Source: Chloroflexota bacterium
GTDB lineage: Bacteria > Chloroflexota > UBA11872 > VXNJ01
Reading direction: 5' to 3'
NCBI GenBank assembly: GCA_965217845.1
Contig: OZ244573.1
Location: 688,806 to 752,805, forward strand
DNA: 64,000 nucleotides
In this document: piece after piece, positions 1 through 64,000 of the stretch
Position numbering within the stretch: the stretch's first letter is position 1
Layout: each line of letters begins with the position of its first letter
Made by a program: the position numbers and the translations under genes
The notes under the pieces: generated by a model
Database searches by the model: none
Told to the model about the DNA's origin: nothing
Seen by the model: only the letters and a program-made list of their open reading frames with translations

Positions 1-9890: not shown

Positions 9891-11210
9891 CTAGCGCGTG
9901 CGCACGCCGGCGCGGATCAGTACTTCCTGTTCGAGGCGCTCGCGGCAACGCTGGTCGGACACCCGGGCCAGCACCGGTTCGACGTAGCCACGGATCGCCA
10001 GGCCCTCGGCCACCGCGCGCGAAAAGCCGCGGCTCATCAAATAGAAGAGTTCTTCCTCATCGATCCGTCCGATCGTGGCCCCGTGGGTGCAGCGCACGTC
10101 GTAAGTGCGAATCTCCATACCCGGGATCGAATCGGCGCGGGCCTGTTTCGACAGCAGCAGGTTGTCGTTCTGCTGGTAGGTGTTGCTCTGCCCGGCGGTG
10201 TCGGCGATTTGGATCGTTCCGTAGAAGACCGAACGCGAACGCTCGCGCAGGACTCCCTTGTAGAAAAGATTCGAGTAGGTGTGATCGCCGTCGTGGATCT
10301 GGCGGGTCTCATGATCGATGTGGCGTCGTCCGTCGAGCAGCGTCAGCCCCCAGACCTGCCCTTCCGAACCGCGTTCGGGGAATGAGATCTCGGTATAGGA
10401 CTTGGCCAGCGCGGCGCCGAGCGAGAACTGGCACAGATTCACGTGCGCATCGCGCCCCGACCGGGTCCGGGTTTGGGCAAAGGCGGCCGTGTGCAGGCCC
10501 CAGTACTGAACGTGTTCGTAGTTGAGGGTGGCCCGGTCGCCGACGTAGACGTAAGTCGTCGGGCAGACCAGGGTTTCATCGTCGAGCGTTGCCGAGGAGT
10601 ACTCCTCGACCAATTCGACGCTGGCCCCGTCGTCGACCCAGATCAACAGTCGCGGGAAAACCGCGATCCGGCTGCGGGTGGTGGCGATCAGGCTGTGCAG
10701 CGGCGCCTCGACCTGGAGCCCCGGCGGAACGTAGATGAAGAGCCCGCCATTCCAGAACGCGCCGTTGAGGGTGGCAAATTTCTCGAGCGAACTTGCCGGT
10801 TGCTCGTCCAAACCCGGAAATCTTTCCAGCAGTTCGGGATACTGAATGACCGCCTGGGCCAGCGAGCAGAAAATCAACCCCGAACCGGCCAGTTCAGCGT
10901 CGAGCTCAACCGCCGGATCCTGCCAGTCGACCTGGACGCTGCGCCCGCCGAACCAGTCCGGCTCAAACATCCCGGCCGGCGCTTGGGCCGGGGAGGAACT
11001 TCCCCACGGGGCGAAATCATCCGGATCTATCCCGCGCAGGTCGGTGCGGCGCCAGGTTTCGTCGGTGATCTTGGGCAACGGCGTGTCCAAGTATTTGCGC
11101 CAGTTGGCCAGGCGCTGGTCAAGGAGCCATTCCGGCTCCTGGCCCTTTTCGGCGTGGGCGCGGACGAGCTCGGCGCTGGGGCGCGTTTCTAGGGTCGGTG
11201 AAATCGCCAT
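9891..11210 (-). CDS. sufD: Fe-S cluster assembly protein SufD
   Basis: 439 aa SufB/SufD beta-helix family without the SufB Cys motifs. Sits between sufB and sufS. Confidence 0.9.
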   Translation of the reverse strand: MAISPTLETRPSAELVRAHAEKGQEPEWLLDQRLANWRKYLDTPLPKITDETWRRTDLRGIDPDDFAPWGSSSPAQAPAGMFEPDWFGGRSVQVDWQDPAVELDAELAGSGLIFCSLAQAVIQYPELLERFPGLDEQPASSLEKFATLNGAFWNGGLFIYVPPGLQVEAPLHSLIATTRSRIAVFPRLLIWVDDGASVELVEEYSSATLDDETLVCPTTYVYVGDRATLNYEHVQYWGLHTAAFAQTRTRSGRDAHVNLCQFSLGAALAKSYTEISFPERGSEGQVWGLTLLDGRRHIDHETRQIHDGDHTYSNLFYKGVLRERSRSVFYGTIQIADTAGQSNTYQQNDNLLLSKQARADSIPGMEIRTYDVRCTHGATIGRIDEEELFYLMSRGFSRAVAEGLAIRGYVEPVLARVSDQRCRERLEQEVLIRAGVRTR

Positions 11211-11291
11211 TGGCGGTTCGGTAGGTCCTGAATTAGTTGGTGGAAACGGGATCGGTTGCGGGTTGGGAACCCGGGGTGGAGGCGGTGGCGG

Positions 11292-12713
11292 TCAGCCGAC
11301 CGACCCTTCCATCTCGAGCTCGATGAGTCGGTTCATCTCGACCGCATACTCCATCGGCAACTGCTTGATGAACTCTTCGAAGAACCCGGTAACAATCACC
11401 GAGGTGGCCTTCTCCTCGGATAGGCCACGGCTCATCAGGTAGAAGATCTCCTCGTCGCCGATCTTGGAAACAGTTGCCTCGTGGCCGATCTGGGAGTCCT
11501 CTTCGGATATTTCGATGTAGGGGTAGGTGTCGGTCTTGGAATCGGGCGTGAGCAGCATCGCGTCGCAGCGCACGAACGACTTCGAACCGACCGCGTTGGG
11601 CTCGACCTTGAGCAGGCCGCGATAGGTTGCCCGGCCGGTGCCGTTGGAGATCGACTTGGATGTGATCGTAGACGATGTGTTGGGAGCGGCGTGGACGATC
11701 TTGGCGCCAGCGTCCTGGTGCTGGTTGGTGTTGGCGTAGGCGACCGACAGGACCTCGCCGCGGGCGCGTTCGCCCAGCAGGTGGATGGCCGGGTACTTCA
11801 TCGTGACCTTGGAGCCGATATTGCCATCGATCCATTCGACGGCCGCACCGGCATCGGCGGTGGCCCGCTTGGTGACCAGGTTGTAGACGTTGTTGGACCA
11901 GTTCTGAATGGTCGTGTAGCGGACGTGCGAATCCTCGTGGGCGATGATCTCGACCACCGCCGAGTGCAGCGAATTGCGCGCGTAGACCGGCGCGGTGCAG
12001 CCCTCGATGTAGTGGACCGAGCCGCCGGGCTCGCAGATGATCAGGGTCCGCTCGAACTGGCCTGCCGATTCGGCGTTGATGCGGAAGTAGGCCTGCAGCG
12101 GCAGATCGACGTGAACCCCGGTGGGGACGTAGACGAAGCTCCCGCCGCTCCAGACGGCGGTGTTTAAGGAGGCGAACTTGTTGTCGTTGTAGGGAATGAT
12201 GGTGGCGAAGTACTTTTTCACCAGGTCCGGGTACTCGCGCAGGCCGCCGTCCATGTCGAGGAAGATCACACCCTGCTCGGAGAGCTGCTCCTGCAGGTTG
12301 TGATAGACGACCTCGGAGTCATACTGAGCCCCGACCCCGGCCAGGAATTTCTTCTCGGCTTCCGGGATCCCCAGGCGGTCGAAGGTGTTCTTGATGTACT
12401 CGGGGACGTCGTCCCAGTTGTCTTCGGACCCGCGGTCGGTGGCGCGCACGTAGTAGCGGATCTTTTCGAAATCGATCTCGGACAGGTCCGCGCCCCAGGT
12501 CGGCATTGGGCGCGCGGCGAATTCGGCGAAGGCCTTCAGACGCAGATCGAGCATCCACTGCGGCTCGTTCTTTATCGCCGAGATCTGGCGGACAACGCCC
12601 TCATTCAGGCCCGGTTCGGTGATGAAGTCGGCCTTTTCGTCGTCGTGAAACCCGTACTTGTAATCGAAATCGATATTGGTGTCGGGCGGTTTGATCAAGT
12701 TTTCAGTTGCCAT
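11292..12713 (-). CDS. sufB: Fe-S cluster assembly protein SufB
   Basis: 473 aa with highly conserved SufB core ([25 protein letters not shown]). Upstream of sufD and downstream of sufC. Confidence 0.95.
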
Positions 12714-12715
12714 CT

Positions 12716-13477
<762 letters not shown>

Positions 13478-13594
13478 GCCCTATGAATCGATTGCAGCGG
13501 GGTACGGAAAGGCCCTGCAGAAGCGCCTTTTAGGCGTATTTTGCAGGCTCATCCCTAGTTTATTGAGGTTTTCGCGCCTACCTCTTAACAGGGG

Positions 13595-14476
13595 CTAATC
13601 CAAGCCCGGGTTTTGCGGCTGCCAGGGCCATTGCGGCTGCGGCGCCGGAGTCGAGGCCACGACTCCAAACTGGCGCGCATCGCGCGCGCAGCCGGCCGGG
13701 TCGGTTCGCATGATCACGTCCAGCCTTTCGACGTCGTCGCCGAGCGGGGCTAGGGCGGCGCAGATTGCATCGAATTCGCCCTGCTGGTATGCGTAGCGGT
13801 CGCGCATCAGCGGGTCCTCGGCCTGGCGCGCAAACGCGCCCTTCGAACGCCCGTGCAGGCGTGCCACCCCGACGTCCAGGCGGGCGGTGGCGCAGGTGAG
13901 CGGCGGGGCGGCGGGAACGACTTCGAAATCAGCTGCCACCAGCGCGATCTCAAGGTCGATCAAGAGCTCCTGGGTCCGCTGCAGGCGCTCGCGCCCCTCC
14001 AGCCAGGACGGATCCCGCAATTCGGCCGCCAGCGGCAGCCCCGGCAGGTTGGCGCGGCACTTACCCAGGTAGTCTTCGGACTCGGCGCTGGCCCCGAAAT
14101 AGGCCGGGAATTGCAATGTCACCGCCGCCAGTTTGGGCCCCAGCGGTTCAAGCGCGGCGGCAAATTCGGCGAACATGAAGTCCGGCGGCGCGACCGCGTA
14201 ATCGCGCCAGCTCACGCCCGGCAGCGGCCTGGCGCCGGGGCGCAACTGGTGCAGGCAGAGGCCGCCGAAGGCCAGCGCGTGAAATCTGAAATCCTCACCA
14301 ACCGCGGCGGCCCAGTCGGCGATGCGGTCGCCGCCGGGCACGCCCTGGAAGGTGGAGTCGATCTCCAGCAGCGAAAACTCCTCGGCGTAAACGGCCAGCA
14401 TCTCGGCCTCGCGGGTACGCGGCGGATAGAAGTCGGCCAGGTGCCGCCAACCCGATGTACCGACATTGAGCGCCAT
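13595..14476 (-). CDS. DUF72 (YecE-like) family protein
   Basis: 293 aa. The N-terminus (VGTSGW) resembles the conserved DUF72 N-terminal motif (my recollection: IGTSGW) and the length fits the family. Confidence 0.7.
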   Translation of the reverse strand: MALNVGTSGWRHLADFYPPRTREAEMLAVYAEEFSLLEIDSTFQGVPGGDRIADWAAAVGEDFRFHALAFGGLCLHQLRPGARPLPGVSWRDYAVAPPDFMFAEFAAALEPLGPKLAAVTLQFPAYFGASAESEDYLGKCRANLPGLPLAAELRDPSWLEGRERLQRTQELLIDLEIALVAADFEVVPAAPPLTCATARLDVGVARLHGRSKGAFARQAEDPLMRDRYAYQQGEFDAICAALAPLGDDVERLDVIMRTDPAGCARDARQFGVVASTPAPQPQWPWQPQNPGLD

Positions 14477-14503
14477 CTTCGTGCGGATCCGATTCCCTTG
14501 GGG

Positions 14504-15745
14504 CTAGGCCCCGAATTTGACCAATCGCCCGGCCGTGGCCAGGAGCGTAGGCAGCACTGCGCGGGCCGGCATATGTCCTAACCCGCCACCGCTGCAGGCG
14601 CGTTCGCCGAAGCTCTCGACGCGATCGGGCAGGGCCTGCTCGCCGGCGATGAGCAGCGGCACCGGGTGCCAGGAGTGCTGGCGCAGCGCCGCCGGGGTCG
14701 AATGATCGCCGGTCACCGCGATCGCGGCCGGCCCCAGCTCCAGTAGTTGCGGCAGGCCGGCGTCCACTTCCTCGATCGCCTGCGACTTGGCCTCCCAGTC
14801 GCCGTCCTCGCCGGCGGCGTCAGAGGCCTTGTAGTGGAGGAAGAAGAAGTCGTAATCGGCCCAGGCTTGGGCAACCGCCCGCAGTTGGCCAGGGAACGTG
14901 TCTCCGGTATCGAGGATGTCCATTCCGGCGATCGCGGCCAGGCCCTTGTACATCGGGTAGGAGGCCGAACAGGCGCCCCGTACCCGCCAGGTTTCCTGCA
15001 GCGGAACCAGTCGTGGAGAGCTCGCATAGCCGCGCATGAGGACGAAATTGGCCGGCTGCAGCGCGCCGATCCGTTCCTTGACCACCTCCAGGAAACGGGC
15101 CAGCACCGCGGCGGTTTCGCTCGCGTCGGTGGTTAGTGCGTCCGGGGTCAGGGGGGGAACCCCGACCGACTGCGGGTCGGTTTCGCGGACCCTGTCGCTA
15201 AAGCCCGCCCCGCGCAGCACCAGGACCGCGCGGTGCGCGCTCTCGGTGGCCAGTTCATAGGGGCAGCCGATGTCGTGGCCGGAGAGTTCGGCCACCAGCT
15301 GGCGGTTGAGCTCGCTGGCAATCCGGCCGGCGCGGCGGTCGGCGACGGTGCCGTCGGCTTCCAGGGTGCAGAAGTTGAGGCGGACGCCCAAATCCCCCTC
15401 GCCCAGTCCCAGGCCGATGCCGATGGCCGAAAGGGCCCCGCGACCGATGTTGCTGGCGATCGGGTCGTAACCGAACAGGGCCAGATGCCCGGGCCCCGAT
15501 CCCGGCGTGATCCCGGGCCCGATCGGGACCGACAGGCCGGTGGCGGCATCCCGGGCCAGGGCATCGAGGTTGGGCGTGCGGGCGGCCTCGAGTTCGGTCA
15601 GGCCGGTCCGCTGATGGGCCAGCCCGCCCAGTCCGTCGATGACCAGCAGGATCAGCTTGCCGGGACCAGGACGGGCGAGCTGCTTATAGGTGTCGGCGGA
15701 AATCATCGCGGTACGCTGCGGGACGAATCTGCGGGGCGGGGGCAA
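14504..15745 (-). CDS. apgM: 2,3-bisphosphoglycerate-independent phosphoglycerate mutase, archaeal type (ApgM family)
   Basis: 413 aa with metal-ligand motifs of the ApgM/alkaline-phosphatase superfamily (ILLVIDGLGG, VTGDHSTP). An alternative start at Met-14 (15706) is possible. Confidence 0.8.
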   Translation of the reverse strand: MPPPRRFVPQRTAMISADTYKQLARPGPGKLILLVIDGLGGLAHQRTGLTELEAARTPNLDALARDAATGLSVPIGPGITPGSGPGHLALFGYDPIASNIGRGALSAIGIGLGLGEGDLGVRLNFCTLEADGTVADRRAGRIASELNRQLVAELSGHDIGCPYELATESAHRAVLVLRGAGFSDRVRETDPQSVGVPPLTPDALTTDASETAAVLARFLEVVKERIGALQPANFVLMRGYASSPRLVPLQETWRVRGACSASYPMYKGLAAIAGMDILDTGDTFPGQLRAVAQAWADYDFFFLHYKASDAAGEDGDWEAKSQAIEEVDAGLPQLLELGPAAIAVTGDHSTPAALRQHSWHPVPLLIAGEQALPDRVESFGERACSGGGLGHMPARAVLPTLLATAGRLVKFGA

Positions 15746-15908
15746 ATCATGTTACGCGCTGCCGCCGGCATCCGGCATCGCCGGGCTGGCTGGCGCGGGC
15801 TATTGTTAACTATATTGGTCAGATTAGTAGGTAATTGCCCGCCGCGGGCTCTGCCGGAGACTCGGCCGCCGCGGCTTCTTTGCGACCCCAATCCGAGCGA
15901 AGGCACTG

Positions 15909-16247
15909 TTGGCAATGGCGGATCTATTCCTGGTCGAAGTTTCAGACCCGGTCGGCGGCGGTGTCGAATCGGTGTTCGACCAGATCGCGGCCGCGGCCGC
16001 CAACGGCGAGTTGATCGAAGTCCAGTACGGACGCGACCTCGGGGTCGTGTACGGGATCATCGAGCACCGCAATGCAATTGCGCTGGCAGCGCTGCTGCGC
16101 CAGAACAGACTCGAATTCGAAGAAGTCGTGCCGGTGCGCCTGGTAGGCGCGAGCCTGGAAGCCGTCAAGGCGCGGCGCGGCGCTTACCTGCCCGCGCATC
16201 CCGGCAATGGCTACCGGGACCGGGCCGGCCGGCCTGCTAGAACCTAG
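15909..16247 (+). CDS. hypothetical protein
   Basis: 112-aa ORF divergent from apgM with an AT-richer promoter-like region upstream. No recognisable domain. Its coding status rests only on ORF length and its position not opposite a real gene. Confidence 0.3.
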   Translation: MAMADLFLVEVSDPVGGGVESVFDQIAAAAANGELIEVQYGRDLGVVYGIIEHRNAIALAALLRQNRLEFEEVVPVRLVGASLEAVKARRGAYLPAHPGNGYRDRAGRPART

Positions 16248-16343
16248 CGCGGACAGTTTCAGTCCGCACAGACTAGCTGCGGCCGGCGTCGCCGCGCGAG
16301 AACCCTCGCGCGCAGCGTCGCCATCGCAAGGTGAGGGGCGACG

Positions 16344-17195
16344 ATGCGATACGAGATGGGATCTGCGGGCGGGAATCGATTCGGTGGAACCGCTCTGGCC
16401 GCCGGATTAGCCGCGCTCGCGGCGCTGCTGCTGCTGGCCCTTCCCAGCACCGCCGGCGGCGGCGGACCGTCGCCCGACACGCTGCCGCCGGTCTTTGGGG
16501 AACCGGCCGCGAAGTTGCCCTCGACGATGCTCACGGTGGAGGGCACGGCGTCACGCAGCGCCAGTTATGACGGCGCTGTGGGCCGCTTTGCAGTCAGCGT
16601 GCTGCGCGATTCGATCGTCGCCGCAGTTTCCGATGGCAACGCCGCCGTGGCCGAGATTGCCGACGCAGTGGAGGCCAACTGCACTGCCGCAGAGGCCGCC
16701 GACATCTCTTCGACCACCGCCTGCATCTCCCCCAGCGGGCTGCAAACGGTGGGAATCCGGATCCAAGAGGAGTTCGACTACACCGACCAGGGTCGGGTCT
16801 CGAAGGGGTTCCGCTACGAGAACCGACTCAGCATCGCAATCGGTGGCACCGGGTTCGCCGGCGGCCTGGTCGACCTGGTCATCAGAGCGGGCGGCGATGC
16901 GGTGCGCTTTGAGGGCCTCGATTTCACCACTTCGAAGCGCAAGGAGATTGAGCGTCTGGCGCTGCTGGACGCCATCGACAGCGCCCGCTTTACCGCCAAT
17001 GCCATCGCCGATCACATGGGCTATGCAATCGTCCGCATCGTCGATCTGAATCGGCACCAGTCATACGAGGTCGAAGCCGTGGTCGCGGAGGCCGGTTCGG
17101 AAGCCGCGGGAGCTTTCGTGCCCACCGACGTGTTCGCCGGCCAAGCGGTGATTACTTCGCGCATTTCAATGACCTTCGAATTGCGCCCGTTGTAA
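16344..17195 (+). CDS. SIMPL-domain (DUF541) secreted protein
   Basis: 283 aa with N-terminal signal peptide. The C-terminal region resembles the SIMPL/26 kDa periplasmic immunogenic protein family, including LALLDAIDSARFTANAIADHMGYAIVRI. Confidence 0.7.
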   Translation: MRYEMGSAGGNRFGGTALAAGLAALAALLLLALPSTAGGGGPSPDTLPPVFGEPAAKLPSTMLTVEGTASRSASYDGAVGRFAVSVLRDSIVAAVSDGNAAVAEIADAVEANCTAAEAADISSTTACISPSGLQTVGIRIQEEFDYTDQGRVSKGFRYENRLSIAIGGTGFAGGLVDLVIRAGGDAVRFEGLDFTTSKRKEIERLALLDAIDSARFTANAIADHMGYAIVRIVDLNRHQSYEVEAVVAEAGSEAAGAFVPTDVFAGQAVITSRISMTFELRPL

Positions 17196-17341
17196 GGTGC
17201 CCGCGCCCCAAGGGTGATGGATGGGTTGGCCAAACTGCAAAATAATTTGGCACCGCCCAAATTGAAGGCCAGCTTATTCGCACCGCCGTTCCGCCTGCCG
17301 CCCCGGTCAGAGTAGAGCGGCGCGAGTACAGCAAGCAGGCC

Positions 17342-18640
17342 ATGCTGGCCTTCTTTGTTCCGGTAGCGCTCTCCTCGTTGGTCGCCGGCCTGCGTGGTCC
17401 GGTGCTGGACGCGGGGTTGGCACGGACTTCGGAACCGGTCCTGGCGCTGGCCGGGTTTGCGGCGGTGTCCTCGCTGATCTTCGTCCTGCACACCTCCAGC
17501 CAGGTGCAGCAGAGCGTGTTTCTGGTTTATGCAAACGGCCGCGAGTCCTTTAGGCGGGTGGTGCGGTTCAGCGTTTACGGCGGCCTGGCAGCTTGTGCGG
17601 TGGCCCTTATTGCAGCCGTGCCGCTGGTCTCCGGCCTGATCCTGGAGCAGGCCATGGGGGCCACTGCGGCGGTGGCCGAATACGCCCACCCGTCGCTAGT
17701 GGTGCTCCTGCTGCTTATCCCGCCGCTGATGATTGCCCGCGGTTTTTTCCAGAGCGTGCTGCTGCAGCGCCGCCAGGCGCGGCGCATCACCTTTGCCACC
17801 TTCGGTGGGGTGGCGGTGTTGGTTCCGGCGGGGCTGCTGTTCGTGCCCCTGGCGCCGATCAACGGCGCCCTGGCAGCATCGCTGGCGCTGGTGGGCGTGA
17901 CCTTGGCGGAGAGCATTCTGTTGGCCTATTTCGCCTTGTCCGAGCTGCGGTCCCGTCCCTTCCCGCAAGCCGAGAGCGCCCCCCTGCCATCGATGGGTGA
18001 CTTACTCCGCTTTGGCTGGCCGTTGCTGCTTTCGATGCTGGCGATGTCGGGCTCGACGCCACTGGTTACGGCCGGGATATTCCGGCTCGATGATGGCGTG
18101 ACCGCGGTGGCCGGATTCCGGGTCGCCTGGGGCATTGCGGTCTTGGGGCTCAGTCTTACGCTGGCGGTCCGCCAGACGGCATTGGTGATGTCCAAATACC
18201 CCGAGAGTCACCACCAGGGGAGGGCTTTCTCAGCCATTGTCGGGTCGGTGGTGGCGGCTGGCCTGGTGCTGTTAACTACCGGCCCCATCGGAGATTTCGT
18301 GCTGCTGACAGTGATCGGGATCACTCCCGAGATTGCCGCCCAGGCGCGGCCGGCGGCCTGGGCGCTGGCGGTCGTGCCGTTTCTGCTCGGCTTTCGCCAG
18401 TTCTTCATCGCGTTGCTGATGCACCAGGGGCTTTCAAAGCGTGTCGGCGTGGGATCGCTGTCCCGGGTTGTGGTGATGATGATCGTGATTTTCGGGGTCG
18501 CCCCGTTGGTTCCCGTGGCCGGGGCGGCGATGGGTGGCCTGGCGCGCCTGGGCGGGCAACTTACTGAGACGGTGGTGACCTGGCGCCTGGGCCAACCTTG
18601 GTTCGGACGTGAACCGCTGTCGACCGCGCGCAGGGACTGA
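17342..18640 (+). CDS. MOP-superfamily polytopic membrane exporter/flippase (MATE/Wzx/MurJ-like)
   Basis: 432 aa with about 12 predicted TM helices and a two-fold internal repeat. Family assignment within MOP is not resolvable by eye. Confidence 0.5.
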   Translation: MLAFFVPVALSSLVAGLRGPVLDAGLARTSEPVLALAGFAAVSSLIFVLHTSSQVQQSVFLVYANGRESFRRVVRFSVYGGLAACAVALIAAVPLVSGLILEQAMGATAAVAEYAHPSLVVLLLLIPPLMIARGFFQSVLLQRRQARRITFATFGGVAVLVPAGLLFVPLAPINGALAASLALVGVTLAESILLAYFALSELRSRPFPQAESAPLPSMGDLLRFGWPLLLSMLAMSGSTPLVTAGIFRLDDGVTAVAGFRVAWGIAVLGLSLTLAVRQTALVMSKYPESHHQGRAFSAIVGSVVAAGLVLLTTGPIGDFVLLTVIGITPEIAAQARPAAWALAVVPFLLGFRQFFIALLMHQGLSKRVGVGSLSRVVVMMIVIFGVAPLVPVAGAAMGGLARLGGQLTETVVTWRLGQPWFGREPLSTARRD

Positions 18641-18645
18641 AGCAG

Positions 18646-19323
18646 ATGTTTGGTTTGTCGGGCCCAGCACCTCTAAAACAGGCCGTGGTGGCCCTCGACG
18701 GGCCGCTTGCCGCGGACCCGTTGGTCATGCAGGTACTAAATGCCGCCGACCTGGTCGTGGCTGCCGATGGGGGAGCCACCCGCCTGCAGCAACTTGGGCG
18801 GGTTGCGGACCTGGTGGTCGGTGACCTTGATTCACTGGATGCGGCCGTGGTCGCGCAGTTGGCCGCGGGCGGCGCCGTGTTCGAACGCCATCCGCGCGCC
18901 AAGGACTTGACCGATGGCGAGCTGGCCCTGCTGGCGGCGATCGAACGCGGCGCCGACCAGATCATCCTGCTGGGAGTGCTGGGCGGACCGCGCGCCGACA
19001 TGGTGCTGGCCAACCAGCTGCTGCTCTTCCACCCCCGGCTCGTCAGCGGCAGCGCGCTGGCGTTGGCGCCTCACTGGGCGATCTGGCCGCTGGATCAGGG
19101 ATCGCTCGATATTGCCGCCCTGCCGGGAGCTACCCTTTCGCTGGTGCCGATAGACGCATTCGTTGAGGGAGTTGACCTTACCGGCGTGCGCTGGCCGCTG
19201 CAAGGGGCCAAGCTGGAAGGCGGCAGGGGGCGGACCCTTTCAAACCTCGTCAGCTCCGATCGCATCCGGGCGCGCAGCCGGCGCGGCCGGATGTTGCTCT
19301 TCCTGGAGCGGTCCACCGGCTGA
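18646..19323 (+). CDS. thiamine pyrophosphokinase (TPK)
   Basis: 225 aa with the TPK catalytic motif VVGDLDSLD and a C-terminal thiamine-binding domain. Lies immediately upstream of the TPP riboswitch. Confidence 0.75.
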   Translation: MFGLSGPAPLKQAVVALDGPLAADPLVMQVLNAADLVVAADGGATRLQQLGRVADLVVGDLDSLDAAVVAQLAAGGAVFERHPRAKDLTDGELALLAAIERGADQIILLGVLGGPRADMVLANQLLLFHPRLVSGSALALAPHWAIWPLDQGSLDIAALPGATLSLVPIDAFVEGVDLTGVRWPLQGAKLEGGRGRTLSNLVSSDRIRARSRRGRMLLFLERSTG

Positions 19324-19374
19324 CTCCGCCATCCCTAGAATGGCTAGCAAATGACAACTTAATATCCGCAGGGG

Positions 19375-19464
19375 TGCTGAAAGCATCGGCTGAGAAGGAA
19401 AGCTGCAGAAGGGCTTTCCTCCCCTAATGACCTGATCCGGGTAATACCGGCGTAGGCAGACGGA
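19375..19464 (+). ncRNA. TPP (thiamine pyrophosphate) riboswitch
   Basis: Matches the THI-element core: GGGGUGC...CUGAGA (19381-19410), a variable P3, and ACCUGAUCCGGGUAAUACCGGCGUAGG (19429-19455). P1 is closed by uccg/cgga. Lies upstream of ykoF-thiXYZ. Confidence 0.8.
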
Positions 19465-19579
19465 ATCGACCGGAACTTTCGCACCGCACCGCGACATCGG
19501 TGCGGTGTTGGCCTTTCAAAAGGCAGCCTCCCCGCGCGAGAGCTATCGGTGCCCTGGCACCGGGGACGGGTTTCTGCAA

Positions 19580-19867
19580 ATGACGGCAATCATCGCAGCT
19601 TTCCAGGTGCTTCCGAGCGGAGTTGAAGACACTTACGGTTGCGTCGAGGCGGCGATCGCGGTCGTTCAGGAATCGGGGTTGCCCTACGACGTCTCCTCGT
19701 TCGAGACCACGGTCGAGGGCGAGTACGACGAACTGATGGACCTGATCAAGCGGGCCCAGCAGGCCTGCCTCGACTTCGGCGCCAGTTCGGTTCTCTGCAA
19801 CATCAAGGTGGCCAACACCCCGGCCGGCACCACCATCGTCGATCACATCGGCAAATTCCGCGATTGA
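19580..19867 (+). CDS. ykoF: YkoF/MTH1187-family thiamine-binding protein
   Basis: ATG at 19580 gives a ~95-aa DUF77/YkoF-like protein (MTAIIAAFQVLP...YDVSSFETTVEGEYDEL). The longer ORF from 19505 would overlap the riboswitch expression platform. Confidence 0.7.
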   Translation: MTAIIAAFQVLPSGVEDTYGCVEAAIAVVQESGLPYDVSSFETTVEGEYDELMDLIKRAQQACLDFGASSVLCNIKVANTPAGTTIVDHIGKFRD

Positions 19868-20631
19868 GCGAACAGTTCAAGGACCGACTCCGCACGGCCG
19901 CTCCGGCGGCCGGCCTGATCATATTCCTGCTCTGTTTCTGGCAGTTATTCGTCACCTGGCGCGAGGTTCCACGCTGGCTCCTGCCCTCGCCCCTGGCCAT
20001 CGCCCGGGCGTTCGTGGATTCGGCCGACCTGATCGCCCATCACACCCCGGTAACGCTGCTGGTGATGGCAATCGGCTTTGCGACCTCGCTGCTGGTAGGG
20101 ACCGTGGTGGCCACGGTCTGCCACCTGTTCTCTCCGGTGCGGCGGGCGGTCTACCCGCTCCTGGTCACCTCGCAGTCGGTCCCGTTCATCATCGTTGCCC
20201 CGCTGCTGGTGATCTGGTTCGGTTTCGGCCTGCTGCCGAAGCTGGTGCTGGTCACCCTGGTCTGCGCCTTTCCGATCACGGTCACGTTCCTGGAAGGCCT
20301 GCGGTCGGCCGACCACGAAGCCCTCGACCTGCTGCGTTCCATGGGGGCGGGCAAATGGGACCAGTTCCGCTTCGTGCAGCTCCCGCCGGCCCTGGCCGCC
20401 CTGGCGGCGGGCGCCAAGATAGCCGCCACCTACGCGGTGATCGGAGCCTTGATCGCCGAGTGGCTGGGAGCCAGCCGGGGCCTGGGAGTGTTCTTGATTC
20501 GCTCGATGAACTCGTTCCGCGCCGACCGCGCCCTGGCCGCGATCGTGATCGTGGTGGCCATCGCCCTTATAGCCTGGGCGGCGATCGAACTGCTCACCCG
20601 CTGGGCGATGCCCTGGCGAGCCCATCTATGA
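19864..20631 (+). CDS. thiX: ABC transporter permease, ThiX-like (HMP/thiamine-precursor uptake)
   Basis: Polytopic NitT/TauT-type permease with the EAA-like loop. TTG start at 19864 overlaps the ykoF stop (TTGA). The N-terminal part of track ORF 19639.. is a GC artefact in a different frame from ykoF. Confidence 0.8.
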   Translation: MSEQFKDRLRTAAPAAGLIIFLLCFWQLFVTWREVPRWLLPSPLAIARAFVDSADLIAHHTPVTLLVMAIGFATSLLVGTVVATVCHLFSPVRRAVYPLLVTSQSVPFIIVAPLLVIWFGFGLLPKLVLVTLVCAFPITVTFLEGLRSADHEALDLLRSMGAGKWDQFRFVQLPPALAALAAGAKIAATYAVIGALIAEWLGASRGLGVFLIRSMNSFRADRALAAIVIVVAIALIAWAAIELLTRWAMPWRAHL

Positions 20632-20692
20632 ACCGATCAAGAGTTCTCGCACGCAACCGATCCATCATGACCCCTGACCCGGAGGAATACCC

Positions 20693-21739
20693 ATGAACCG
20701 ACGAAGATTTCTGCGCCTGGGGCTGGCCGCCGGGGCCACCCTGGCGCTGGCCGCCTGTGATACCAGCGGCCAGGAAACGGCAGCATCCGAGGACATCGCC
20801 GACCTGCCGGCGGCGGTACCGGCGGCCAGCCCCCGGCGCGCCGACCGGGCCGAGGCGACGCTGGTTCTGGATTGGGTCCCCAACACCAACCACACCGGCC
20901 TCTACGTCGCCCGCGCGCTGGGCTACTTCGAGGAAGAGAACCTCGATTTCAAGATCGAGGAACCGGTGGAGGTAGACCCCACCGCAGTGGTGGCGGCGGG
21001 CAACGCCGAATTCGGGATCGGCTTCCAGGAATTCCTCACCCCGGCCCTGATCGAGGGTGCCCCGATCGTCTCGGTAGCCGCCATCATCCAGGAGAACACC
21101 TCCGGATTTGCTTCGCTCAAATCGCGCGGCATCACCCGCCCGCGGGATTTTGCGGGAGCCGTCTACGGCGGCTTCGGCTTGCCCCTGGAGGAGGCGATCC
21201 TGAAGGTCATGATGGAACAGGACGGCGGTGACTTCGAAACCCTCGAGATCGTCGGCGCCGGCGCGGCCGATTTTTTGACCATCATCCAACGCGATGTCGA
21301 CCTCTACTGGATTTTCTATGGCTGGCAGGGAGTAAAGGCCGAACTGGAGGGGATTGAACTGGAAGTCGCCTTCCTTGCCGACTGGGGAGTCCCCAACTAC
21401 TACACGCCGTTGATCATGGCCAACGCCGGCCTGCTGGGTCGGCGCCGCGACATCGGCGAACGGGCCATGGCGGCGATCGCCCGCGGCTACGAGTTCGCAA
21501 TCGCCAACCCGGCCGAAGCGGCCGAAATCCTGATCCAAGCCTCGCCCGAAATCGACGTGCCGTTGGCGCACGCCTCCCAGGTCTGGCTCTCACCGCACTA
21601 CCAGGGCGACGCCCCGCGCTGGGGGCGCCAGCAGGGTTCGGTCTGGGGCGACATGACCCAATGGATGTTGGACCAGGGACTGATCGAGTCGACGTTCGCA
21701 TGGGAGAACGCCTTCTCCAACGACCTCCTGCCCGAATAG
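20693..21739 (+). CDS. thiY: NMT1/THI5-like substrate-binding protein (ThiY-like) with Tat signal peptide
   Basis: 348 aa with twin-arginine signal (MNRRRFLRLGLAAGATLALAAC) and an NMT1/THI5 periplasmic binding fold. Lies between permease and ATPase genes. Confidence 0.85.
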   Translation: MNRRRFLRLGLAAGATLALAACDTSGQETAASEDIADLPAAVPAASPRRADRAEATLVLDWVPNTNHTGLYVARALGYFEEENLDFKIEEPVEVDPTAVVAAGNAEFGIGFQEFLTPALIEGAPIVSVAAIIQENTSGFASLKSRGITRPRDFAGAVYGGFGLPLEEAILKVMMEQDGGDFETLEIVGAGAADFLTIIQRDVDLYWIFYGWQGVKAELEGIELEVAFLADWGVPNYYTPLIMANAGLLGRRRDIGERAMAAIARGYEFAIANPAEAAEILIQASPEIDVPLAHASQVWLSPHYQGDAPRWGRQQGSVWGDMTQWMLDQGLIESTFAWENAFSNDLLPE

Positions 21740-21752
21740 CACCAATCAGCTA

Positions 21753-22529
21753 ATGGCCGGGCAGCTGGTCCTGGATGGGATCGAGAAGAACTTCGGCGAT
21801 GCGGGCGGACGCCTAAACGTCCTGGCTGGCGTCAGCCTCAGGGTCGATCCGGGCGAATTCGTCTGCCTGGTGGGGCCCAGCGGTTGCGGCAAGAGCACCC
21901 TTTTTAACGTCGCGGTTGGCCTTACCGATGCGGACTCCGGCCGGGTTTTCCTCGACGGGGTCGACATCACCGGCCGCCGCGGGCTGCTCGGATACATGCC
22001 GCAGCGCGACCTGCTGCTGCCCTGGCGCAGGGTGATCGACAACCTCGTCATCGGCGTCCAGGTGCGGCGCGGCGACCTGCCGGCGGGTCGCCGGCGGGCG
22101 CGCGAACTGGCGCCAATGTTCGGCCTTGAAGGGTTCCTCGCCCATCACCCACACCAGCTGTCCGGGGGGATGCGGCAGCGCGCGGCGCTGCTGCGGACGA
22201 TCGTGAGCGGAAACCAGACGCTGCTCCTGGACGAACCATTTGGGGCCCTGGACGCGCTGACTCGCCTGGATATGCACCGTTTCCTGCTCGGCGTCCGCTC
22301 GGAATTGGACCTGACGGTGTTATTCGTCACCCATGATCCGGACGAGGCGGTGGCCCTGGCCGATCGGGTCGCGGTCATGTCGCGGCGCCCGGGAAGGATC
22401 GCGGACGAGTTCGCGGTCGAATTGGGATTCCCGCGCGACGGCAATGACGCCGCCGCCGCCGCCCTGGCCGCCTACCGCGCCCGCCTGCTGGCAGCGCTCG
22501 GATCCGGGACCGCGCCGCCGAATCCGTGA
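21753..22529 (+). CDS. thiZ: ABC transporter ATP-binding protein (ThiZ-like)
   Basis: 258 aa with Walker A GPSGCGKST, signature LSGGMRQR and Walker B LLLDEPFGALD. Confidence 0.85.
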   Translation: MAGQLVLDGIEKNFGDAGGRLNVLAGVSLRVDPGEFVCLVGPSGCGKSTLFNVAVGLTDADSGRVFLDGVDITGRRGLLGYMPQRDLLLPWRRVIDNLVIGVQVRRGDLPAGRRRARELAPMFGLEGFLAHHPHQLSGGMRQRAALLRTIVSGNQTLLLDEPFGALDALTRLDMHRFLLGVRSELDLTVLFVTHDPDEAVALADRVAVMSRRPGRIADEFAVELGFPRDGNDAAAAALAAYRARLLAALGSGTAPPNP

Positions 22530-22594
22530 ACCCAAATCGCTCGGCCCTGGCGTTAGATTGAAAAACTATCCGCGCGATCCGGAACCTGGACCCG

Positions 22595-23842
22595 ATGCAA
22601 AGTTCGACCCGCCCCCGGCGCGTCGCTGAACCCACGGCTACGGCCCAGCGCATTCCCTGGACGGTCGTTCTGGCCGGAGCCGCGATGGCGTTCATTTTTA
22701 CCGGTTCGAACCAGTCGTTCGGGATTTTCCTGAAAGCGGTGACCAGCGATCTGGGCGTGGGCCGGGAGACGTTCGCGCTGGCGATAGCGGTGCTGCAGCT
22801 GGCAACCGGCATACCGGTCGCGGCCTACCTGGCCGACCGCTTCGGACACTGGAAGGTGATCGTCCCCTCGGCAGCGGTCTATTCGCTGGCGATGCTGCTC
22901 ACCTCGCAGGCCCAGTCTGGATTCCAATTCCTGGCCTACCTGGGTTTCCTGGGCGGAATTTCCGTCAGCGGGGCATCGATGACGGTGGTATTCGGCGCTG
23001 TCGGCCAACTGGTACCGGTGCGGCGTCGCAGTTTTGCCTTTGGCATCATCACCGCCGGTTCCTCGGCTGGCATGTTCGTGTTGGTTCCGGCCTGGCAGCA
23101 GATCCTGAACCTGGTCGGGTGGCGCACCAACTTCGCCCTGTTCGCGGTGGTGCCGCTGCTGATCGGCCTGCTGGCGGTGCTGTACCTGCGCGACACTCGC
23201 GGCCTGCCGCGCAGCGAGGACGTGATCGATGAGCCATTTGCGGACATGGTGGCCCGCGCCCGGCGCAACCGCGATTACCTCCTATTGACGGCCGGTTTCT
23301 TCGTCTGCGGGTTCCACGTGAGCTTTATAGCCACGCACCTGCCGGCGTACCTGTCGGATGGCGGGGTCTCCGCCACCGCGGCCGCCTTGTCATTGGCGCT
23401 GATCGGGTTGTTCAACATATTCGGGTCGGCGATCTGGGGGCGCCTTGGCGATCGCTACCGGCGCAGCCGGCTACTAACGCTTGTCTACTCCGCGCGCGGT
23501 TTCATATTGATCGCGCTCTTGGTCCTGCCCCTGACCGAGGTCACCGCGATGGCGTTTGGGGCCTCTATGGGATTCTTCTGGCTGGCGACGGTACCGCTCA
23601 CATCCTCGACAGTGGCCCAGCTGCTGGGTGCGCGCTACCTGGCGGTGATGTTTGGGACGACGTTTTTCTCCCATCAGATCGGGTCCTTTCTCGGCGTCTG
23701 GCTGGGCGGCCGCGTCTACGATGCCACCCAGTCATATGACCCGATCTGGGTGGCGGCCATCGTCCTGGCCTTTGCCTCGGCCCTGATTCACTTGCCGATC
23801 AGGGACCGGGGTCAGGTAATGGCTGCAGCCGCTGCGTACTAG
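22595..23842 (+). CDS. MFS transporter (oxalate/formate antiporter-like, 12 TM)
   Basis: 415 aa with 12 predicted TM helices and the MFS two-fold repeat. Confidence 0.75.
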   Translation: MQSSTRPRRVAEPTATAQRIPWTVVLAGAAMAFIFTGSNQSFGIFLKAVTSDLGVGRETFALAIAVLQLATGIPVAAYLADRFGHWKVIVPSAAVYSLAMLLTSQAQSGFQFLAYLGFLGGISVSGASMTVVFGAVGQLVPVRRRSFAFGIITAGSSAGMFVLVPAWQQILNLVGWRTNFALFAVVPLLIGLLAVLYLRDTRGLPRSEDVIDEPFADMVARARRNRDYLLLTAGFFVCGFHVSFIATHLPAYLSDGGVSATAAALSLALIGLFNIFGSAIWGRLGDRYRRSRLLTLVYSARGFILIALLVLPLTEVTAMAFGASMGFFWLATVPLTSSTVAQLLGARYLAVMFGTTFFSHQIGSFLGVWLGGRVYDATQSYDPIWVAAIVLAFASALIHLPIRDRGQVMAAAAAY

Positions 23843-24065
23843 CAAGCGGCGCGTAAGGAGCCTGGCAGGGCGCGCCTGTTCCCGTCAACCGGTTTGCGCG
23901 GCGCGGCAGCTGCATTCATCCGATGCGGGCCGGGCCGCGGGCACTTTGTCCGCCCGCCGCGACTCCAGGTTCGTTTCCCAAACTGCATAGCAGCGCCGGC
24001 GCGGGGCGGGTAATAGGATGGCGCCGGCACCGAGGTCCCAATCGCCTGGGCCGATGACCGGCCGG

Positions 24066-24806
24066 TTACTCTGCGGTCGCGCCACCGTCGATTACCAGTT
24101 CGCTGCCGGTCACAAATGACGACTCGTCGGAGGCCAGGTACAGCGCGGCGTAGGCGACATCATCGACCGTGCCGACCCGGCCGAGCGGGGTGTAGGCGTC
24201 GTATTGCTCGGCCTCAATAACCTGGTGCAGCAGATCGGTATCTATGGGACCGGGATGAAGCGAATTGGCGCGAATTCCGTCGGCGGCATACTGGATTGCC
24301 GTGGCCTTGGTGAAGATGCGGACCGCCCCTTTTGAGGCGGCGTAGGCGGTGGCGCGGTTATTTCCCACGATTCCGGAGATCGACGAAAGGTTGATGATCG
24401 AACCTCCGCCGGCCTGGCGCATCTGGGGGATGGCGGCTTTGGTGCCGAGGAACACCCCCTTGGAATTGACGTTTTGGATGGCGTCCCAGTCTTCCACGGT
24501 CGTTTCCTCCACCCGGCCCCCGCGCCAGATCCCGGCGTTATTGACCAGCACGTCCAGCTTGCCGTATCTGGATACGGCGGCGGCGACGACGGCCTGCCAG
24601 CCCCGCTCGCTGGTGACGTCCAGGTGCATGTAAAGGGCATCGGCGCCCGACTGGTTGATTTCGGCCGCGACCGCCATTCCGGCAACGTCGAGGAGATCGC
24701 CGATGACCACGCTGGCGCCCTCGCGCGCAAAAAGCCGGGCTTGGGCCGAACCCAGTCCTTTGGCGCCGCCGCTGATAAGCGCGACTTTGCCATCCAATCG
24801 ACCCAT
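24066..24806 (-). CDS. SDR-family NAD(P)-dependent oxidoreductase
   Basis: 246 aa with cofactor motif [15 protein letters not shown], and catalytic S...YAASK. Confidence 0.85.
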
Positions 24807-25031
24807 TTACCAGCTCCTCTCGATGCGACGCAATCCCAATGGAAGGTGAACTTAATTCTCCGGACCGACCAGATTCGACCGATCTTTAGCCGCGCCTGCA
24901 TGCGGGTTGCGGCCCCCGCGGGTGCATCGGCCGCAGCAACGCCCGGGTTTCGAAAGTTGCGGTGGTTCCCCGGTGGCCTGACCTTATTGCGCTCGCGCCG
25001 CACCCGGGTTCAGGGCCACCCCGGTCGCTGT

Positions 25032-25691
25032 TCAGCGCCTAATTTCGATCGAGCCGAAGAGGGCATTGCCGGAGATTTTGAGCTTGGGTTCCGACGTGCC
25101 CGAGGAATGCTCGTCGGTCACGGACCCCAACGTTGCGGTTGCCTCGGTGGTGTCGATGTTCCAGTCCGGGGGGACGCGCAGCTCGATGCTGCCAAAAAGC
25201 GCCAGAGCATCTAACCGGACCGGAGGCGCGTCAACCTCGGCGTCACGCAGATCAAATTCGCAACTGCCGAACGCGGCGGTCGCCTGTAGTGCTCCCGGCA
25301 AGGAGCCCGAGATTCGGCGTCGCGTCTGGCCGAACAGCGCCAGCGTCCCGGCTTCGGTGCCCGGTTGCCGCGACCGGCGCAGGGCCTGTACCAGCAACGC
25401 CACGCCGACGGCGATGATCAGCGCCGGCCAGATCAGGCCGCCGTCGATTACCAGGTTGGCAATGATCGCTACCTGCCAAACAAGTAGCGCGATCACTGCC
25501 CCTAAGAGCCACAGGCGATTGGCCCTAGCGGCCCCGGTCAGGATCCGCGTCGCCAGAAAGGCGGCGACTATCGCCGGGCCGAGCTCCCAGACCCCGGGAA
25601 ACCAGTCGATGGTCCGATTCAGCAGGGCCACCAGTCCGAGGGCGATCAGCGCCACCCCCAGCGCCGGACGGTGCCCGGTTCTTGTTTTCAT
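25032..25691 (-). CDS. LiaF-like membrane protein (cell-wall stress-response family, DUF2154-like C-terminal domain)
   Basis: 219 aa with N-terminal TM helices. The C-terminal domain carries repeated LALFGSIEL / NALFGSIEI strands typical of LiaF C-terminal domains. Confidence 0.5.
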   Translation of the reverse strand: MKTRTGHRPALGVALIALGLVALLNRTIDWFPGVWELGPAIVAAFLATRILTGAARANRLWLLGAVIALLVWQVAIIANLVIDGGLIWPALIIAVGVALLVQALRRSRQPGTEAGTLALFGQTRRRISGSLPGALQATAAFGSCEFDLRDAEVDAPPVRLDALALFGSIELRVPPDWNIDTTEATATLGSVTDEHSSGTSEPKLKISGNALFGSIEIRR

Positions 25692-25710
25692 CGGTTTTCC
25701 TTAAAGGCTT

Positions 25711-26283
25711 CTAGGCCTCGACCTGGCAGTTCTGCAGGGCAACGTCATATACGTAGTTGATGATGGTGCCGGTGATCGTGATCGGCTCGCCCGGCTGGCG
25801 GTCTTTCTCGGCCTCGTAATCCTCGGCGCCGAGATTGCAGATCACCCCGTTGACGTAATCGCCGCCGACCACCATGAAGAACCCGCCGCGGCCGATGAAA
25901 AAGTTTTCGCGGATCATGCCGTTGATGCGGGCGCTCTGGCCGACGTACTTTTCTAGGGCGGCGTCCTTGTCGGCGATGAACTCGGCGAAGAGCTCATCGG
26001 CACCGATTTCAAGGTCGATCGTCGGTTCCGGTGCGGCCGGCTCCGCGACCGGTTCAGGGGCAGGTTCTGGTTCGGGCGCAGGTGCCGCGGTCGGTTCGAC
26101 CGGGGGTTGAGTTGGCGCCGGTGTCGGCTCCGGCGCAGGCGCCGGGGCGGCGGTAGGCGCGACTGCGGGGGCGGGCGGCGGCTCGGGCTCGTCGCCGTTA
26201 CAGGCCGCCAGGCACAGCGCCATGGCCAAGCTTGCGGCCAATGCCGTTGCGGTTGCGATTCTTCGTTTGGTGCTTCCTTGCAC
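25711..26283 (-). CDS. lipoprotein with Pro/Ala/Glu-rich linker and tRNA_anti-like OB-fold domain
   Basis: 190 aa with signal peptide plus lipobox (LAACNG), a ~70-aa PAPEP low-complexity linker, and a C-terminal domain resembling the tRNA_anti-like (BOF/OB) family. Confidence 0.5.
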   Translation of the reverse strand: MQGSTKRRIATATALAASLAMALCLAACNGDEPEPPPAPAVAPTAAPAPAPEPTPAPTQPPVEPTAAPAPEPEPAPEPVAEPAAPEPTIDLEIGADELFAEFIADKDAALEKYVGQSARINGMIRENFFIGRGGFFMVVGGDYVNGVICNLGAEDYEAEKDRQPGEPITITGTIINYVYDVALQNCQVEA

Positions 26284-26297
26284 GGCCCCAGCTCCTT

Positions 26298-27269
26298 TTA
26301 TCGGTCGCGATCGGCCGCCAGACCGATCATCTCGTCCAGCATCCGCCTGTATGTATTTTTGACCGGCAACGTCGCCACCAGTTCGCGGCAGCGCGATTGG
26401 ATTTGCGCCAGTCGCTCGCTCAGCCGGGCTTGAATCCCGGCAGCATCCATCTGCGCCAGCAGCACTTGGACTTCTTCATCCCCTGTCACCGGGGCCGGAA
26501 TGCGACCACCCGCGTCGCGGAAAAGCAGCACCGGGAGCGATTTCTTGCCACGTTTCAAATCCCCGCCGGCCGGCTTGCCGGTGGTCCGGGGGTCGCCCCA
26601 GATTCCGAGCGCGTCATCGCGGATTTGGAACGCCAGGCCCAGCTGATGGCCGAGGTTCCGCCAGGGTTCCGGGTCGGCTTCGGCCGCCACCGCGCCCAGT
26701 TCCAGTGCCAGGCCAAATAGCGCCGCCGTCTTGAGCCCGATCATCTGCTCGTACTCGGCCGCGCCGACGCTGGCGCGGGTCTCGAACTGCAGGTCCAGCT
26801 GCTGTCCGCGGATAACCGCGCTGGCCGCATCGGCGAAGCGGCGGATCGAGGCGGGTGGATCGGCGCTGAATTCCGACAGGGCGGCAAAGGCGCGCACCAT
26901 CAGCAGGTCGCCGGCGTTGATCGCGGTCGCATCGCCCCAGATGGTCCAGGCGGCCGCCTGCCCGCGGCGTTGGCGGTCGCGGTCCATGATGTCGTCGTGC
27001 AGCAGGGTGGTGGCGTGGAAAAGCTCGATCGCCGCCGCCGCCGGCAGGCCGGCGCGTCCTCCACCGAGCGCTTCGCAAGCAAGCAGCAGCAGGCCCGCCC
27101 GCAGCTGTTTGCCGCCAGCGGGACCGGTGTTTGCGGTCCCGTCGCGTTCGGCCCAGCCCAGGTGGTAGCGGGCGACAAGAGTGACGAGATTGTCATCGTC
27201 ACCCACCGCCCGGCGCATGGCCGCGTCGGTCAGCGGCCGGCAGGTTGACAGATATTCGGAAAATCGCAC
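26298..27269 (-). CDS. polyprenyl diphosphate synthase (trans-isoprenyl diphosphate synthase family)
   Basis: 323 aa. The first Asp-rich motif LLHDDIMD is present. The second motif reads IRDDALG, with Gly in place of the terminal Asp. Confidence 0.8.
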   Translation of the reverse strand: MRFSEYLSTCRPLTDAAMRRAVGDDDNLVTLVARYHLGWAERDGTANTGPAGGKQLRAGLLLLACEALGGGRAGLPAAAAIELFHATTLLHDDIMDRDRQRRGQAAAWTIWGDATAINAGDLLMVRAFAALSEFSADPPASIRRFADAASAVIRGQQLDLQFETRASVGAAEYEQMIGLKTAALFGLALELGAVAAEADPEPWRNLGHQLGLAFQIRDDALGIWGDPRTTGKPAGGDLKRGKKSLPVLLFRDAGGRIPAPVTGDEEVQVLLAQMDAAGIQARLSERLAQIQSRCRELVATLPVKNTYRRMLDEMIGLAADRDR

Positions 27270-27388
27270 CGTCGGCTAATGCTCCCCGGCCCTGCCGGGC
27301 CGCACCCAATCTGGCCGGTAAATGTACGGGTCTCAACCGGCCCGGGCTGCCCCGCTGCCTTCGCGGCCATTTTCGGGTAACTACTTCC

Positions 27389-28876
27389 GTGCAGGCCACA
27401 CCCCTGAACGCGCTCAGCCTGCGGACCGCCTTCGCGCCGCTGCTGGCCGGGTTCATCTGCGTCTACCTGGGGACGTTTGACTCGACCGCGCTGGCGGTGG
27501 TGCTGCCCACGATTGCCGAAGAGCTCGAGCTCGATCTGCTGATCGCCCAGTGGATCACATTGGGGACCGTCATCATGACCGCGGCGCTGCTTCTGGTGAT
27601 GGGCAATCTGGCCGATCGGATCGGGCATCGCCGGGTGCTCTACGGGGGGCTCTCGCTCTACTGCGTGGCGGCGTTGCTGGCGGCGCTATCGACCGGGTTC
27701 GGGTTGCTGATGCTGTCGCGGATCCTGATCGGCGCCGCAATCGCGGTCTGCCACACAGTCGGGCCGGCGTTCACCGTGCGGGCGTTCGTTCCCGGCAGGC
27801 GTGCGCGTGCCCTCTCGATAGTTGGAGTTACGACCTCGATCGGGCTGGTGTCGGGGCCGCTAATCGGCGGATACATGGCGAGCGCGTTCGGATGGCGGAC
27901 GCTCTTCTGGGCTCCGCTGGCGATTCTGGCGGTGGTGATGGCGGTCATCTGGATAGGCGCCCGCCTGGGCCTCTGCGAACGCCTCTGGGAGACGCCGCGT
28001 CGCCTGGAGCGCAAATTCGACTACGGCGGCGCGGGGCTCATGCTCTGCTGGCAGGGACCGCTGCTGCTAGCTATAACTCTGGGCAACAACCGCGGCTGGC
28101 TCAGCGCCGAGATCCTGATCGCGGCCGGCGTCGGTTTGCTCATGCTGGCCATATTCGTGCGCATCCAGCTCAGCGCCGCCAATCCGACGCTTGACTTTCG
28201 TCTGTTCAAACTGCGCGACTTTCGGCTGCCGATCCTGGCCGCGTTCCTGGGATTTTTGGTGGTGATTTTCAACTTCGTTTTGCTGCCGTTCTACATGTCG
28301 CTGGTGCTGGGCATGTCGGCGGTGGCAATCGGACTGGTGGCGGCGATCTCGCCGGCGATGATGTCGTTTATGGCCCCGATTGGGGCCATATGGGCCGAAC
28401 GCAGCTCACCGCGTCGGCCGGCGTCGGCCGGCCTGGTGTTGGTGACCCTGGGAGCGCTGCTGCTATTGCTGCTGCTGCGCACCGATTCGCCGGTGTGGCT
28501 GCTGGCGGTGCTGCTGCCGGTGAGCGGAATCGGCCTGGGCATGTTCGAGTGGACCATCAACAGCTCGATCATCGGTTCGCTGCCGCGCTCGATGCTGGGG
28601 GTCTCGACCGGGCTTCTGGCCACCTCCAGGACGCTCGGGTTCTCGATCGGGCAGTCCTTCTGGGGACTGCTGTTCACGCTCGTGGTCACGACCCGCACCG
28701 GTGAGCCGGAGGCGCTGACGGCGCCGCCGGATGACCTGATGGCCGGGTTTCGGATCTGCCTGGCCGTCGGGGTGACCCTGGCGGCGATAGCGTTCGTGCT
28801 AGCCGTTCGCCAGCGCGATAACCCGGCACCGGCAACCGAGGCCGATATTGCGGCGCTGCGGCCGCGGCGCGCCTAG
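27389..28876 (+). CDS. MFS transporter (drug:H+ antiporter-like, ~14 TM)
   Basis: Polytopic MFS. The in-frame GTG at 27389 avoids overlap with the polyprenyl synthase gene. The track ORF from 27245 has a non-membrane-like N-terminal stretch that overlaps that gene. Confidence 0.7.
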   Translation: MQATPLNALSLRTAFAPLLAGFICVYLGTFDSTALAVVLPTIAEELELDLLIAQWITLGTVIMTAALLLVMGNLADRIGHRRVLYGGLSLYCVAALLAALSTGFGLLMLSRILIGAAIAVCHTVGPAFTVRAFVPGRRARALSIVGVTTSIGLVSGPLIGGYMASAFGWRTLFWAPLAILAVVMAVIWIGARLGLCERLWETPRRLERKFDYGGAGLMLCWQGPLLLAITLGNNRGWLSAEILIAAGVGLLMLAIFVRIQLSAANPTLDFRLFKLRDFRLPILAAFLGFLVVIFNFVLLPFYMSLVLGMSAVAIGLVAAISPAMMSFMAPIGAIWAERSSPRRPASAGLVLVTLGALLLLLLLRTDSPVWLLAVLLPVSGIGLGMFEWTINSSIIGSLPRSMLGVSTGLLATSRTLGFSIGQSFWGLLFTLVVTTRTGEPEALTAPPDDLMAGFRICLAVGVTLAAIAFVLAVRQRDNPAPATEADIAALRPRRA

Positions 28877-28894
28877 CGGCGGATTATTCTCTGG

Positions 28895-28916
28895 GGCTGC
28901 GGCAGTGCCCGCAGCC
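28895..28916. terminator. GC-rich hairpin between convergent genes (candidate bidirectional terminator)
   Basis: An 8-bp stem (ggctgcgg/ccgcagcc) with a 6-nt loop lies between the MFS stop (28876) and the ftsH stop (28936). No U-tract is present. Confidence 0.35.
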
Positions 28917-28935
28917 AACCGCGGTTAGCGGGGCT

Positions 28936-30891
<1,956 letters not shown>

Positions 30892-31089
30892 GGCAGGTTC
30901 AGTCCTGGAACTGTGCCGGAGCGGACCGTGGCAGCGGCGGGATCAGGTCCTGCCTGCAGGTGGCGTCGCAAGGTGTATTTCTACCAGCTTCTAGGGTTTG
31001 CGAGTCTAGCACCCGATCCTGGACGGAAGGCTGCTACCCCAAGATACGTATGCCCGGTTGGGATGGATTTATAGCCGCCCCGCCAGCGC

Positions 31090-32505
31090 CTAGTTGACAA
31101 GCTCCCATTGCAGCGTGACCGCGATCGGCGGTGAACCCGCCGGCAGGGGCTCGGGAATGATCCCCAGGCCGAGCCCCCAGAGCAGGCGATTCCCGACAAA
31201 AAGACCCGGGGTGACATTGCGCCGCCAGTGCGGCAGGTCGGCGAGCATGGCATTCGACGGCGGGATCGCGGCCAGTTCGATGGTTTCGCTCCCTGGGGGC
31301 AGATGCAGCGCAGCTTGCGCGCCAGCGGCTCCGGGAACTGCCTCCGATCGCAGCCAGAACCGGTAATTTCGGAATTGGATCGGACCCTCACTCCCTAAAT
31401 CCAGCTTGCGGGACGGGGGCGCCGCAGGGGGGTTCCAGCCTTTTGGCCGCAGCAGGCAATGGCCCCGGGAGCGTTCCATGACGACCGCGGGCGTCAATCG
31501 CAGACTGGCCGGACCGGAACCGCCGGAAAACGCCTGTGCGGCGCCGAGTACCGCCCGCCGCGGCACCTGGCCGGAGATTTCGGCGCACAGATTGCGTAGC
31601 AGCAGCATCTGCAGGGCCTTCTCAATACCGGCGAACCTGGCCGCTTCGAACTCGAAGGCCCCGGCGAAAGGTCGGACCCCGGCCCGGGGGCGGGCCGCGT
31701 CGGCCAGATTGGCGAGCAGCTCTGACTCAAAGCGGAGGTTTTCGGCCGCCCGTGCGATCGTGTTCGGGGCGCCGGGCCGGATTCGTTCTAGCAGCGGCAG
31801 GACCTGCAGGCGGATGCGGTTGCGATCGGTTGACGGCTCCAGGTTGGTGGGGTCGCTGCGGAAGGGCAGGTGCTCGGCGTCAAGGTAGCCGGAAATCACC
31901 TGGCGTCGGATTCCCAGCAGCGGGCGCACCCGTGGCGGTTCGAACCGGTCGTCAACAACCGGCATTGCACCCAGGCCCGCGCTGCCCGATCCGCGCAGCA
32001 GCCGCAGCAGCAGGGTTTCGGCCTGGTCGCCAAGGTGATGGGCGGTAAGGACTGCGGCGGCGCCGTGACTGCGGGCGCAGGATTCGAGGAAACCCCAGCG
32101 CTGCCGACGGGCCCACAGCTCCGGGGAACGGCCGGCCCAATCGGCCGGCGGGGCCGGCGCTTGGCCGAGCTGGAATTCGACATCCCAGGATCGAGCCAGG
32201 CCGGCTGCAAATTCGGCGTCTGAGGCCGAGTCGGGGCGCAGCCGGTGGTCGAAGTGCGCAATGATCAAGCGCGAATTGCAAGCTTTGGCCCAGACGGCGG
32301 TGGCATGGCCCAGGCAAACCGAATCGGGGCCGCCCGAGACCGCCACCACCAGGCAGGTCGGGGCCTTGATGGCGGCGGCGCGTAGCGCTTCGGTCAGGGC
32401 CCGCCGGATCGCGCGCGCGGGATCAGGATCCGGTGGAGCCAAATCCGCCCCGGGTGGGCGCGGCGATCGCATCGGCCTCGACCAGTTCGGCCTGTCCCGC
32501 CGCAA
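31090..32505 (-). CDS. tilS: tRNA(Ile)-lysidine synthetase TilS
   Basis: PP-loop motif VAVSGGPDS. Sits upstream of ftsH as in many bacteria. The first-ATG start overlaps dut by ~80 nt, so the true start is probably further downstream. Confidence 0.75.
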   Translation of the reverse strand: MRRDRPNWSRPMRSPRPPGADLAPPDPDPARAIRRALTEALRAAAIKAPTCLVVAVSGGPDSVCLGHATAVWAKACNSRLIIAHFDHRLRPDSASDAEFAAGLARSWDVEFQLGQAPAPPADWAGRSPELWARRQRWGFLESCARSHGAAAVLTAHHLGDQAETLLLRLLRGSGSAGLGAMPVVDDRFEPPRVRPLLGIRRQVISGYLDAEHLPFRSDPTNLEPSTDRNRIRLQVLPLLERIRPGAPNTIARAAENLRFESELLANLADAARPRAGVRPFAGAFEFEAARFAGIEKALQMLLLRNLCAEISGQVPRRAVLGAAQAFSGGSGPASLRLTPAVVMERSRGHCLLRPKGWNPPAAPPSRKLDLGSEGPIQFRNYRFWLRSEAVPGAAGAQAALHLPPGSETIELAAIPPSNAMLADLPHWRRNVTPGLFVGNRLLWGLGLGIIPEPLPAGSPPIAVTLQWELVN

Positions 32506-32854
32506 CGAACAGCGCCTGGGCGATGCGCTCCCCGCGTTCGACCACGATTTCCTGGTCGGTCGGGTTATAGACCAGCGTCTTGAGTTCGTCTTCCGGCCCC
32601 GAGTAGTCGGAGTCGACGATGCCGACTCCGTGCGGCGATATCAAGCCTTTGCGGATGGGGGTCGACGAACGCAGCGCCACCAGCAGCGCATAGCCGGCGG
32701 GCAAGTCGACGATCACATTGGCCGGAATCAGGGCGGTCCCGCCGGGAGCAACCACCACCCGGATGCGTGCGTAGAGATCAAAGCCGGCTGCACCCGGCGT
32801 CTGGTAGGCGGGCAGCGGCAAATCGCGATCGATCCGCTGCAGTTTCAGTCGCAT
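32423..32854 (-). CDS. dut: dUTP diphosphatase
   Basis: 143 aa from ATG 32854 with dUTPase motifs (AGFDLYA, GVGIVDSDYSGP, RIAQALF, TRGGFGSTG). The N-terminal part of the 305-aa track ORF is non-coding read-through. Confidence 0.85.
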   Translation of the reverse strand: MRLKLQRIDRDLPLPAYQTPGAAGFDLYARIRVVVAPGGTALIPANVIVDLPAGYALLVALRSSTPIRKGLISPHGVGIVDSDYSGPEDELKTLVYNPTDQEIVVERGERIAQALFVAAGQAELVEADAIAAPTRGGFGSTGS

Positions 32855-32883
32855 CCGGGTTTGAAATCCGCCGGCCGGCGTAA

Positions 32884-33288
32884 CTAGCGGCCGCTGAGGA
32901 CGTTCCACCACGCCGCCAGGTTCTGGAACGGCGAGGGTTGCGCGGTCGAGACCGGCAACGGCGCTGCGGGTGATGGCGCACTCGCAAGCGTCGGCGCCGG
33001 TCGCGGCAACCCGGTCAGTACCAGCTGCTGTTCGCCGGGTTCGGCCAGGCCCAGTTCGCGCTTGGCGACTTCGATCACGTAGCCGTCCGACTGACGGTAG
33101 GCGAGCAGCTCCTGCAGGGTCCGGACCTCGCGCTCGGCGGCATCGATTTCCCGGTGCAACTGCTGAATCCGCAGCCCGGTGCCGACGATCTCGGGTTGGG
33201 CGTGAATCTGCTTGTACACCAGCCCCAGGGAGCCCAGGAATAGGGCGATCGCCAGTACCCTTACCCCGATGTGGGCCAGTCGCGACAT
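32884..33288 (-). CDS. FtsB/DivIC-like septum formation initiator
   Basis: 134 aa from ATG 33288. It has a single N-terminal TM helix, a coiled-coil (LRIQQLHREIDAAEREVRTLQELLA) and a Pro-rich tail. Confidence 0.65.
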   Translation of the reverse strand: MSRLAHIGVRVLAIALFLGSLGLVYKQIHAQPEIVGTGLRIQQLHREIDAAEREVRTLQELLAYRQSDGYVIEVAKRELGLAEPGEQQLVLTGLPRPAPTLASAPSPAAPLPVSTAQPSPFQNLAAWWNVLSGR

Positions 33289-33481
33289 GTCCGGGCCAGT
33301 TGCATATGGGACTAAGCGTCGGTCCGCCGCACCCGCGCACCGGCCGACGCCGCGAACCCTTGAAGACCCATTATCGTAGCCGCTTCCAGGGGGTTTGCCG
33401 ACAGCCGAAAATCTCTCTGGCTCCAACCCGTTCCAGAACCAGCCGGTGCGTTCCGGCTCCTATCCGATAGAGCTGCTCCCG

Positions 33482-34627
33482 ATGTCGACCCCGACCGCAA
33501 TCTGCTCGCCTCGTCCCCGCGTGGCGGTGGCGATGAGCGGCGGCGTCGACAGTTCGGTGGTGGCGGCGCTGCTGGCGGCGGCCGGGTTCTCGGTGGTCGG
33601 GTTCACGGTCGACATCTGGCCCGAGCAGGACGCCGACCCAGGTGAGCGCAACTGCTGTTCGCCCGAGGCCACCGCGACCGCGCGCGCCGTCTGCCGCCAG
33701 ATCGGGGCGGACCACGTCCACATCGACATGCGCGAACAGTTCCGCGGCCAGGTCGTGGATCGGTTCGCCGCCGGGTACGCGCAGGGCTTTACCCCGAACC
33801 CCTGTATCGATTGCAACCACTTCATAAAGTTCGACGCCATTTTCCCGGCGCTGGAGGAACTGGGCGCCGACCTGGTGGCCACCGGGCACTATGCCCGCAC
33901 CGCTTGCGACCCCACCAGCGGACGGCGGCAGCTGCTTACGGCGGCCGACTCGACCAAGGACCAGTCATACGTCCTGTACGTGCTTTCCCAGGAGCGGCTT
34001 GCGCGCCTGCTGCTGCCGCTCGGATCGCTGTCCAAGCACCAGGTGCGCCAGCAGGCGCGGGAACTGGGATTGCCCAATGCCGATCGGCCCGACAGCGTCG
34101 ACATCTGCTTCGTGGCCGGCGACTACCGCGATTTCTTAAGCGCCCGCGGCAACGGCACCGGCGCACCCGGCCCGATGCTCTTGACCGACGGTGCCGTGAT
34201 CGGAGAACACCGCGGAATCTCGGCCTACACCGTCGGGCAGCGTCGCGGCCTGGGGGTATCGGCGGCATCGCCCCTCTACGTGGCCCGGATCGACCCGGAA
34301 CACAACGCGGTCGTGCTCGGGCGGCGCGAGGAGCTGCTGCGGTCCGAGTTCGGGGTCGAGGACTTCAATCCGGTCTCGCGGCCGGTGCTGGGGCCCGGCC
34401 TGGAGGCGGGAGTTCGGGTGCGCTCCAGCGCCCGCCCGCTGCCCTGCCGGCTTTACCCGCGGGGCGGAGGGCGGCTGCGGGTTGAGATGGGGGAGCCGGT
34501 CTGGGGGTTGGCGCCCGGGCAGGCGGCGGTGTTCTACGACGGTCCGCTGCTGCTGGGCGGCGGGACGATCACCGCCGGGGCGCCGGCGCCGCAATCATCG
34601 GCGCAACCCGCGCTGGCCGTTACCTAA
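33482..34627 (+). CDS. mnmA: tRNA-specific 2-thiouridylase MnmA
   Basis: PP-loop VAVAMSGGVDSSV, catalytic Cys region PNPCIDCN, and C-terminal MnmA beta-barrel. The start is assigned at ATG 33482 rather than the longer upstream ORF. Confidence 0.9.
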   Translation: MSTPTAICSPRPRVAVAMSGGVDSSVVAALLAAAGFSVVGFTVDIWPEQDADPGERNCCSPEATATARAVCRQIGADHVHIDMREQFRGQVVDRFAAGYAQGFTPNPCIDCNHFIKFDAIFPALEELGADLVATGHYARTACDPTSGRRQLLTAADSTKDQSYVLYVLSQERLARLLLPLGSLSKHQVRQQARELGLPNADRPDSVDICFVAGDYRDFLSARGNGTGAPGPMLLTDGAVIGEHRGISAYTVGQRRGLGVSAASPLYVARIDPEHNAVVLGRREELLRSEFGVEDFNPVSRPVLGPGLEAGVRVRSSARPLPCRLYPRGGGRLRVEMGEPVWGLAPGQAAVFYDGPLLLGGGTITAGAPAPQSSAQPALAVT

Positions 34628-35580
34628 GAGATCTCCCCGGGGGCGTCGCCGGGATCGACCGCCGCCATACGGCGCCGGCGCAGATAGGCCACCAGCAACG
34701 CCAGGGCAATTGGCGGCAGCAGCCACCACGAGAAGGCGATAACCGCCAGCGACCATTCCAGGATCGCCTCCAGGAACTGCCAGGAGGCCTCCCAGCCTTC
34801 GCGGGCCGCATCCAGCGGGCCGCGCACGTCATCCTCGTCGAGCCCGACCGCGCGCTGGATGTCAACGTTCAAGGTCGCCAGATCGACCAGCGATGAGAGC
34901 GCCGCCAGCTGGGCCTCGATGCGCTCGATCTCGCCGCGGGTGTTGCTGAGGCGGTCGGTGACCAGCAACACTTCCTCGACCTGTTGAGCCTGAACCAACA
35001 GCCTCAGGTATTGCTGTTCGGTGGCACGCAGGTTGCGCAGGCGGGCCTCAAAGTCGGCCACCTGCATGGTCACGTCCTGCGAACTGGTGTCCTCGGATAG
35101 CACCGTCTTGGCCAGCTCGGCCACTCTGGCGCGGGCCGATTCGAAACGATCGGCGGGAATCCGCAGCCGCAGATAGGCGCCCTCTGGCCGGGCGATTCTT
35201 CCGGCCCCGTCGCGGGGACTGGCGTAGACCGAGGATTCGGCCACAAACCCGCCGCTGGCGCGGGCGATGTCGCCGACCCGGGCAAACGCCCCGGCGACGT
35301 CCTCGACCTCGATATTGATCCGGCCTTCACGGATGATCTGGCGGCCCAGGGCGCCGGGAGCAACGTCGCCGGCCTCAAGCTTGGTCGCGGCGAACTCGCT
35401 CTCGACCTGGACAAAGTCGGCCGCGGCCATTGGCATCGAATCCGGGCCGGATTCGTCGAATTGCAGAGGCCCGCATGCCGCCAGCGCCATTGCTGCCAGC
35501 AGGACCGCGCCAAGCAGCGCCAGCAACCGTATCCGGGTCACCGACGTGAACCCGCCGGGGCACCGCCGCGCCTTATCCAT
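34624..35580 (-). CDS. DUF4349-family lipoprotein/membrane-anchored protein
   Basis: The product begins at Met-137 of the track ORF (ATG 35580, overlapping the upstream stop as ATGGATAA). It has a signal plus lipobox (AACG), a long coiled-coil, and a C-terminal TM anchor. Confidence 0.65.
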   Translation of the reverse strand: MDKARRCPGGFTSVTRIRLLALLGAVLLAAMALAACGPLQFDESGPDSMPMAAADFVQVESEFAATKLEAGDVAPGALGRQIIREGRINIEVEDVAGAFARVGDIARASGGFVAESSVYASPRDGAGRIARPEGAYLRLRIPADRFESARARVAELAKTVLSEDTSSQDVTMQVADFEARLRNLRATEQQYLRLLVQAQQVEEVLLVTDRLSNTRGEIERIEAQLAALSSLVDLATLNVDIQRAVGLDEDDVRGPLDAAREGWEASWQFLEAILEWSLAVIAFSWWLLPPIALALLVAYLRRRRMAAVDPGDAPGEIS

Positions 35581-36253
35581 CGCCGCCACGCCGGTATGCC
35601 AGCAGCGTCCTGATAGCCATCGGCCCGTCGCGCCAGACGGAGAGTTTTTTACCCTCCTGCCGCGGCTCGTAGCGGATTGGCAACTGGACGATCGCCTCGC
35701 CCGCAAGCAACAGCTTGGCGGTGATTTCAGCTTCAATTTCAAATCCGTCCGAGCGCAGTTCGAGGCCAAGCGCCAATTCGCGCTCGAGGAGCTTGTAGCA
35801 AGTCTCCATGTCCTTGAGGCTAGCCCCGTAGATCCGGTTGGCCACCCAGGTGACGAAACGGTTGCCCCAGCGCAGCAGCGGTCGCTGCCCGGAGAAATCG
35901 CGGTAACCGAACCCGACCCGGGCGCGGTCCTTTTCGACCCGCGCAAGCAGCCGCAGCAGATCTTCGGGGTGATATTCGAGGTCGGCATCCTGGATGGCCA
36001 CGTAGCGGCCGGAGGCGGCCTTTAGGGCCTTCCGCACCGCGGCGCCCTTGCCCTGGTTGCGGGGCGAGCGCAGCAGCCTGACCCGCGGGTCGGTAAGCGC
36101 TTCCAGGTATTGGAGGGATCCATCGTCGGAGGCATCGTCGACGAACACGAATTCGCAGTGGTCCGGCAGCGCCAGCAGCCGGTCGACCTGATGCGGCAGC
36201 TGTCGGGCCTCGTTGTAGACCGGGACCAGGATCGAGAGTTTTATCGGGGCCAT
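35573..36253 (-). CDS. GT2-family glycosyltransferase (dolichyl-phosphate sugar transferase-like)
   Basis: 226 aa with LSILVPVYNE, FVDDASDDGS and QDADLEY, typical of the DPM1-like GT2 fold. Confidence 0.8.
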   Translation of the reverse strand: MAPIKLSILVPVYNEARQLPHQVDRLLALPDHCEFVFVDDASDDGSLQYLEALTDPRVRLLRSPRNQGKGAAVRKALKAASGRYVAIQDADLEYHPEDLLRLLARVEKDRARVGFGYRDFSGQRPLLRWGNRFVTWVANRIYGASLKDMETCYKLLERELALGLELRSDGFEIEAEITAKLLLAGEAIVQLPIRYEPRQEGKKLSVWRDGPMAIRTLLAYRRGGDG

Positions 36254-36939
36254 GTTCGCAGTCGCCGGTAGAAGCGCAACAGGTCGAGAAAAGAGCGGGC
36301 CACGACCAGCGGATTGAGGCCGGATTGACGGCCGGCCCGGCGCGGGTGGTGCTTGAGCCCGACCTCGGCCACCGCGGCGCCGAGCTTGGTCGCCTTGGCC
36401 AGAATCTCCGCCGACACGAAGCCGCCCTCGCTTTCAAGTTCCAGGGAGCGCACGAATTCGGTCCTGAAAAGTTTGAAACCACAGTCCAGGTCGCGCGCGG
36501 AAAACCCCAGCAGCGCCCCGGCCAGGGCGGCCCAGGCGCGCGAGGGCAGCGCCCGCGCGGCGCCCTCGGCGCGGTGCCGGCGAAAGCCTATCACCATTTC
36601 GTTGCCCTCGATGCGATTTAGGAGTTTTAAAAGGTCTGCGGGATCGAACTGCCGGTCGCCGTCACAGAACCCGACCAGCCGGCCGCGGGCGGTTTCGATT
36701 CCGGTGATTAAGGCCGCCCCGTAGCCGCGGTTGACCTGATGCGACACCAGCCGCACCCGCGGATCGGCGCACAACCTGCGGGCGCGTTCGGCCGTGGCGT
36801 CGCGCGAACCATCGTCGACCAGAATCAACTCCCAGTCGCGTCCGCTGGACTCGAGTGCGGCTATCGCCCGCTCGGCGACCGCCTGCACATTGGCTTCCTC
36901 GTTGTGGAGCGGCAGGAAAAAACTCAGCTCGATAGCCAC
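36241..36939 (-). CDS. GT2-family glycosyltransferase (second, tandem)
   Basis: 232 aa with LSFFLPLHNE, LVDDGSRD and CDGD. Its stop overlaps the downstream GT2 start. Confidence 0.8.
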   Translation of the reverse strand: MAIELSFFLPLHNEEANVQAVAERAIAALESSGRDWELILVDDGSRDATAERARRLCADPRVRLVSHQVNRGYGAALITGIETARGRLVGFCDGDRQFDPADLLKLLNRIEGNEMVIGFRRHRAEGAARALPSRAWAALAGALLGFSARDLDCGFKLFRTEFVRSLELESEGGFVSAEILAKATKLGAAVAEVGLKHHPRRAGRQSGLNPLVVARSFLDLLRFYRRLRTWPR

Positions 36940-37062
36940 GGTTTGGAACCCCCGTTCTTTACCGCGGCGGCGCGCAGATCCGGCCCGGATTATCGGCCAA
37001 TCTGCGGCCCCCGCATGATAATGGCTGACCGATTGCTTGGTGCTCGCTGCCGAAGGGGCTAA

Positions 37063-38181
37063 ATGGAACCGTCACCACGCCTGCTGATTCCGGGACCGAT
37101 CGACCTGGACGAGCGTGTGCTGGCGGCCCTGTCCGAGCCGGTCATCCCGCACTACGGACCCGATTGGGTGCCGCTTTACCGGCGCCTCCAGGGGGGCGTG
37201 CGACCGCACGCCGGCACCACCGGAAACGTCTTCCTGCTGGCCGCCTCCGGCACCGGCGCACTGGATGCTGGAGTGCAATCGCTGACCGCCCGCGGCGACC
37301 GCGTGCTGGTCCCGGTGAGCGGCTACTTTTCGCAACGCTTCTACGAGATCGCCCTGGGCCACGGCTTGAATGTGCGCAGGCTGGATATCGAACCGGGCGC
37401 GGCGCCGACCCCCGATGCGATCGCCGCCGCGATCGATGCGCTTGAGATCAAGACCCTGCTGCTTTGCCACAACGAGACCTCCTGCGGGACGATTTGCGAC
37501 CTGGAGGCCATTTGCCGGGTATGCGGCGGCCGCGGTGTCAACATCCTGCTCGATGCCATCTCCTCGCTGGGCGCGGTCGATATCCGGATGGACGACTGGG
37601 GCATCGACTACGTGGCGGGAGCCTCGCAGAAAGCGCTCGAGGGCCCGCCCGGTCTGGCGCCAGCGATCATCTCGCCGCGCGGCTGGGAGACCTACGATCG
37701 CAACGCCGGCCGTTCCGCCGGCTGGTACTTTGATTTCGGCGTCTGGCGCGAGTTCGAACGCCTCCAAGCCGATTACCACCCGCAACCGGCTACGATGCCG
37801 GTCAACGTCGCCCGCGCCCTCGACGTTGCGATCTCGCTGCAGTCGGGCGAGAGCCGCGCCGAACGCTACCACCGGATCGCCGCCGGGGCCAGGGCGGTGC
37901 GATCGGGGCTGCGCGATCTTGGGTTCAAGATCCTGGCCCCCGAATCGATCGCCTCACCGACCGTGACCTGCGCCTACGTGCCAACCGAACTGGAAGGGCG
38001 GGTGGACGAACTGCTGGGGTGGATGCGCCAGGAGTGTGGATTCGTCCTGGCCGAAGGATTTGGGCCGCTGCGGGGCCGGATCATCCGCATCGGCCACATG
38101 TCGCGCCTGGTTTTTGAGAGTTACATCCCCGAGTTCCTCGGTGAGCTCGAGCGTTACCTGCGCCGCGCCCGGGCCGCCTGA
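37063..38181 (+). CDS. class V PLP-dependent aminotransferase (serine-pyruvate / alanine-glyoxylate or AEP transaminase-like)
   Basis: 372 aa. N-terminal LIPGPIDLDERVLAAL and a Lys-containing PLP region (SQKALEGPPG) are typical of AGT family I/class V enzymes. Confidence 0.85.
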   Translation: MEPSPRLLIPGPIDLDERVLAALSEPVIPHYGPDWVPLYRRLQGGVRPHAGTTGNVFLLAASGTGALDAGVQSLTARGDRVLVPVSGYFSQRFYEIALGHGLNVRRLDIEPGAAPTPDAIAAAIDALEIKTLLLCHNETSCGTICDLEAICRVCGGRGVNILLDAISSLGAVDIRMDDWGIDYVAGASQKALEGPPGLAPAIISPRGWETYDRNAGRSAGWYFDFGVWREFERLQADYHPQPATMPVNVARALDVAISLQSGESRAERYHRIAAGARAVRSGLRDLGFKILAPESIASPTVTCAYVPTELEGRVDELLGWMRQECGFVLAEGFGPLRGRIIRIGHMSRLVFESYIPEFLGELERYLRRARAA

Positions 38182-38191
38182 CCGGAGAGGT

Positions 38192-39262
38192 TTAGAGATC
38201 GTCGAAGGGGTTGCCCGACGGTGGCTGCAGGTTCAGGCGCATGATCCGGGCCTCGGTGGCGGCATCGGTATTGGGGGCCAGTTCCTCCACCTTCTGCAGG
38301 TCGGCGATAGCTTCCTGGTTGCGGCCGAGCTGCTGGTAGATGTTGGCGCGGGTCAGATAGAGCAAGGGGATGTCGTCGCGGCCCTCAATGGCGCGGGTGT
38401 AACTCTCCAAGGCTGACTGGTAGTCCTGGCGCGATTCTTGGAGAAAGCCGCGCACGTAGTGGGCCTGGGCGTAGTTGCTGCTATCGGCGTACTCGACCGC
38501 CCGGTCTGAGGCCAGCGCCGCCGCCGCCGCGTCGCCGATCTCACCGGTCAGGTAGAAATTGACCGCCTGGACGTAGACCTCGGAGTCGGTCGAGTTCTCG
38601 TCGATGATCCGGCGCACCACCACCAGCGCGTCGTCGCGGCGACCGGCCGCGGCCAGCAGGTAGGCGCTTTCGAATTGGTCGAAGATCTGCTGTTCGCGCA
38701 GCTGCGCGAGAACGAGCGAAAGCGCCATCGCAAATACGACGCCGCAGACCACCAGCAGCACGGCCAGAAGGTTTTTGCCCTCGCCGCCGGCCCCAAAAGC
38801 CTGCAGGGTTGCTGCCGCCAGCAGCAGCGCCTGTCCCAAGGCCAACGGCCAGGGGGCCGAAAAAAAGACTGCTTCGAAGGTGAAAAGCGCCACCCCCAAC
38901 AGGCCACGCGCCACCAGATCCAGCTGACCGGGCAGGCGGTCGGGATGGCGCCGGATGGAGATCGCCAAATCGACCGCGATCAGGCCCGCGATCGACCAGC
39001 GGAAATCCTCGGTGAGCACCAGCGAGAGCACCAACCACAGGATGTCGGCGCCCAGCAGCATGAACTTGCCCAGCGCCAGCGAAATCCCGGCTTCGTCGTG
39101 CTCGTCCCGGATGCGCTGTTCCTCGGCCGTCGGCAATCGCAGCGAATCGGTATTGGGGTCCATCAGCGGCGGCAGGTCCCCGCCGCGCGGGTCCGAGCGC
39201 GAACCGCCGGCCGCAGATGTGGCCAGGACCGTCGGCAGGGGCGGTGCTAGATGGGCGGACAT
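38192..39262 (-). CDS. membrane protein with C-terminal tetratricopeptide repeats
   Basis: 356 aa with several TM helices followed by TPR-like repeats (AVNFYLTGEIGDAAAA ... ALESYTRAIEGRDDIP ... ANIYQQLGRNQEAIADL). Confidence 0.55.
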   Translation of the reverse strand: MSAHLAPPLPTVLATSAAGGSRSDPRGGDLPPLMDPNTDSLRLPTAEEQRIRDEHDEAGISLALGKFMLLGADILWLVLSLVLTEDFRWSIAGLIAVDLAISIRRHPDRLPGQLDLVARGLLGVALFTFEAVFFSAPWPLALGQALLLAAATLQAFGAGGEGKNLLAVLLVVCGVVFAMALSLVLAQLREQQIFDQFESAYLLAAAGRRDDALVVVRRIIDENSTDSEVYVQAVNFYLTGEIGDAAAAALASDRAVEYADSSNYAQAHYVRGFLQESRQDYQSALESYTRAIEGRDDIPLLYLTRANIYQQLGRNQEAIADLQKVEELAPNTDAATEARIMRLNLQPPSGNPFDDL

Positions 39263-39400
39263 TGGCTAAAGGGCGCTCGCTGGACCGGATCGGGCTGTGC
39301 GGCCGATTCTCGCAACCCAGAGTCGCGGAGTGGTGCGGCGGTCGCATCGCGACCGCATCCGCACCTATAATTTTTCGCAATTGAATAACGGTGGTTCCGG

Positions 39401-39527
39401 CTCTTATCCAGAGTGGTGGAGGGATTCGGCCCTTTGAAGCCCGGCAACCAGCGCGCTCGGTGACATGGTCCTTTAGAGCGTGGTCAGGTGCCAACTCCGG
39501 CGAGCTGCGAATTCGCAAGATAAGAGG
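39401..39527 (+). ncRNA. SAM-I riboswitch (S-box)
   Basis: Strong match to the S-box consensus: CUCUUAUCcAGAG-GGUGGAGGGA-GGCCC-UGAAGCCCGGCAACC...GGUGCCAA-UCC-GC...AGAUAAGAG, with P1 closed by 8 bp. It is preceded by TATAAT at 39366-39371 and followed by a ~225-nt leader containing a U6 tract (39571-39576). Confidence 0.8.
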
Positions 39528-39752
39528 ACACCACAACCATGTTCGATTCGGTAGAGATTTGCTTTTTTAGCCGCGGATACATGCCCGGCCCCCGCGACGG
39601 CGTACTCGGTCGCTCAAGCGGCGGACAGTCCCTGATGTAGAGCCCCGCGGCTTGGTGCGCCAACGGCCCTTCCGGCCCCGCGCACCGCAAGCCGCCTAAC
39701 CCCTCTGCAACCCCCTTACATCCATTCAGGACATCCCGAGAAATTAACTACC

Positions 39753-41006
39753 ATGGCCAATAAGGTACTTGGCCTCAAGTGCAAGAACTGTGCCGCGGTT
39801 TATCCGGCTGCCGCCCAGCATGTTTGCAATCTTTGCTTCGGACCACTTGAGGTCGTCTACGACTACGACGTCATCCGCGCCCGGATTAGCCGTGAGCGAA
39901 TCGCCGCCGGCCCCAACTCGCTTTGGCGCTATGCCGACCTGCTGCCCCTAGACAGCGGTTGGGAAAACAATGTGCGGGTCGGATTCACACCCCTGCAGCG
40001 CGCCGGCAAACTGGCCGACCGGCTGGGCTTGGGCGAACTCTGGCTCAAGAACGACAGCCTAAATCCCACCTTTTCCTTCAAGGATCGCCCGGTCACGGTG
40101 GCGCTGGCCAAGGCGCGCCAGCTGGGCTATGAGGTGTTCGCCTGCGCCTCGACCGGAAACCTGGCCTCGGCGGTCGCCGGCGCAGGAGCCCGCACCCCGC
40201 TGGACATCTACGTCTTTATGCCCTCGGATGTGGAGGCCGGCAAGGTCCTTAACGCCGCCGTGTACGGGGCCAATCTGATCGCCGTCGACGGCACCTACGA
40301 CCAGCTCAACCGGCTCTGCTCGGAGATCGCCGACGAGGAAGACTGGGCGTTCTGCAACATCAACATGCGGCCCTACTACGCCGAAGGGTCCAAGACCCTG
40401 GCCTTCGAGGTAGTCGAGCAGCTGGGCTGGCGGGCACCGGACCAGGTTGTGGTCCCAATCGCCTCCGGGGCCCTCTATACCGAAATTGCCAAGGGTTTCC
40501 GCGAACTGGTCGAAGTAGGCCTGCTGGCATCGCAGAACGTGGTCATCTCCGGCGCCCAGGCGGCCGGTTGCGCTCCGGTGGCCGACGCCTTTGCCAGCGG
40601 CGCGAGTGAGTTTGAGCCGGTCCGCAATCCGCGCACGCTGGCCAAGAGTCTGGCGATTGGCAATCCCGCCGATGGCAACTACTCGCTCGACGTCGCCCGC
40701 CGCACCGGTGGGGTGATTGAAAAAGTCAGCGACGCCGAGATCGTCGAGGCGATCAAGATCCTGGCCGCCGATGAGGGCATCTTTACCGAACCGGCCGGCG
40801 GGGTCACGGTGGCGACGCTGATCAAGCTGGCCGAGCGGGGCCAATTTGGCCGCGATGAGACGGTCGTGGCCTACATAACCGGCAACGGTCTCAAGACCCA
40901 GGAAGCGCTCGAAGGAATCGGCGTGGCCGATATGACCATAGCGCCAACGCTGGGGTCGTTTGAAGATGCCATCGCCGCCGCGGCAAACGCACCGGTGTTT
41001 GCCTGA
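39753..41006 (+). CDS. threonine synthase-like PLP enzyme with N-terminal zinc ribbon (MetM-like O-phosphohomoserine-dependent homocysteine synthase candidate)
   Basis: 417 aa with an N-terminal CxxC...CxxC ribbon and a fold-type II PLP Lys motif (FSFKDRP). It lies downstream of a SAM riboswitch and upstream of a MoaD-like GG protein. Confidence 0.75.
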   Translation: MANKVLGLKCKNCAAVYPAAAQHVCNLCFGPLEVVYDYDVIRARISRERIAAGPNSLWRYADLLPLDSGWENNVRVGFTPLQRAGKLADRLGLGELWLKNDSLNPTFSFKDRPVTVALAKARQLGYEVFACASTGNLASAVAGAGARTPLDIYVFMPSDVEAGKVLNAAVYGANLIAVDGTYDQLNRLCSEIADEEDWAFCNINMRPYYAEGSKTLAFEVVEQLGWRAPDQVVVPIASGALYTEIAKGFRELVEVGLLASQNVVISGAQAAGCAPVADAFASGASEFEPVRNPRTLAKSLAIGNPADGNYSLDVARRTGGVIEKVSDAEIVEAIKILAADEGIFTEPAGGVTVATLIKLAERGQFGRDETVVAYITGNGLKTQEALEGIGVADMTIAPTLGSFEDAIAAAANAPVFA

Positions 41007-41076
41007 GAATTTCTCATTGACAGCAATTCCCGATCTGACCCCAAACAAGACAGCAGCACCAAAGGAACAAGCCCAT

Positions 41077-41349
41077 ATGGCCACGGTGAGGATCCCGACC
41101 CCGCTGCGCGACCTGGTCGGCAACCAGCGCCGGATCGAGACCGACAGCGCCAGCGTGCGCGCGATGATCGACCAGATCGAATCGCAGCACCCCGGTTTCA
41201 AAGATCGCCTGCTGGGCTCCGACGGCGAGCTGTCGGCTTTCGTCCAGATATACGTCGGCGACGAGGACATCAGGTTCCTCTCCGGACTTGAGACCGAACT
41301 CGAATCCGGAACGCGGGTCTCGATCGTGCCGGCCGCGGCCGGCGGATGA
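41077..41349 (+). CDS. MoaD/ThiS-family sulfur carrier protein (C-terminal Gly-Gly; MetO/CysO-like)
   Basis: ATG 41077 gives 91 aa ending ...IVPAAAGG-stop, the beta-grasp sulfur carrier signature. The longer track ORF from 40960 overlaps the threonine-synthase-like gene. Confidence 0.75.
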   Translation: MATVRIPTPLRDLVGNQRRIETDSASVRAMIDQIESQHPGFKDRLLGSDGELSAFVQIYVGDEDIRFLSGLETELESGTRVSIVPAAAGG

Positions 41350-41922
41350 TTCAGACCGCCGCCCCGGTGGCGCTATGGCGGGCCGATCAGCGCAAGCCGG
41401 CCGAGTAGGCGGTTTCGCTCCGGCATTGTCAAGATTTGGGGCCTTCTTGACCGCGGAGCCGTCGGCATGCGGGCGCAAGACCCGATGGGGCTCGAATCGA
41501 TGATCCCGCGGGCGCTGGACCGGGGGCCCCGGTAATCATCGATGTGCCGATTTCGGAGACGCCGATTACGCGGGCCCATTTTCTGGCCTCGTTGCCCAAC
41601 CTGCCTGGGACGCACCCTCAGGATGGGTTGATCGCGCCCTAGGTTGGCCCGTGTCAACCCGGGCGATTGGTTAAATCGCAATCGGCACCGCGGCGCGTGC
41701 TTTCATCGCGTCCGCAGTTTTAGCGGCTCCGGGCGGGCTTTCGACTGTGCGGGCGCCGGCCTATTTACAACCGACCCGCCTCGGTCCGTCGCGCCCGCAG
41801 CCTACCTGGTCGGGTTTCTTGACAATGCGCGGCCTGCAGTTGGAGCGAGCGTGTCCCGACGGGTGATTGGATTGGAGATTCGAGCGGAGATCTAGCCAGG
41901 GGCGGGAAGAGCGGCAGCGTAT

Positions 41923-42200
41923 GTGATCGTGGAAGTCGAAATCACCAACCCCCAGCGATACGGCCAATTCATTGAGCGCGTAACGCCGACCGTCGCCGCC
42001 AAGGGCGGGCAACTTGTCGTCGGCGCGGGCGCGATCTCAAGGAAGTGGAGGGCGATTGGCATCCACCCCGGTTGGCGGTTGTGCAGTTTCCCCAAATGGC
42101 GCAGGTGCGGGCGTGGTTGGAATCACCCGAATTCCGGCAATTGGAACCACTTCGTAAGAGCTCTTCAAATCTCAATATCGTGGCTGTCGAAGGGGCCTGA
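41923..42200 (+). pseudogene. DUF1330-family protein, interrupted by a frameshift
   Basis: The N-terminus MIVEVEITNPQRYGQFIERVTPTVAAKGGQLVVGAGA matches DUF1330. The conserved continuation ...DLKEVEGDWHPPRLAVVQFPQMAQVRAWLESPEFRQLEPLRKSSSNLNIVAVEGA is in the +2 frame after the GC run at 42021-42036. Confidence 0.65.
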
Positions 42201-42430
42201 ACGCTAACTGGTGACAGGGCCAGTGCCGGACACGACGTGACCGGCGGCCGGCGCCGAATAGAACCCTTGGCCTATCCGCCGGCGGCAACGTCTGGCAGTG
42301 TCCCGGCTGGCCCGGATTCGGCAACAAGCGACAGTCACCCCCACGCCGGGAGCACGCGGGTGGGGCGGCGGCCTGGAGGGCGCTGATTTGGGGGCCGCGA
42401 GCTTCCTTCACGGCAACCCCTGTCCGAGCG

Positions 42431-43366
42431 CTAGCGGGGGCTGAATATCCCGGCGCCCACGATTGCCTCGCCGACACGCACCACCCAACTTTGCTTGTCC
42501 TGGATTTCGCCGGTGTGCGGGTTCTGGTAACCGTAGAAGATCCATTCGCCATCGCCGTCGGCGCGGGAGCGCATCTCTTGGGCTATCTTGGCGCCGGTGT
42601 AGTCGGTTAGATCCGCCAAACTGGTGCCGACCAATTCCGGTTCCGCCTGGGTGGCCAGTGAAACCAGATCGCGGGCCCGAACTGCGAACACGTAGGATTC
42701 GCCGCGGTTGAACCGCGCTTCAGATTGAATGGTTTTGGCCGGATCGGGGTCTAAATTCCAAACTGAGACTGCGTCGGCGACGATGTGCTTTACAAAGCGG
42801 GGTTCGTCCAGGTAGTAGCCGGCACCGAAGATGAGCCCATCGTCAATGCGACGCACGTAGGCGCGCTTTGGTTCGCTCTGTCCGGTAACCGGGTTTGTGA
42901 ACCGGAAAATGTCCCAGCCGCCGTCCTCGGTGGCGCGCTGCAGCAATTCCTGCAGGAACGGGTACCCATCGGAGTCGACCGATTCGTAAAGGTCCTCGCC
43001 GATCAAGCCGGTGTTGGCCGCGTGGGCCACGATTACGCCGCTGGCGTCGGACACAAATATGTACAGTTCACCAATCCGCCAAGGCCCCTGGGGATCCGAT
43101 ATCGCTTCCAGCGTCCCGTCTGGGTCCTGATCGTAGGCGGCGATTGCGGCTTCGGTCAGGGCGAGGGCGGCATCGGCCTGCACCGCTTCGGCCGCATCCA
43201 GTTCCGGCTCCGGGACCGGGCCGCCGGGTTCACAAGCGCTCAGAGACATGGCCGCCAGGGCCGCGACACATACCAACCAGAAAAGCTGCTGGCGGCAGAT
43301 CAGCTTTGCTCTTGACACGTCCCTGGAACTCCTTGGGCGAATGCGGCGGGATGCTCGCGCCCGCAA
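42431..43366 (-). CDS. secreted lipoprotein with tandem Cache (sCache_2-like) ligand-binding domains, no output domain
   Basis: 311 aa with signal plus lipobox (AAMSLSACEPG) and two repeats of a Cache-like module (WRIGELYIFVSDASGVIVAHAANTGLIGEDLYE ... GEWIFYGYQNPHTGEIQDKQSWVVRV). Confidence 0.6.
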   Translation of the reverse strand: MRARASRRIRPRSSRDVSRAKLICRQQLFWLVCVAALAAMSLSACEPGGPVPEPELDAAEAVQADAALALTEAAIAAYDQDPDGTLEAISDPQGPWRIGELYIFVSDASGVIVAHAANTGLIGEDLYESVDSDGYPFLQELLQRATEDGGWDIFRFTNPVTGQSEPKRAYVRRIDDGLIFGAGYYLDEPRFVKHIVADAVSVWNLDPDPAKTIQSEARFNRGESYVFAVRARDLVSLATQAEPELVGTSLADLTDYTGAKIAQEMRSRADGDGEWIFYGYQNPHTGEIQDKQSWVVRVGEAIVGAGIFSPR

Positions 43367-43510
43367 TTATTGACCCGGAATTACCTCAAATGCCGACCCT
43401 TAGGGCGATCCCCGACGCGACGCCAATCCATAAAATTTCCCAGCCGGTGGACCAGCAGCTCTGCTTTCAGGCGGATGTATTGGCCGGGTCGAGATTGCGG
43501 TAGTGAAGCG

Positions 43511-44308
43511 ATGTTGGCACCGCTGGCAGGGGTATCAACCGAGCCTTTGGATTCCACCCTGGCCGATTCACCGCGTTACGCCGTATTCGGCGACGTGCAC
43601 GCCAACCTGACCGCGCTGCAAGCCGTTCTTGCCGATATCGACCGTCACGGCAGCTTCAACGCGATCATCTCCAACGGCGATCAGCTGGTCGGCGGACCGC
43701 GCCCGCTCGAGGTCTGGGACCTCCTGCAGCAGCGGCGGGCACTGATGCTGGTCGGCAATACCGAACGCGACCTGCTCCGGGGCGATGTCCCGCCGCCGCC
43801 GTGGGGATTGGCCAAGCGCGGCATGCTCAAGGCGGTCTTCTTCTATTGCCGCGACCTTCTCTCCGAAGAGCTGATCGGAGTGGCAGCGGGGCTGCCGTTC
43901 TCAATCCGGATCCGCGCTTATCCGGGTTCGCCGGTGCTGATGATCGTGCACGCCAACGCCAGCAACGTCGACGACTTCCTCACGCCCACGACATCGCCGC
44001 GCGTCTACAACCGCCTGCTCGGCAAGATCGAACGACCGCAGTTGCTGGTAACGGGACATATCCATTCACCCCAGGACGCCCTCATCGGTGGTGTGCGGGT
44101 GGTTCGACCCGGCAGCGTCGGGCTCAAATACGAGCGTGAGGTCCAGCACCTTGCCAACTGGCTCGAGGTCTGGTTCGACCGCGCCAGCGATGCCTGGGTT
44201 TTCAATCTGCACCAGGTCGAATGGGAAAACGAGTTGGAGATCGAGGTCGGCCGCCGGCTCGACTACCCGGGGGTCACAATCCTGCCCGGATACTGGCAAT
44301 TCGAGTAG
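43511..44308 (+). CDS. metallophosphoesterase (calcineurin-like phosphoesterase)
   Basis: ATG 43511 gives an MPP with motifs GDVHAN, SNGDQL, GNTE and TGHIH. The upstream part of the track ORF is low-complexity read-through. Confidence 0.8.
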   Translation: MLAPLAGVSTEPLDSTLADSPRYAVFGDVHANLTALQAVLADIDRHGSFNAIISNGDQLVGGPRPLEVWDLLQQRRALMLVGNTERDLLRGDVPPPPWGLAKRGMLKAVFFYCRDLLSEELIGVAAGLPFSIRIRAYPGSPVLMIVHANASNVDDFLTPTTSPRVYNRLLGKIERPQLLVTGHIHSPQDALIGGVRVVRPGSVGLKYEREVQHLANWLEVWFDRASDAWVFNLHQVEWENELEIEVGRRLDYPGVTILPGYWQFE

Positions 44309-44361
44309 GCCCGCCACCACCGTCGCGCGCCCCGCGCAACCTGGCCCTGGCCCTGGCCGAA

Positions 44362-44676
44362 GTGCTGGGCGGATTCCTGCTGGGCCTGGCGGTGCTGGGC
44401 GGGATCGCCTCCCTGGGGGCGCTGCTGCTGGCGAGCATCTTCCTGGATACCACCGAACCGTCAACGCGCTGGCCGCTGGTCGTCGGAGCGCTTGCAATCA
44501 CCGGACTGGTCCTGGGCCGCAGCTATGGGTTTGAGGCGCGGATGTTTCTGGTTCGGCGCGGCTATAAGGTCAAACTCGGGGTGGCACCACCGTTTTCGTT
44601 GATCGAAGAGATTCGAACGGCCGAGGCCGAACGATCCGAATCGCTCGACCCCAGTTCACCACAACCCAAGAGATAG
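44362..44676 (+). CDS. hypothetical small membrane protein (2 TM)
   Basis: A GTG at 44362 follows the phosphoesterase stop. Two hydrophobic helices, no family match. Confidence 0.3.
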   Translation: MLGGFLLGLAVLGGIASLGALLLASIFLDTTEPSTRWPLVVGALAITGLVLGRSYGFEARMFLVRRGYKVKLGVAPPFSLIEEIRTAEAERSESLDPSSPQPKR

Positions 44677-44686
44677 GACGGAGCGG

Positions 44687-45118
44687 ATGCTCAAGGGAAT
44701 CAATCCGCTACTGAACGCTGATCTGCTCTACACCCTCATGGCGATGGGGCATGGCGATGACCTGGTGATCGTGGATGCCAATTTCCCGGACACGGCCAAC
44801 GCTGAGCGCCTGGTGCGGCTAGACGGCAACAGCGCCACCGAAGTCCTGGCGGCGGTGCTCACGCTCCTGCCGCTGGATACGTTTGTCGAAAACCCCTGCG
44901 CCACAATGGCCCCGGTCGACGGCGGCCCGAAACCCGAAATCGTGATCGAATTCGAGCAGATCGCGGCTGCCGCCGAAGGCCGCCCGGTAGGGTTCGAACA
45001 GGTGGATCGCTTTGATTTCTACGAGCGCGCAGCCGACAGCTTTGCCATCGTTTCCACCAGTGAACGGCGCCTGTACGGCAATGTGATCGTCAAGAAGGGC
45101 ATCATTCCGCCCGACTGA
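44687..45118 (+). CDS. RbsD/FucU-family sugar mutarotase/pyranase
   Basis: 143 aa. N-terminal LKGINPLLNADLLYTLMAMGHGDDLVIVDANFP matches the RbsD/FucU fold, including the catalytic His. Confidence 0.8.
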   Translation: MLKGINPLLNADLLYTLMAMGHGDDLVIVDANFPDTANAERLVRLDGNSATEVLAAVLTLLPLDTFVENPCATMAPVDGGPKPEIVIEFEQIAAAAEGRPVGFEQVDRFDFYERAADSFAIVSTSERRLYGNVIVKKGIIPPD

Positions 45119-45147
45119 GTTCGGTCCGGTAACCGCAGCCCAAGGAT

Positions 45148-46098
45148 TTGCCAATTCCCCTTTACATCAACGAAGCCGAAGTCGATTCGCTTCTGGACAT
45201 GGAATCGGCGCTGGCCGCCGTCGATGGCGTCCAGGGTCGAATCGCTACCGGGGAGGCGGTGAATCTGCCGCGGCGTCGCATCCAGCAATCGGGGCGCACC
45301 CTGCACCTGATGGCCGCCAGCGACGAAGGCTGCGGATTTGCCGGTCACAAGTCCTACTTGGCGGCTGCGAGCGGGATCGCCTTCTGCGTGCTGCTCTATG
45401 AGATCGCCAGCGGCGGCCTGGCGGCGATCATCGAGGCCAATCGATTGGGCCAGCTGCGAACCGGCGCCGCCAGCGGCGTGGCCAGCCGCTACCTGGCCCG
45501 GCCCGAATCAAGCGTTCTCGGGATCATCGGCGGCGGCTTCCAGGCGCGGACCCAGGTGGAGGCAATCTGCCGGGTGCTGCCGATCGCCACGGTGCGGGCC
45601 TACCGCCGCGACCGGCACAAGCTGGAGCGGTTCTGCGCCGAAATCTCAGAGCTCTGCAACGTAACTGCAATCGCGGCCGAATCGGCGACTGCGGCCAGCG
45701 CCGACGCCGACGTGATCGTGACCGCGACCAACTCCTCCGATCCGGTCCTGGACGGCTATCTGCATGCGGGTGTGCACGTAAATGCGATGGGTTCCAACCG
45801 CGCCGGTTCCGCCGAGTTGGCGCCAATTACGGTCGGCGCATGCGGCCGCGTGGTCTGCGACGACATCTCCCAGGCGCGGGTCGAAAGCGGCGACCTGATA
45901 GGTGCCAACGCCGCCGGTACGTTCTCCTGGGGCACCGCCGTCGCGCTCGGCGACGTTATTGCCGGCAAGGCGCCGGGGCGGACCCGGCCCGACGAGAAGA
46001 CCCTGTTTGAATCGCTGGGCATAGCCGCCTGGGACATTGCCGCGGCCGCGGTCGTGCTCGAACGCGCTCGGGAGCGGGACCTGGGACGCGCGATCTGA
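45148..46098 (+). CDS. ornithine cyclodeaminase / mu-crystallin family protein
   Basis: 316 aa with a Rossmann GxGxxA region (LGIIGGGFQARTQ) and OCD-family N- and C-terminal segments. Confidence 0.8.
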   Translation: MPIPLYINEAEVDSLLDMESALAAVDGVQGRIATGEAVNLPRRRIQQSGRTLHLMAASDEGCGFAGHKSYLAAASGIAFCVLLYEIASGGLAAIIEANRLGQLRTGAASGVASRYLARPESSVLGIIGGGFQARTQVEAICRVLPIATVRAYRRDRHKLERFCAEISELCNVTAIAAESATAASADADVIVTATNSSDPVLDGYLHAGVHVNAMGSNRAGSAELAPITVGACGRVVCDDISQARVESGDLIGANAAGTFSWGTAVALGDVIAGKAPGRTRPDEKTLFESLGIAAWDIAAAAVVLERARERDLGRAI

Positions 46099-46188
46099 AC
46101 CAACCCATCGCCACCGCTTGGCGGGCGAATCTGCCGGCGGCGGCTTCCCCTAAAATCGCCCGCTCCGCCGACCGCTTTTAGCGGCCCC

Positions 46189-46261
46189 GCCCCCATCGTC
46201 TAGTGGACTAGGATGACACCCTTTCAAGGTGTAGACAGGGATTCGAACTCCCTTGGGGGCA
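46189..46261 (+). tRNA. tRNA-Glu (anticodon UUC)
   Basis: Cloverleaf: acceptor GCCCCCA/UGGGGGC, anticodon stem ACACC/GGUGU with loop CUUUCAA, T-arm AGGGA-UUCGAAC-UCCCU, discriminator A. The 3' CC is encoded but not the terminal A. Confidence 0.85.
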
Positions 46262-46300
46262 CCGGGCGGCGCGGTCACGGCAGTGGCGCGGAGACCTTGA

Positions 46301-47545
46301 TCAGGCTTGGAAAATGCGCACGTCTTGGCGCAGCGCGACCCACGAGAACCAGAAATCGTTGCCGTGCACGACCGGGGGCAATGCCCGTCCCTTGAACTGG
46401 CCCGCGGTGGCTATTCCGAGCGAATTCCAGGAGCTGCCGGTCGCATCGTCGACGATGCGATCCCCGCCGAGCGCAAAGCCAAGGTCTTTTCCGTCCAGGC
46501 GCGGCCTAAATACCCCCGCGGCGCCGACGTCGCGACCCTCGGCGATGGTCTCGGCCCCCAGCGCCGAAGCCGTCCCCGGGGTGAAAAAGACAACGATGTC
46601 CTCGCCGCCGACGCGGTCATGGACCACCCGCAGCTGCGACAGGGTGGAGAAGGGGTAGGCGACGTTTTCGGCTCCTACCGTTACTACGATCACGCGTTCG
46701 GTGGCCGGCAGCCGTTCATCGAGTTCGTCGAAGAAGAGGAACGGTTTGCGCGTTCCGGAGTCGTAGCCGACGTAGGGATTGCGACCGTAGCGGCGTCCGT
46801 AGCCGGTGTCCTCGGAAAGCACCAGGCCTTCGGCAAAACTCTCGCGGTAGGTGGAAAACGATGAGATCGCCATCGGCAGGAACGCCAGCCGCCATCCGGT
46901 GAACGATCCCACGATCGCCTCGCCGGTGGACTGCTGCCACCATGACTCGCTGACGTCGTCCCACATCAGCAGGTTGGAAGCGCGCAGATTGGCGCTGACG
47001 CCCATCCGTAGCGTCTGGTCCCGAACCTGGCGGCGAAATCCGATCGCGGTGTTGCACAGCGGGCAGAAGGTGGCTGCGACCGGTATCCCGGCCAATTCGT
47101 CGTTGACGATCTCGTGATAGGTCAGGATCCGCAGCGGATAGGCGCGCACCTGATCGCCCACCTGCAGCACCGCCACCGGTTCATTTCCGGGCAGGTCGGC
47201 GGAAGCCTGTTCGGCGGGTACGAATTTGGGTTCATCGATCGGCGGGATGATGTCGCGCTTAAGCGCCGCCTGAGTGATTTCGGAGAGGTGCACCGATTTG
47301 ATCGAAAAATCAGTCACCCAGCCGCCACCGGTCCAGTCCTGGACGGCATCGCGTTCGTCATCGCCCAGCGGCACCAGCACCACCTGGGAATGGACCGCCC
47401 CGCCGGGGTCGCCTGCCACCGGCGTGGAATCGGGGACCGGGTCAGGCCCCTGCGGCAGATCAGCCGGAGCCGGTGGTGGGGTCGCGGTATCGACCGCAGC
47501 GGGCGGTGTCGCCACCGGCTCGCCACAGGCGGCCAGTAATGTCAT
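46301..47545 (-). CDS. DUF3179-domain protein (probable Tat-exported lipoprotein; true start likely upstream of first ATG)
   Basis: 414 aa from ATG 47545 with a DUF3179 core (IPPIDEPKFV ... TFCPLCNTAIGF). The in-frame upstream sequence encodes a convincing twin-arginine lipoprotein signal (RQNRRRLLLGAGA-MTLLAAC) but contains no ATG/GTG/TTG. The only candidate is CTG at 47605. Confidence 0.65.
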   Translation of the reverse strand: MTLLAACGEPVATPPAAVDTATPPPAPADLPQGPDPVPDSTPVAGDPGGAVHSQVVLVPLGDDERDAVQDWTGGGWVTDFSIKSVHLSEITQAALKRDIIPPIDEPKFVPAEQASADLPGNEPVAVLQVGDQVRAYPLRILTYHEIVNDELAGIPVAATFCPLCNTAIGFRRQVRDQTLRMGVSANLRASNLLMWDDVSESWWQQSTGEAIVGSFTGWRLAFLPMAISSFSTYRESFAEGLVLSEDTGYGRRYGRNPYVGYDSGTRKPFLFFDELDERLPATERVIVVTVGAENVAYPFSTLSQLRVVHDRVGGEDIVVFFTPGTASALGAETIAEGRDVGAAGVFRPRLDGKDLGFALGGDRIVDDATGSSWNSLGIATAGQFKGRALPPVVHGNDFWFSWVALRQDVRIFQA

Positions 47546-47586
47546 CGCCCCGGCACCTAGCAGCAGGCGCCGGCGGTTCTGGCGGA

Positions 47587-48011
47587 CTAGACGTTCTCGT
47601 GCCAGACCAGCACCGGGCAGTGGGCGTGCTTGAGCACGTGCGCGGCGGTCGTGCCCAGGTCGAAACCGACATCGCCGAGGAACTGGTGCGAGCCGATGAA
47701 GATCTCGCGCATGCCGCGTTCGCGGGCGTATTCAACGATCGCGCGGCCCGCGTCGCGCGACTGCTCGCAGTGCGTGATCACTCGCACTGAATCCGAATCA
47801 CCAAGCACCCGACTAACGCTCGCCAGCAGCTTCGCACCGGCCGCCAGTTGCTTGGCGGCGGCATTGTGGACGGGTCGGTCCCAGCCGACCTCGATCACAT
47901 GCAGGGCAACCAGGTTGACAGCCTCGGATTTGGCCCGTTGCGCGGCCAGCCGGATCATCTTGCGGTCGGCCGGCCGACCGGCAATGGCGACCAGTACGTC
48001 ACCGCGGCCAT
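47587..48011 (-). CDS. universal stress protein (UspA family), N-terminal region apparently frameshifted
   Basis: The C-terminal 123 aa (first in-frame ATG 47958) matches the Usp core. In-frame upstream sequence encodes the expected first beta-strand (GDVLVAIAG) but the nearest ATG (48011..48009) is in the +1 frame. A 1-nt indel in ggccgcgg would give MAAGDVLVAIAG. Confidence 0.6.
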
Positions 48012-48017
48012 CTCGAT

Positions 48018-49043
48018 TCAGCTGGCGAGATCCTCGTTGGCGGCCTGGCGGATGGCGCCCTCCAGCTCGACGGCGATTTCGCCGTTCTCTTTCAGGGTCT
48101 GCCGGGAACGTTCCCGGCCCAGTCCGAGTCGGACTTCGCCATAGGAGAGATAGGCTCCGGCCTTGGTAATCAGACCGTGCTCGAGGCCCAGGTCGATCAG
48201 ACCGGTCTCGCGCGAGATCCCCTCGTTGTAGAGGATGTCGAATTCGCAGGTCCTAAACGGCGCTGCGACCTTGTTTTTGACGACCCGCACGCGGGTGCGG
48301 TTGCCGACCACGGTGGTGCCGTTCTTGAGCGCCCCGATGCGGCGGATGTCGATCCGGACCGACGAATAGAACTTGAGCGCCCGCCCGCCCGGCGTGGTCT
48401 CGGGGCTGCCGAACATCACTCCGACGCGCTCGCGCAGCTGGTTGATGAAGACCACTGCGGTATTGGTGCGGGCGACGGTGGCAGTCATCTTGCGCAGCGC
48501 CTGCGACATCAGGCGCGCCTGCAGGCCCACGTGGGTGTCCCCCATCTGGCCCTCCAGTTCGGCCCGCGGCGTCAGCGCTGCGACCGAATCGATCACGATG
48601 ATGTCGAAGGCGTTGGAGCGCAGCAGTTCGTCGGCGATCTCGAGCGCTTCCTCGCCGCTGCCGGGCTGGGAGATGAAAAGCTCGTCGGCCAGGATTCCGC
48701 AGCGGACCGCGTAGCTGGGGTCGAAAGCGTGCTCGGCATCGATGATGGCCGCGTAACCTCCGGCCTTCTGGGCCTCGGCGATGATGTGCTGGGCCAAAGT
48801 CGTCTTGCCGGATGCCTCGGGTCCGAATATCTCGACGATTCGCCCGCGCGGGATGCCGCCGATACCCAGGGCCAGGTCAAGTGCCAGCGATCCGGTCGAG
48901 ATGGCCTCGACTTCCTGGTTCGGGCCTTCCGAAAGGAGCATGATGGCGCCCTGACCGAAGCGCTTGTTGATGCTGGCGACGGCGCTTTCGAGGGCGGAGT
49001 TGCCAGGTTCTTTCTTCGCTTTGGCCACGTGCCACTTCCCCAA
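48018..49043 (-). CDS. recA: recombinase RecA
   Basis: 341 aa with Walker [13 protein letters not shown]1/L2 loops ([37 protein letters not shown]), and a conserved core throughout. Confidence 0.95.
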
Positions 49044-49133
49044 TTCGAGGGTGCCGAAATAGAATGGCGATGATCTATCGGATTATATAACAGATATATA
49101 ACACGGGATCCCCTAAGTATCTAATCGCAGGCT

Positions 49134-50186
49134 GTGTCGAGGCTGGTCATGAGTGAGTTGATGAAGGCTGTTCGGATCCATGCTCCGGGCGATCTGCGCC
49201 TCGACCAGGTCGCGGTGCCTGAGCTGGACCCGTTCGACGTGAAAATCGCCATCGCCCACACCGGCATCTGCGGGACCGACCTGCACATCTACGACGGCTG
49301 GCGGATGGGCCCGATGGTCACGCTACGGAATTTCCCGGCCGTCATCGGGCACGAGCTGGCGGGCACCGTCGTCGCGGTGGGCGAAGCGGTCACCACGCGC
49401 CGGGTTGGCGAGCGCGTGACCGTGCAGCCGCAGATCTATTGCGGCGTGTGCCTGATGTGCGAGCGCGGCAACGGCAATCTGTGCCGCAATAAGATCCGTT
49501 TCGCGCACGGCGGGTCATGGGCCGATTACCTGGTCGTGCACGAAAAGCAGGCCTACCTGCTGCCGAATATCGTCTCCACCGAGCTGGCGGCGCTGGCGGA
49601 GCCGTTGGGATGCGCGATGCGAGCGGTCGAACGCGCCGCGATGCGGCCCGGCGATAGGGTGTTCGTGACCGGCGGCGGAACCATCGGGTTGATGCTGGTA
49701 GCGCTGGCAAAGCGACTCGGCGCCAGCCTGGTGGCTTGCTCGGAGCCGGTGGCCGCGCGCCGCCAGCTCGCGCTGCGGCTCGGAGCCGACCTGGTGGTCG
49801 ATCCGGTAAACGAAGACCTCGGCCAGATAGTGGATTCGGCCACCGACGGCACTGGCTTTGATGTCTGCTTCGAAGCGGCCGGGCCGATCCCGGCCAGTGA
49901 GGCCTGCCTGGGCGCGGTCCGCGACGGCGGCACGGTGATATTTATTGCGATCTCGCACCCCGACTCGCATCTCAGCATCCGCCCGATGGACGTGGTTCTG
50001 CGCGAAATCGAGATCCGCGGCACGGTGCTGATGCAAAGCAACATGGAAAGCGTGCTGCGACTGCTGCCCCAGCTTGGCCTGGATCCCATGATCACCCACG
50101 TGCTGCCACTGGCCCAAGCACCGGAGGCGATTCTTATGTGCAAGCGCGGCGAGGCTACCAAGGTCCTGTTCGAGCCCGCCCTCTGA
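49134..50186 (+). CDS. zinc-dependent alcohol dehydrogenase (MDR; sorbitol/threonine dehydrogenase-like)
   Basis: 350 aa with catalytic Zn motif GICGTDLHIY...GHELAG, structural Zn Cys cluster CGVCLMCERGNGNLC, and Rossmann VTGGGTIG. The true start may be the internal MKAVRI (49161). Confidence 0.85.
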   Translation: MSRLVMSELMKAVRIHAPGDLRLDQVAVPELDPFDVKIAIAHTGICGTDLHIYDGWRMGPMVTLRNFPAVIGHELAGTVVAVGEAVTTRRVGERVTVQPQIYCGVCLMCERGNGNLCRNKIRFAHGGSWADYLVVHEKQAYLLPNIVSTELAALAEPLGCAMRAVERAAMRPGDRVFVTGGGTIGLMLVALAKRLGASLVACSEPVAARRQLALRLGADLVVDPVNEDLGQIVDSATDGTGFDVCFEAAGPIPASEACLGAVRDGGTVIFIAISHPDSHLSIRPMDVVLREIEIRGTVLMQSNMESVLRLLPQLGLDPMITHVLPLAQAPEAILMCKRGEATKVLFEPAL

Positions 50187-50320
50187 TTTGCCGGCGCCGC
50201 AACCACCGGGCCGGCGCAAATAATCTGCCCATTGGCTGCAGCCGCACTTTGGTCCGCGGCAATATTCGGCCAACCAACAATTGACCCGGGCCGGATCAGG
50301 TCGGCAGAACCAGTGCATGG

Positions 50321-50770
50321 ATGGGAGCGGTCGTGATCTTGGTACGACGTCCGGTGGGCGCATATCTGGTCCTGGTGGGGCTGGCGGTTGCGATTCACTT
50401 TGTCGCCACCCAGTTCTACGACCCCCCAATCAGCGGCGATTCGGTGGACATTTGGCCGGCGCTCGACGCCCTCATGGCGGTCGCGTTGGTGATCGTGCTG
50501 GCGACTGCGATCCGACGCAAGCAGATGCTCCCCGTCTCATCCGGCGGCCGGGAGGCTACGCGCGAGTACCTGGTTAGCAAATTTCGTTTTCTATTTCGGG
50601 ACCGCGTTGCTGTCCATACTCCTATGGAATTGGGCTGGCGTCGCCATTGCCGACGCCCGCAGCGATGACGGCACCATCTGGGCTTTGATCGATACGGCTT
50701 TGCCGCTTTACATAGGCCAGGCTGGACTCCGTCTGCTGCTGGCAAAGGCACCGCCTTGGGCCGACAGCTG
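50321..50770 (+). pseudogene. small polytopic membrane protein, frameshifted
   Basis: The 115-aa ORF ends shortly after a frameshift near the aaattt run (~50578-50583). The +1 frame continues as a convincing TM helix and tail (ANFVFYFGTALLSILLWNWAGVAIADARSDDGTIWALIDTALPLYIGQAGLRLLLAKAPPWADS) to the stop at 50768-50770. Confidence 0.5.
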
Positions 50771-51147
50771 AACTTGATCGACTAGGGGTCCGATCGACCG
50801 CGATCCCGGTCAAATGGCCCTGCCCAATCCGCGCGCACTCAAACCTGAAACGCCCGTCGGCGCGCCAATTGCCGACCTGCCAATCCCGATCCGCCGCGAT
50901 CACAATCCGGATCGCGATTTCATATGGTTTTGCAATCATGTTGGTGCCGAAAAACCGGAGCGAAATTACGGATTGCAACCGCCCGACTTGATTTCCGTTA
51001 CATATGGGTATCTGCTGGTCCAACGCACATGGTATGCAGGTATTGATATATCGGTTCGTAGGGTTTAATATTTGCTACGAGAATTGATTCATGGTGCATT
51101 GTTTATGGAGCAAACAGCACCGTAATTGCAGTTAGTGAAGGATTCAT

Positions 51148-51729
51148 ATGCAAGACGAGCCAATCGAAGACCAATCGCCGAGCACCGAGCCGGCGGGAGC
51201 TGACGTCGATCCCTTCGCGGTCGTACTTGAGGCCCAACTCGAGGACCGCACCCGGCGCGCGTCTGGAATCGACGCCCAGATCGCCGAGCGGCGCGATGCG
51301 CTCGACGCCGGGATCGCCGAGTTGCAAGCTGCATTTGAAGGCGAGATAGCGCAATTGCGCATGAGCCGACTCGCGCTGCAGGGCGAGATTCGCACCATCC
51401 GCGAACTCCAGCAACGCATGGCAGGGGAGATTGTGGACGATTACGCCAGAACCGACGGGCCAGGGTTCGCCTGGGATGAGGACTGGCCCCGCAACGCCGC
51501 CGACAAGGTGGTCAAACTCCTTCAAAGCGTCGGTCGGCCGCTTCACTACCGCGACATCTACAACCGACTCGAAGCTCTCGGAGTTCACAAATCCCGCAGC
51601 ACAAACCCGGCCGAGGCGCTGCTTCGCAATTTCTATAAGGACTCGCGGCTGTTCCGGCCCCGCCGCGGCACCTACTTCCTGGCTTCAAAGCGCCGCAAAG
51701 CCGACGAAGCAGGCGACGCCGAGGAGTAA
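51148..51729 (+). CDS. hypothetical protein with acidic/coiled-coil N-terminus and C-terminal HARE-HTH-like winged helix
   Basis: 193 aa. The C-terminal VVKLLQSVGRPLHYRDIYNRLEALGVHKSRSTNPAEALLRNFYKDSRLFRPRRGTYFL resembles the HARE-HTH fold (RpoE-delta N-terminal / restriction-associated). It follows a ~380-bp AT-richer ORF-less tract. Confidence 0.5.
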   Translation: MQDEPIEDQSPSTEPAGADVDPFAVVLEAQLEDRTRRASGIDAQIAERRDALDAGIAELQAAFEGEIAQLRMSRLALQGEIRTIRELQQRMAGEIVDDYARTDGPGFAWDEDWPRNAADKVVKLLQSVGRPLHYRDIYNRLEALGVHKSRSTNPAEALLRNFYKDSRLFRPRRGTYFLASKRRKADEAGDAEE

Positions 51730-51955
51730 CCTCGACAACCAAAGAGCTTTCAGGGCGCCGCCGAAGACGGCGCTGCTGAGGCCCGGGCGGGAACCGACCC
51801 GGATTTGCCGCTGGTGATCGCCGGCGGCGGGCGACCGAAAAAATTCGGGAATGAGTTCGACTCAGGCGTTCATGTAGCTAAGAGCGGCAGGCCTGAATCT
51901 GCAGCACCGGGTGGCGCTTCCAAGAACGCTGCCCTGCCCGGCGGCCAACCGCGCT

Positions 51956-52704
51956 CTAGCCCTGGCGCCGCCACGCCAGTTCGTCTTCGAGTTGTTTCTC
52001 CAGGCGGCGCAACGCCTCACGCGTGGACCGCATTTCCTGGAGGATCGTGTCGTAGGGTAATCCGGCTTCGATCTCGCGGGCCCGTTCGGCCTCGTCCCAT
52101 TCGTTGATGATTGCCGCGACGAACGGTTTACGGCCACGAGGCCACCAATGACTATGAAGCTGACGAAATAGATCCAGGCCAGGGGGTTTAACTCCCTGGC
52201 CGAGTCCATGATGTCGGTCCAGCCTTAGAAGCTGATCACCCCAAAAAGGGTCAGGATCGAAGCCTGCAGGCTGCCCCAGTGGAATGGATCGTGGCTGTGG
52301 AAGAAATGGTATCCGGCGACGGCGTGCATGTAGCCGGTGATGCTCATCAGTACCAGGATGTAAAGCACACTGGGCACGGCCCGGACCAATGTAGCCACGA
52401 TCTGGCGCAGTTTCTCGGTGCCCGAAACCATCTGCAGCAATCGGAACAGCCTGACGATGCGCCCGATTAATGCGAATTCGCCGACGAAGGGAATCGCACG
52501 ATGACGCCGCGTGAGGCTTTGGGGTCTGAGATCGAATTGAGTTGGGGGTTGGTCCCTGCAAAGCAGCGGAGGGCAATAGATACTGCTGTCGGTCGAGTTG
52601 AGAGTCGGACCGGCGGTCCCATCTAGATGGTTATGGCAACTGGCCCGGAGGCATTGGCATGCACCCGCAAGCGGGAGGTTGAACGGCAATGCTGCCAGCT
52701 GCAA
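51956..52704 (-). pseudogene. voltage-gated sodium channel, NaChBac/NavBac-like, decayed (N-truncated, in-frame TAA, frameshift)
   Basis: S4 voltage sensor (FALIGRIVRLFRLLQ), S5, pore helix (FHWGSLQASILTLFGV), S6 (NPLAWIYFVSFIVIGGLVAV), and C-terminal tail (LFVAAIINEWDEAERAREIEA...coiled-coil) are recognisable across three ORF pieces. A TAA at 52225-52227 sits where the selectivity-filter Glu codon is expected (TLESW aligns to SF*GW). There is a frameshift near 52120, and S1-S3 are not encoded upstream. Confidence 0.6.
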
Positions 52705-52709
52705 TAGAC

Positions 52710-54353
52710 CTAGGGGCGGGTCTTTGAGAGGGCAATTTCGCGCAAGAAGATGACCACTACAAATCCCAGCCCCAGCGCCACCGCCACGACCACGAAGACG
52801 TCGGTTATGGCGTCGGCGAGCACGGATCGGAGGACTCCAACCAGCTCCGCCGCCAGCTGCGGACCGGTTTCGCCGTGCCCGGCAAGGGCCCCTTGGAGCT
52901 CTTGAAACGCCGCCGGATTAACGAGCGCCTGCGGATTCTCCTGGAGCGCGGCCAGTTGCGACGGCGGGATGGCTTCGGTGATCTGGGATGGCAGCGACGT
53001 CGCAATTCCGGACGCGAAACGGTTGGCCATGTAGGAGCCTAGAACCGCCAAACCCAGGGTCCCGCCAACCGATCGGAAGAATTGCGAGGCCGAGGTTGCA
53101 GCTCCGAGCAATTCGTGTGGAACCGAGTTTTGAACCGCAATCGAAAAACCCGGAAATGTGATCCCCACACCGATGCCGGTGATGGAAATGAATGCCACCG
53201 CCTGCACGAAGGATGTCTCAGCGGTCATGCCCGCGAGAAGAATGACTCCGGCCAGCATGATCCCGATCCCTATTAGCCCCTGCGTCCGGTAGTGCCCGCC
53301 GAATCGGGAAAGGGCCTGCCCGGCCAACGCCGCCGCCACGACCATGCTCAACATCATCGGTGTCAGGAACGAGCCGGAACTGGTGGCCGAGGCCCCGAGC
53401 ACGCCCTGGAAGAACAGCGGGACGAATATGATCGCCCCAAACATGGCGAATCCGGTAATAAACACCGCTGCAATCGATATGCTCACGATCCGGTTCGAGA
53501 AGATTTGTGGCGGCATGATCGGGTCAGCGGCACGCCGTTCGACGACGATGAACGCGGCCAGCATCACGAGCGCCAAAGCCAGAACTCCGATGACCTGCGG
53601 CGACAGCCACGCGTAATTAACCCCGGCCAGTGAAAGCCCCACCAGCAGTGGCACCACTGTCGCCACCAGGAGCACCATTCCGGCGTAGTCCAGGCGGCGT
53701 TGTCGTTTGCGGGGGCGCAAATTGGGAAAGAAGCGCACAAACAGGACCACTACGATCAATCCCAGCGGCACGTTTACGTAGAAGATCCAGTTCCAGGAAA
53801 GGAAATCGGTAATTACCCCGCCCAGTGTCGGACCGATGACCGAGGAAAGCCCGAAGACGGCGGCCAAATAACCCTGGTACTTGCCGCGTTCTTGCGGGGA
53901 AAACAGGTCGCCGACGGTCGTAAACGACATCGCCATGATCGCGCCGCCGCCCAGACCTTGTAGGGCCCTGAATCCAATCAACTGGTCCATAGTCTGGCTG
54001 GAGCCGGCCAGCACCGAACCGACCAGGAAGATGATGATTCCGCCGAGGAAGAATGACTTGCGGCCGTAGAGATCGGAGAGTCGACCCACTATCGGGACGA
54101 ATGTGGTCGACGCCACCAGGTAGGCGGTCGTTATCCAGGTGAACCGGTCAAACCCTCCGAGATCGGTCACGATCCGGGGCATGGCGGTACTCACGATCGT
54201 CTGGTCGAGCGAGGACAGGAACAGCGCCAGCATGAGCCCGCCCATCGTGAAGACGATGTGGCGGCGCGTAAGCGCCGGACGCGCGTCGGGCGGCCCCGAA
54301 CCGGCCAGGGGTTGCTTTTCGGGAGCGTGCGGCGCCCGCACCTTAGGGTTCAT
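52710..54353 (-). CDS. MFS transporter, DHA2 (EmrB/QacA, 14-TM) family
   Basis: 547 aa. The N-terminal motif region (LDQTIVSTAMPRIVTDLGG ... GRLSDLYGRK) and 14 TM segments are typical of DHA2 drug exporters. Confidence 0.85.
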   Translation of the reverse strand: MNPKVRAPHAPEKQPLAGSGPPDARPALTRRHIVFTMGGLMLALFLSSLDQTIVSTAMPRIVTDLGGFDRFTWITTAYLVASTTFVPIVGRLSDLYGRKSFFLGGIIIFLVGSVLAGSSQTMDQLIGFRALQGLGGGAIMAMSFTTVGDLFSPQERGKYQGYLAAVFGLSSVIGPTLGGVITDFLSWNWIFYVNVPLGLIVVVLFVRFFPNLRPRKRQRRLDYAGMVLLVATVVPLLVGLSLAGVNYAWLSPQVIGVLALALVMLAAFIVVERRAADPIMPPQIFSNRIVSISIAAVFITGFAMFGAIIFVPLFFQGVLGASATSSGSFLTPMMLSMVVAAALAGQALSRFGGHYRTQGLIGIGIMLAGVILLAGMTAETSFVQAVAFISITGIGVGITFPGFSIAVQNSVPHELLGAATSASQFFRSVGGTLGLAVLGSYMANRFASGIATSLPSQITEAIPPSQLAALQENPQALVNPAAFQELQGALAGHGETGPQLAAELVGVLRSVLADAITDVFVVVAVALGLGFVVVIFLREIALSKTRP

Positions 54354-54849
54354 TCCGACGCTACGGGCCTAGGGGCCACCGCGCGATTGATCGGCGGCGA
54401 ATCGACAACTATCGAGTCAGGGTCAGCCGCGGCGCAGCGACTCACAGATTCCGACATGGGTTCCAGACACTGCGTTTCGCGACGGGTTGCGGGGAGGTCA
54501 TTGGTTGCAGAAGAAATGGGTCCCCCTCGGACGGATCAATTTTCGGGAACTGATGTCCGATTTGGGCCGATGATTCGTCTCGGTCGGGACCATCGCGGGC
54601 TGCGCCGAGCCAAGTCGGTCAAGGCGGTTAGACGGGCGAGCATTGCTGGGGGCTGATCGCGGACCGGATTGCAATTAACAGCGTGGCAACGCCGCGATCG
54701 GATTCGCAGGAGGGGGTCGGGATTCACGGTCACATTGATAAACCAATCAGCGATTCGACCGCAACCCATGGCCGAATCCGTGTATATTGGCGCCAGCGGG
54801 TCGCCGAATCAAAGGGGCGATAAACGAGTTATTCGGGTCGGAGTAGAGC

Positions 54850-56076
54850 GTGAAGATTTGTTGGTTTCATCTGATGCCGTACCGGCATCTGCCGCCCGAT
54901 TTTGAGAAAAAATACCGCAGCGTCTGGGTAGATCCGCCTAGCCACCTCTACGACGCCGAAAAAGCGCACATCCTCTACAACGAATACCTGGACGAACTCG
55001 AGCACGCTGCCGCGGTGGGGTTTGACGGCATCTGCGTAAACGAGCATCACAACAACGCTTACGGGATCATGCCCTCGCCCAACCTGATGGCCGCCGCCCT
55101 GGTCCGCCGCACCACCGAGGCCGCGATAGTGGTGATGGGCAACAGTCTTGCGCTGTACAACCCTCCGCTGCGGGTGGCCGAGGAATTTGCAATGCTCGAT
55201 GTTGCCAGCGGCGGTCGGTTGGTGGCCGGATTCCCGACCGGCACCTCGATGGACACAAATTTTGCCTACGGTGCCAACCCGGCCACTCTTCGCGAAAAAT
55301 ATCACGAGGCCCACGACCTGATAATCCGCGCCTGGACCGAACCGGATCTGTTCGCGTTCAACGGCAAGTACAGCCAGAACCGTTACGTGAATATCTGGCC
55401 GCGCCCGCTGCAGAAGCCGCACCCGCCGGTGTGGGTACCCGGCAGCGGCAGCGTGGAGACCTGGGAGTGGACCAGCCAGATGAACTACGTCTACTGCTAC
55501 CTGAGTTATTCGGGCTACAAGCACGGCACCAGGGTCATGAAGGGTTTCTGGAAGGAGATGGAGAACCTGGGCGTCGACGATAACCCCTACCGGGCCGGTT
55601 TTCTGCAGCTGGTGGCCGTATCTGAAACCGATGCCAAGGCCGAAGAAGAGTACGCCCCGCATATTGATTACTTCTTCAAGAAGAATTTGCACGTCTACCC
55701 GGGATTCACGCAAGCCCCGGGCTATCGGTCCATAAAGACGCTCAAGAAGGGAGTTGGCAGCAACCTCAGCCGCGCCCAAGCCCGCAAACGCACGGAGATG
55801 AAGTGGAAGGACTTTGTCGACGAGGGCTATGTGATCGCCGGTTCTCCCGATACGGTGGCTGCGCGAATGCGTGAAGCGGTTGAAGGACTGCGCGTCGGGC
55901 ACCTGATGGTTTTGCTGCAGATCGGTAGCATGCCCAAGGATCTGACGATGAAGAACACGGCCCTGTTTGCATCCGAAGTAATGCCGCAGCTACGCGACAT
56001 GTGGAGCGAATACGAAGACCACTGGTGGCCCCAACCCCTGTCCAGCCGGGCCGTCCCGGACCCGATCGTGCAGTAG
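54850..56076 (+). CDS. LLM-class flavin-dependent oxidoreductase (luciferase-like monooxygenase)
   Basis: 408 aa starting at GTG 54850, with TIM-barrel LLM family segments (GFDGICVNEHHNNAYG, MGNSLALYNPPLRVAEEFAMLDVASGGR). Confidence 0.85.
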   Translation: MKICWFHLMPYRHLPPDFEKKYRSVWVDPPSHLYDAEKAHILYNEYLDELEHAAAVGFDGICVNEHHNNAYGIMPSPNLMAAALVRRTTEAAIVVMGNSLALYNPPLRVAEEFAMLDVASGGRLVAGFPTGTSMDTNFAYGANPATLREKYHEAHDLIIRAWTEPDLFAFNGKYSQNRYVNIWPRPLQKPHPPVWVPGSGSVETWEWTSQMNYVYCYLSYSGYKHGTRVMKGFWKEMENLGVDDNPYRAGFLQLVAVSETDAKAEEEYAPHIDYFFKKNLHVYPGFTQAPGYRSIKTLKKGVGSNLSRAQARKRTEMKWKDFVDEGYVIAGSPDTVAARMREAVEGLRVGHLMVLLQIGSMPKDLTMKNTALFASEVMPQLRDMWSEYEDHWWPQPLSSRAVPDPIVQ

Positions 56077-56877
56077 GTGGGCAACTTGGGCAAGCGCCCC
56101 AACGTTCGAACGATCGAGATCGGCTCGATCCCGGTCGAATTGGCCAGCGCCGGAACGGGTCCACCGCTGGTTTACCTGCATGGGGCCTTCGGATACCTGG
56201 GTTGGCCGGAATTTCTCGACCGCCTGGCAGAGCGCTACACCGTATATGCGCCGCACCACCCTGGGTTTGGTGAATCCGGAGATGCGGACGCTATCGAGGA
56301 CCTTCTGGATCTGACGCTGTTTCACCTGGACCTATTGGACGAACTCGGTTTGGAGCGACCGCACCTGGTCGGTCATTTCTTCGGGGCGATGGTGGCGGCC
56401 GAACTCGGGGCGATCGCTGGCCATCGCGTAGACCGGCTGGTCCTGGCGGCTCCGATGGGGTTATGGCTCGAGGAACACCCCGGGGTCGATTACTTTGCCG
56501 CTCCGCCGGACGAACTGAGGAAAATCCTGTTCGCCGATCCCGAATCAGACGCCGCGCACTGCTGGCTTCCCGAACCAGAATCCGACGAGCAGCGGCACCT
56601 CGATACCATCGAGCGCACGCGCTCGCTGGCCACGGTGGCCAAATTCATGTGGCCGATTCCGGACAAGGGGCTGAAGAAGCGACTGCACCGCATCCGCCGC
56701 CCGACGCTGATCGTCGTCGCCGAAAAAGACCAGTTGGTTGCGCCCGAATACGGGAGCGCTTTTGGCGAGCGAATTGATGGGTCCGGGGTCGCAATGCTGC
56801 CGGGAGCCGGCCACCTCTGTCAGCTCGAATGCCCGGGCGAATTCGGGAAGCTTGTGGACGGTTTCCTGACAGCTTGA
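56077..56877 (+). CDS. alpha/beta-hydrolase fold protein with nucleophile Ser replaced by Phe (GHFFG)
   Basis: 266 aa starting at GTG 56077 adjacent to the LLM stop. The oxyanion HGAFG-like region, acid (EKDQLV) and His (GAGHLCQ) are present, but the nucleophile elbow reads LVGHFFGAM instead of GHSxG. Confidence 0.75.
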   Translation: MGNLGKRPNVRTIEIGSIPVELASAGTGPPLVYLHGAFGYLGWPEFLDRLAERYTVYAPHHPGFGESGDADAIEDLLDLTLFHLDLLDELGLERPHLVGHFFGAMVAAELGAIAGHRVDRLVLAAPMGLWLEEHPGVDYFAAPPDELRKILFADPESDAAHCWLPEPESDEQRHLDTIERTRSLATVAKFMWPIPDKGLKKRLHRIRRPTLIVVAEKDQLVAPEYGSAFGERIDGSGVAMLPGAGHLCQLECPGEFGKLVDGFLTA

Positions 56878-56937
56878 ATCTTTGGGTGGAAGTTCATCCC
56901 AAGTCGGCGCTGAGTCGACTGAGCAATAGCGTGCAGG

Positions 56938-58071
56938 TTAATGCGCTACCGTTTCGAACGGATCATTTAATTGAATTCGTTCGCTGCGAATAGCGGATTC
57001 GAACTCGCGCAATCGATCAGCAGCGACATAGTAACGGCCGCGAGCGATGCCGCGCGCTACAAGCAGACCGGCATTGACCAGTGCTTTCAGGTCACGACCA
57101 GCTACCGCCAGTGAAACTTTTGCGAAGTTGCGGTACGAGTGGTTCCGCACCCGAAATCCAAATGAAGCGTCCCACATGGCGCCGACCGTCCGGCCAGGTA
57201 AGCCAAGTCGACGGGCTTCGTGCTCTAACGCGCTCCATCGACGATCGGCTTCAGCGGCCCTGCGCAGCAAGGTGTTGATCTGAAAGTAATGCGCGGTCAA
57301 ATTGAATCGGACCCACGGTCTTGCGTCGCGATCAGGGTTCCACAACCCGGCACCGACTTGGGCCAAGACTTGGTAATACCTTTCGGTATTGCGCCCCAAA
57401 TACTCCTCAATGCTGATGTAATCCTGGGCCAGGTCACCTTGCCGAGCTAAGACCAGCGTCTGCAATCCCCTGGCCATGCGACCGTTACCGTCGCGGAACG
57501 GGTGGATCATGACCAGGTTCAGGTGGGCCATTGCCGCTCGCACCAACACCGGGGAAGTTGAATCAACCGCGCGTAACTCCTTAACGAGTTCATCAATTAA
57601 GGCGGGCACGAGTTGGGGGTCCGGTCCCTGGTATACGATTTCCCCGGTCCGATCCTCTCGCACATAGGCGTCGTTAACCCGCCAACGACCCGGACCCTTG
57701 GACAGGTCGTAGAGCATCATTTGAAAGTGCAGACTTTTGATTAGCGACGCCTCGTAGGTAAACGTCGGATCATCGGCCAATTGCAATACGTATTTCATCG
57801 CATCGCGATAACACGCTATTGCCGCCCATGTTTCTTCCCCTGCATTGCGCGGCTCGGCTCCGTCCACAGCGGCCAGTGCATCGTCAAGTTCAACGTTGAA
57901 GCCCTCGATACTGTTTGAGCCGCGGATAGCACGCGCTGAAGACACCCGCCGCAGCAACCCACCCCAAACTCGGGGTTCGGAAAACCGACCGCGGAGCGCC
58001 GTACGTAACTCATCGAGCTCAATGCACAGTTCTTGTTCCCGGGCATCGAGTATTGGAACGTTGAAGAGCAT
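56938..58071 (-). CDS. Fic-family protein (class II, with N-terminal inhibitory SxxxEG motif)
   Basis: 377 aa with Fic motif HPFRDGNGRMARG and inhibitory helix motif SNSIEG near the N-terminus. Preceded by a ~130-bp AT-rich upstream region (58072-58200). Confidence 0.85.
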   Translation of the reverse strand: MLFNVPILDAREQELCIELDELRTALRGRFSEPRVWGGLLRRVSSARAIRGSNSIEGFNVELDDALAAVDGAEPRNAGEETWAAIACYRDAMKYVLQLADDPTFTYEASLIKSLHFQMMLYDLSKGPGRWRVNDAYVREDRTGEIVYQGPDPQLVPALIDELVKELRAVDSTSPVLVRAAMAHLNLVMIHPFRDGNGRMARGLQTLVLARQGDLAQDYISIEEYLGRNTERYYQVLAQVGAGLWNPDRDARPWVRFNLTAHYFQINTLLRRAAEADRRWSALEHEARRLGLPGRTVGAMWDASFGFRVRNHSYRNFAKVSLAVAGRDLKALVNAGLLVARGIARGRYYVAADRLREFESAIRSERIQLNDPFETVAH

Positions 58072-58310
58072 GTCGAATATTTATGAACAATAAGACGCTG
58101 AGTCGTATATTATCCGACGTTAGCAATAGATCAACCCAAATCTGAATCGTATTAAAGCAGTTTCTTGCTTCAATGATGATTGGAATGCGTAGATTTTGGT
58201 ACCTGGTTTTGGGCGGCCGCTCCGCTCACGAACGGCTGCCCCACTTGAAAGAGGCGCAGCAACTTCATGTTGCCGGCAAGTCATAGCGAAATTCAGGCAG
58301 GAGGCAACCC

Positions 58311-59090
58311 ATGAGGATGGCAGATAGGTCGGTAATCATCGCAGGGGGAGCTGGTTCGATGGGTAGCGCCCAGGCGCGGCTCTTCTCCAGGGAGGGGGCC
58401 TCTGTCTGTGTTGCCGATGCCAACCTGCGAGGTGCTCAGCGAGTCGCCTGTGCGATCAGGGAAGGCGGGAGCAATGCGATCGCCGTGGAACTGGATGTGC
58501 GGGACTCCGCGGCGTGGGCAGAAGCAGTTGCGGACACGGAGCTCGAGTTTGGCAAGGTAGACACGCTATGCAACATCGCCGGCGCCAACTTTCGGGTTGG
58601 TTTTGACGAGCAGACCGAGGAGATGTGGCATACGATCATCGATACGAATCTCACTGCGTATTTCTTGGGCACCAAGGCCGTTGTACCGGCGATGCGGCGG
58701 GCGGGGAAGGGAGTCATCCTAAATGTCGGTTCGCTCGCCTCCATTACGCAGGGGCCCGTCAGCCCGGCATACGGGGTCGGCAAGATCGGCCTGATCGGTC
58801 TTACCCGCAGCACCGCGGTCGCCTACGCGGCCGACAACATCCGCTGCGTGTTGATCTCTCCTGGTCATGTGGACACTAATTTCCTGAGAGGAAACAGCGC
58901 CCATAGCCGCAACGATGAGACGACAGACATTGACATTCCTGAGAACTATCAGAGGAGAGTCGATTCGACGCCTTTGGGAAGACTGTGTACGCCGGACGAC
59001 ATCGCCAAAGCGTTTTTGTTCGCCGCTTCCGACGATGCGTCGATGATTACCGGATCCATGATCACGGTAGACGGAGGTGCTGCCCTATAA
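58311..59090 (+). CDS. SDR-family NAD(P)-dependent oxidoreductase
   Basis: 259 aa with IIAGGAGSMG cofactor motif, NIAG, and catalytic S...YGVGK. Confidence 0.85.
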   Translation: MRMADRSVIIAGGAGSMGSAQARLFSREGASVCVADANLRGAQRVACAIREGGSNAIAVELDVRDSAAWAEAVADTELEFGKVDTLCNIAGANFRVGFDEQTEEMWHTIIDTNLTAYFLGTKAVVPAMRRAGKGVILNVGSLASITQGPVSPAYGVGKIGLIGLTRSTAVAYAADNIRCVLISPGHVDTNFLRGNSAHSRNDETTDIDIPENYQRRVDSTPLGRLCTPDDIAKAFLFAASDDASMITGSMITVDGGAAL

Positions 59091-59189
59091 CCATTACGTT
59101 GGTTGGAAGCCGGCGAAGGCAGCCAATTCGGCGATGTCGAATTCGGCTCGGCGCTGGCTCAAGGTGAGTTGCTGAGATCAAGGAGCACC

Positions 59190-60161
59190 ATGAAAGTTCT
59201 TGTCGCACTCAACGCCACCACCCTGCCCGAGGTTTCCGGCGACCAATTGGAGCGAATCCGCAATGCCGCCGGTCCCGGCGCCGAGGTCGACGTGGCCGAA
59301 AACCACGGGCAGGCGATATCGCTGATAACCAATACCAAGGTCCTGTTGGGCCATCTCAGCCCGGAGATGTTCGCGGCTGCCCGAGAACTCAAGTGGGTGC
59401 ACGCTTCGGCGTCCGGCGTCGATGGCTACCTCTTTGAAGAATTCAAATCCAGCGCCATTCCCTTGACCGGCGAAAAGGGCCTGGTCGGTCCGCATCTGGC
59501 TGATCACGCATTCGGCTTGCTATTGACGCTTGCCCGATCGCTCAAGCCAGCCATGCAGCTCAAAGGCCGTGCCTGGAAATCGCGAATAGCGATGCGCCGG
59601 GTCGCTTTTGAACTCAGCGGTCTGACCATGGGCATCGTGGGATTCGGCGGCACTGGGCGGGCGATTGCTGAGCGCGCTGCGGGGTTCGGGATGAGCGTGT
59701 GTGCAGTCGACGACCTCGACGTTCCCGGGAATGCGGTTGTCCCGGTCGTTGACCGCATGAACCGGTTTGAAGCACTCCTTGGCCGAAGCGACGTAGTAGC
59801 GGTTTGCACGCCACTGACACCGCAAACCCATCACCTCTTCGATCACCAGTCGATATCACGTATGAAACCGGGTTCGGTGATTGTGAACGTTACCAGGGGC
59901 GAAATCATTGACCTCGAAGCACTGATCGATTCGGTCGAATCGGGTCACTTGCGGGGCGCCGCCCTCGATGTGGTTGAAGGCGAGCCTCTGCCATCTGATC
60001 ACCGAGTGTTCGAAATTGAAAACATAGTCATGACTCCACATACGGCCGGGGCTTCCGAGCATCGGGTGGAGAGAAACCTGGAGCGGTTCTGTGAAAATTT
60101 GCGGCAGTTTCGCCGCAATGGCGAACTGTCCGGTCTTATCGACAAACAAACGGGGTTCTGA
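59190..60161 (+). CDS. D-isomer-specific 2-hydroxyacid dehydrogenase (PGDH/GDH-like)
   Basis: ATG 59190 (MKVLVALN). NAD-binding GIVGFGGTGRAIA, catalytic R...E...H (VNVTRG ... PHTAG). The upstream part of the track ORF is non-coding. Confidence 0.8.
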   Translation: MKVLVALNATTLPEVSGDQLERIRNAAGPGAEVDVAENHGQAISLITNTKVLLGHLSPEMFAAARELKWVHASASGVDGYLFEEFKSSAIPLTGEKGLVGPHLADHAFGLLLTLARSLKPAMQLKGRAWKSRIAMRRVAFELSGLTMGIVGFGGTGRAIAERAAGFGMSVCAVDDLDVPGNAVVPVVDRMNRFEALLGRSDVVAVCTPLTPQTHHLFDHQSISRMKPGSVIVNVTRGEIIDLEALIDSVESGHLRGAALDVVEGEPLPSDHRVFEIENIVMTPHTAGASEHRVERNLERFCENLRQFRRNGELSGLIDKQTGF

Positions 60162-60326
60162 CCAATTGGTCCGGTTGCGGGTTCTTGAACGTCGATTCCC
60201 CGCCGGTGCCCGGAACCAAAAACCTGCGGATTGTACGGAGTCCGAAGCTCCGATATGGGCATGGAATGCGATCGGGGACTCTTTACTTATGTGAACCAGA
60301 CCGCGGTCAGGGCAGCACGATGGGCT

Positions 60327-60728
60327 TTATGGGCCCTCAGTTGCGATGAATTCACAACGTGGCCCGGCCGCCGCGGCCAATCTTTTATCTAGCGTGGCCA
60401 AGGGACAAGTCAGTGCCTCTGCCAAGGCAACGTACCATCCGTCGTAAACGCTCAGGTTGTGGCGTAAGTCCCAAATCCGCGCCGCAAACGGTTTGTAGGG
60501 GAAAAGATCAATTTCTAAGCGCATCAGTTCGCGGGAGACTGCTGCCGCAGTGAATTGGCGTAATTGACCGCTGAGTTCCAAGCGGCGAACGACATTTGAA
60601 GCTTCGGCCAGAACCAATTCGGGAGCCGCCAATCGGCCCTCCTGGAGAACGCCTCTAGCCCATCGTCCGGAAGACCCTCGGTTGACGAACGCGGTAGCCA
60701 ATAAGGACGCGTCGACGACCACCATCAT
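60327..60728 (-). CDS. vapC: PIN-domain toxin VapC
   Basis: 133 aa. The N-terminal MVVVDASLL carries the first PIN acidic residue, with further conserved acidic positions along the sequence. Its start overlaps the upstream antitoxin stop by 4 nt. Confidence 0.8.
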   Translation of the reverse strand: MMVVVDASLLATAFVNRGSSGRWARGVLQEGRLAAPELVLAEASNVVRRLELSGQLRQFTAAAVSRELMRLEIDLFPYKPFAARIWDLRHNLSVYDGWYVALAEALTCPLATLDKRLAAAAGPRCEFIATEGP

Positions 60729-60961
60729 CTGCGGTCGGCATCGACCGCGTCGAGTATCACCTGAACTGGTACGTCGCTCCGGTCCAACTCCTGGCGCCGC
60801 TCAACTTCTTCCATGAGCTCTTCGACCGTCGGCGTTGACGCGAGCTGGTCAAGGTGTTGCACCAGGAATTGCTGCATTGACTGTCCCCTGCGTGCTGCCC
60901 TAGCCGCCAATTTGTTGCGGGTCTTTTCCGGTACGTCGCGGATGGTAATTTGCACTGCCAT
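60725..60961 (-). CDS. vapB: VapB-type antitoxin (ribbon-helix-helix / FitA-like)
   Basis: 78 aa small DNA-binding N-terminus (MAVQITIRDVPEKTRNKLAARAARRG). Translationally coupled to vapC. Confidence 0.7.
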   Translation of the reverse strand: MAVQITIRDVPEKTRNKLAARAARRGQSMQQFLVQHLDQLASTPTVEELMEEVERRQELDRSDVPVQVILDAVDADRR

Positions 60962-61288
60962 GCCAGCATTGTATCAGCATTGCCATGATAATGATGGCGA
61001 CCGCTTCCGAGTGCAAGTCATTGCGGGTGTCGGCGATTCGCTGGGACGTTTGTACGGCGCGTGGGCCCGTGACGCCCTTCGACCCATGGCATGATCGTTG
61101 GTTCACTCGAGCATTGGCTGAGGTAGATCCGAACACGCATTCGGTCGGCGTGACTGGACATAACACGGATTATCGAAAGTGCCCGGGAAACATTGAATCT
61201 AGTTGCGCTGAGCACGACAATCTGCCGGCAATGCGATAGCCCAGTACTTCAAAAAACACAAAGTTCTTGAGCCCTAAGGAGCGAAAAC

Positions 61289-61546
61289 GTGCCGAAAATG
61301 ACGATTTCGAAGCTTTTTTCGATGTCTGATGAAGAAATCATCAAGATATTGGATCGACAACTCGAAACAACCCAACTATGGGTCGATACCTATTTGCCCG
61401 AACTTCATCACAGACAGCATGCAAGAATCGCAGACGAAGTTAGGAACCTCACACGCCGCATTTTCTGTCTCACAATTGCTGTTGCGGTGATCGCGGTCGT
61501 CACCGCAGTGGCGGCGGTAGCGACTCTCGCAACAACATGGGGCTAA
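61289..61546 (+). CDS. hypothetical small protein with C-terminal TM helix (low-GC ORF)
   Basis: 85 aa in a markedly AT-richer stretch (61260-61450), with a soluble N-terminus and the hydrophobic tail CLTIAVAVIAVVTAVAAVATLATTW. Confidence 0.35.
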   Translation: MPKMTISKLFSMSDEEIIKILDRQLETTQLWVDTYLPELHHRQHARIADEVRNLTRRIFCLTIAVAVIAVVTAVAAVATLATTWG

Positions 61547-61957
61547 GGTCGCTGCTGACTTGATACATCCGCCCGCGTGAGGGCGGCGATAACTGGCGGC
61601 TGTAGTCGGAGCAAGTCACCGAATTCAGCCAGGTGATGTGAAGGGGCGAGCAAGGCGATCAGTGAATTGGCCGATTCGGCCACCGCCAGCCGGGTGCCGG
61701 CGAACCCTGGCGAGAGCGAAACCAAGTTTTCGATCGACCATGCGACGTAGCGCACCCCGACAGTCCAAGGAACGGTTAAGTGCGTGGCCAAGGGCTACAG
61801 TGGCCGCATCTTCGATTTGGCCGCCCCCACATTGGTTTCAGGTGGAATTTGAATTATCTGGTTCCAACGAAAGGGCACTTCAGTGGCGAAAAGAAAGTAC
61901 TCGCCGGAACATTCAATTTAGCCGGCGCTCCGAGGACGGTCCCGCTGTGAATCCCTT

Positions 61958-62235
61958 TTGTGGCTTGACGAGTTCACGCGCGTGGTCATGGCCGCAAAGG
62001 CGGCCCGATCCTTCCTCGCCCGGAATGGGATCGAAGTCATAGGCGATGTCATGCTCATCCACGGGGTCCCGAAACATATCCGCTCCGACAACGGCCCCGA
62101 ATTCACCGCTAGAGAGGTTTGGAAATGGCTATCGGAATGTCACTTTAAGACCGTCTACATCAATCCCGGCGCACTCTGGGAGAACGCCTATGCGGAGTCG
62201 TTCAACTCCAGGGTCAGGGACGAGCTCTTAAAGCG
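61958..62235 (+). mobile_element. IS3-family (IS407-group) transposase OrfB remnant, internal rve fragment only
   Basis: Matches the integrase-core C-terminal region of IS3-family OrfB (DEFTRV...IRSDNGPEFTAREVWKWL...INPGALWENAYAESFNSRVRDELL). No match upstream of 61958, and all frames terminate after ~62235. No OrfA, TIRs or frameshift window are present. Confidence 0.7.
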
Positions 62236-62652
62236 TTACCCTCTGCAGGAAATCCTCTGCCGATTCCCGGGCTGCCTTCAGCTTGTCCGTGATGATCGGG
62301 ACGAGTGGGGAGCGGTCTTGCTCTGGGAGAAGCGCGCCAATTTCGTTTCCCGGTTTCACTGCCCCTTCCAGCACAAGCTCCAGTGGGAAATCTTCTCCTT
62401 GGGTCAGCAAATAGGTGCGGTAGAGTGAGCGAAGAGCGCCACCTTTTCTGGCGAAAAGATTGGCTGCGGTCCACAAGCCCCGCTGTTGGCGGCCGTTGAG
62501 TTTTGCCCACTGGCGGCAATCAGCCATGCCCGTGCATGGCAGTCAAAACTGCCCACCGGTGTGGGCAATCTTTCGTTGCCGCCCACAGCTGTGGTGACGA
62601 ATTCGCAACGCCAGATCAGCGTGCAGAGTGAAATCGGCTTGACGATAGTGAC

Positions 62653-63414
62653 GTGGATAATATATCGGTTGGACTGTCAGCAAGTCACAAGGATTGGGCT
62701 TTGGGTATCGATGTAGACCGGCGAATCCAGGAATTGGAACGCGAATTCGGCCAGGAAGATCTGTCCAACGCTTTCATTGAGTACATTTCGCGCCAGGAAA
62801 CCCAAGTCGCCGAGACGTTTACGGAGTTTGCACGCTTGTGGGCTACTGATGATGATGCCGCGTTGGATGTTGCAGCTTCAATCGCTTCACTTCATCACTC
62901 ATTCAAGAAGGAAGCACCCGCAATCCGAAGCTGGCTTACATTACTTGCCCTGCAAAATGAATTGGCCCTCCAAATCGGCGGGAAGCCTCGAAAAGTCGTC
63001 GACGAATTTGGCCAAATAGCACTCAGTCAGGCCAAGTTGCGCGGAGAGGCAATTCGAGCTATTTGGGATCAACCGATGCTTGAACCTCGCGAAGTGGCAA
63101 GTGCCGTCGGCGCAAAGCCGTCGAATCGCGAGAAAGTACGCCAGTATCGAGTTCGGTCGTGGATCGTCGGACTGCCATCGGGGCGGGGTTTCCTTTATCC
63201 GGCTTTTCAATTCGATGTGAATCGGCGCGGAGTATTCCCAGAAGTACGCGCGGTAAATGTCGAACTCTCGGCAAATTCGGATCCGTGGGGCGTGGCGTCT
63301 TGGTGGATTAATGAGAACGCTCGCCTTCAAGTAAGTCCGGTGGATTTGGTTGGGACTGGCAAGGCGCAAGACCTTATAGATGCCGCCGGAGCGGTTACCG
63401 AGTTAATCGGGTAG
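62653..63414 (+). CDS. Xre-like antitoxin with C-terminal DUF2384 domain (RES-Xre TA system), with long N-terminal extension
   Basis: The C-terminal ~115 aa (from Met-142, 63076) carry an HTH segment plus a DUF2384-like motif (SDPWGVASWWINENARLQVSPVDLVGTGKAQDLIDAAG). The N-terminal 140 aa are unassigned and lower in GC. GTG start at 62653. Confidence 0.6.
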   Translation: MDNISVGLSASHKDWALGIDVDRRIQELEREFGQEDLSNAFIEYISRQETQVAETFTEFARLWATDDDAALDVAASIASLHHSFKKEAPAIRSWLTLLALQNELALQIGGKPRKVVDEFGQIALSQAKLRGEAIRAIWDQPMLEPREVASAVGAKPSNREKVRQYRVRSWIVGLPSGRGFLYPAFQFDVNRRGVFPEVRAVNVELSANSDPWGVASWWINENARLQVSPVDLVGTGKAQDLIDAAGAVTELIG

Positions 63415-63418
63415 GACG

Positions 63419-64000
63419 TTGTCCCCCAACCAAACCCCGCCAACGGATTTTGATGGTCAGCTACAAACTCACGTATTGCCTAGCGGGACCATATTGACGC
63501 GGATTCACAGCGTGGAATTCGAGGTTGCCGCATTCAATCCGACCCCGGCGATGAATGAGCTCCAAGGCGGCAGATTCGACGCGACACTTGAAGACCCTTA
63601 CCCGTTTCTTTACGCCGCCAGTGATGATCCGACCGCGATATCCGAGACGTTGCTTCGTGACCTCCCGATCGACACGAGCGGATCACGTTTACTCCCTAGG
63701 GTGCGAATCAATGGGTTGAAGATCAGTTGGCTGCGCGTAAATGCAGAATTGCGGCTTGTAAATCTTCGTTCGCGCACGGATCTTGCCTCGGCTGGGCAAG
63801 ATTCTTGGCTTACGACAACGACCTCCGAGTACAACTCGACTCGCCAATGGTGCGCTGCGATTCGCACATGGGCCCCTTGGGCGTGCGGAATGACTTGGCG
63901 ATCTCCTCGTGAACCCATGGGATTCGCGTTCATTTTTTTTGGTGACCGGTGCCCCAAGGGGTGTTTCCGGGAACAGTCTCTCGGTCTACCTGTACCAGCT
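63419..64000 (+). CDS. RES-domain toxin (3' end outside window)
   Basis: TTG 63419 lies 5 nt after the antitoxin stop. RES-family motifs are present: LPSGTILTRIHS, GGRFDA, PFLYAASDDPTAISETL, and later conserved R/S positions. Confidence 0.65.
   Translation, partial: MSPNQTPPTDFDGQLQTHVLPSGTILTRIHSVEFEVAAFNPTPAMNELQGGRFDATLEDPYPFLYAASDDPTAISETLLRDLPIDTSGSRLLPRVRINGLKISWLRVNAELRLVNLRSRTDLASAGQDSWLTTTTSEYNSTRQWCAAIRTWAPWACGMTWRSPREPMGFAFIFFGDRCPKGCFREQSLGLPVPA

Follow-up and report, generated by a model that had tools for sequence, protein, structure and literature searches.

A conserved leader ORF and hairpin as a candidate expression platform between a SAM-I riboswitch and a metM-like gene in Chloroflexota

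SAM-I riboswitches are textbook terminator switches. In the window, by which we mean the whole 64-kb stretch of Chloroflexota DNA analysed here, a SAM-I aptamer lies 5' of a metM-like and a metO-like gene, on the same strand, and 226 nt separate its end from the first of the two. This length follows from the metM-like start codon, which is an ATG at 39753, as the earlier note on this DNA had read it, and for which no in-frame start further upstream is possible. What, then, occupies this interval, and how could the aptamer act through it on the genes behind? The features on which our answer draws are collected in Table 1.

Table 1. Features of the leader and of the genes downstream, in window coordinates
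Feature	Position	Strand	Basis or detail
TATAAT, likely -10 box of the leader promoter	39366..39371	+	Direct sequence reading
5' leader strands of predicted P0b (AAUUGAAUA, 39379-87) and P0a (GUGGU, 39391-95)	39379..39395	+	Folds with P1 forced
SAM-I (S-box) aptamer	39401..39526	+	P1 = 39401-08 with 39519-26; RF00162
GAGGA, SD-like element for the uORF	39524..39528	+	Overlaps the end of the P1 3' strand by its first three bases
Upstream ORF (uORF), 33 codons, MFDSVEICFFSRGYMPGPRDGVLGRSSGGQSLM, stop	39539..39640	+	Same place in L001, L002, L004 and L180
T6 run (earlier 'U6')	39563..39568	+	Phe9-Phe10 codons of the uORF
C-terminal motif of the uORF, S-S-G-G-Q-S-L-M-stop	39614..39640	+	General form [S/T]-x-G-G-x3-M-stop
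Hairpin H2	39636..39709	+	Main stem 39647-60 with 39680-95; basal UGUAGAG (39636-42) with CUCUGCA (39703-09)
C-rich, G-poor spacer (rut-like) ahead of metM	39696..39752	+	Base composition
metM-like gene, ThrC-family PLP enzyme, 417 aa, N-terminal Cys-rich ribbon	39753..41006	+	PF00291, TIGR00260
metO-like gene, sulfur carrier, ThiS/MoaD fold, 90 aa, ends ...AAGG-stop	41077..41349	+	PF02597

Judged by its Rfam match, the aptamer is a genuine SAM-I riboswitch and, as an aptamer, an ordinary one. RF00162 was matched over the full model (positions 1-108 of 108) on the + strand with 73.1 bits, above the gathering score of 44.4, and with E = 3.2e-15 for the whole 64-kb window, which bears out the assignment made in the earlier note. 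The 5' boundary proposed there also stands, while the match stops at 39526, one position before the proposed end at 39527. In the cmscan alignment, helices P1-P4 of the four-helix junction and the conserved core are present, and the P3 loop departs from the model by an insertion of 26 nt, P2 by one deletion. Besides SAM, no RNA family in Rfam matched positions 39340-39800 with E < 1, and nothing there was credible. The TATAAT that had been proposed as a promoter element is found exactly where it was placed, and it recurs at an equal distance in the syntenic relatives L001, L002 and L004; the sigma-70 scan is silent on it because a consensus -35 is absent. A SAM-I aptamer is kept upstream of metM homologues in at least 100 loci, across phyla.

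The first of the two genes would by its profile matches be called a threonine synthase. The protein scores 246.8 bits with PF00291 and 280.5 bits with TIGR00260, and all its PDB relatives are threonine synthases. However, neither Pfam nor NCBIfam holds a dedicated MetM HMM profile, which is why a MetM-like protein scores as 'threonine synthase', and MetM is commonly misannotated in this way (GapMind; bioRxiv 10.1101/2024.10.14.618325). The PDB matches begin only at residue ~55, so that the solved threonine synthases lack the N-terminal Cys-rich segment, in which 20 homologues share C10, C13, H23 and C25 without exception. By annotation, the closest homologues belong to Chloroflexota. The metO-like gene follows 70 nt downstream of the metM-like ORF, and its product matches PF02597 with 48 bits and NCBIfam profiles of the MoaD/SAMP1 type below their cut-offs. 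A ThiS-fold gene comes after metM in all syntenic loci but the low-coverage contig L179.

This arrangement recalls Streptomyces albulus, in which, according to PMC12172450 and bioRxiv 10.1101/2024.10.14.618325, MetM and MetO carry out a thiocarboxylate-dependent conversion of O-phosphohomoserine to homocysteine. Both loci combine a ThrC-like homocysteine synthase with a carrier ending in GG and a riboswitch of the same ligand class, and differ in phylum, the present one belonging to Chloroflexota. For the SAM riboswitch preceding S. albulus metM, both sources cite Hasebe et al. 2024 (doi 10.1128/aem.01247-24). Considering the architecture of the protein and its genomic context, on which membership in the MetM/MetO group rests, the ThrC-like gene very probably encodes a homocysteine-forming enzyme of the methionine pathway and not a threonine synthase. 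The methionine role put forward in the earlier note thus gains support from the GG-ending neighbour of the ThiS/MoaD fold, which matches the Streptomyces pair. It is not a new reading, since a publication of 2024 had already linked a SAM riboswitch with a ThrC-like gene. The locus adds Chloroflexota examples to the MetM/MetO route, the enzymes of which are routinely misannotated as threonine synthase.

The length of the leader is no oddity of this locus. Our set of close relatives comprised the syntenic loci L001-L006 with L180/181 and the Chloroflexota loci L087-L098, the latter at 67-74% MetM identity, and all of them have a SAM-I aptamer and a spacer of 200-228 nt before metM. The spacer measures 228 nt in L001, 225 nt in L002 and 200 nt in L004, and further Chloroflexota loci gave 218 nt (L087 and L089), 213 nt (L091), 205 nt (L093), 202 nt (L095) and 212 nt (L096). 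As this range is usual among close Chloroflexota relatives, the long spacer is a conserved trait. The description of the leader as unusually long holds, on the other hand, against the Acidimicrobiia, where metM homologues have a spacer of only ~4-12 nt, and against Thermoleophilia-type loci, where it is 51-65 nt and includes a terminator.

In the window, the first open frame behind the aptamer is not metM but an upstream ORF (uORF) of 33 codons. Its ATG stands 10 nt past the SD-like GAGGA and 12 nt past the aptamer. The same distance from the aptamer is found in L001 and L004, and it is 14 nt in L002. The ORF is exactly 33 codons long in the window, L180, L001, L002 and L004, despite peptide identities of 27-21%, and in L002 the length is retained even though the ATG has moved by 2 nt. 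Between the window and L180, the sole difference within the uORF is synonymous, and in L180/181 the ORF was predicted as a gene by the collection's gene caller. The frame of the ATG is the only one that is open in all lineages. A phmmer search of the 33-aa peptide against 1.84 billion representatives returned the peptide itself and one true homologue of 33 aa, P0136, whose cluster mate P0138 is likewise a 33-aa homologue; the 15 other matches, long proteins aligning with a low-complexity stretch, were set aside. When the uORF peptides of the relatives were looked up by exact sequence, only the window's own peptide proved to be in the protein collection.

Several observations temper this picture. 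The middle of the peptide diverges fast, and a third-position bias is absent overall: the differences between the window and L001 fall on the three codon positions as 10/6/8. By shuffling, an open frame of 32 codons is unremarkable in such GC-rich sequence (P = 0.3-0.8 per lineage). The window clade is sampled by ~5 independent lineages; a metagenome scan with MetM gave one close relative, L098, among the matches listed, and P0002 was left out of the leader comparison, its contig starting 58 nt before metM. Taken together, the comparative data make it likely that a conserved, translated leader ORF exists, and they favour the small upstream ORF that the earlier note had offered as an alternative, the relatives having a 33-codon uORF at the same place. 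We also considered the peptide as a ubiquitin-like GG carrier or as a RiPP and dismissed both, as it is too short and too variable.

Conservation is concentrated at the C-terminal end of the uORF. We counted the pattern GGN GGN N9 ATG stop 17 times in 71.5 kb of DNA upstream of metM and not once in a 690 kb control taken from the same loci, and all 17 occurrences lie 106-135 nt before metM. Across clades, the two Gly codons vary at the wobble position only (GG[CT] GG[ACT]). Position -2 alternates between Ser (TCA/TCC) and Thr (ACG/ACC); L091 has Pro (CCC) there. Wobble-only variation together with the Ser/Thr alternation points to selection on the peptide and not only on the RNA. It is noticeable that the N-terminal part is much freer, its length ranging from 10 to 41 codons between lineages. 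The shortest version, of 10 codons, is found in L102 (59% MetM identity), where it has a strong SD of its own, GGGAGAGGAAG, and is placed after the riboswitch terminator. Clade B (L087, L089 and L091) has uORFs of 40-41 codons that begin at a TTG placed 8 nt behind the aptamer and have the ending ...LGGS(D/A)GM-TGA, followed 2 nt on by a terminator-like GC hairpin and U-run. The motif is absent from clade D (L096 and L098), and the uORF frame is broken in L095. We rejected a reading of GGCGGA-N9-AUG-stop as an SD with a 'start-stop' mini-ORF, given that the hexamer never contains GGAGG and varies only at codon third positions.

The end of the uORF is also part of a large hairpin, H2, the basal helix of which includes the stop codon and all but the first base of the Met33 codon (AUG, 39635-37). 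H2 has a predicted energy of -39.3 kcal/mol (z = -5.4), and none of 200 shuffled sequences was as stable. The whole leader has an unremarkable minimum free energy (z = -0.56). L001, L002 and L004 have equivalent hairpins of largely different sequence (z between -3.3 and -5.1); as judged from these predicted folds, H2 is kept in position and not in sequence. In the window clade it has no U-run. A long-range pairing of uORF codons 24-26 with the metM start codon, proposed by RNAalifold, was not adopted because single-sequence folds of the window, L001 and L004 failed to reproduce it. From the uORF stop codon to metM there are 112 nt. The last 55 nt before metM contain 40% C and 9% G, against window averages of 31% and 33%, a composition compatible with a candidate rut site. 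The SD of metM itself is weak, consisting of GAGAAA only.

The other end of the uORF adjoins the aptamer, and here the RNA upstream of P1 may play a part. A conserved 5' leader, CAAUUGAAUA...GGUGGU, precedes the aptamer and is the predicted partner of 39530-34 and 39540-48. In folds with P1 forced, the P0a strand pairs with the former segment and the P0b strand with the latter, so that P1 would be prolonged by the predicted helices across the SD and the start codon of the uORF. Clades A, B and D share a GUGGU(C)/(G)ACCA(C/U) pairing, with modest statistics (z about -2). A constrained partition function gave a modelled SD accessibility of 0.29 with P1 closed and 0.50 with P1 open, and in the same modelling P0b may mask the uORF AUG in both states; for SD and AUG alike, the accessibility modelling is suggestive only. 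In Acidimicrobiia, it is metM itself whose SD is located at the P1 3' end, and its start codon follows the aptamer by 4-12 nt. Control through an SD embedded in P1 therefore appears to be a platform in use at related loci.

From these elements we propose a scheme in which SAM gates translation of the uORF, and the ribosome at the end of the uORF controls access to H2 or access of Rho. We give this scheme, drawn from sequence comparison and folding, a probability of roughly 0.5. With SAM bound, P1 and P0a/P0b would shut over the SD and the start codon, leaving the leader ORF untranslated. Without ribosomes, H2 would stay folded and the C-rich leader bare, and transcription or expression of metM-metO would be aborted, either via Rho or via H2 acting as a terminator or barrier. 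At low SAM, the leader ORF would be translated up to its conserved ...G-G-x3-Met-stop end. Ribosomes arriving there would melt H2 at its base and cover the RNA, so that transcription and translation could go on into metM. As both the C-terminal peptide and the last Met codon are conserved, the dwell time at the end of the uORF may add a second input, for example Met-tRNA supply or peptide-dependent pausing.

The textbook account would be classical S-box attenuation, in which SAM causes termination at a U tract shortly after the aptamer and the remainder of the leader is passive structured 5' UTR. The earlier note had suggested such an attenuation platform at a U6 tract at 39571-39576; the run in fact lies 8 nt upstream of that position, within the uORF. 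In relatives at 54-74% MetM identity, canonical intrinsic terminators do follow the aptamer at a distance of 20-60 nt, a possible CCGCUG/CAGCGG stem precedes a U6 run in L002, and the T6 of the window and L001 could be a remnant of such an element. However, the best hairpin ending at the run reaches -2.1 kcal/mol in the window and -3.8 kcal/mol in L001, against -12 to -19 kcal/mol for the terminators of those relatives, a consensus scan of the + strand found no intrinsic terminator, and L004 has no U-run at this position. Attenuation at the T6 run would also leave the conserved uORF length, the C-terminal motif and H2 unexplained. By these stem energies and the scan, the T6 run is neither a terminator nor a transcription-attenuation platform, and the window lineage is one without an intrinsic terminator behind the aptamer; we regard classical attenuation here as very improbable. 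Even less credit is due to a separate metM-metO promoter downstream of the T6 run, which would make riboswitch control partial or absent. The interval of ~185 nt would be long enough to hold a promoter, and nothing else speaks for it, whereas the scan gave no sigma-70-like site in 39000-42000, the interval is filled by the conserved uORF, H2 and the C-rich tract, and the SAM-I aptamer is kept upstream of metM across phyla.

Alternatively, the leader may work as RNA only. The uORF would then be untranslated, and AUGUAGAG, CGGCGG, H2 and P0 would be RNA structures or binding sites, while the riboswitch itself would act by long-range refolding, RNase cleavage or Rho loading on the untranslated leader. 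The conserved AUG-UAG-AG is indeed one strand of the H2 basal helix, in which a U-G pair becomes U-A in L002, and the 5' leader is the pairing partner of the conserved N-terminal codons (AUGUUCGAUU). Conservation of the peptide is weak overall and open frames are common by chance; moreover, a SAM-I riboswitch with a tRNA-fMet-binding platform is known from Xanthomonas (PMC7270179). It is the double use of AUG-UAG as a helix strand, together with the weak overall constraint on the peptide, that keeps this account in play. Against it, Gly-Gly codons varying only at the wobble position and a Ser/Thr swap at position -2 are hard to explain by RNA, the 33-codon length and the frame are retained where the ATG has shifted, L102 has its 10-codon version with a strong SD of its own, and no hairpin around CGGCGG is consistent across clades. 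We therefore consider an RNA-only leader unlikely, and the scheme with a translated uORF is the one that we follow below.

The main indirect argument that the uORF and hairpin of the window are a second sensor, and not filler, comes from other lineages, in which the same slot holds devices that appear to read methionine. Behind the SAM-I aptamer and its terminator, L011 and L037 carry a T-box, detected with E = 1e-18 and 7e-15, respectively, and scores below the Rfam gathering score. GAA-N-AUG-A at the specifier position in both identifies it as a Met T-box. In L155, L161, L171 and L172, the slot contains a uORF whose peptide starts with MMAMP, and a strong hairpin follows directly. What different lineages have between the SAM-I module and metM are thus devices from which a readout of methionine or Met-tRNA status would be expected. 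The C-terminal motif of the window uORF may accordingly be imagined as a regulatory nascent peptide that holds the ribosome at the last Met or stop codon depending on methionine supply (Met-tRNA, Met or SAM), which would make the leader a two-input device; we put this forward tentatively, as a rather doubtful possibility. If it were true, a SAM-I riboswitch and a translation-arrest sensor would serve the MetM/MetO pathway in series, and this sensor would be functionally interchangeable with the Met T-box and the Met-rich uORF of other lineages.

Two sensors in series on methionine genes have precedents. Tandem riboswitch/T-box arrangements have been surveyed (PMC12452182), and the dual-input SAM-I riboswitch of Xanthomonas also senses tRNA-fMet (PMC7270179). 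L011 and L037, with SAM-I and a T-box with an AUG specifier, resemble these systems. In the window, unlike in tandem T-box systems, the second module is a putative translated ORF with a hairpin and not a tRNA-binding RNA. For a uORF under riboswitch control, the closest parallels are those of Mycobacterium tuberculosis, the B12 riboswitch with the ppe2 uORF (PMC11260477) and the Mbox with the rv1805A uORF and Rho-dependent termination (PMC12810186); Rho is involved in both. As in these, a small conserved uORF would serve as a translational expression platform, with its ribosome-binding site within the platform of the riboswitch (GAGGA overlaps P1), and the main gene would be affected by way of uORF translation and premature termination. 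The window differs in ligand (SAM), in phylum and in having a C-terminal G-G-x3-M-stop motif embedded in a large hairpin.

Full-length, near-consensus aptamers before methionine biosynthesis genes on the same strand are also the arrangement of the S-box leaders of Bacillus subtilis yitJ and metE. Unlike these, the window lineage has no terminator/antiterminator, and the ORF adjacent to the aptamer is a 33-codon leader ORF instead of the regulated gene. In the Acidimicrobiia, that is, in actinobacterial homologues, the aptamer abuts the metM start, whereas in the window 226 nt with the uORF and the hairpin lie between the two. TnaC, of the tna operon, and SpeFL, of speF, are attenuators that work by arrest peptides close to the stop codon. 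Like them, the uORF is a short leader ORF with conserved residues at the C-terminus beside the stop and is followed by a long spacer where Rho could act, here of 112 nt, the last ~55 of which are rich in C. Unlike them, it varies in N-terminal length from 10 to 41 codons, and it shares no sequence similarity with either.

Searches of Rfam and of a full-text library of papers found no description of a riboswitch-adjacent 33-codon leader ORF with such a motif in a hairpin. What appears to be new is thus the conserved expression platform, a 33-codon leader ORF with its C-terminal motif apparently locked into a conserved hairpin. If the proposed scheme is correct, this lineage has swapped a terminator for a riboswitch-gated leader ORF, and the riboswitch-uORF logic of mycobacteria would extend to a new ligand and a new phylum. 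It would also be a compact case of two sensors for methionine biosynthesis, with SAM read by RNA and methionine or translation status read through the leader peptide. The comparative set as a whole offers a natural experiment on the evolutionary swapping of expression platforms: behind the same aptamer we find a direct RBS, a terminator, a T-box, a Met-rich uORF and the GG-x3-M uORF.

In two respects the leader departs from the classical attenuators of trp, his and thr. It has no run of Met codons, and the one conserved internal Met codon is the last sense codon of the uORF. A classical attenuator of this kind ends in a U-run terminator, which H2 of the window clade is not, for want of the U-run. 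In the sister clade B, the counterpart of H2 appears to be a canonical terminator with a U-run.

SAM-I aptamers are followed by several leader architectures at loci carrying homologues of metM, the ThrC-family PLP enzyme gene (see table). The T-box leaders in tandem with SAM-I at L011 and L037 both scored below the Rfam gathering score of 93. In each, AUG occupies the specifier position, which suggests that these are Met T-boxes. The second T-box leader of L037 scored above the gathering score and presumably controls the next gene.

In the Acidimicrobiia loci L009, L010, L018 and L025, the metM start codon lies 4-12 nt past the aptamer end, and a Shine-Dalgarno sequence is found at the P1 3' end. 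As judged from sequence, this arrangement is one of direct translational control, the leader ORF being absent. L155, L161, L171 and L172 carry, 3' of SAM-I and its terminator, a conserved ATGATGGCGATGCC, a uORF with an MMAMP start. Its length varies among the four loci, and a GCCCCGAC/GUCGGGGC hairpin follows immediately 3'. Together, uORF and hairpin look like a Met-codon-rich leader peptide attenuator. A c-di-AMP riboswitch was additionally detected at L171.

In the Chloroflexota relative L095, the frame with the conserved ...GTFGGIADM... motif remains open up to a TGA overlapping the metM ATG (ATGA), and differs from the frame of the ORF adjoining the aptamer. Possibly the locus has truly been rearranged in the direction of translational coupling; alternatively, long-read assembly may have introduced a homopolymer indel into the U-run.

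Positions of leader elements and other features, in locus or window coordinates
Locus	Position	Feature	Score
L011	1979-2460	SAM-I + terminator, then T-box, 5' of metM	T-box 83.6 bits, E = 1e-18
L037	1914-2427	SAM-I + terminator, then T-box, 5' of metM	T-box 69.1 bits, E = 7e-15
L037	4196-4622	Second T-box, 3' of metM	104.3 bits
L009	2471	SAM-I end	
L010	2483	SAM-I end	
L018	2479	SAM-I end	
L025	1684	SAM-I end	
L155	1090-1167	MMAMP uORF	
L161	1090-1155	MMAMP uORF	
L171	317-403	MMAMP uORF	
L172	1070-1111	MMAMP uORF	
L171	2607-2748	c-di-AMP riboswitch, ~1 kb 3' of metM	83.4 bits
L095	2798-3004	Open leader frame	
Window	39753-39850	Cys-rich ribbon (residues 1-33)	
Window	41350-42430	metO to Cache-domain gene	
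Window	41923-42204	Truncated DUF1330 match	
Window	19360-19476	TPP riboswitch	66.4 bits
Window	19581	ATG of short ORF	
Window	19581-22529	Short ORF, then ABC transporter operon	
Window	46189-46261	tRNA gene	58.9 bits

Proteins of the MetM family carry a Cys-rich ribbon at the N-terminus, and its C10, C13, H23 and C25 showed no variation among 20 homologues. The ribbon is missing from crystallised threonine synthases and could be a useful marker for telling MetM from ThrC.

No long ORF was found between metO, which encodes a ThiS/MoaD-fold sulfur carrier, and the Cache-domain gene; the only match in this interval was a truncated one to DUF1330 (profile positions 4-41 of 94). At the equivalent place, the syntenic relative L001 carries a 562-aa TPP-dependent enzyme gene and an intact DUF1330 gene. 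The window's genome thus seems to have undergone a deletion here or to retain the remnant of a gene.

Elsewhere in the window, we detected a tRNA gene and a TPP riboswitch, the latter 5' of a ThiXYZ-like ABC transporter operon (permease, NMT1/THI5-like binding protein and ATPase), with a short ORF between riboswitch and permease gene.

Follow-up and report, generated by a model that had tools for sequence, protein, structure and literature searches.

The locus lies in a 64-kb stretch of Chloroflexota DNA, which was analysed as a whole and is referred to as the window. Its features are given below, one per line, together with the evidence used to call them.

39401-39526, plus strand: SAM-I (S-box) riboswitch aptamer (Rfam RF00162), with P1 strands at 39401-39408 and 39519-39526.
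39539-39640, plus strand: candidate leader ORF of 33 codons (MFDSVEICFFSRGYMPGPRDGVLGRSSGGQSLM, then stop), tentative, based on a conserved start, length and C-terminal end.
39647-39695, plus strand: GC-rich inverted repeat (GCGGCTTGGTGCGC ... GCGCACCGCAAGCCGC), a tentative regulatory hairpin, from direct reading of the sequence.
39753-41006, plus strand: metM-type gene for a ThrC-family, fold-type II PLP enzyme of 417 aa (PALP domain, orthology).
39780-39836, plus strand: zinc-ribbon-like module at the N-terminus of the enzyme, C10-x2-C13-x11-C25-x2-C28 (translation).
40080-40082, plus strand: codon of the PLP-binding lysine K110, within NPTFSFKDRP (alignment with ThrCs).
41077-41349, plus strand: metO-type gene for a 90-aa sulfur carrier of the ThiS/MoaD fold (ThiS match, CysO-type PDB matches).

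The carrier gene starts 70 nt downstream of the enzyme gene and is read in the same direction. An earlier note on this DNA had proposed that a ThrC-like enzyme and a GG-terminated carrier under a SAM riboswitch form a system of the MetM/MetO type. The riboswitch falls outside the coordinates which that note covered (39753-41349). The ribbon, the GG carrier and the riboswitch that it named are all present, and two of its details, the spacing of the ribbon and the length of the carrier, were in error. The aptamer matched RF00162 over the full length of the model (positions 1-108) with a score of 73.1 bits (E=3e-15), the gathering score being 44.4. SAM riboswitches were found upstream of every orthologue tested, in actinomycetes (10 of 10 loci) as well as in close Chloroflexota relatives, where the trio of riboswitch, enzyme and carrier is kept. 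One environmental orthologue has, in place of the riboswitch, a T-box whose specifier position reads AUG. Both regulators, the SAM riboswitch and the T-box with its AUG specifier, point to methionine. The features of the locus are not a chance match.

In the profile scan (Pfam/NCBIfam), the enzyme matched the PALP domain with E=4e-73. It scored above the cutoff of the thrC equivalog TIGR00260 (280 bits against 167) and below that of PRK08197 (283 bits against 303), and the remaining ThrC equivalogs also stayed below their cutoffs. K110 in SFKDR occupies an invariant column in the alignment with ThrCs and matches the PLP-lysine motif of solved threonine synthases. All 120 close homologues and all 80 JGI metagenome loci (L095-L174) share the motif STGNL without variation, whereas ThrCs have STGNT/A or SAGNA at this position. 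The enzyme is 49-53% identical to riboswitch-linked orthologues of Streptomyces, Kitasatospora and Nonomuraea, compared to 28-36% for annotated threonine synthases. We compared 18 carrier-linked enzymes by neighbor joining (NJ) with four ThrCs, namely those of Microbacterium (from a hom-thrC operon), Haloterrigena and Chlorohelix and a paralogue from the environmental locus L089. All 18 sampled carrier-linked enzymes formed one split in 100% of 300 NJ bootstraps. The earlier note had raised the possibility of a grouping with bona fide threonine synthases; the enzyme stood apart from all four in 100% of the bootstraps. We used 42 other Streptomyces species as stand-ins for the S. albulus MetM/MetO, and the orthology rests on these congeners. 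From its sequence, the predicted product is an O-phosphohomoserine-dependent homocysteine synthase. Since the TIGR00260 score exceeds its cutoff, a residual or dual threonine synthase activity is conceivable, and the enzyme may have one. A cyanobacterial homologue was reported to show ThrC/deaminase behaviour in vitro (PMC12172450).

The carrier ends in ...VPAAAGG, with the Gly-Gly codons at 41341-41346 and the stop codon at 41347-41349. The ...AAGG end described in the earlier note was confirmed, and the length, given there as 91 aa, is 90 aa (ATG at 41077, stop at 41349). It matched the ThiS family with E=1.9e-12, and its best solved relatives are of the CysO type, 4n6e_B (E=4e-20) and M. 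tuberculosis CysO 3dwg_C (E=4.5e-17). The identity to Streptomyces MetO-type proteins was 45%. The MoaD model TIGR01687 scored 42.2 against a cutoff of 49.5, and the MoaD/SAMP models were below cutoff. Neither moaE nor other Moco genes were found in the scans of about 60 ORFs of the 64-kb window (Pfam/NCBIfam). Many orthologous carriers of actinomycetes and environmental genomes terminate in GGC, GGR, GGSK and similar ends, and many actinomycete MetO proteins need trimming. Unlike those, the window carrier terminates exactly in GG, and therefore no proteolytic trimming should be needed before activation. The combination of enzyme, ribbon and downstream carrier was present in 81 of 81 actinomycete loci, including the 42 Streptomyces species. 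A carrier homologue on the same strand downstream was likewise found in 77 of the 84 testable environmental loci (approximately 92%).

The ribbon of the enzyme consists of cysteines C10, C13, C25 and C28 (KCKNCAAVYPAAAQHVCNLCFGPLE). The earlier note was right about its presence at the N-terminus and wrong about its spacing, which is CxxC-x11-CxxC rather than CxxC-x-CxxC. All 84 fetched loci have it, at a constant distance from the PLP lysine, and it was found in 72 of 73 full-length members of the Streptomyces cluster, the exception being an N-terminally truncated gene call. Among 120 close homologues, the four cysteines are found in 85 and Cys-Cys-Cys-Asp in 34; the last one is a gene call truncated at the N-terminus. 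The earlier note took the ribbon not to be a feature of the characterised MetM. This was not supported, as every orthologue examined has it (for S. albulus, as judged from its congeners). ThrC paralogues with no carrier gene, in Candidatus Chlorohelix and next to the pair at L089, carry it too; the solved ThrC structures lack a ribbon, and none of them covers it. Because it occurs in all orthologues examined and also in carrier-less ThrC paralogues, the ribbon is neither new nor specific to carrier users. Judging from these sequences, it is an inherited module, ancestral to a whole ThrC subfamily, and its role is most likely structural rather than the carrier docking suggested in the earlier note.

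The observation that no E1-like or JAMM gene is encoded nearby proved true for the whole 64-kb window, both in the Pfam/NCBIfam scans of about 60 ORFs and in tblastn searches, for which one E1, one JAMM, one CysK and three ThrCs served as queries. The same window contained no CysK/CysM gene, no second ThrC and no MetY-type enzyme (Cys_Met_Meta_PP fold). A class-V aminotransferase gene (37063-38181) was considered as part of the system and rejected; its synteny is restricted to close relatives and a TPR gene on the opposite strand intervenes. Elsewhere in the window, at 14504-15745, there is an apgM-like gene, alignable with 2zkt, which might encode a HomK-type homoserine phosphotransferase.

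We consider it very probable (approximately 0.85) that the two genes form an operon for homocysteine synthesis via the MetM/MetO route, repressed by SAM. This reading is well supported because the module is conserved, the enzyme is nearer to the riboswitch-linked orthologues (49-53% against 28-36% identity) and the carrier-linked split appeared in 100% of the bootstraps. The core assignment of the earlier note is supported by the riboswitch, the conserved module and the position of the enzyme inside the carrier-linked clade. The reaction steps that follow are inferred; they draw on the pathway as published and on how the related CysO/CysM and HcyS systems work chemically. A MoeZ-type E1-like adenylyltransferase/sulfurtransferase, encoded elsewhere, would adenylate the carrier at its C-terminal glycine and turn this into a thiocarboxylate. 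The PLP enzyme would eliminate phosphate from O-phospho-L-homoserine, and the carrier thiocarboxylate would then attack the gamma carbon. Homocysteine would be freed from the carrier, possibly with a JAMM/Mec-type hydrolase, and methylated to methionine. At high SAM, the P1 helix of the riboswitch would close and the operon would be switched off.

Among the alternatives, the one that survives best is a MetM-type homocysteine synthase that works on free sulfide in vivo, the carrier being dispensable or serving another acceptor, as in cysteine synthesis or thiolation. Such an enzyme would agree with the frequent use of sulfide by PLP sulfhydrylases in vitro, with the lack of E1 and JAMM genes in the 64-kb window and with the 7 of 84 testable environmental homologues that have no nearby carrier gene. 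However, in about 92% of testable environmental and in all actinomycete loci the carrier lies directly downstream on the same strand, under the same riboswitch, and one orthologous pair adjoins genes for an E1 (a ThiS-MoeB fusion), a JAMM protein, CysK and MTHFR. We regard free sulfide as an improbable sulfur source here. Somewhat less credible still is an ordinary threonine synthase whose adjacency to a MoaD for molybdopterin is incidental. Although the TIGR00260 score, the absence of a second ThrC from the window and the label of threonine synthase on thousands of orthologues in public records all favour it, the operon is controlled by a SAM riboswitch rather than by a threonine signal, the specific model PRK08197 is under cutoff, and the enzyme belongs to the carrier-linked clade with just 28-36% identity to annotated ThrCs. 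The adjacency of enzyme and carrier is moreover kept across phyla, and a second ThrC-like paralogue adjoins the pair in at least one genome (L089). As for the MoaD half of this explanation, the top matches of the carrier are CysO-type, the MoaD/SAMP models fell short and moaE and other Moco genes were not found in the window. Equally hard to credit is a different sulfur product under SAM control, made by a reaction like that of cysteate synthase or by another beta/gamma-replacement: cysteate synthase is itself a member of the ThrC family, other members also have an N-terminal ribbon (the alignment to TIGR03844 begins at residue 8) and direct biochemistry for the clade is limited to Streptomyces, but the enzyme scored only 71 bits against the TIGR03844 cutoff of 325, its clade holds the orthologues from Streptomyces, the genus of the characterised system, and both regulators point to methionine.

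Apart from the MetM/MetO assignment, the leader of this lineage differs from that of actinomycetes. There the metM start follows the aptamer by 14-19 nt, whereas in the window it lies 226 nt downstream and the position equivalent to the actinomycete metM start is taken by the 33-codon ORF. A putative SD of this ORF, AAGAGGA (39522-39528), overlaps the 3' strand of P1. In four related loci, the ORF has an ATG at +13/+15 after the aptamer, a length of 102 nt and an end of the form ...GGQxxM-stop (...GGQSLM-stop in the window), and its middle is approximately 50% diverged. No codon-position bias was found in the ORF, whose substitutions fall evenly on the codon positions, and a stop-free frame has a chance probability of about 0.45-0.55 per lineage. 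Because of these two results, the case for a genuine leader ORF is suggestive only. The GC-rich inverted repeat begins 7 nt past the stop of the ORF and has no U-tract; GC hairpins also follow the equivalent mini-ORF in the relatives L090, L175 and L099, and the RNAalifold signal for the region after the ORF is weak. RNAalifold also proposed a pairing of the ORF end with UUCAGGAC, a conserved block ahead of metM; this was rejected, as genuine covariation was lacking and the pairs are broken in one of the four sequences. A terminator-type platform was rejected for this lineage as well: no intrinsic terminator was found after the aptamer on the plus strand, and local folds there were no better than shuffles (z -0.35 to +1.2). 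Clear terminators are present in relatives at 59-72% identity. Between the S-box terminator and metM, related lineages have either a 'GG-xxx-Met-stop' mini-ORF or a Met-rich MMAMPGPD leader. An Rfam E-value scan of the 226-nt spacer between aptamer and metM returned no second known RNA. We consider it possible, though on the whole doubtful, that the SAM-I riboswitch of this Chloroflexota lineage gates the leader ORF and not metM directly. If true, the leader would combine SAM sensing with a translation-dependent control, which might sense Met-tRNA or unmask metM in a uORF-dependent manner. In M. tuberculosis metE and ppe2, a B12 riboswitch gates the translation of a short upstream ORF and thereby modulates the downstream gene, with experimental support (PMC11260477). 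The SAM-I/uORF arrangement is a possible parallel to these leaders, as judged from four sequences only.

The MetM/MetO assignment gives a function to a gene that databases nearly always call 'threonine synthase', and MetM is known to be frequently misannotated in this way (GapMind 2026, bioRxiv 10.1101/2024.10.14.618325). It would extend the route described in 2024 to Chloroflexota, and the genomic evidence from riboswitch, linked carrier and phylogeny is consistent with this. In metabolic reconstructions of uncultured Chloroflexota, a 'missing' metX, metY or metB may not mean methionine auxotrophy. The zinc ribbon, as corrected above, does not set the protein apart. We do not claim a new kind of system; at most, the leader architecture might be new.

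The closest known system is MetM/MetO of S. albulus (Hasebe et al. 2024, Appl Environ Microbiol 90:e01247-24), as described in papers that cite this work. Its components are listed as MetO, MoeZ, Mec and MetM in GapMind 2026, and PMC12172450 places a SAM riboswitch upstream of metM. By these descriptions, the window locus has the same order, a ThrC-homologous PLP enzyme followed by a ThiS-fold carrier with a SAM riboswitch upstream, and in both the E1 (MoeZ) would be supplied in trans. The N-terminal zinc ribbon is shared with the MetM-type enzymes of 42 congeneric Streptomyces species, and the Streptomyces orthologues sampled for the tree fall in the same clade. Unlike the S. albulus system, the window system belongs to the phylum Chloroflexota, with approximately 50% identity to the Streptomyces congeners. 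The CysM/CysO/Mec/MoeZ system of M. tuberculosis (PDB 3dwg) has a similar chemistry, in which the substrate of a PLP enzyme, a phosphorylated amino acid, is attacked by a protein thiocarboxylate as sulfur donor, and its carrier is a solved close relative of the window carrier (E=4.5e-17). However, CysM is of the CysK/CysM family and performs beta-replacement on O-phosphoserine, whereas the window enzyme is of the ThrC family and presumably performs gamma-replacement on O-phosphohomoserine. Membership in the CysM/CysO type was rejected on account of this ThrC-family partner and the absence of a CysK/M match from the window.

In the HcyS/HcyF/HcyD/MetY pathway of Wolinella succinogenes, the sulfur of homocysteine also comes from a ThiS-like thiocarboxylate; an E1 and a JAMM hydrolase take part in it, and O-acetylhomoserine is used with MetY, an O-acetylhomoserine sulfhydrylase of the Cys_Met_Meta_PP fold. 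The window system would share the type of sulfur donor, but the window has no MetY-type enzyme. With canonical ThrC (TIGR00260; PDB 2zsj, 6cgq, 1uim, 2d1f), the enzyme shares the fold, the PLP-lysine motif and presumably the O-phosphohomoserine substrate, at 35-40% identity to the solved ThrCs over residues 55-400. The ThrC motifs NPTGSFKDRG and STGNT/A are replaced by NPTFSFKDRP and STGNL in the window enzyme, which, unlike the ThrCs, has a linked carrier and a SAM riboswitch.

The stretch 39753-41349 was read as two genes in the same direction. We consider it quite likely, with a probability of about 0.85, that the locus serves SAM-repressed homocysteine synthesis of the MetM/MetO type, MetM and MetO being the homocysteine synthase and sulfur carrier of Streptomyces albulus (Hasebe et al. 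2024). The basis in the window sequence is a SAM aptamer, a PLP enzyme of a carrier-linked clade, and a carrier ending in GG.

Features of the locus. Positions are those of the window.
39401-39526, + strand: SAM-I riboswitch aptamer (Rfam RF00162, 73.1 bits, E=3e-15)
39539-39640, + strand: candidate 33-codon leader ORF, exactly 102 nt in all four sequences compared (window, L092, L082 and L093)
39647-39695, + strand: GC-rich inverted repeat or hairpin, beginning 7 nt past the stop of the leader ORF
39753-41006, + strand: metM-type PLP enzyme of the ThrC family, 417 aa, full-length PALP domain (Pfam, E=4e-73)
41077-41349, + strand: metO-type carrier, 90 aa, with its ATG at 41077, 70 nt past the enzyme stop codon (Pfam ThiS family, E=1.9e-12)

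Threonine-synthase models give the enzyme its best NCBIfam matches: TIGR00260 scored 280 bits, over its cutoff of 167, and PRK08197 scored 283 bits, under its cutoff of 303. The PLP lysine is K110, within NPTFSFKDRP. Residues 10-28 form the zinc ribbon, C-KN-C-AAVYPAAAQHV-C-NL-C; the earlier note had seen the ribbon correctly, but the spacing it gave, CxxC-x-CxxC, is CxxC-x11-CxxC in the translation. The carrier was likewise correctly described as ThiS-like and GG-terminated (...VPAAAGG), its length being 90 rather than the 91 aa first counted. Its nearest solved structures are of CysO type (4n6e_B, E=4e-20; Mycobacterium tuberculosis CysO 3dwg_C, E=4.5e-17), and the NCBIfam MoaD and SAMP1 models scored under their cutoffs.

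In order to place the enzyme, we compared it with orthologues and with ThrC-type proteins. Searching a plasmid-record collection with tblastn returned a match of 50.5% identity in an 11.85-Mb Nonomuraea gerenzanensis record, where a SAM riboswitch accompanies a ThrC-like gene with CRECGARYPLGPSFACQEC and a carrier of 91 aa whose C-terminus is AVAGG. The Nonomuraea protein was then used as query on one genome per species, giving 80 actinomycete loci (42 Streptomyces, 9 Kitasatospora, 1 Streptantibioticus, 2 Actinocrinis and 26 Streptosporangiales). All 80 have a MetO-like gene directly downstream and the same distance from ribbon to PLP lysine, and the riboswitch was present in all 10 actinomycete loci checked for it. 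Close relatives from Chloroflexota, at 59-94% identity to the window, also keep the trio of riboswitch, enzyme and carrier; the named homologues come from Chloroflexota metagenome-assembled genomes. One split united all 18 carrier-linked enzymes in 100% of 300 neighbor-joining bootstraps, with four outgroups: Microbacterium ThrC (from a hom-thrC operon), Haloterrigena ThrC, Candidatus Chlorohelix ThrC and a ThrC-like paralogue that neighbours the enzyme-carrier pair in L089, an environmental locus. Identity of the window enzyme is 49-53% to actinomycete orthologues versus 28-36% to these four proteins. An STGNL motif is invariant in 120/120 close homologues and in 80/80 JGI metagenome loci (L095-L174), and the ThrCs compared carry STGNT, STGNA or SAGNA at this site. 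The split, the identities and the motif place the window enzyme apart from bona fide threonine synthases. An ordinary ThrC next to a MoaD, a reading that the TIGR00260 score would favour, is therefore very unlikely.

The L089 paralogue (9567-10703, - strand; 378 aa, PRK08197 263 bits) is itself ribbon-bearing and lies tail-to-tail with metO, so MetM-type and another ThrC-type enzyme can share one genome. Six Streptomyces clusters at 90% identity, together more than 5,000 member sequences of the enzyme linked to the riboswitch, are uniformly called 'threonine synthase' in NCBI, UniRef and JGI. The members listed for cluster 5 include two 'MoaD/ThiS family' proteins of 92 aa, seemingly an oddity of the clustering.

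Among 87 environmental loci, a MetO homologue follows on the same strand in 77, three are cut off, and no carrier gene was found within the available sequence in 7. With the carrier so regularly linked, a sulfide-using enzyme for which it would be dispensable seems improbable, the 7 loci counting in its favour. From 13 aptamers we built a SAM-I covariance model, which detected the riboswitch upstream in 31/81 environmental loci; 20 of the SAM-I-negative ones lacked every known class of SAM riboswitch. One of those 20, L139, carries a T-box leader (2015-2374, 93.1 bits) before its MetM-like gene. By our alignment the specifier position reads AUG (Met), the next base being C rather than the usual purine; if this reading holds, the T-box would tie the gene to methionine independently. 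We give little credence to a product other than homocysteine. In another locus, L091 (59% identity), a ThiS-MoeB fusion E1, a JAMM protein, a LarE-like sulfur transferase, CysK, an Rrf2 regulator and MTHFR flank the metM-metO pair (7556-14418), a near-complete sulfur-carrier and methionine neighbourhood.

The earlier note had supposed that characterised MetM lacks the zinc ribbon and that the ribbon may dock the carrier. Neither idea fared well. The ribbon is present in 84/84 fetched loci and in 72/73 full-length members, among those listed, of the six Streptomyces clusters, the sole exception being a gene call starting inside the ribbon; from 42 congeners, we infer that S. albulus MetM has it too. 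It is complete in 85 of 120 close homologues, the other 35 being one N-terminally truncated gene call and a subclade of 34 (within P0047-P0094; e.g. L094 8001-9257) in which the fourth Cys is Asp, CRECxRTYPLxxxHICEFDFGPLE. The sampled representative of this subclade, P0054 of L094, originates from a TARA ocean metagenome. Against docking, ThrC-type proteins that lack a nearby carrier gene have the ribbon as well (Chlorohelix, CTYC...CPAC; L089 paralogue, CSEC...CPRC), and Haloterrigena ThrC has it in degenerate form. Alignments to the NCBIfam archaeal threonine synthase and cysteate synthase models begin at residue 8 of the window protein. This distribution, across carrier-linked and carrier-less proteins, indicates that the ribbon is a module ancestral to a ThrC subfamily.

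The aptamer lies upstream of the pair on the same strand; the earlier note had already placed the pair under a SAM riboswitch. In actinomycetes the metM ATG is 14-19 nt past the aptamer and the Shine-Dalgarno sequence (GAUGAGGAG) falls within the P1 3' strand, an arrangement predicted to be a direct translational switch. Relatives at 59-72% identity have a clear intrinsic terminator after the aptamer, with metM starting about 120-220 nt past it. The window spacer (39527-39752) is unusually long at 226 nt, and no terminator was detectable past the aptamer there or in the three closest relatives (L092, L082 and L093). All four have an ATG at +13/+15 (window 39539) preceded by AAGAGGA, a putative Shine-Dalgarno sequence overlapping the P1 3' strand. 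The leader ORF opened by this ATG ends ...S/H-GGQ-xx-M-stop in all four (GGQSLM-stop in the window), its middle being about 50% diverged, and metM starts 113 nt past its stop in the window. L090, L175 and L099 have comparable mini-ORFs of the form 'GG-xxx-M-stop', and an MMAMPGPD leader is conserved in four other loci. Outside the group of four sequences, relatives show one of two layouts: a direct translational switch, or a terminator together with a Met-containing mini-ORF. The four ORFs have no codon-position bias, the probability of remaining stop-free is about 0.5 per lineage, and the leader has no convincing covariation. By way of precedent, a riboswitch-controlled translated leader is required for downstream expression of M. 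tuberculosis ppe2 (PMC11260477); for the window lineage we regard such an ORF as a doubtful lead, not a finding.

Pfam and NCBIfam were used to survey some 60 ORFs across the 64 kb of the window, and tblastn was run with an E1 (ThiS-MoeB fusion), a JAMM protein, a CysK and three ThrC-type proteins. The window has no ThiF/MoeB/MoeZ adenylation domain, JAMM protease, CysK/M gene or second ThrC by these scans and tblastn, and no MetX, MetY or MetB candidates or molybdopterin genes by the Pfam and NCBIfam scans. Over 64 kb, the earlier view that carrier activation must come in trans is correct.

Among the carriers of L028-L081 and L088-L174, many environmental ones continue past GG with C, R, SK, A or longer tails, and some of those from actinomycetes are likewise extended (GGC, GGQ, GGAR). 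This fits the Mec-type hydrolase need reported for the pathway, and tailed carriers would require a JAMM/Mec hydrolase prior to activation. In the window and its close relatives no residue follows the GG of the carrier, so the window carrier should be activation-ready without trimming.

Other loci in the window were noted. An apgM-type 'cofactor-independent phosphoglycerate mutase' (14504-15745, - strand; PRK04135 503 bits, TIGR00306 330 bits) might make the substrate O-phosphohomoserine, since a TIGR00306-type protein of Dehalococcoides mccartyi (Chloroflexota) was recently demonstrated to be a homoserine phosphotransferase (HomK). Aligned with 2zkt, its DAAGH motif reads DAAGE, Glu replacing a His that we take to be a metal ligand. 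Only about 1 kb separates metO from a Cache-domain gene (41350-42430), and a 94-aa ORF in this interval matches DUF1330 over its first 38 residues; in the 94%-identical L092 a 562-aa TPP-dependent enzyme and an intact 98-aa DUF1330 gene lie there (11596-14117), which suggests deletion or decay in the window. An ordinary thiamine salvage/transport locus (19360-23842) has a TPP riboswitch (RF00059, 66 bits), then a thiamine-binding protein, an ABC permease, an NMT1/THI5-like binding protein and an ATPase, with a thiamin pyrophosphokinase gene just upstream. Near the window end, a FitA-like antitoxin ORF and a truncated rve integrase ORF (60725-62428), with weaker codon-position GC bias than elsewhere, are probably a degraded mobile element.

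Following the published pathway and the chemistry of CysO/CysM and HcyS, a MoeZ-type E1 encoded elsewhere would turn the carrier C-terminus into a thiocarboxylate. The enzyme would eliminate phosphate from O-phosphohomoserine, the thiocarboxylate would add at the gamma carbon, and homocysteine would be released and then methylated. SAM binding would close P1 and turn expression off.

In GapMind 2026, the S. albulus thiocarboxylate route from O-phosphohomoserine to homocysteine comprises MetO as carrier, MoeZ as ligase, Mec as hydrolase and MetM as homocysteine synthase, with the remark that MetM is often misannotated as threonine synthase; a 2026 preprint gives a matching summary of the route. 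PMC12172450 places a SAM riboswitch upstream of S. albulus metM, with homologues in cyanobacteria too. By riboswitch, carrier linkage and phylogeny, the MetM/MetO annotation of the earlier note is essentially right. Its claim of novelty, which concerned the zinc ribbon, is wrong. The system was described in 2024 and is already part of an annotation tool, and the window adds to it an uncharacterised member from Chloroflexota.

Follow-up and report, generated by a model that had tools for sequence, protein, structure and literature searches.

The window analysed here is a stretch of 64,000 nucleotides, and its minus strand carries, at 51956-52495, the 3′ two-thirds of a gene for a one-domain, six-helix voltage-gated cation channel. 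The remnant lies downstream of an intact MFS transporter gene and is laid out as follows:

52710-54353, minus strand: MFS transporter gene, intact, 547 aa, the upstream neighbour (Pfam MFS_1, 1.4e-54)
52496-52709 (to 52716), minus strand: filler, i.e., ~214-220 nt of unrelated DNA that separate the MFS stop codon from the first channel codon with homology
52228-52495, minus strand: piece 1, with the S3-S4 loop, S4, S4-S5 linker, S5 and P1 up to the Ser-Phe of the filter (from the Ion_trans and NaChBac alignments)
52225-52227, minus strand: TAA nonsense codon at the filter Glu, position 3 of T-F-E-G-W-T-D (from the alignment with NaChBac and the orthologues)
52126-52224, minus strand: piece 2, continuing the frame of piece 1, with the filter GWTD, the P2 helix and the start of S6 up to Asn
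52124-52125, minus strand: site of a 1-nt deletion in an S6 Leu codon (CTG to C-G), which shifts the frame (from the base alignment)
51956-52123, minus strand: piece 3, in the shifted frame, with the end of S6 (FVAAIINEW), the neck and the C-terminal coiled coil

Read on the minus strand, the peptide of piece 1 ends in ...IPFVGEFALIGRIVRLFRLLQMVSGTEKLRQIVATLVRAVPSVLYILVLMSITGYMHAVAGYHFFHSHDPFHWGSLQASILTLFGVISF and is directly followed by the TAA, after which the peptide GWTDIMDSARELNPLAWIYFVSFIVIGGLVAVN extends up to the frame change. Past the frame change, the peptide FVAAIINEWDEAERAREIEAGLPYDTILQEMRSTREALRRLEKQLEDELAWRRQG runs into a stop codon, the original TAG having been kept at 51958-51956. 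When the TAA was taken as Glu and the frame was mended, a repaired translation of 184 aa was obtained, which matched the Pfam Ion_trans family (PF00520) with an E-value of 2e-28 (99.7 bits vs. a gathering cut-off of 25 bits; positions 98-239 of the 241 in the profile). Its best match among solved structures was NaChBac (PDB 6vwx; residues 106-270 of 274, E 1.2e-27), in an alignment spanning the S3-S4 loop, S4, the S4-S5 linker, S5, P1, the filter, P2, S6 and the C-terminal neck and coiled coil. The similarity of the remnant to Ion_trans and NaChBac is far above chance. An earlier, sequence-only reading of this DNA had recognised a decayed voltage-gated channel gene with S4, S5, the pore helix, S6 and a coiled-coil neck spread over three open reading frame (ORF) pieces, and the alignment of the merged translation upholds this statistically and covers each of these elements. 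No Rfam family was matched by the remnant region, and a promoter and terminator scan from 51700 to 52900 yielded no promoter-like site and a single terminator-like hairpin at chance level.

A protein search revealed intact homologues of 265-275 aa, the closest of which (P0001, 275 aa, 85% identity) is encoded at locus L002. P0001 is a complete one-domain protein with six transmembrane helices (6TM; Ion_trans at 156 bits, profile positions 2-238 of 241), and the DNA of the remnant is 83.6% identical to L002 8282-8818 over all three pieces. The gene order in L002 (i.e., luciferase-like, MFS, channel, an oppositely oriented HARE-HTH-like gene, a small membrane protein, zinc ADH, RecA) recurs in the more distant L012/L013 (encoding P0006) and L014 (encoding P0002) and, lesions apart, in the window as well; the MFS gene, which in L002, L012 and L014 directly precedes the channel gene, serves as synteny anchor. 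Across this block, window and L002 DNA are 81-84% identical (dS of about 0.6-1.3), which marks L002 as a sister species or genus. The loss proposed in the sequence-only reading is thereby documented, with a broken remnant in the window and an intact syntenic orthologue in the sister species, and the search of related genomes for the orthologue and its neighbourhood that it had suggested was answered by L002, L012 and L014. Going by the one source that names P0006, the clade of these orthologues is probably Chloroflexota. Scanning the contigs of GTDB-representative genomes with P0001 gave only distant homologues at 31-41% identity (from Sulfurovum, Marithrix and others), and no further relatives were found among metagenome contigs with a degenerate HDPFHWG pattern.

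Given that BacNaV homologues are patchy among bacteria and that the 5′ junction of the remnant abuts unrelated filler, the remnant could be conceived as a foreign channel fragment, delivered by horizontal transfer or a mobile element, rather than as a decayed resident gene. However, three related lineages have the intact gene in this very position, with the same MFS and HARE-HTH-like genes on either side, the dS between remnant and L002 amounts to 0.64 next to 0.70-1.31 for the neighbouring genes, and no transposase, repeats or tRNA flank the remnant, so that a foreign origin is left with practically no probability. The channel gene is a vertically inherited resident that was lost only in the window's lineage.

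Comparison of this resident gene with its intact orthologues exposed at least four lesions, i.e., the TAA in the filter, the 1-nt deletion in S6, a 6-nt deletion in the neck, and a replacement of the 5′ part that took away codons 1-94 together with the promoter. The TAA aligns with the Glu of TLESW in NaChBac and with that of TFEGW in the intact orthologues, confirming the placement of a stop codon on the filter Glu at 52225-52227. The earlier suggestion that it arose from GAA by one substitution fails, since the filter Glu codon is GAG in all intact orthologues and TAA therefore needed two substitutions. Directly after the stop, the window retains a Gly codon (GGC, 52224-52222), and the same Gly is present in all orthologues. 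The frameshift previously estimated at ~52120 indeed exists as a 1-nt deletion between 52125 and 52124, in S6, where the window, L001, L003 and L004 read AACC-GTTC vs. AAC CTG/CTT/CTC TTC in L002, L012 and L014; it lies outside any homopolymer. The lesions named in the sequence-only reading thus stood, and the alignment with the orthologue added a fourth that it had not listed, i.e., the 6-nt in-frame deletion at 52080/52079, by which Arg-Asn of the neck has gone.

Moreover, S4 reads RIVRLFRLLQ in the remnant, in which Gln replaces the fourth gating Arg, vs. the complete RVVRLFRLLR in P0001. Consequently, the window copy does not hold a complete S1-S6 (S1-S3 being absent and the fourth S4 Arg lost), nor a frame that is open through the filter (T-x-E-x-W) and S6 (owing to the TAA and the S6 deletion). 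No channel can be made from it, because the voltage sensor is gone, translation ends ahead of the filter, and S6 lies in a different frame.

Homology with the channel gene of L002 starts exactly at window position 52495 (L002 8282, codon 95), and the MFS homology with L002 ends at window position 52717. Between these points, L002 has ~400 nt, comprising a 112-nt intergenic region (presumably including the promoter) and S1-S3 (codons 1-94), whereas the window has ~220 nt without detectable similarity. The earlier claim that no S1-S3 coding sequence exists upstream is borne out, since tblastn for S1-S3 between 52496 and the MFS stop codon (52710-52712) returned nothing significant, and since 139 of 300 shuffles matched the observed score in a local DNA alignment of the filler with the 5′ part of the orthologue. 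On the same two results, the idea of the filler being a strongly diverged S1-S3 region was rejected, and comparison with the 5′ parts of L002, L012 and L014 revealed no DNA or protein similarity either. L001 carries exactly the same filler, and L003/L004 carry it with 98% identity. It does not occur a second time in the window or the related loci, matches no Rfam family, and gave no match as a probe against viral contigs or metagenome contigs. A short palindrome, GGACCGCCGGTCC, is situated within it (52619-52630).

As to these other assemblies, L001 (a 1.68-Mb contig at 16x, sample ERZ25067264) agrees with the window at 99.7% identity along 16.5 kb, and L003 and L004 (ERZ25072670 / ERR13605531) are 99.2-99.5% identical to the window; at such identities, all three are therefore genomes of the window's species. 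Base-by-base alignment revealed that they share the TAA, the 1-nt deletion in S6, the 6-nt deletion in the neck, and the breakpoint at 52495/52496 with the filler behind it, meaning that all known conspecific genomes carry all lesions. L003 and L004 stem from a sample of low coverage (2x) and probably share their reads, so that they count as one independent replicate in which the differences may partly be errors. In both (L003 7150-7430), one T is missing from a T5 run at ~52247, before the filter, by which the ORF ends four codons earlier; either decay has gone one step further here, or the missing T is an error due to the low (2x) coverage. In L003, the luciferase-like, abhydrolase and Fic genes are in fragments, which suggests assembly errors.

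Long-read assemblies may hold indel errors. The extra T5 deletion in L003/L004 could be such an error, and the sequence-only reading had allowed for a sequencing artefact that hides an intact pore-only channel. Under such a sequencing or assembly artefact, the true locus would have Glu at the filter and no indel, and would encode a short channel (S4/S5-pore-S6-coiled coil). Nevertheless, the TAA lies two substitutions away from GAG and recurs unchanged in three assemblies that go back to different samples; the S6 deletion is likewise shared and outside any homopolymer. Even a repaired frame would still be without a promoter, a sensible start-codon context and S1-S3. Furthermore, the window's lineage has changed at otherwise invariant sites and diverges within the species at about the synonymous rate (see below), as relaxed constraint would have it. 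Since the lesions are shared across assemblies, the TAA is two changes from GAG, and the S6 deletion is outside a homopolymer, a sequencing artefact is excluded for practical purposes, and an intact pore-only channel at this locus has to be regarded as extremely improbable.

Relaxed constraint was seen in modest counts of changes, both between and within species. When amino-acid changes were polarised with 7 outgroup sequences, 14 fell on the window branch vs. 4 on the P0001 branch (Tajima chi2 5.6, p 0.02; binomial p 0.03). Five of these 14 are at sites that are invariant in 17 intact homologues, including the fourth S4 Arg (to Gln), an S5 Tyr (to His), the filter Thr (to Ser) and an S6 Phe (to Leu). 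The ratio of nonsynonymous to synonymous changes points the same way (17:18 on the window branch vs. 4:13 on the L002 branch), but is not significant on its own (Fisher p 0.13). Within the species, remnant and filler differ between the window and L004 at 1.97% of sites, compared to 1.0% of the synonymous sites (p 0.14) and 0.22% of the nonsynonymous sites (i.e., a 9-fold difference, p 4e-6) in three flanking genes. This is the pattern expected of unconstrained DNA.

The same comparisons bear on the timing of the loss. The pairwise dN/dS between the remnant and L002 is 0.117, similar to that of the neighbouring genes, so that most of the divergence must have built up while the gene was functional, and the loss is recent relative to the L002 split. 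It is, at the same time, older than the divergence of the conspecific genomes. Taking the counts at face value (omega of ~0.3 vs. ~0.1), the gene may have spent roughly a fifth of the window branch as a pseudogene, although this is a rough estimate.

The decayed locus still gives rise to an annotated gene. A spurious ORF of 159 aa (52225-52704) begins with a TTG at 52704, 5 nt past the MFS stop codon, and ends on the filter TAA; its first ~70 residues are filler and match no family. Gene calling picked it up in each of the three assemblies (with 155 aa rather than 159 aa in L003/L004), and a protein search retrieved P0023 (159 aa, from another assembly) as the first ORF piece of the same remnant. 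The corresponding protein cluster includes three products of this kind, i.e., P0023, P0042 and P0043, the last of which is identical to the ORF in the window.

The position of this ORF so close behind the MFS gene and its being called throughout, together with the 83.6% identity that the remnant DNA has kept with the orthologue, might be read as signs that the remnant is kept for a function, either as an S4-S5-P1 fragment made from the 159-aa ORF, or as a pore produced by read-through of the TAA plus programmed frameshifting. We consider this very unlikely. The ORF opens with unrelated filler, both differences between the window and L001 in the remnant are nonsynonymous in the ORF frame, another indel shortens the ORF further in L003/L004, and within-species divergence approximates the synonymous rate. 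TAA is not known to serve as a recoding codon in bacteria, and no slippery heptamer is evident at AAACCGTTC. Finally, a fragment that stops before the filter cannot conduct ions. The 159-aa ORF is without plausible function.

To place the gene within its family, the sequences in the source data of Shimomura et al. 2020 (eLife 9:e52828; PMC7041947) were used as reference. The best BLASTP matches of P0001 were the AnclNav ("ancestor-like" BacNav) channels of Nitrosococcus halophilus (50% identity) and Mariprofundus ferrooxydans (47%); its identity was 39% to CavMr, 35% to NaChBac and 33% to NavAb (32-33% for the NavAb and NavMs types). In a neighbour-joining tree (distance only; Kimura distance, 270 columns, 300 replicates), P0001 and its relatives clustered with the AnclNav sequences of Nitrosococcus, Mariprofundus and Kangiella with 92-94% bootstrap support, while the NavAb-like and Bacillus groups formed a separate cluster with 72-79%; support at the deeper nodes was moderate (79%). 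The gene is thus a member of the AnclNav group and not of the NaChBac group, as far as a distance tree with moderate deeper support can tell. In the earlier description as a NaChBac-type sodium channel, the superfamily therefore stands, but the group is corrected by identity, by the tree and by the Gly4 in the filter.

This filter reads TFEGWTD in P0001, TFEGWTT in the next clade (P0006) and SF*GWTD in the window, and fits the predicted ancestral, TLE(D/S)WTD-like sequence of AnclNav, in which position 7 is polar or acidic. Like CavMr of Meiothermus ruber and NavPp of Plesiocystis pacifica, the orthologue is a one-domain 6TM protein, and it has the filter type T-[LF]-E-[GD]-W-T-D in common with AnclNav, its Gly4 being as in CavMr (TLEGWVD). 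The intact orthologues differ from these channels in having Phe2 rather than Leu2 and in the absence of the long P2-S6 loop of CavMr and NavPp, resembling in the latter respect the short-loop Nitrosococcus/Mariprofundus subgroup; the window copy differs in being dead. NaChBac (Bacillus halodurans BH1501) shares the superfamily, the topology and the C-terminal neck and coiled coil, but has the filter TLESWAS (Ser4, with a non-acidic position 7) vs. TFEGWTD in the orthologue, and belongs to another tree group. NavAb and NavMs are members of the same superfamily as well (remnant E-values of ~1e-19 to 1e-21 among solved structures), and differ from the orthologue by the filter TLESWSM and a separate clade. 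The second-best class among the solved-structure matches consisted of Cav1.x chains. As regards domains I and III of eukaryotic Cav channels, the TMEGWTDVLY of Cav1.1 domain I is closely like the (T)FEGWTDIM around the dead codon, but Cav channels are four-domain 24TM proteins, and the likeness to the remnant is limited to the pore module.

Ca2+ selectivity, both in CavMr (TLEGWVD) and in mutants of NavPp, is reported to depend above all on Gly4 of the filter, and Phe2 occurs in the characterised set only in the TFEDWTD channels of Halomonas and Teredinibacter, both of which gave no currents (PMC7041947). Judging from its Gly4, the ancestral protein is predicted to have been Ca2+-selective and CavMr-like.

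A second pseudogene is located 1.4 kb from the channel remnant, at 50333-50771 on the plus strand. It derives from a gene for a small membrane protein of 143-145 aa without a family in Pfam or NCBIfam, which is intact and syntenic in L002, L012 and L014, and which was disrupted by a +1 insertion at ~50574 (CTGGTTAGC vs. CTGG-AAGC) that L001 and L004 have in common with the window. In its place, gene callers predict an ORF of 111 aa on the other strand, which is spurious. It could be imagined that the channel and this protein, encoded two genes away, were partners that were lost together, the latter being, e.g., a novel auxiliary AnclNav subunit, in which case an entire module for voltage-gated Ca2+ signalling would have disappeared with the two genes. 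A functional link is unsupported, channel homologues at 52-53% identity having unrelated neighbours, and we rate such a partnership as improbable.

Convergent with the channel remnant is a gene of 193 aa (51148-51729, plus strand) that matches HARE-HTH only weakly (E 3.5e-4, short of the gathering score). No other gene of the block evolves as fast (dS 1.31 and dN 0.15 vs. L002), and its position is conserved in all related loci. On the other side of the remnant, L002 carries a response regulator, a histidine kinase and a PQQ-repeat gene (L002 2926-6023) between the luciferase-like and MFS genes, corresponding to ~54354-54850 in the window. A Fic-domain gene (window 56938-58071, minus strand) is situated between a short-chain dehydrogenase and the abhydrolase gene in the window, L001 and L014, and is absent from L002 and L012. 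Further features elsewhere in the window are the following:

39401-39526, plus strand: SAM riboswitch (73 bits, above the Rfam gathering score)
19360-19476, plus strand: TPP riboswitch (66 bits, above the Rfam gathering score)
46189-46263: tRNA-Glu(ttc)

Taken together, the channel locus is almost certainly a non-functional pseudogene of the AnclNav group of the BacNaV family, i.e., a resident gene that was inactivated in the window's lineage and has been drifting since. In the ancestor, as in the sister species, a 275-aa protein was encoded just downstream of the MFS transporter gene; it would have assembled into a tetramer, with voltage sensors formed by S1-S4 and with TFEGWTD as its filter. 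A rearrangement put ~214 nt of unrelated DNA in place of the promoter and S1-S3. In addition, the filter Glu codon changed from GAG to TAA, one base was lost from S6 and six from the neck, and the remnant has been under neutral drift since its inactivation.

The locus is accordingly an ordinary, fairly recent and lineage-specific pseudogene of a known channel family, and no new kind of element, and it matters little beyond annotation. For annotation, it means that the 159-aa "Ion_trans" proteins in public collections (P0023, P0043) are a pseudogene artefact and should not be counted as short or pore-only channels. As a clean and datable lineage-specific loss of a vertically inherited channel, it also helps to explain the sporadic look of BacNaV-family genes. 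The more useful by-product lies in the intact orthologues, a small clade with a TFEGWT(D/T) filter, in which Gly4, as in the one native Ca2+ channel known from prokaryotes, occurs together with the Phe2 of channels without currents, and that is thereby a candidate for Ca2+ selectivity.
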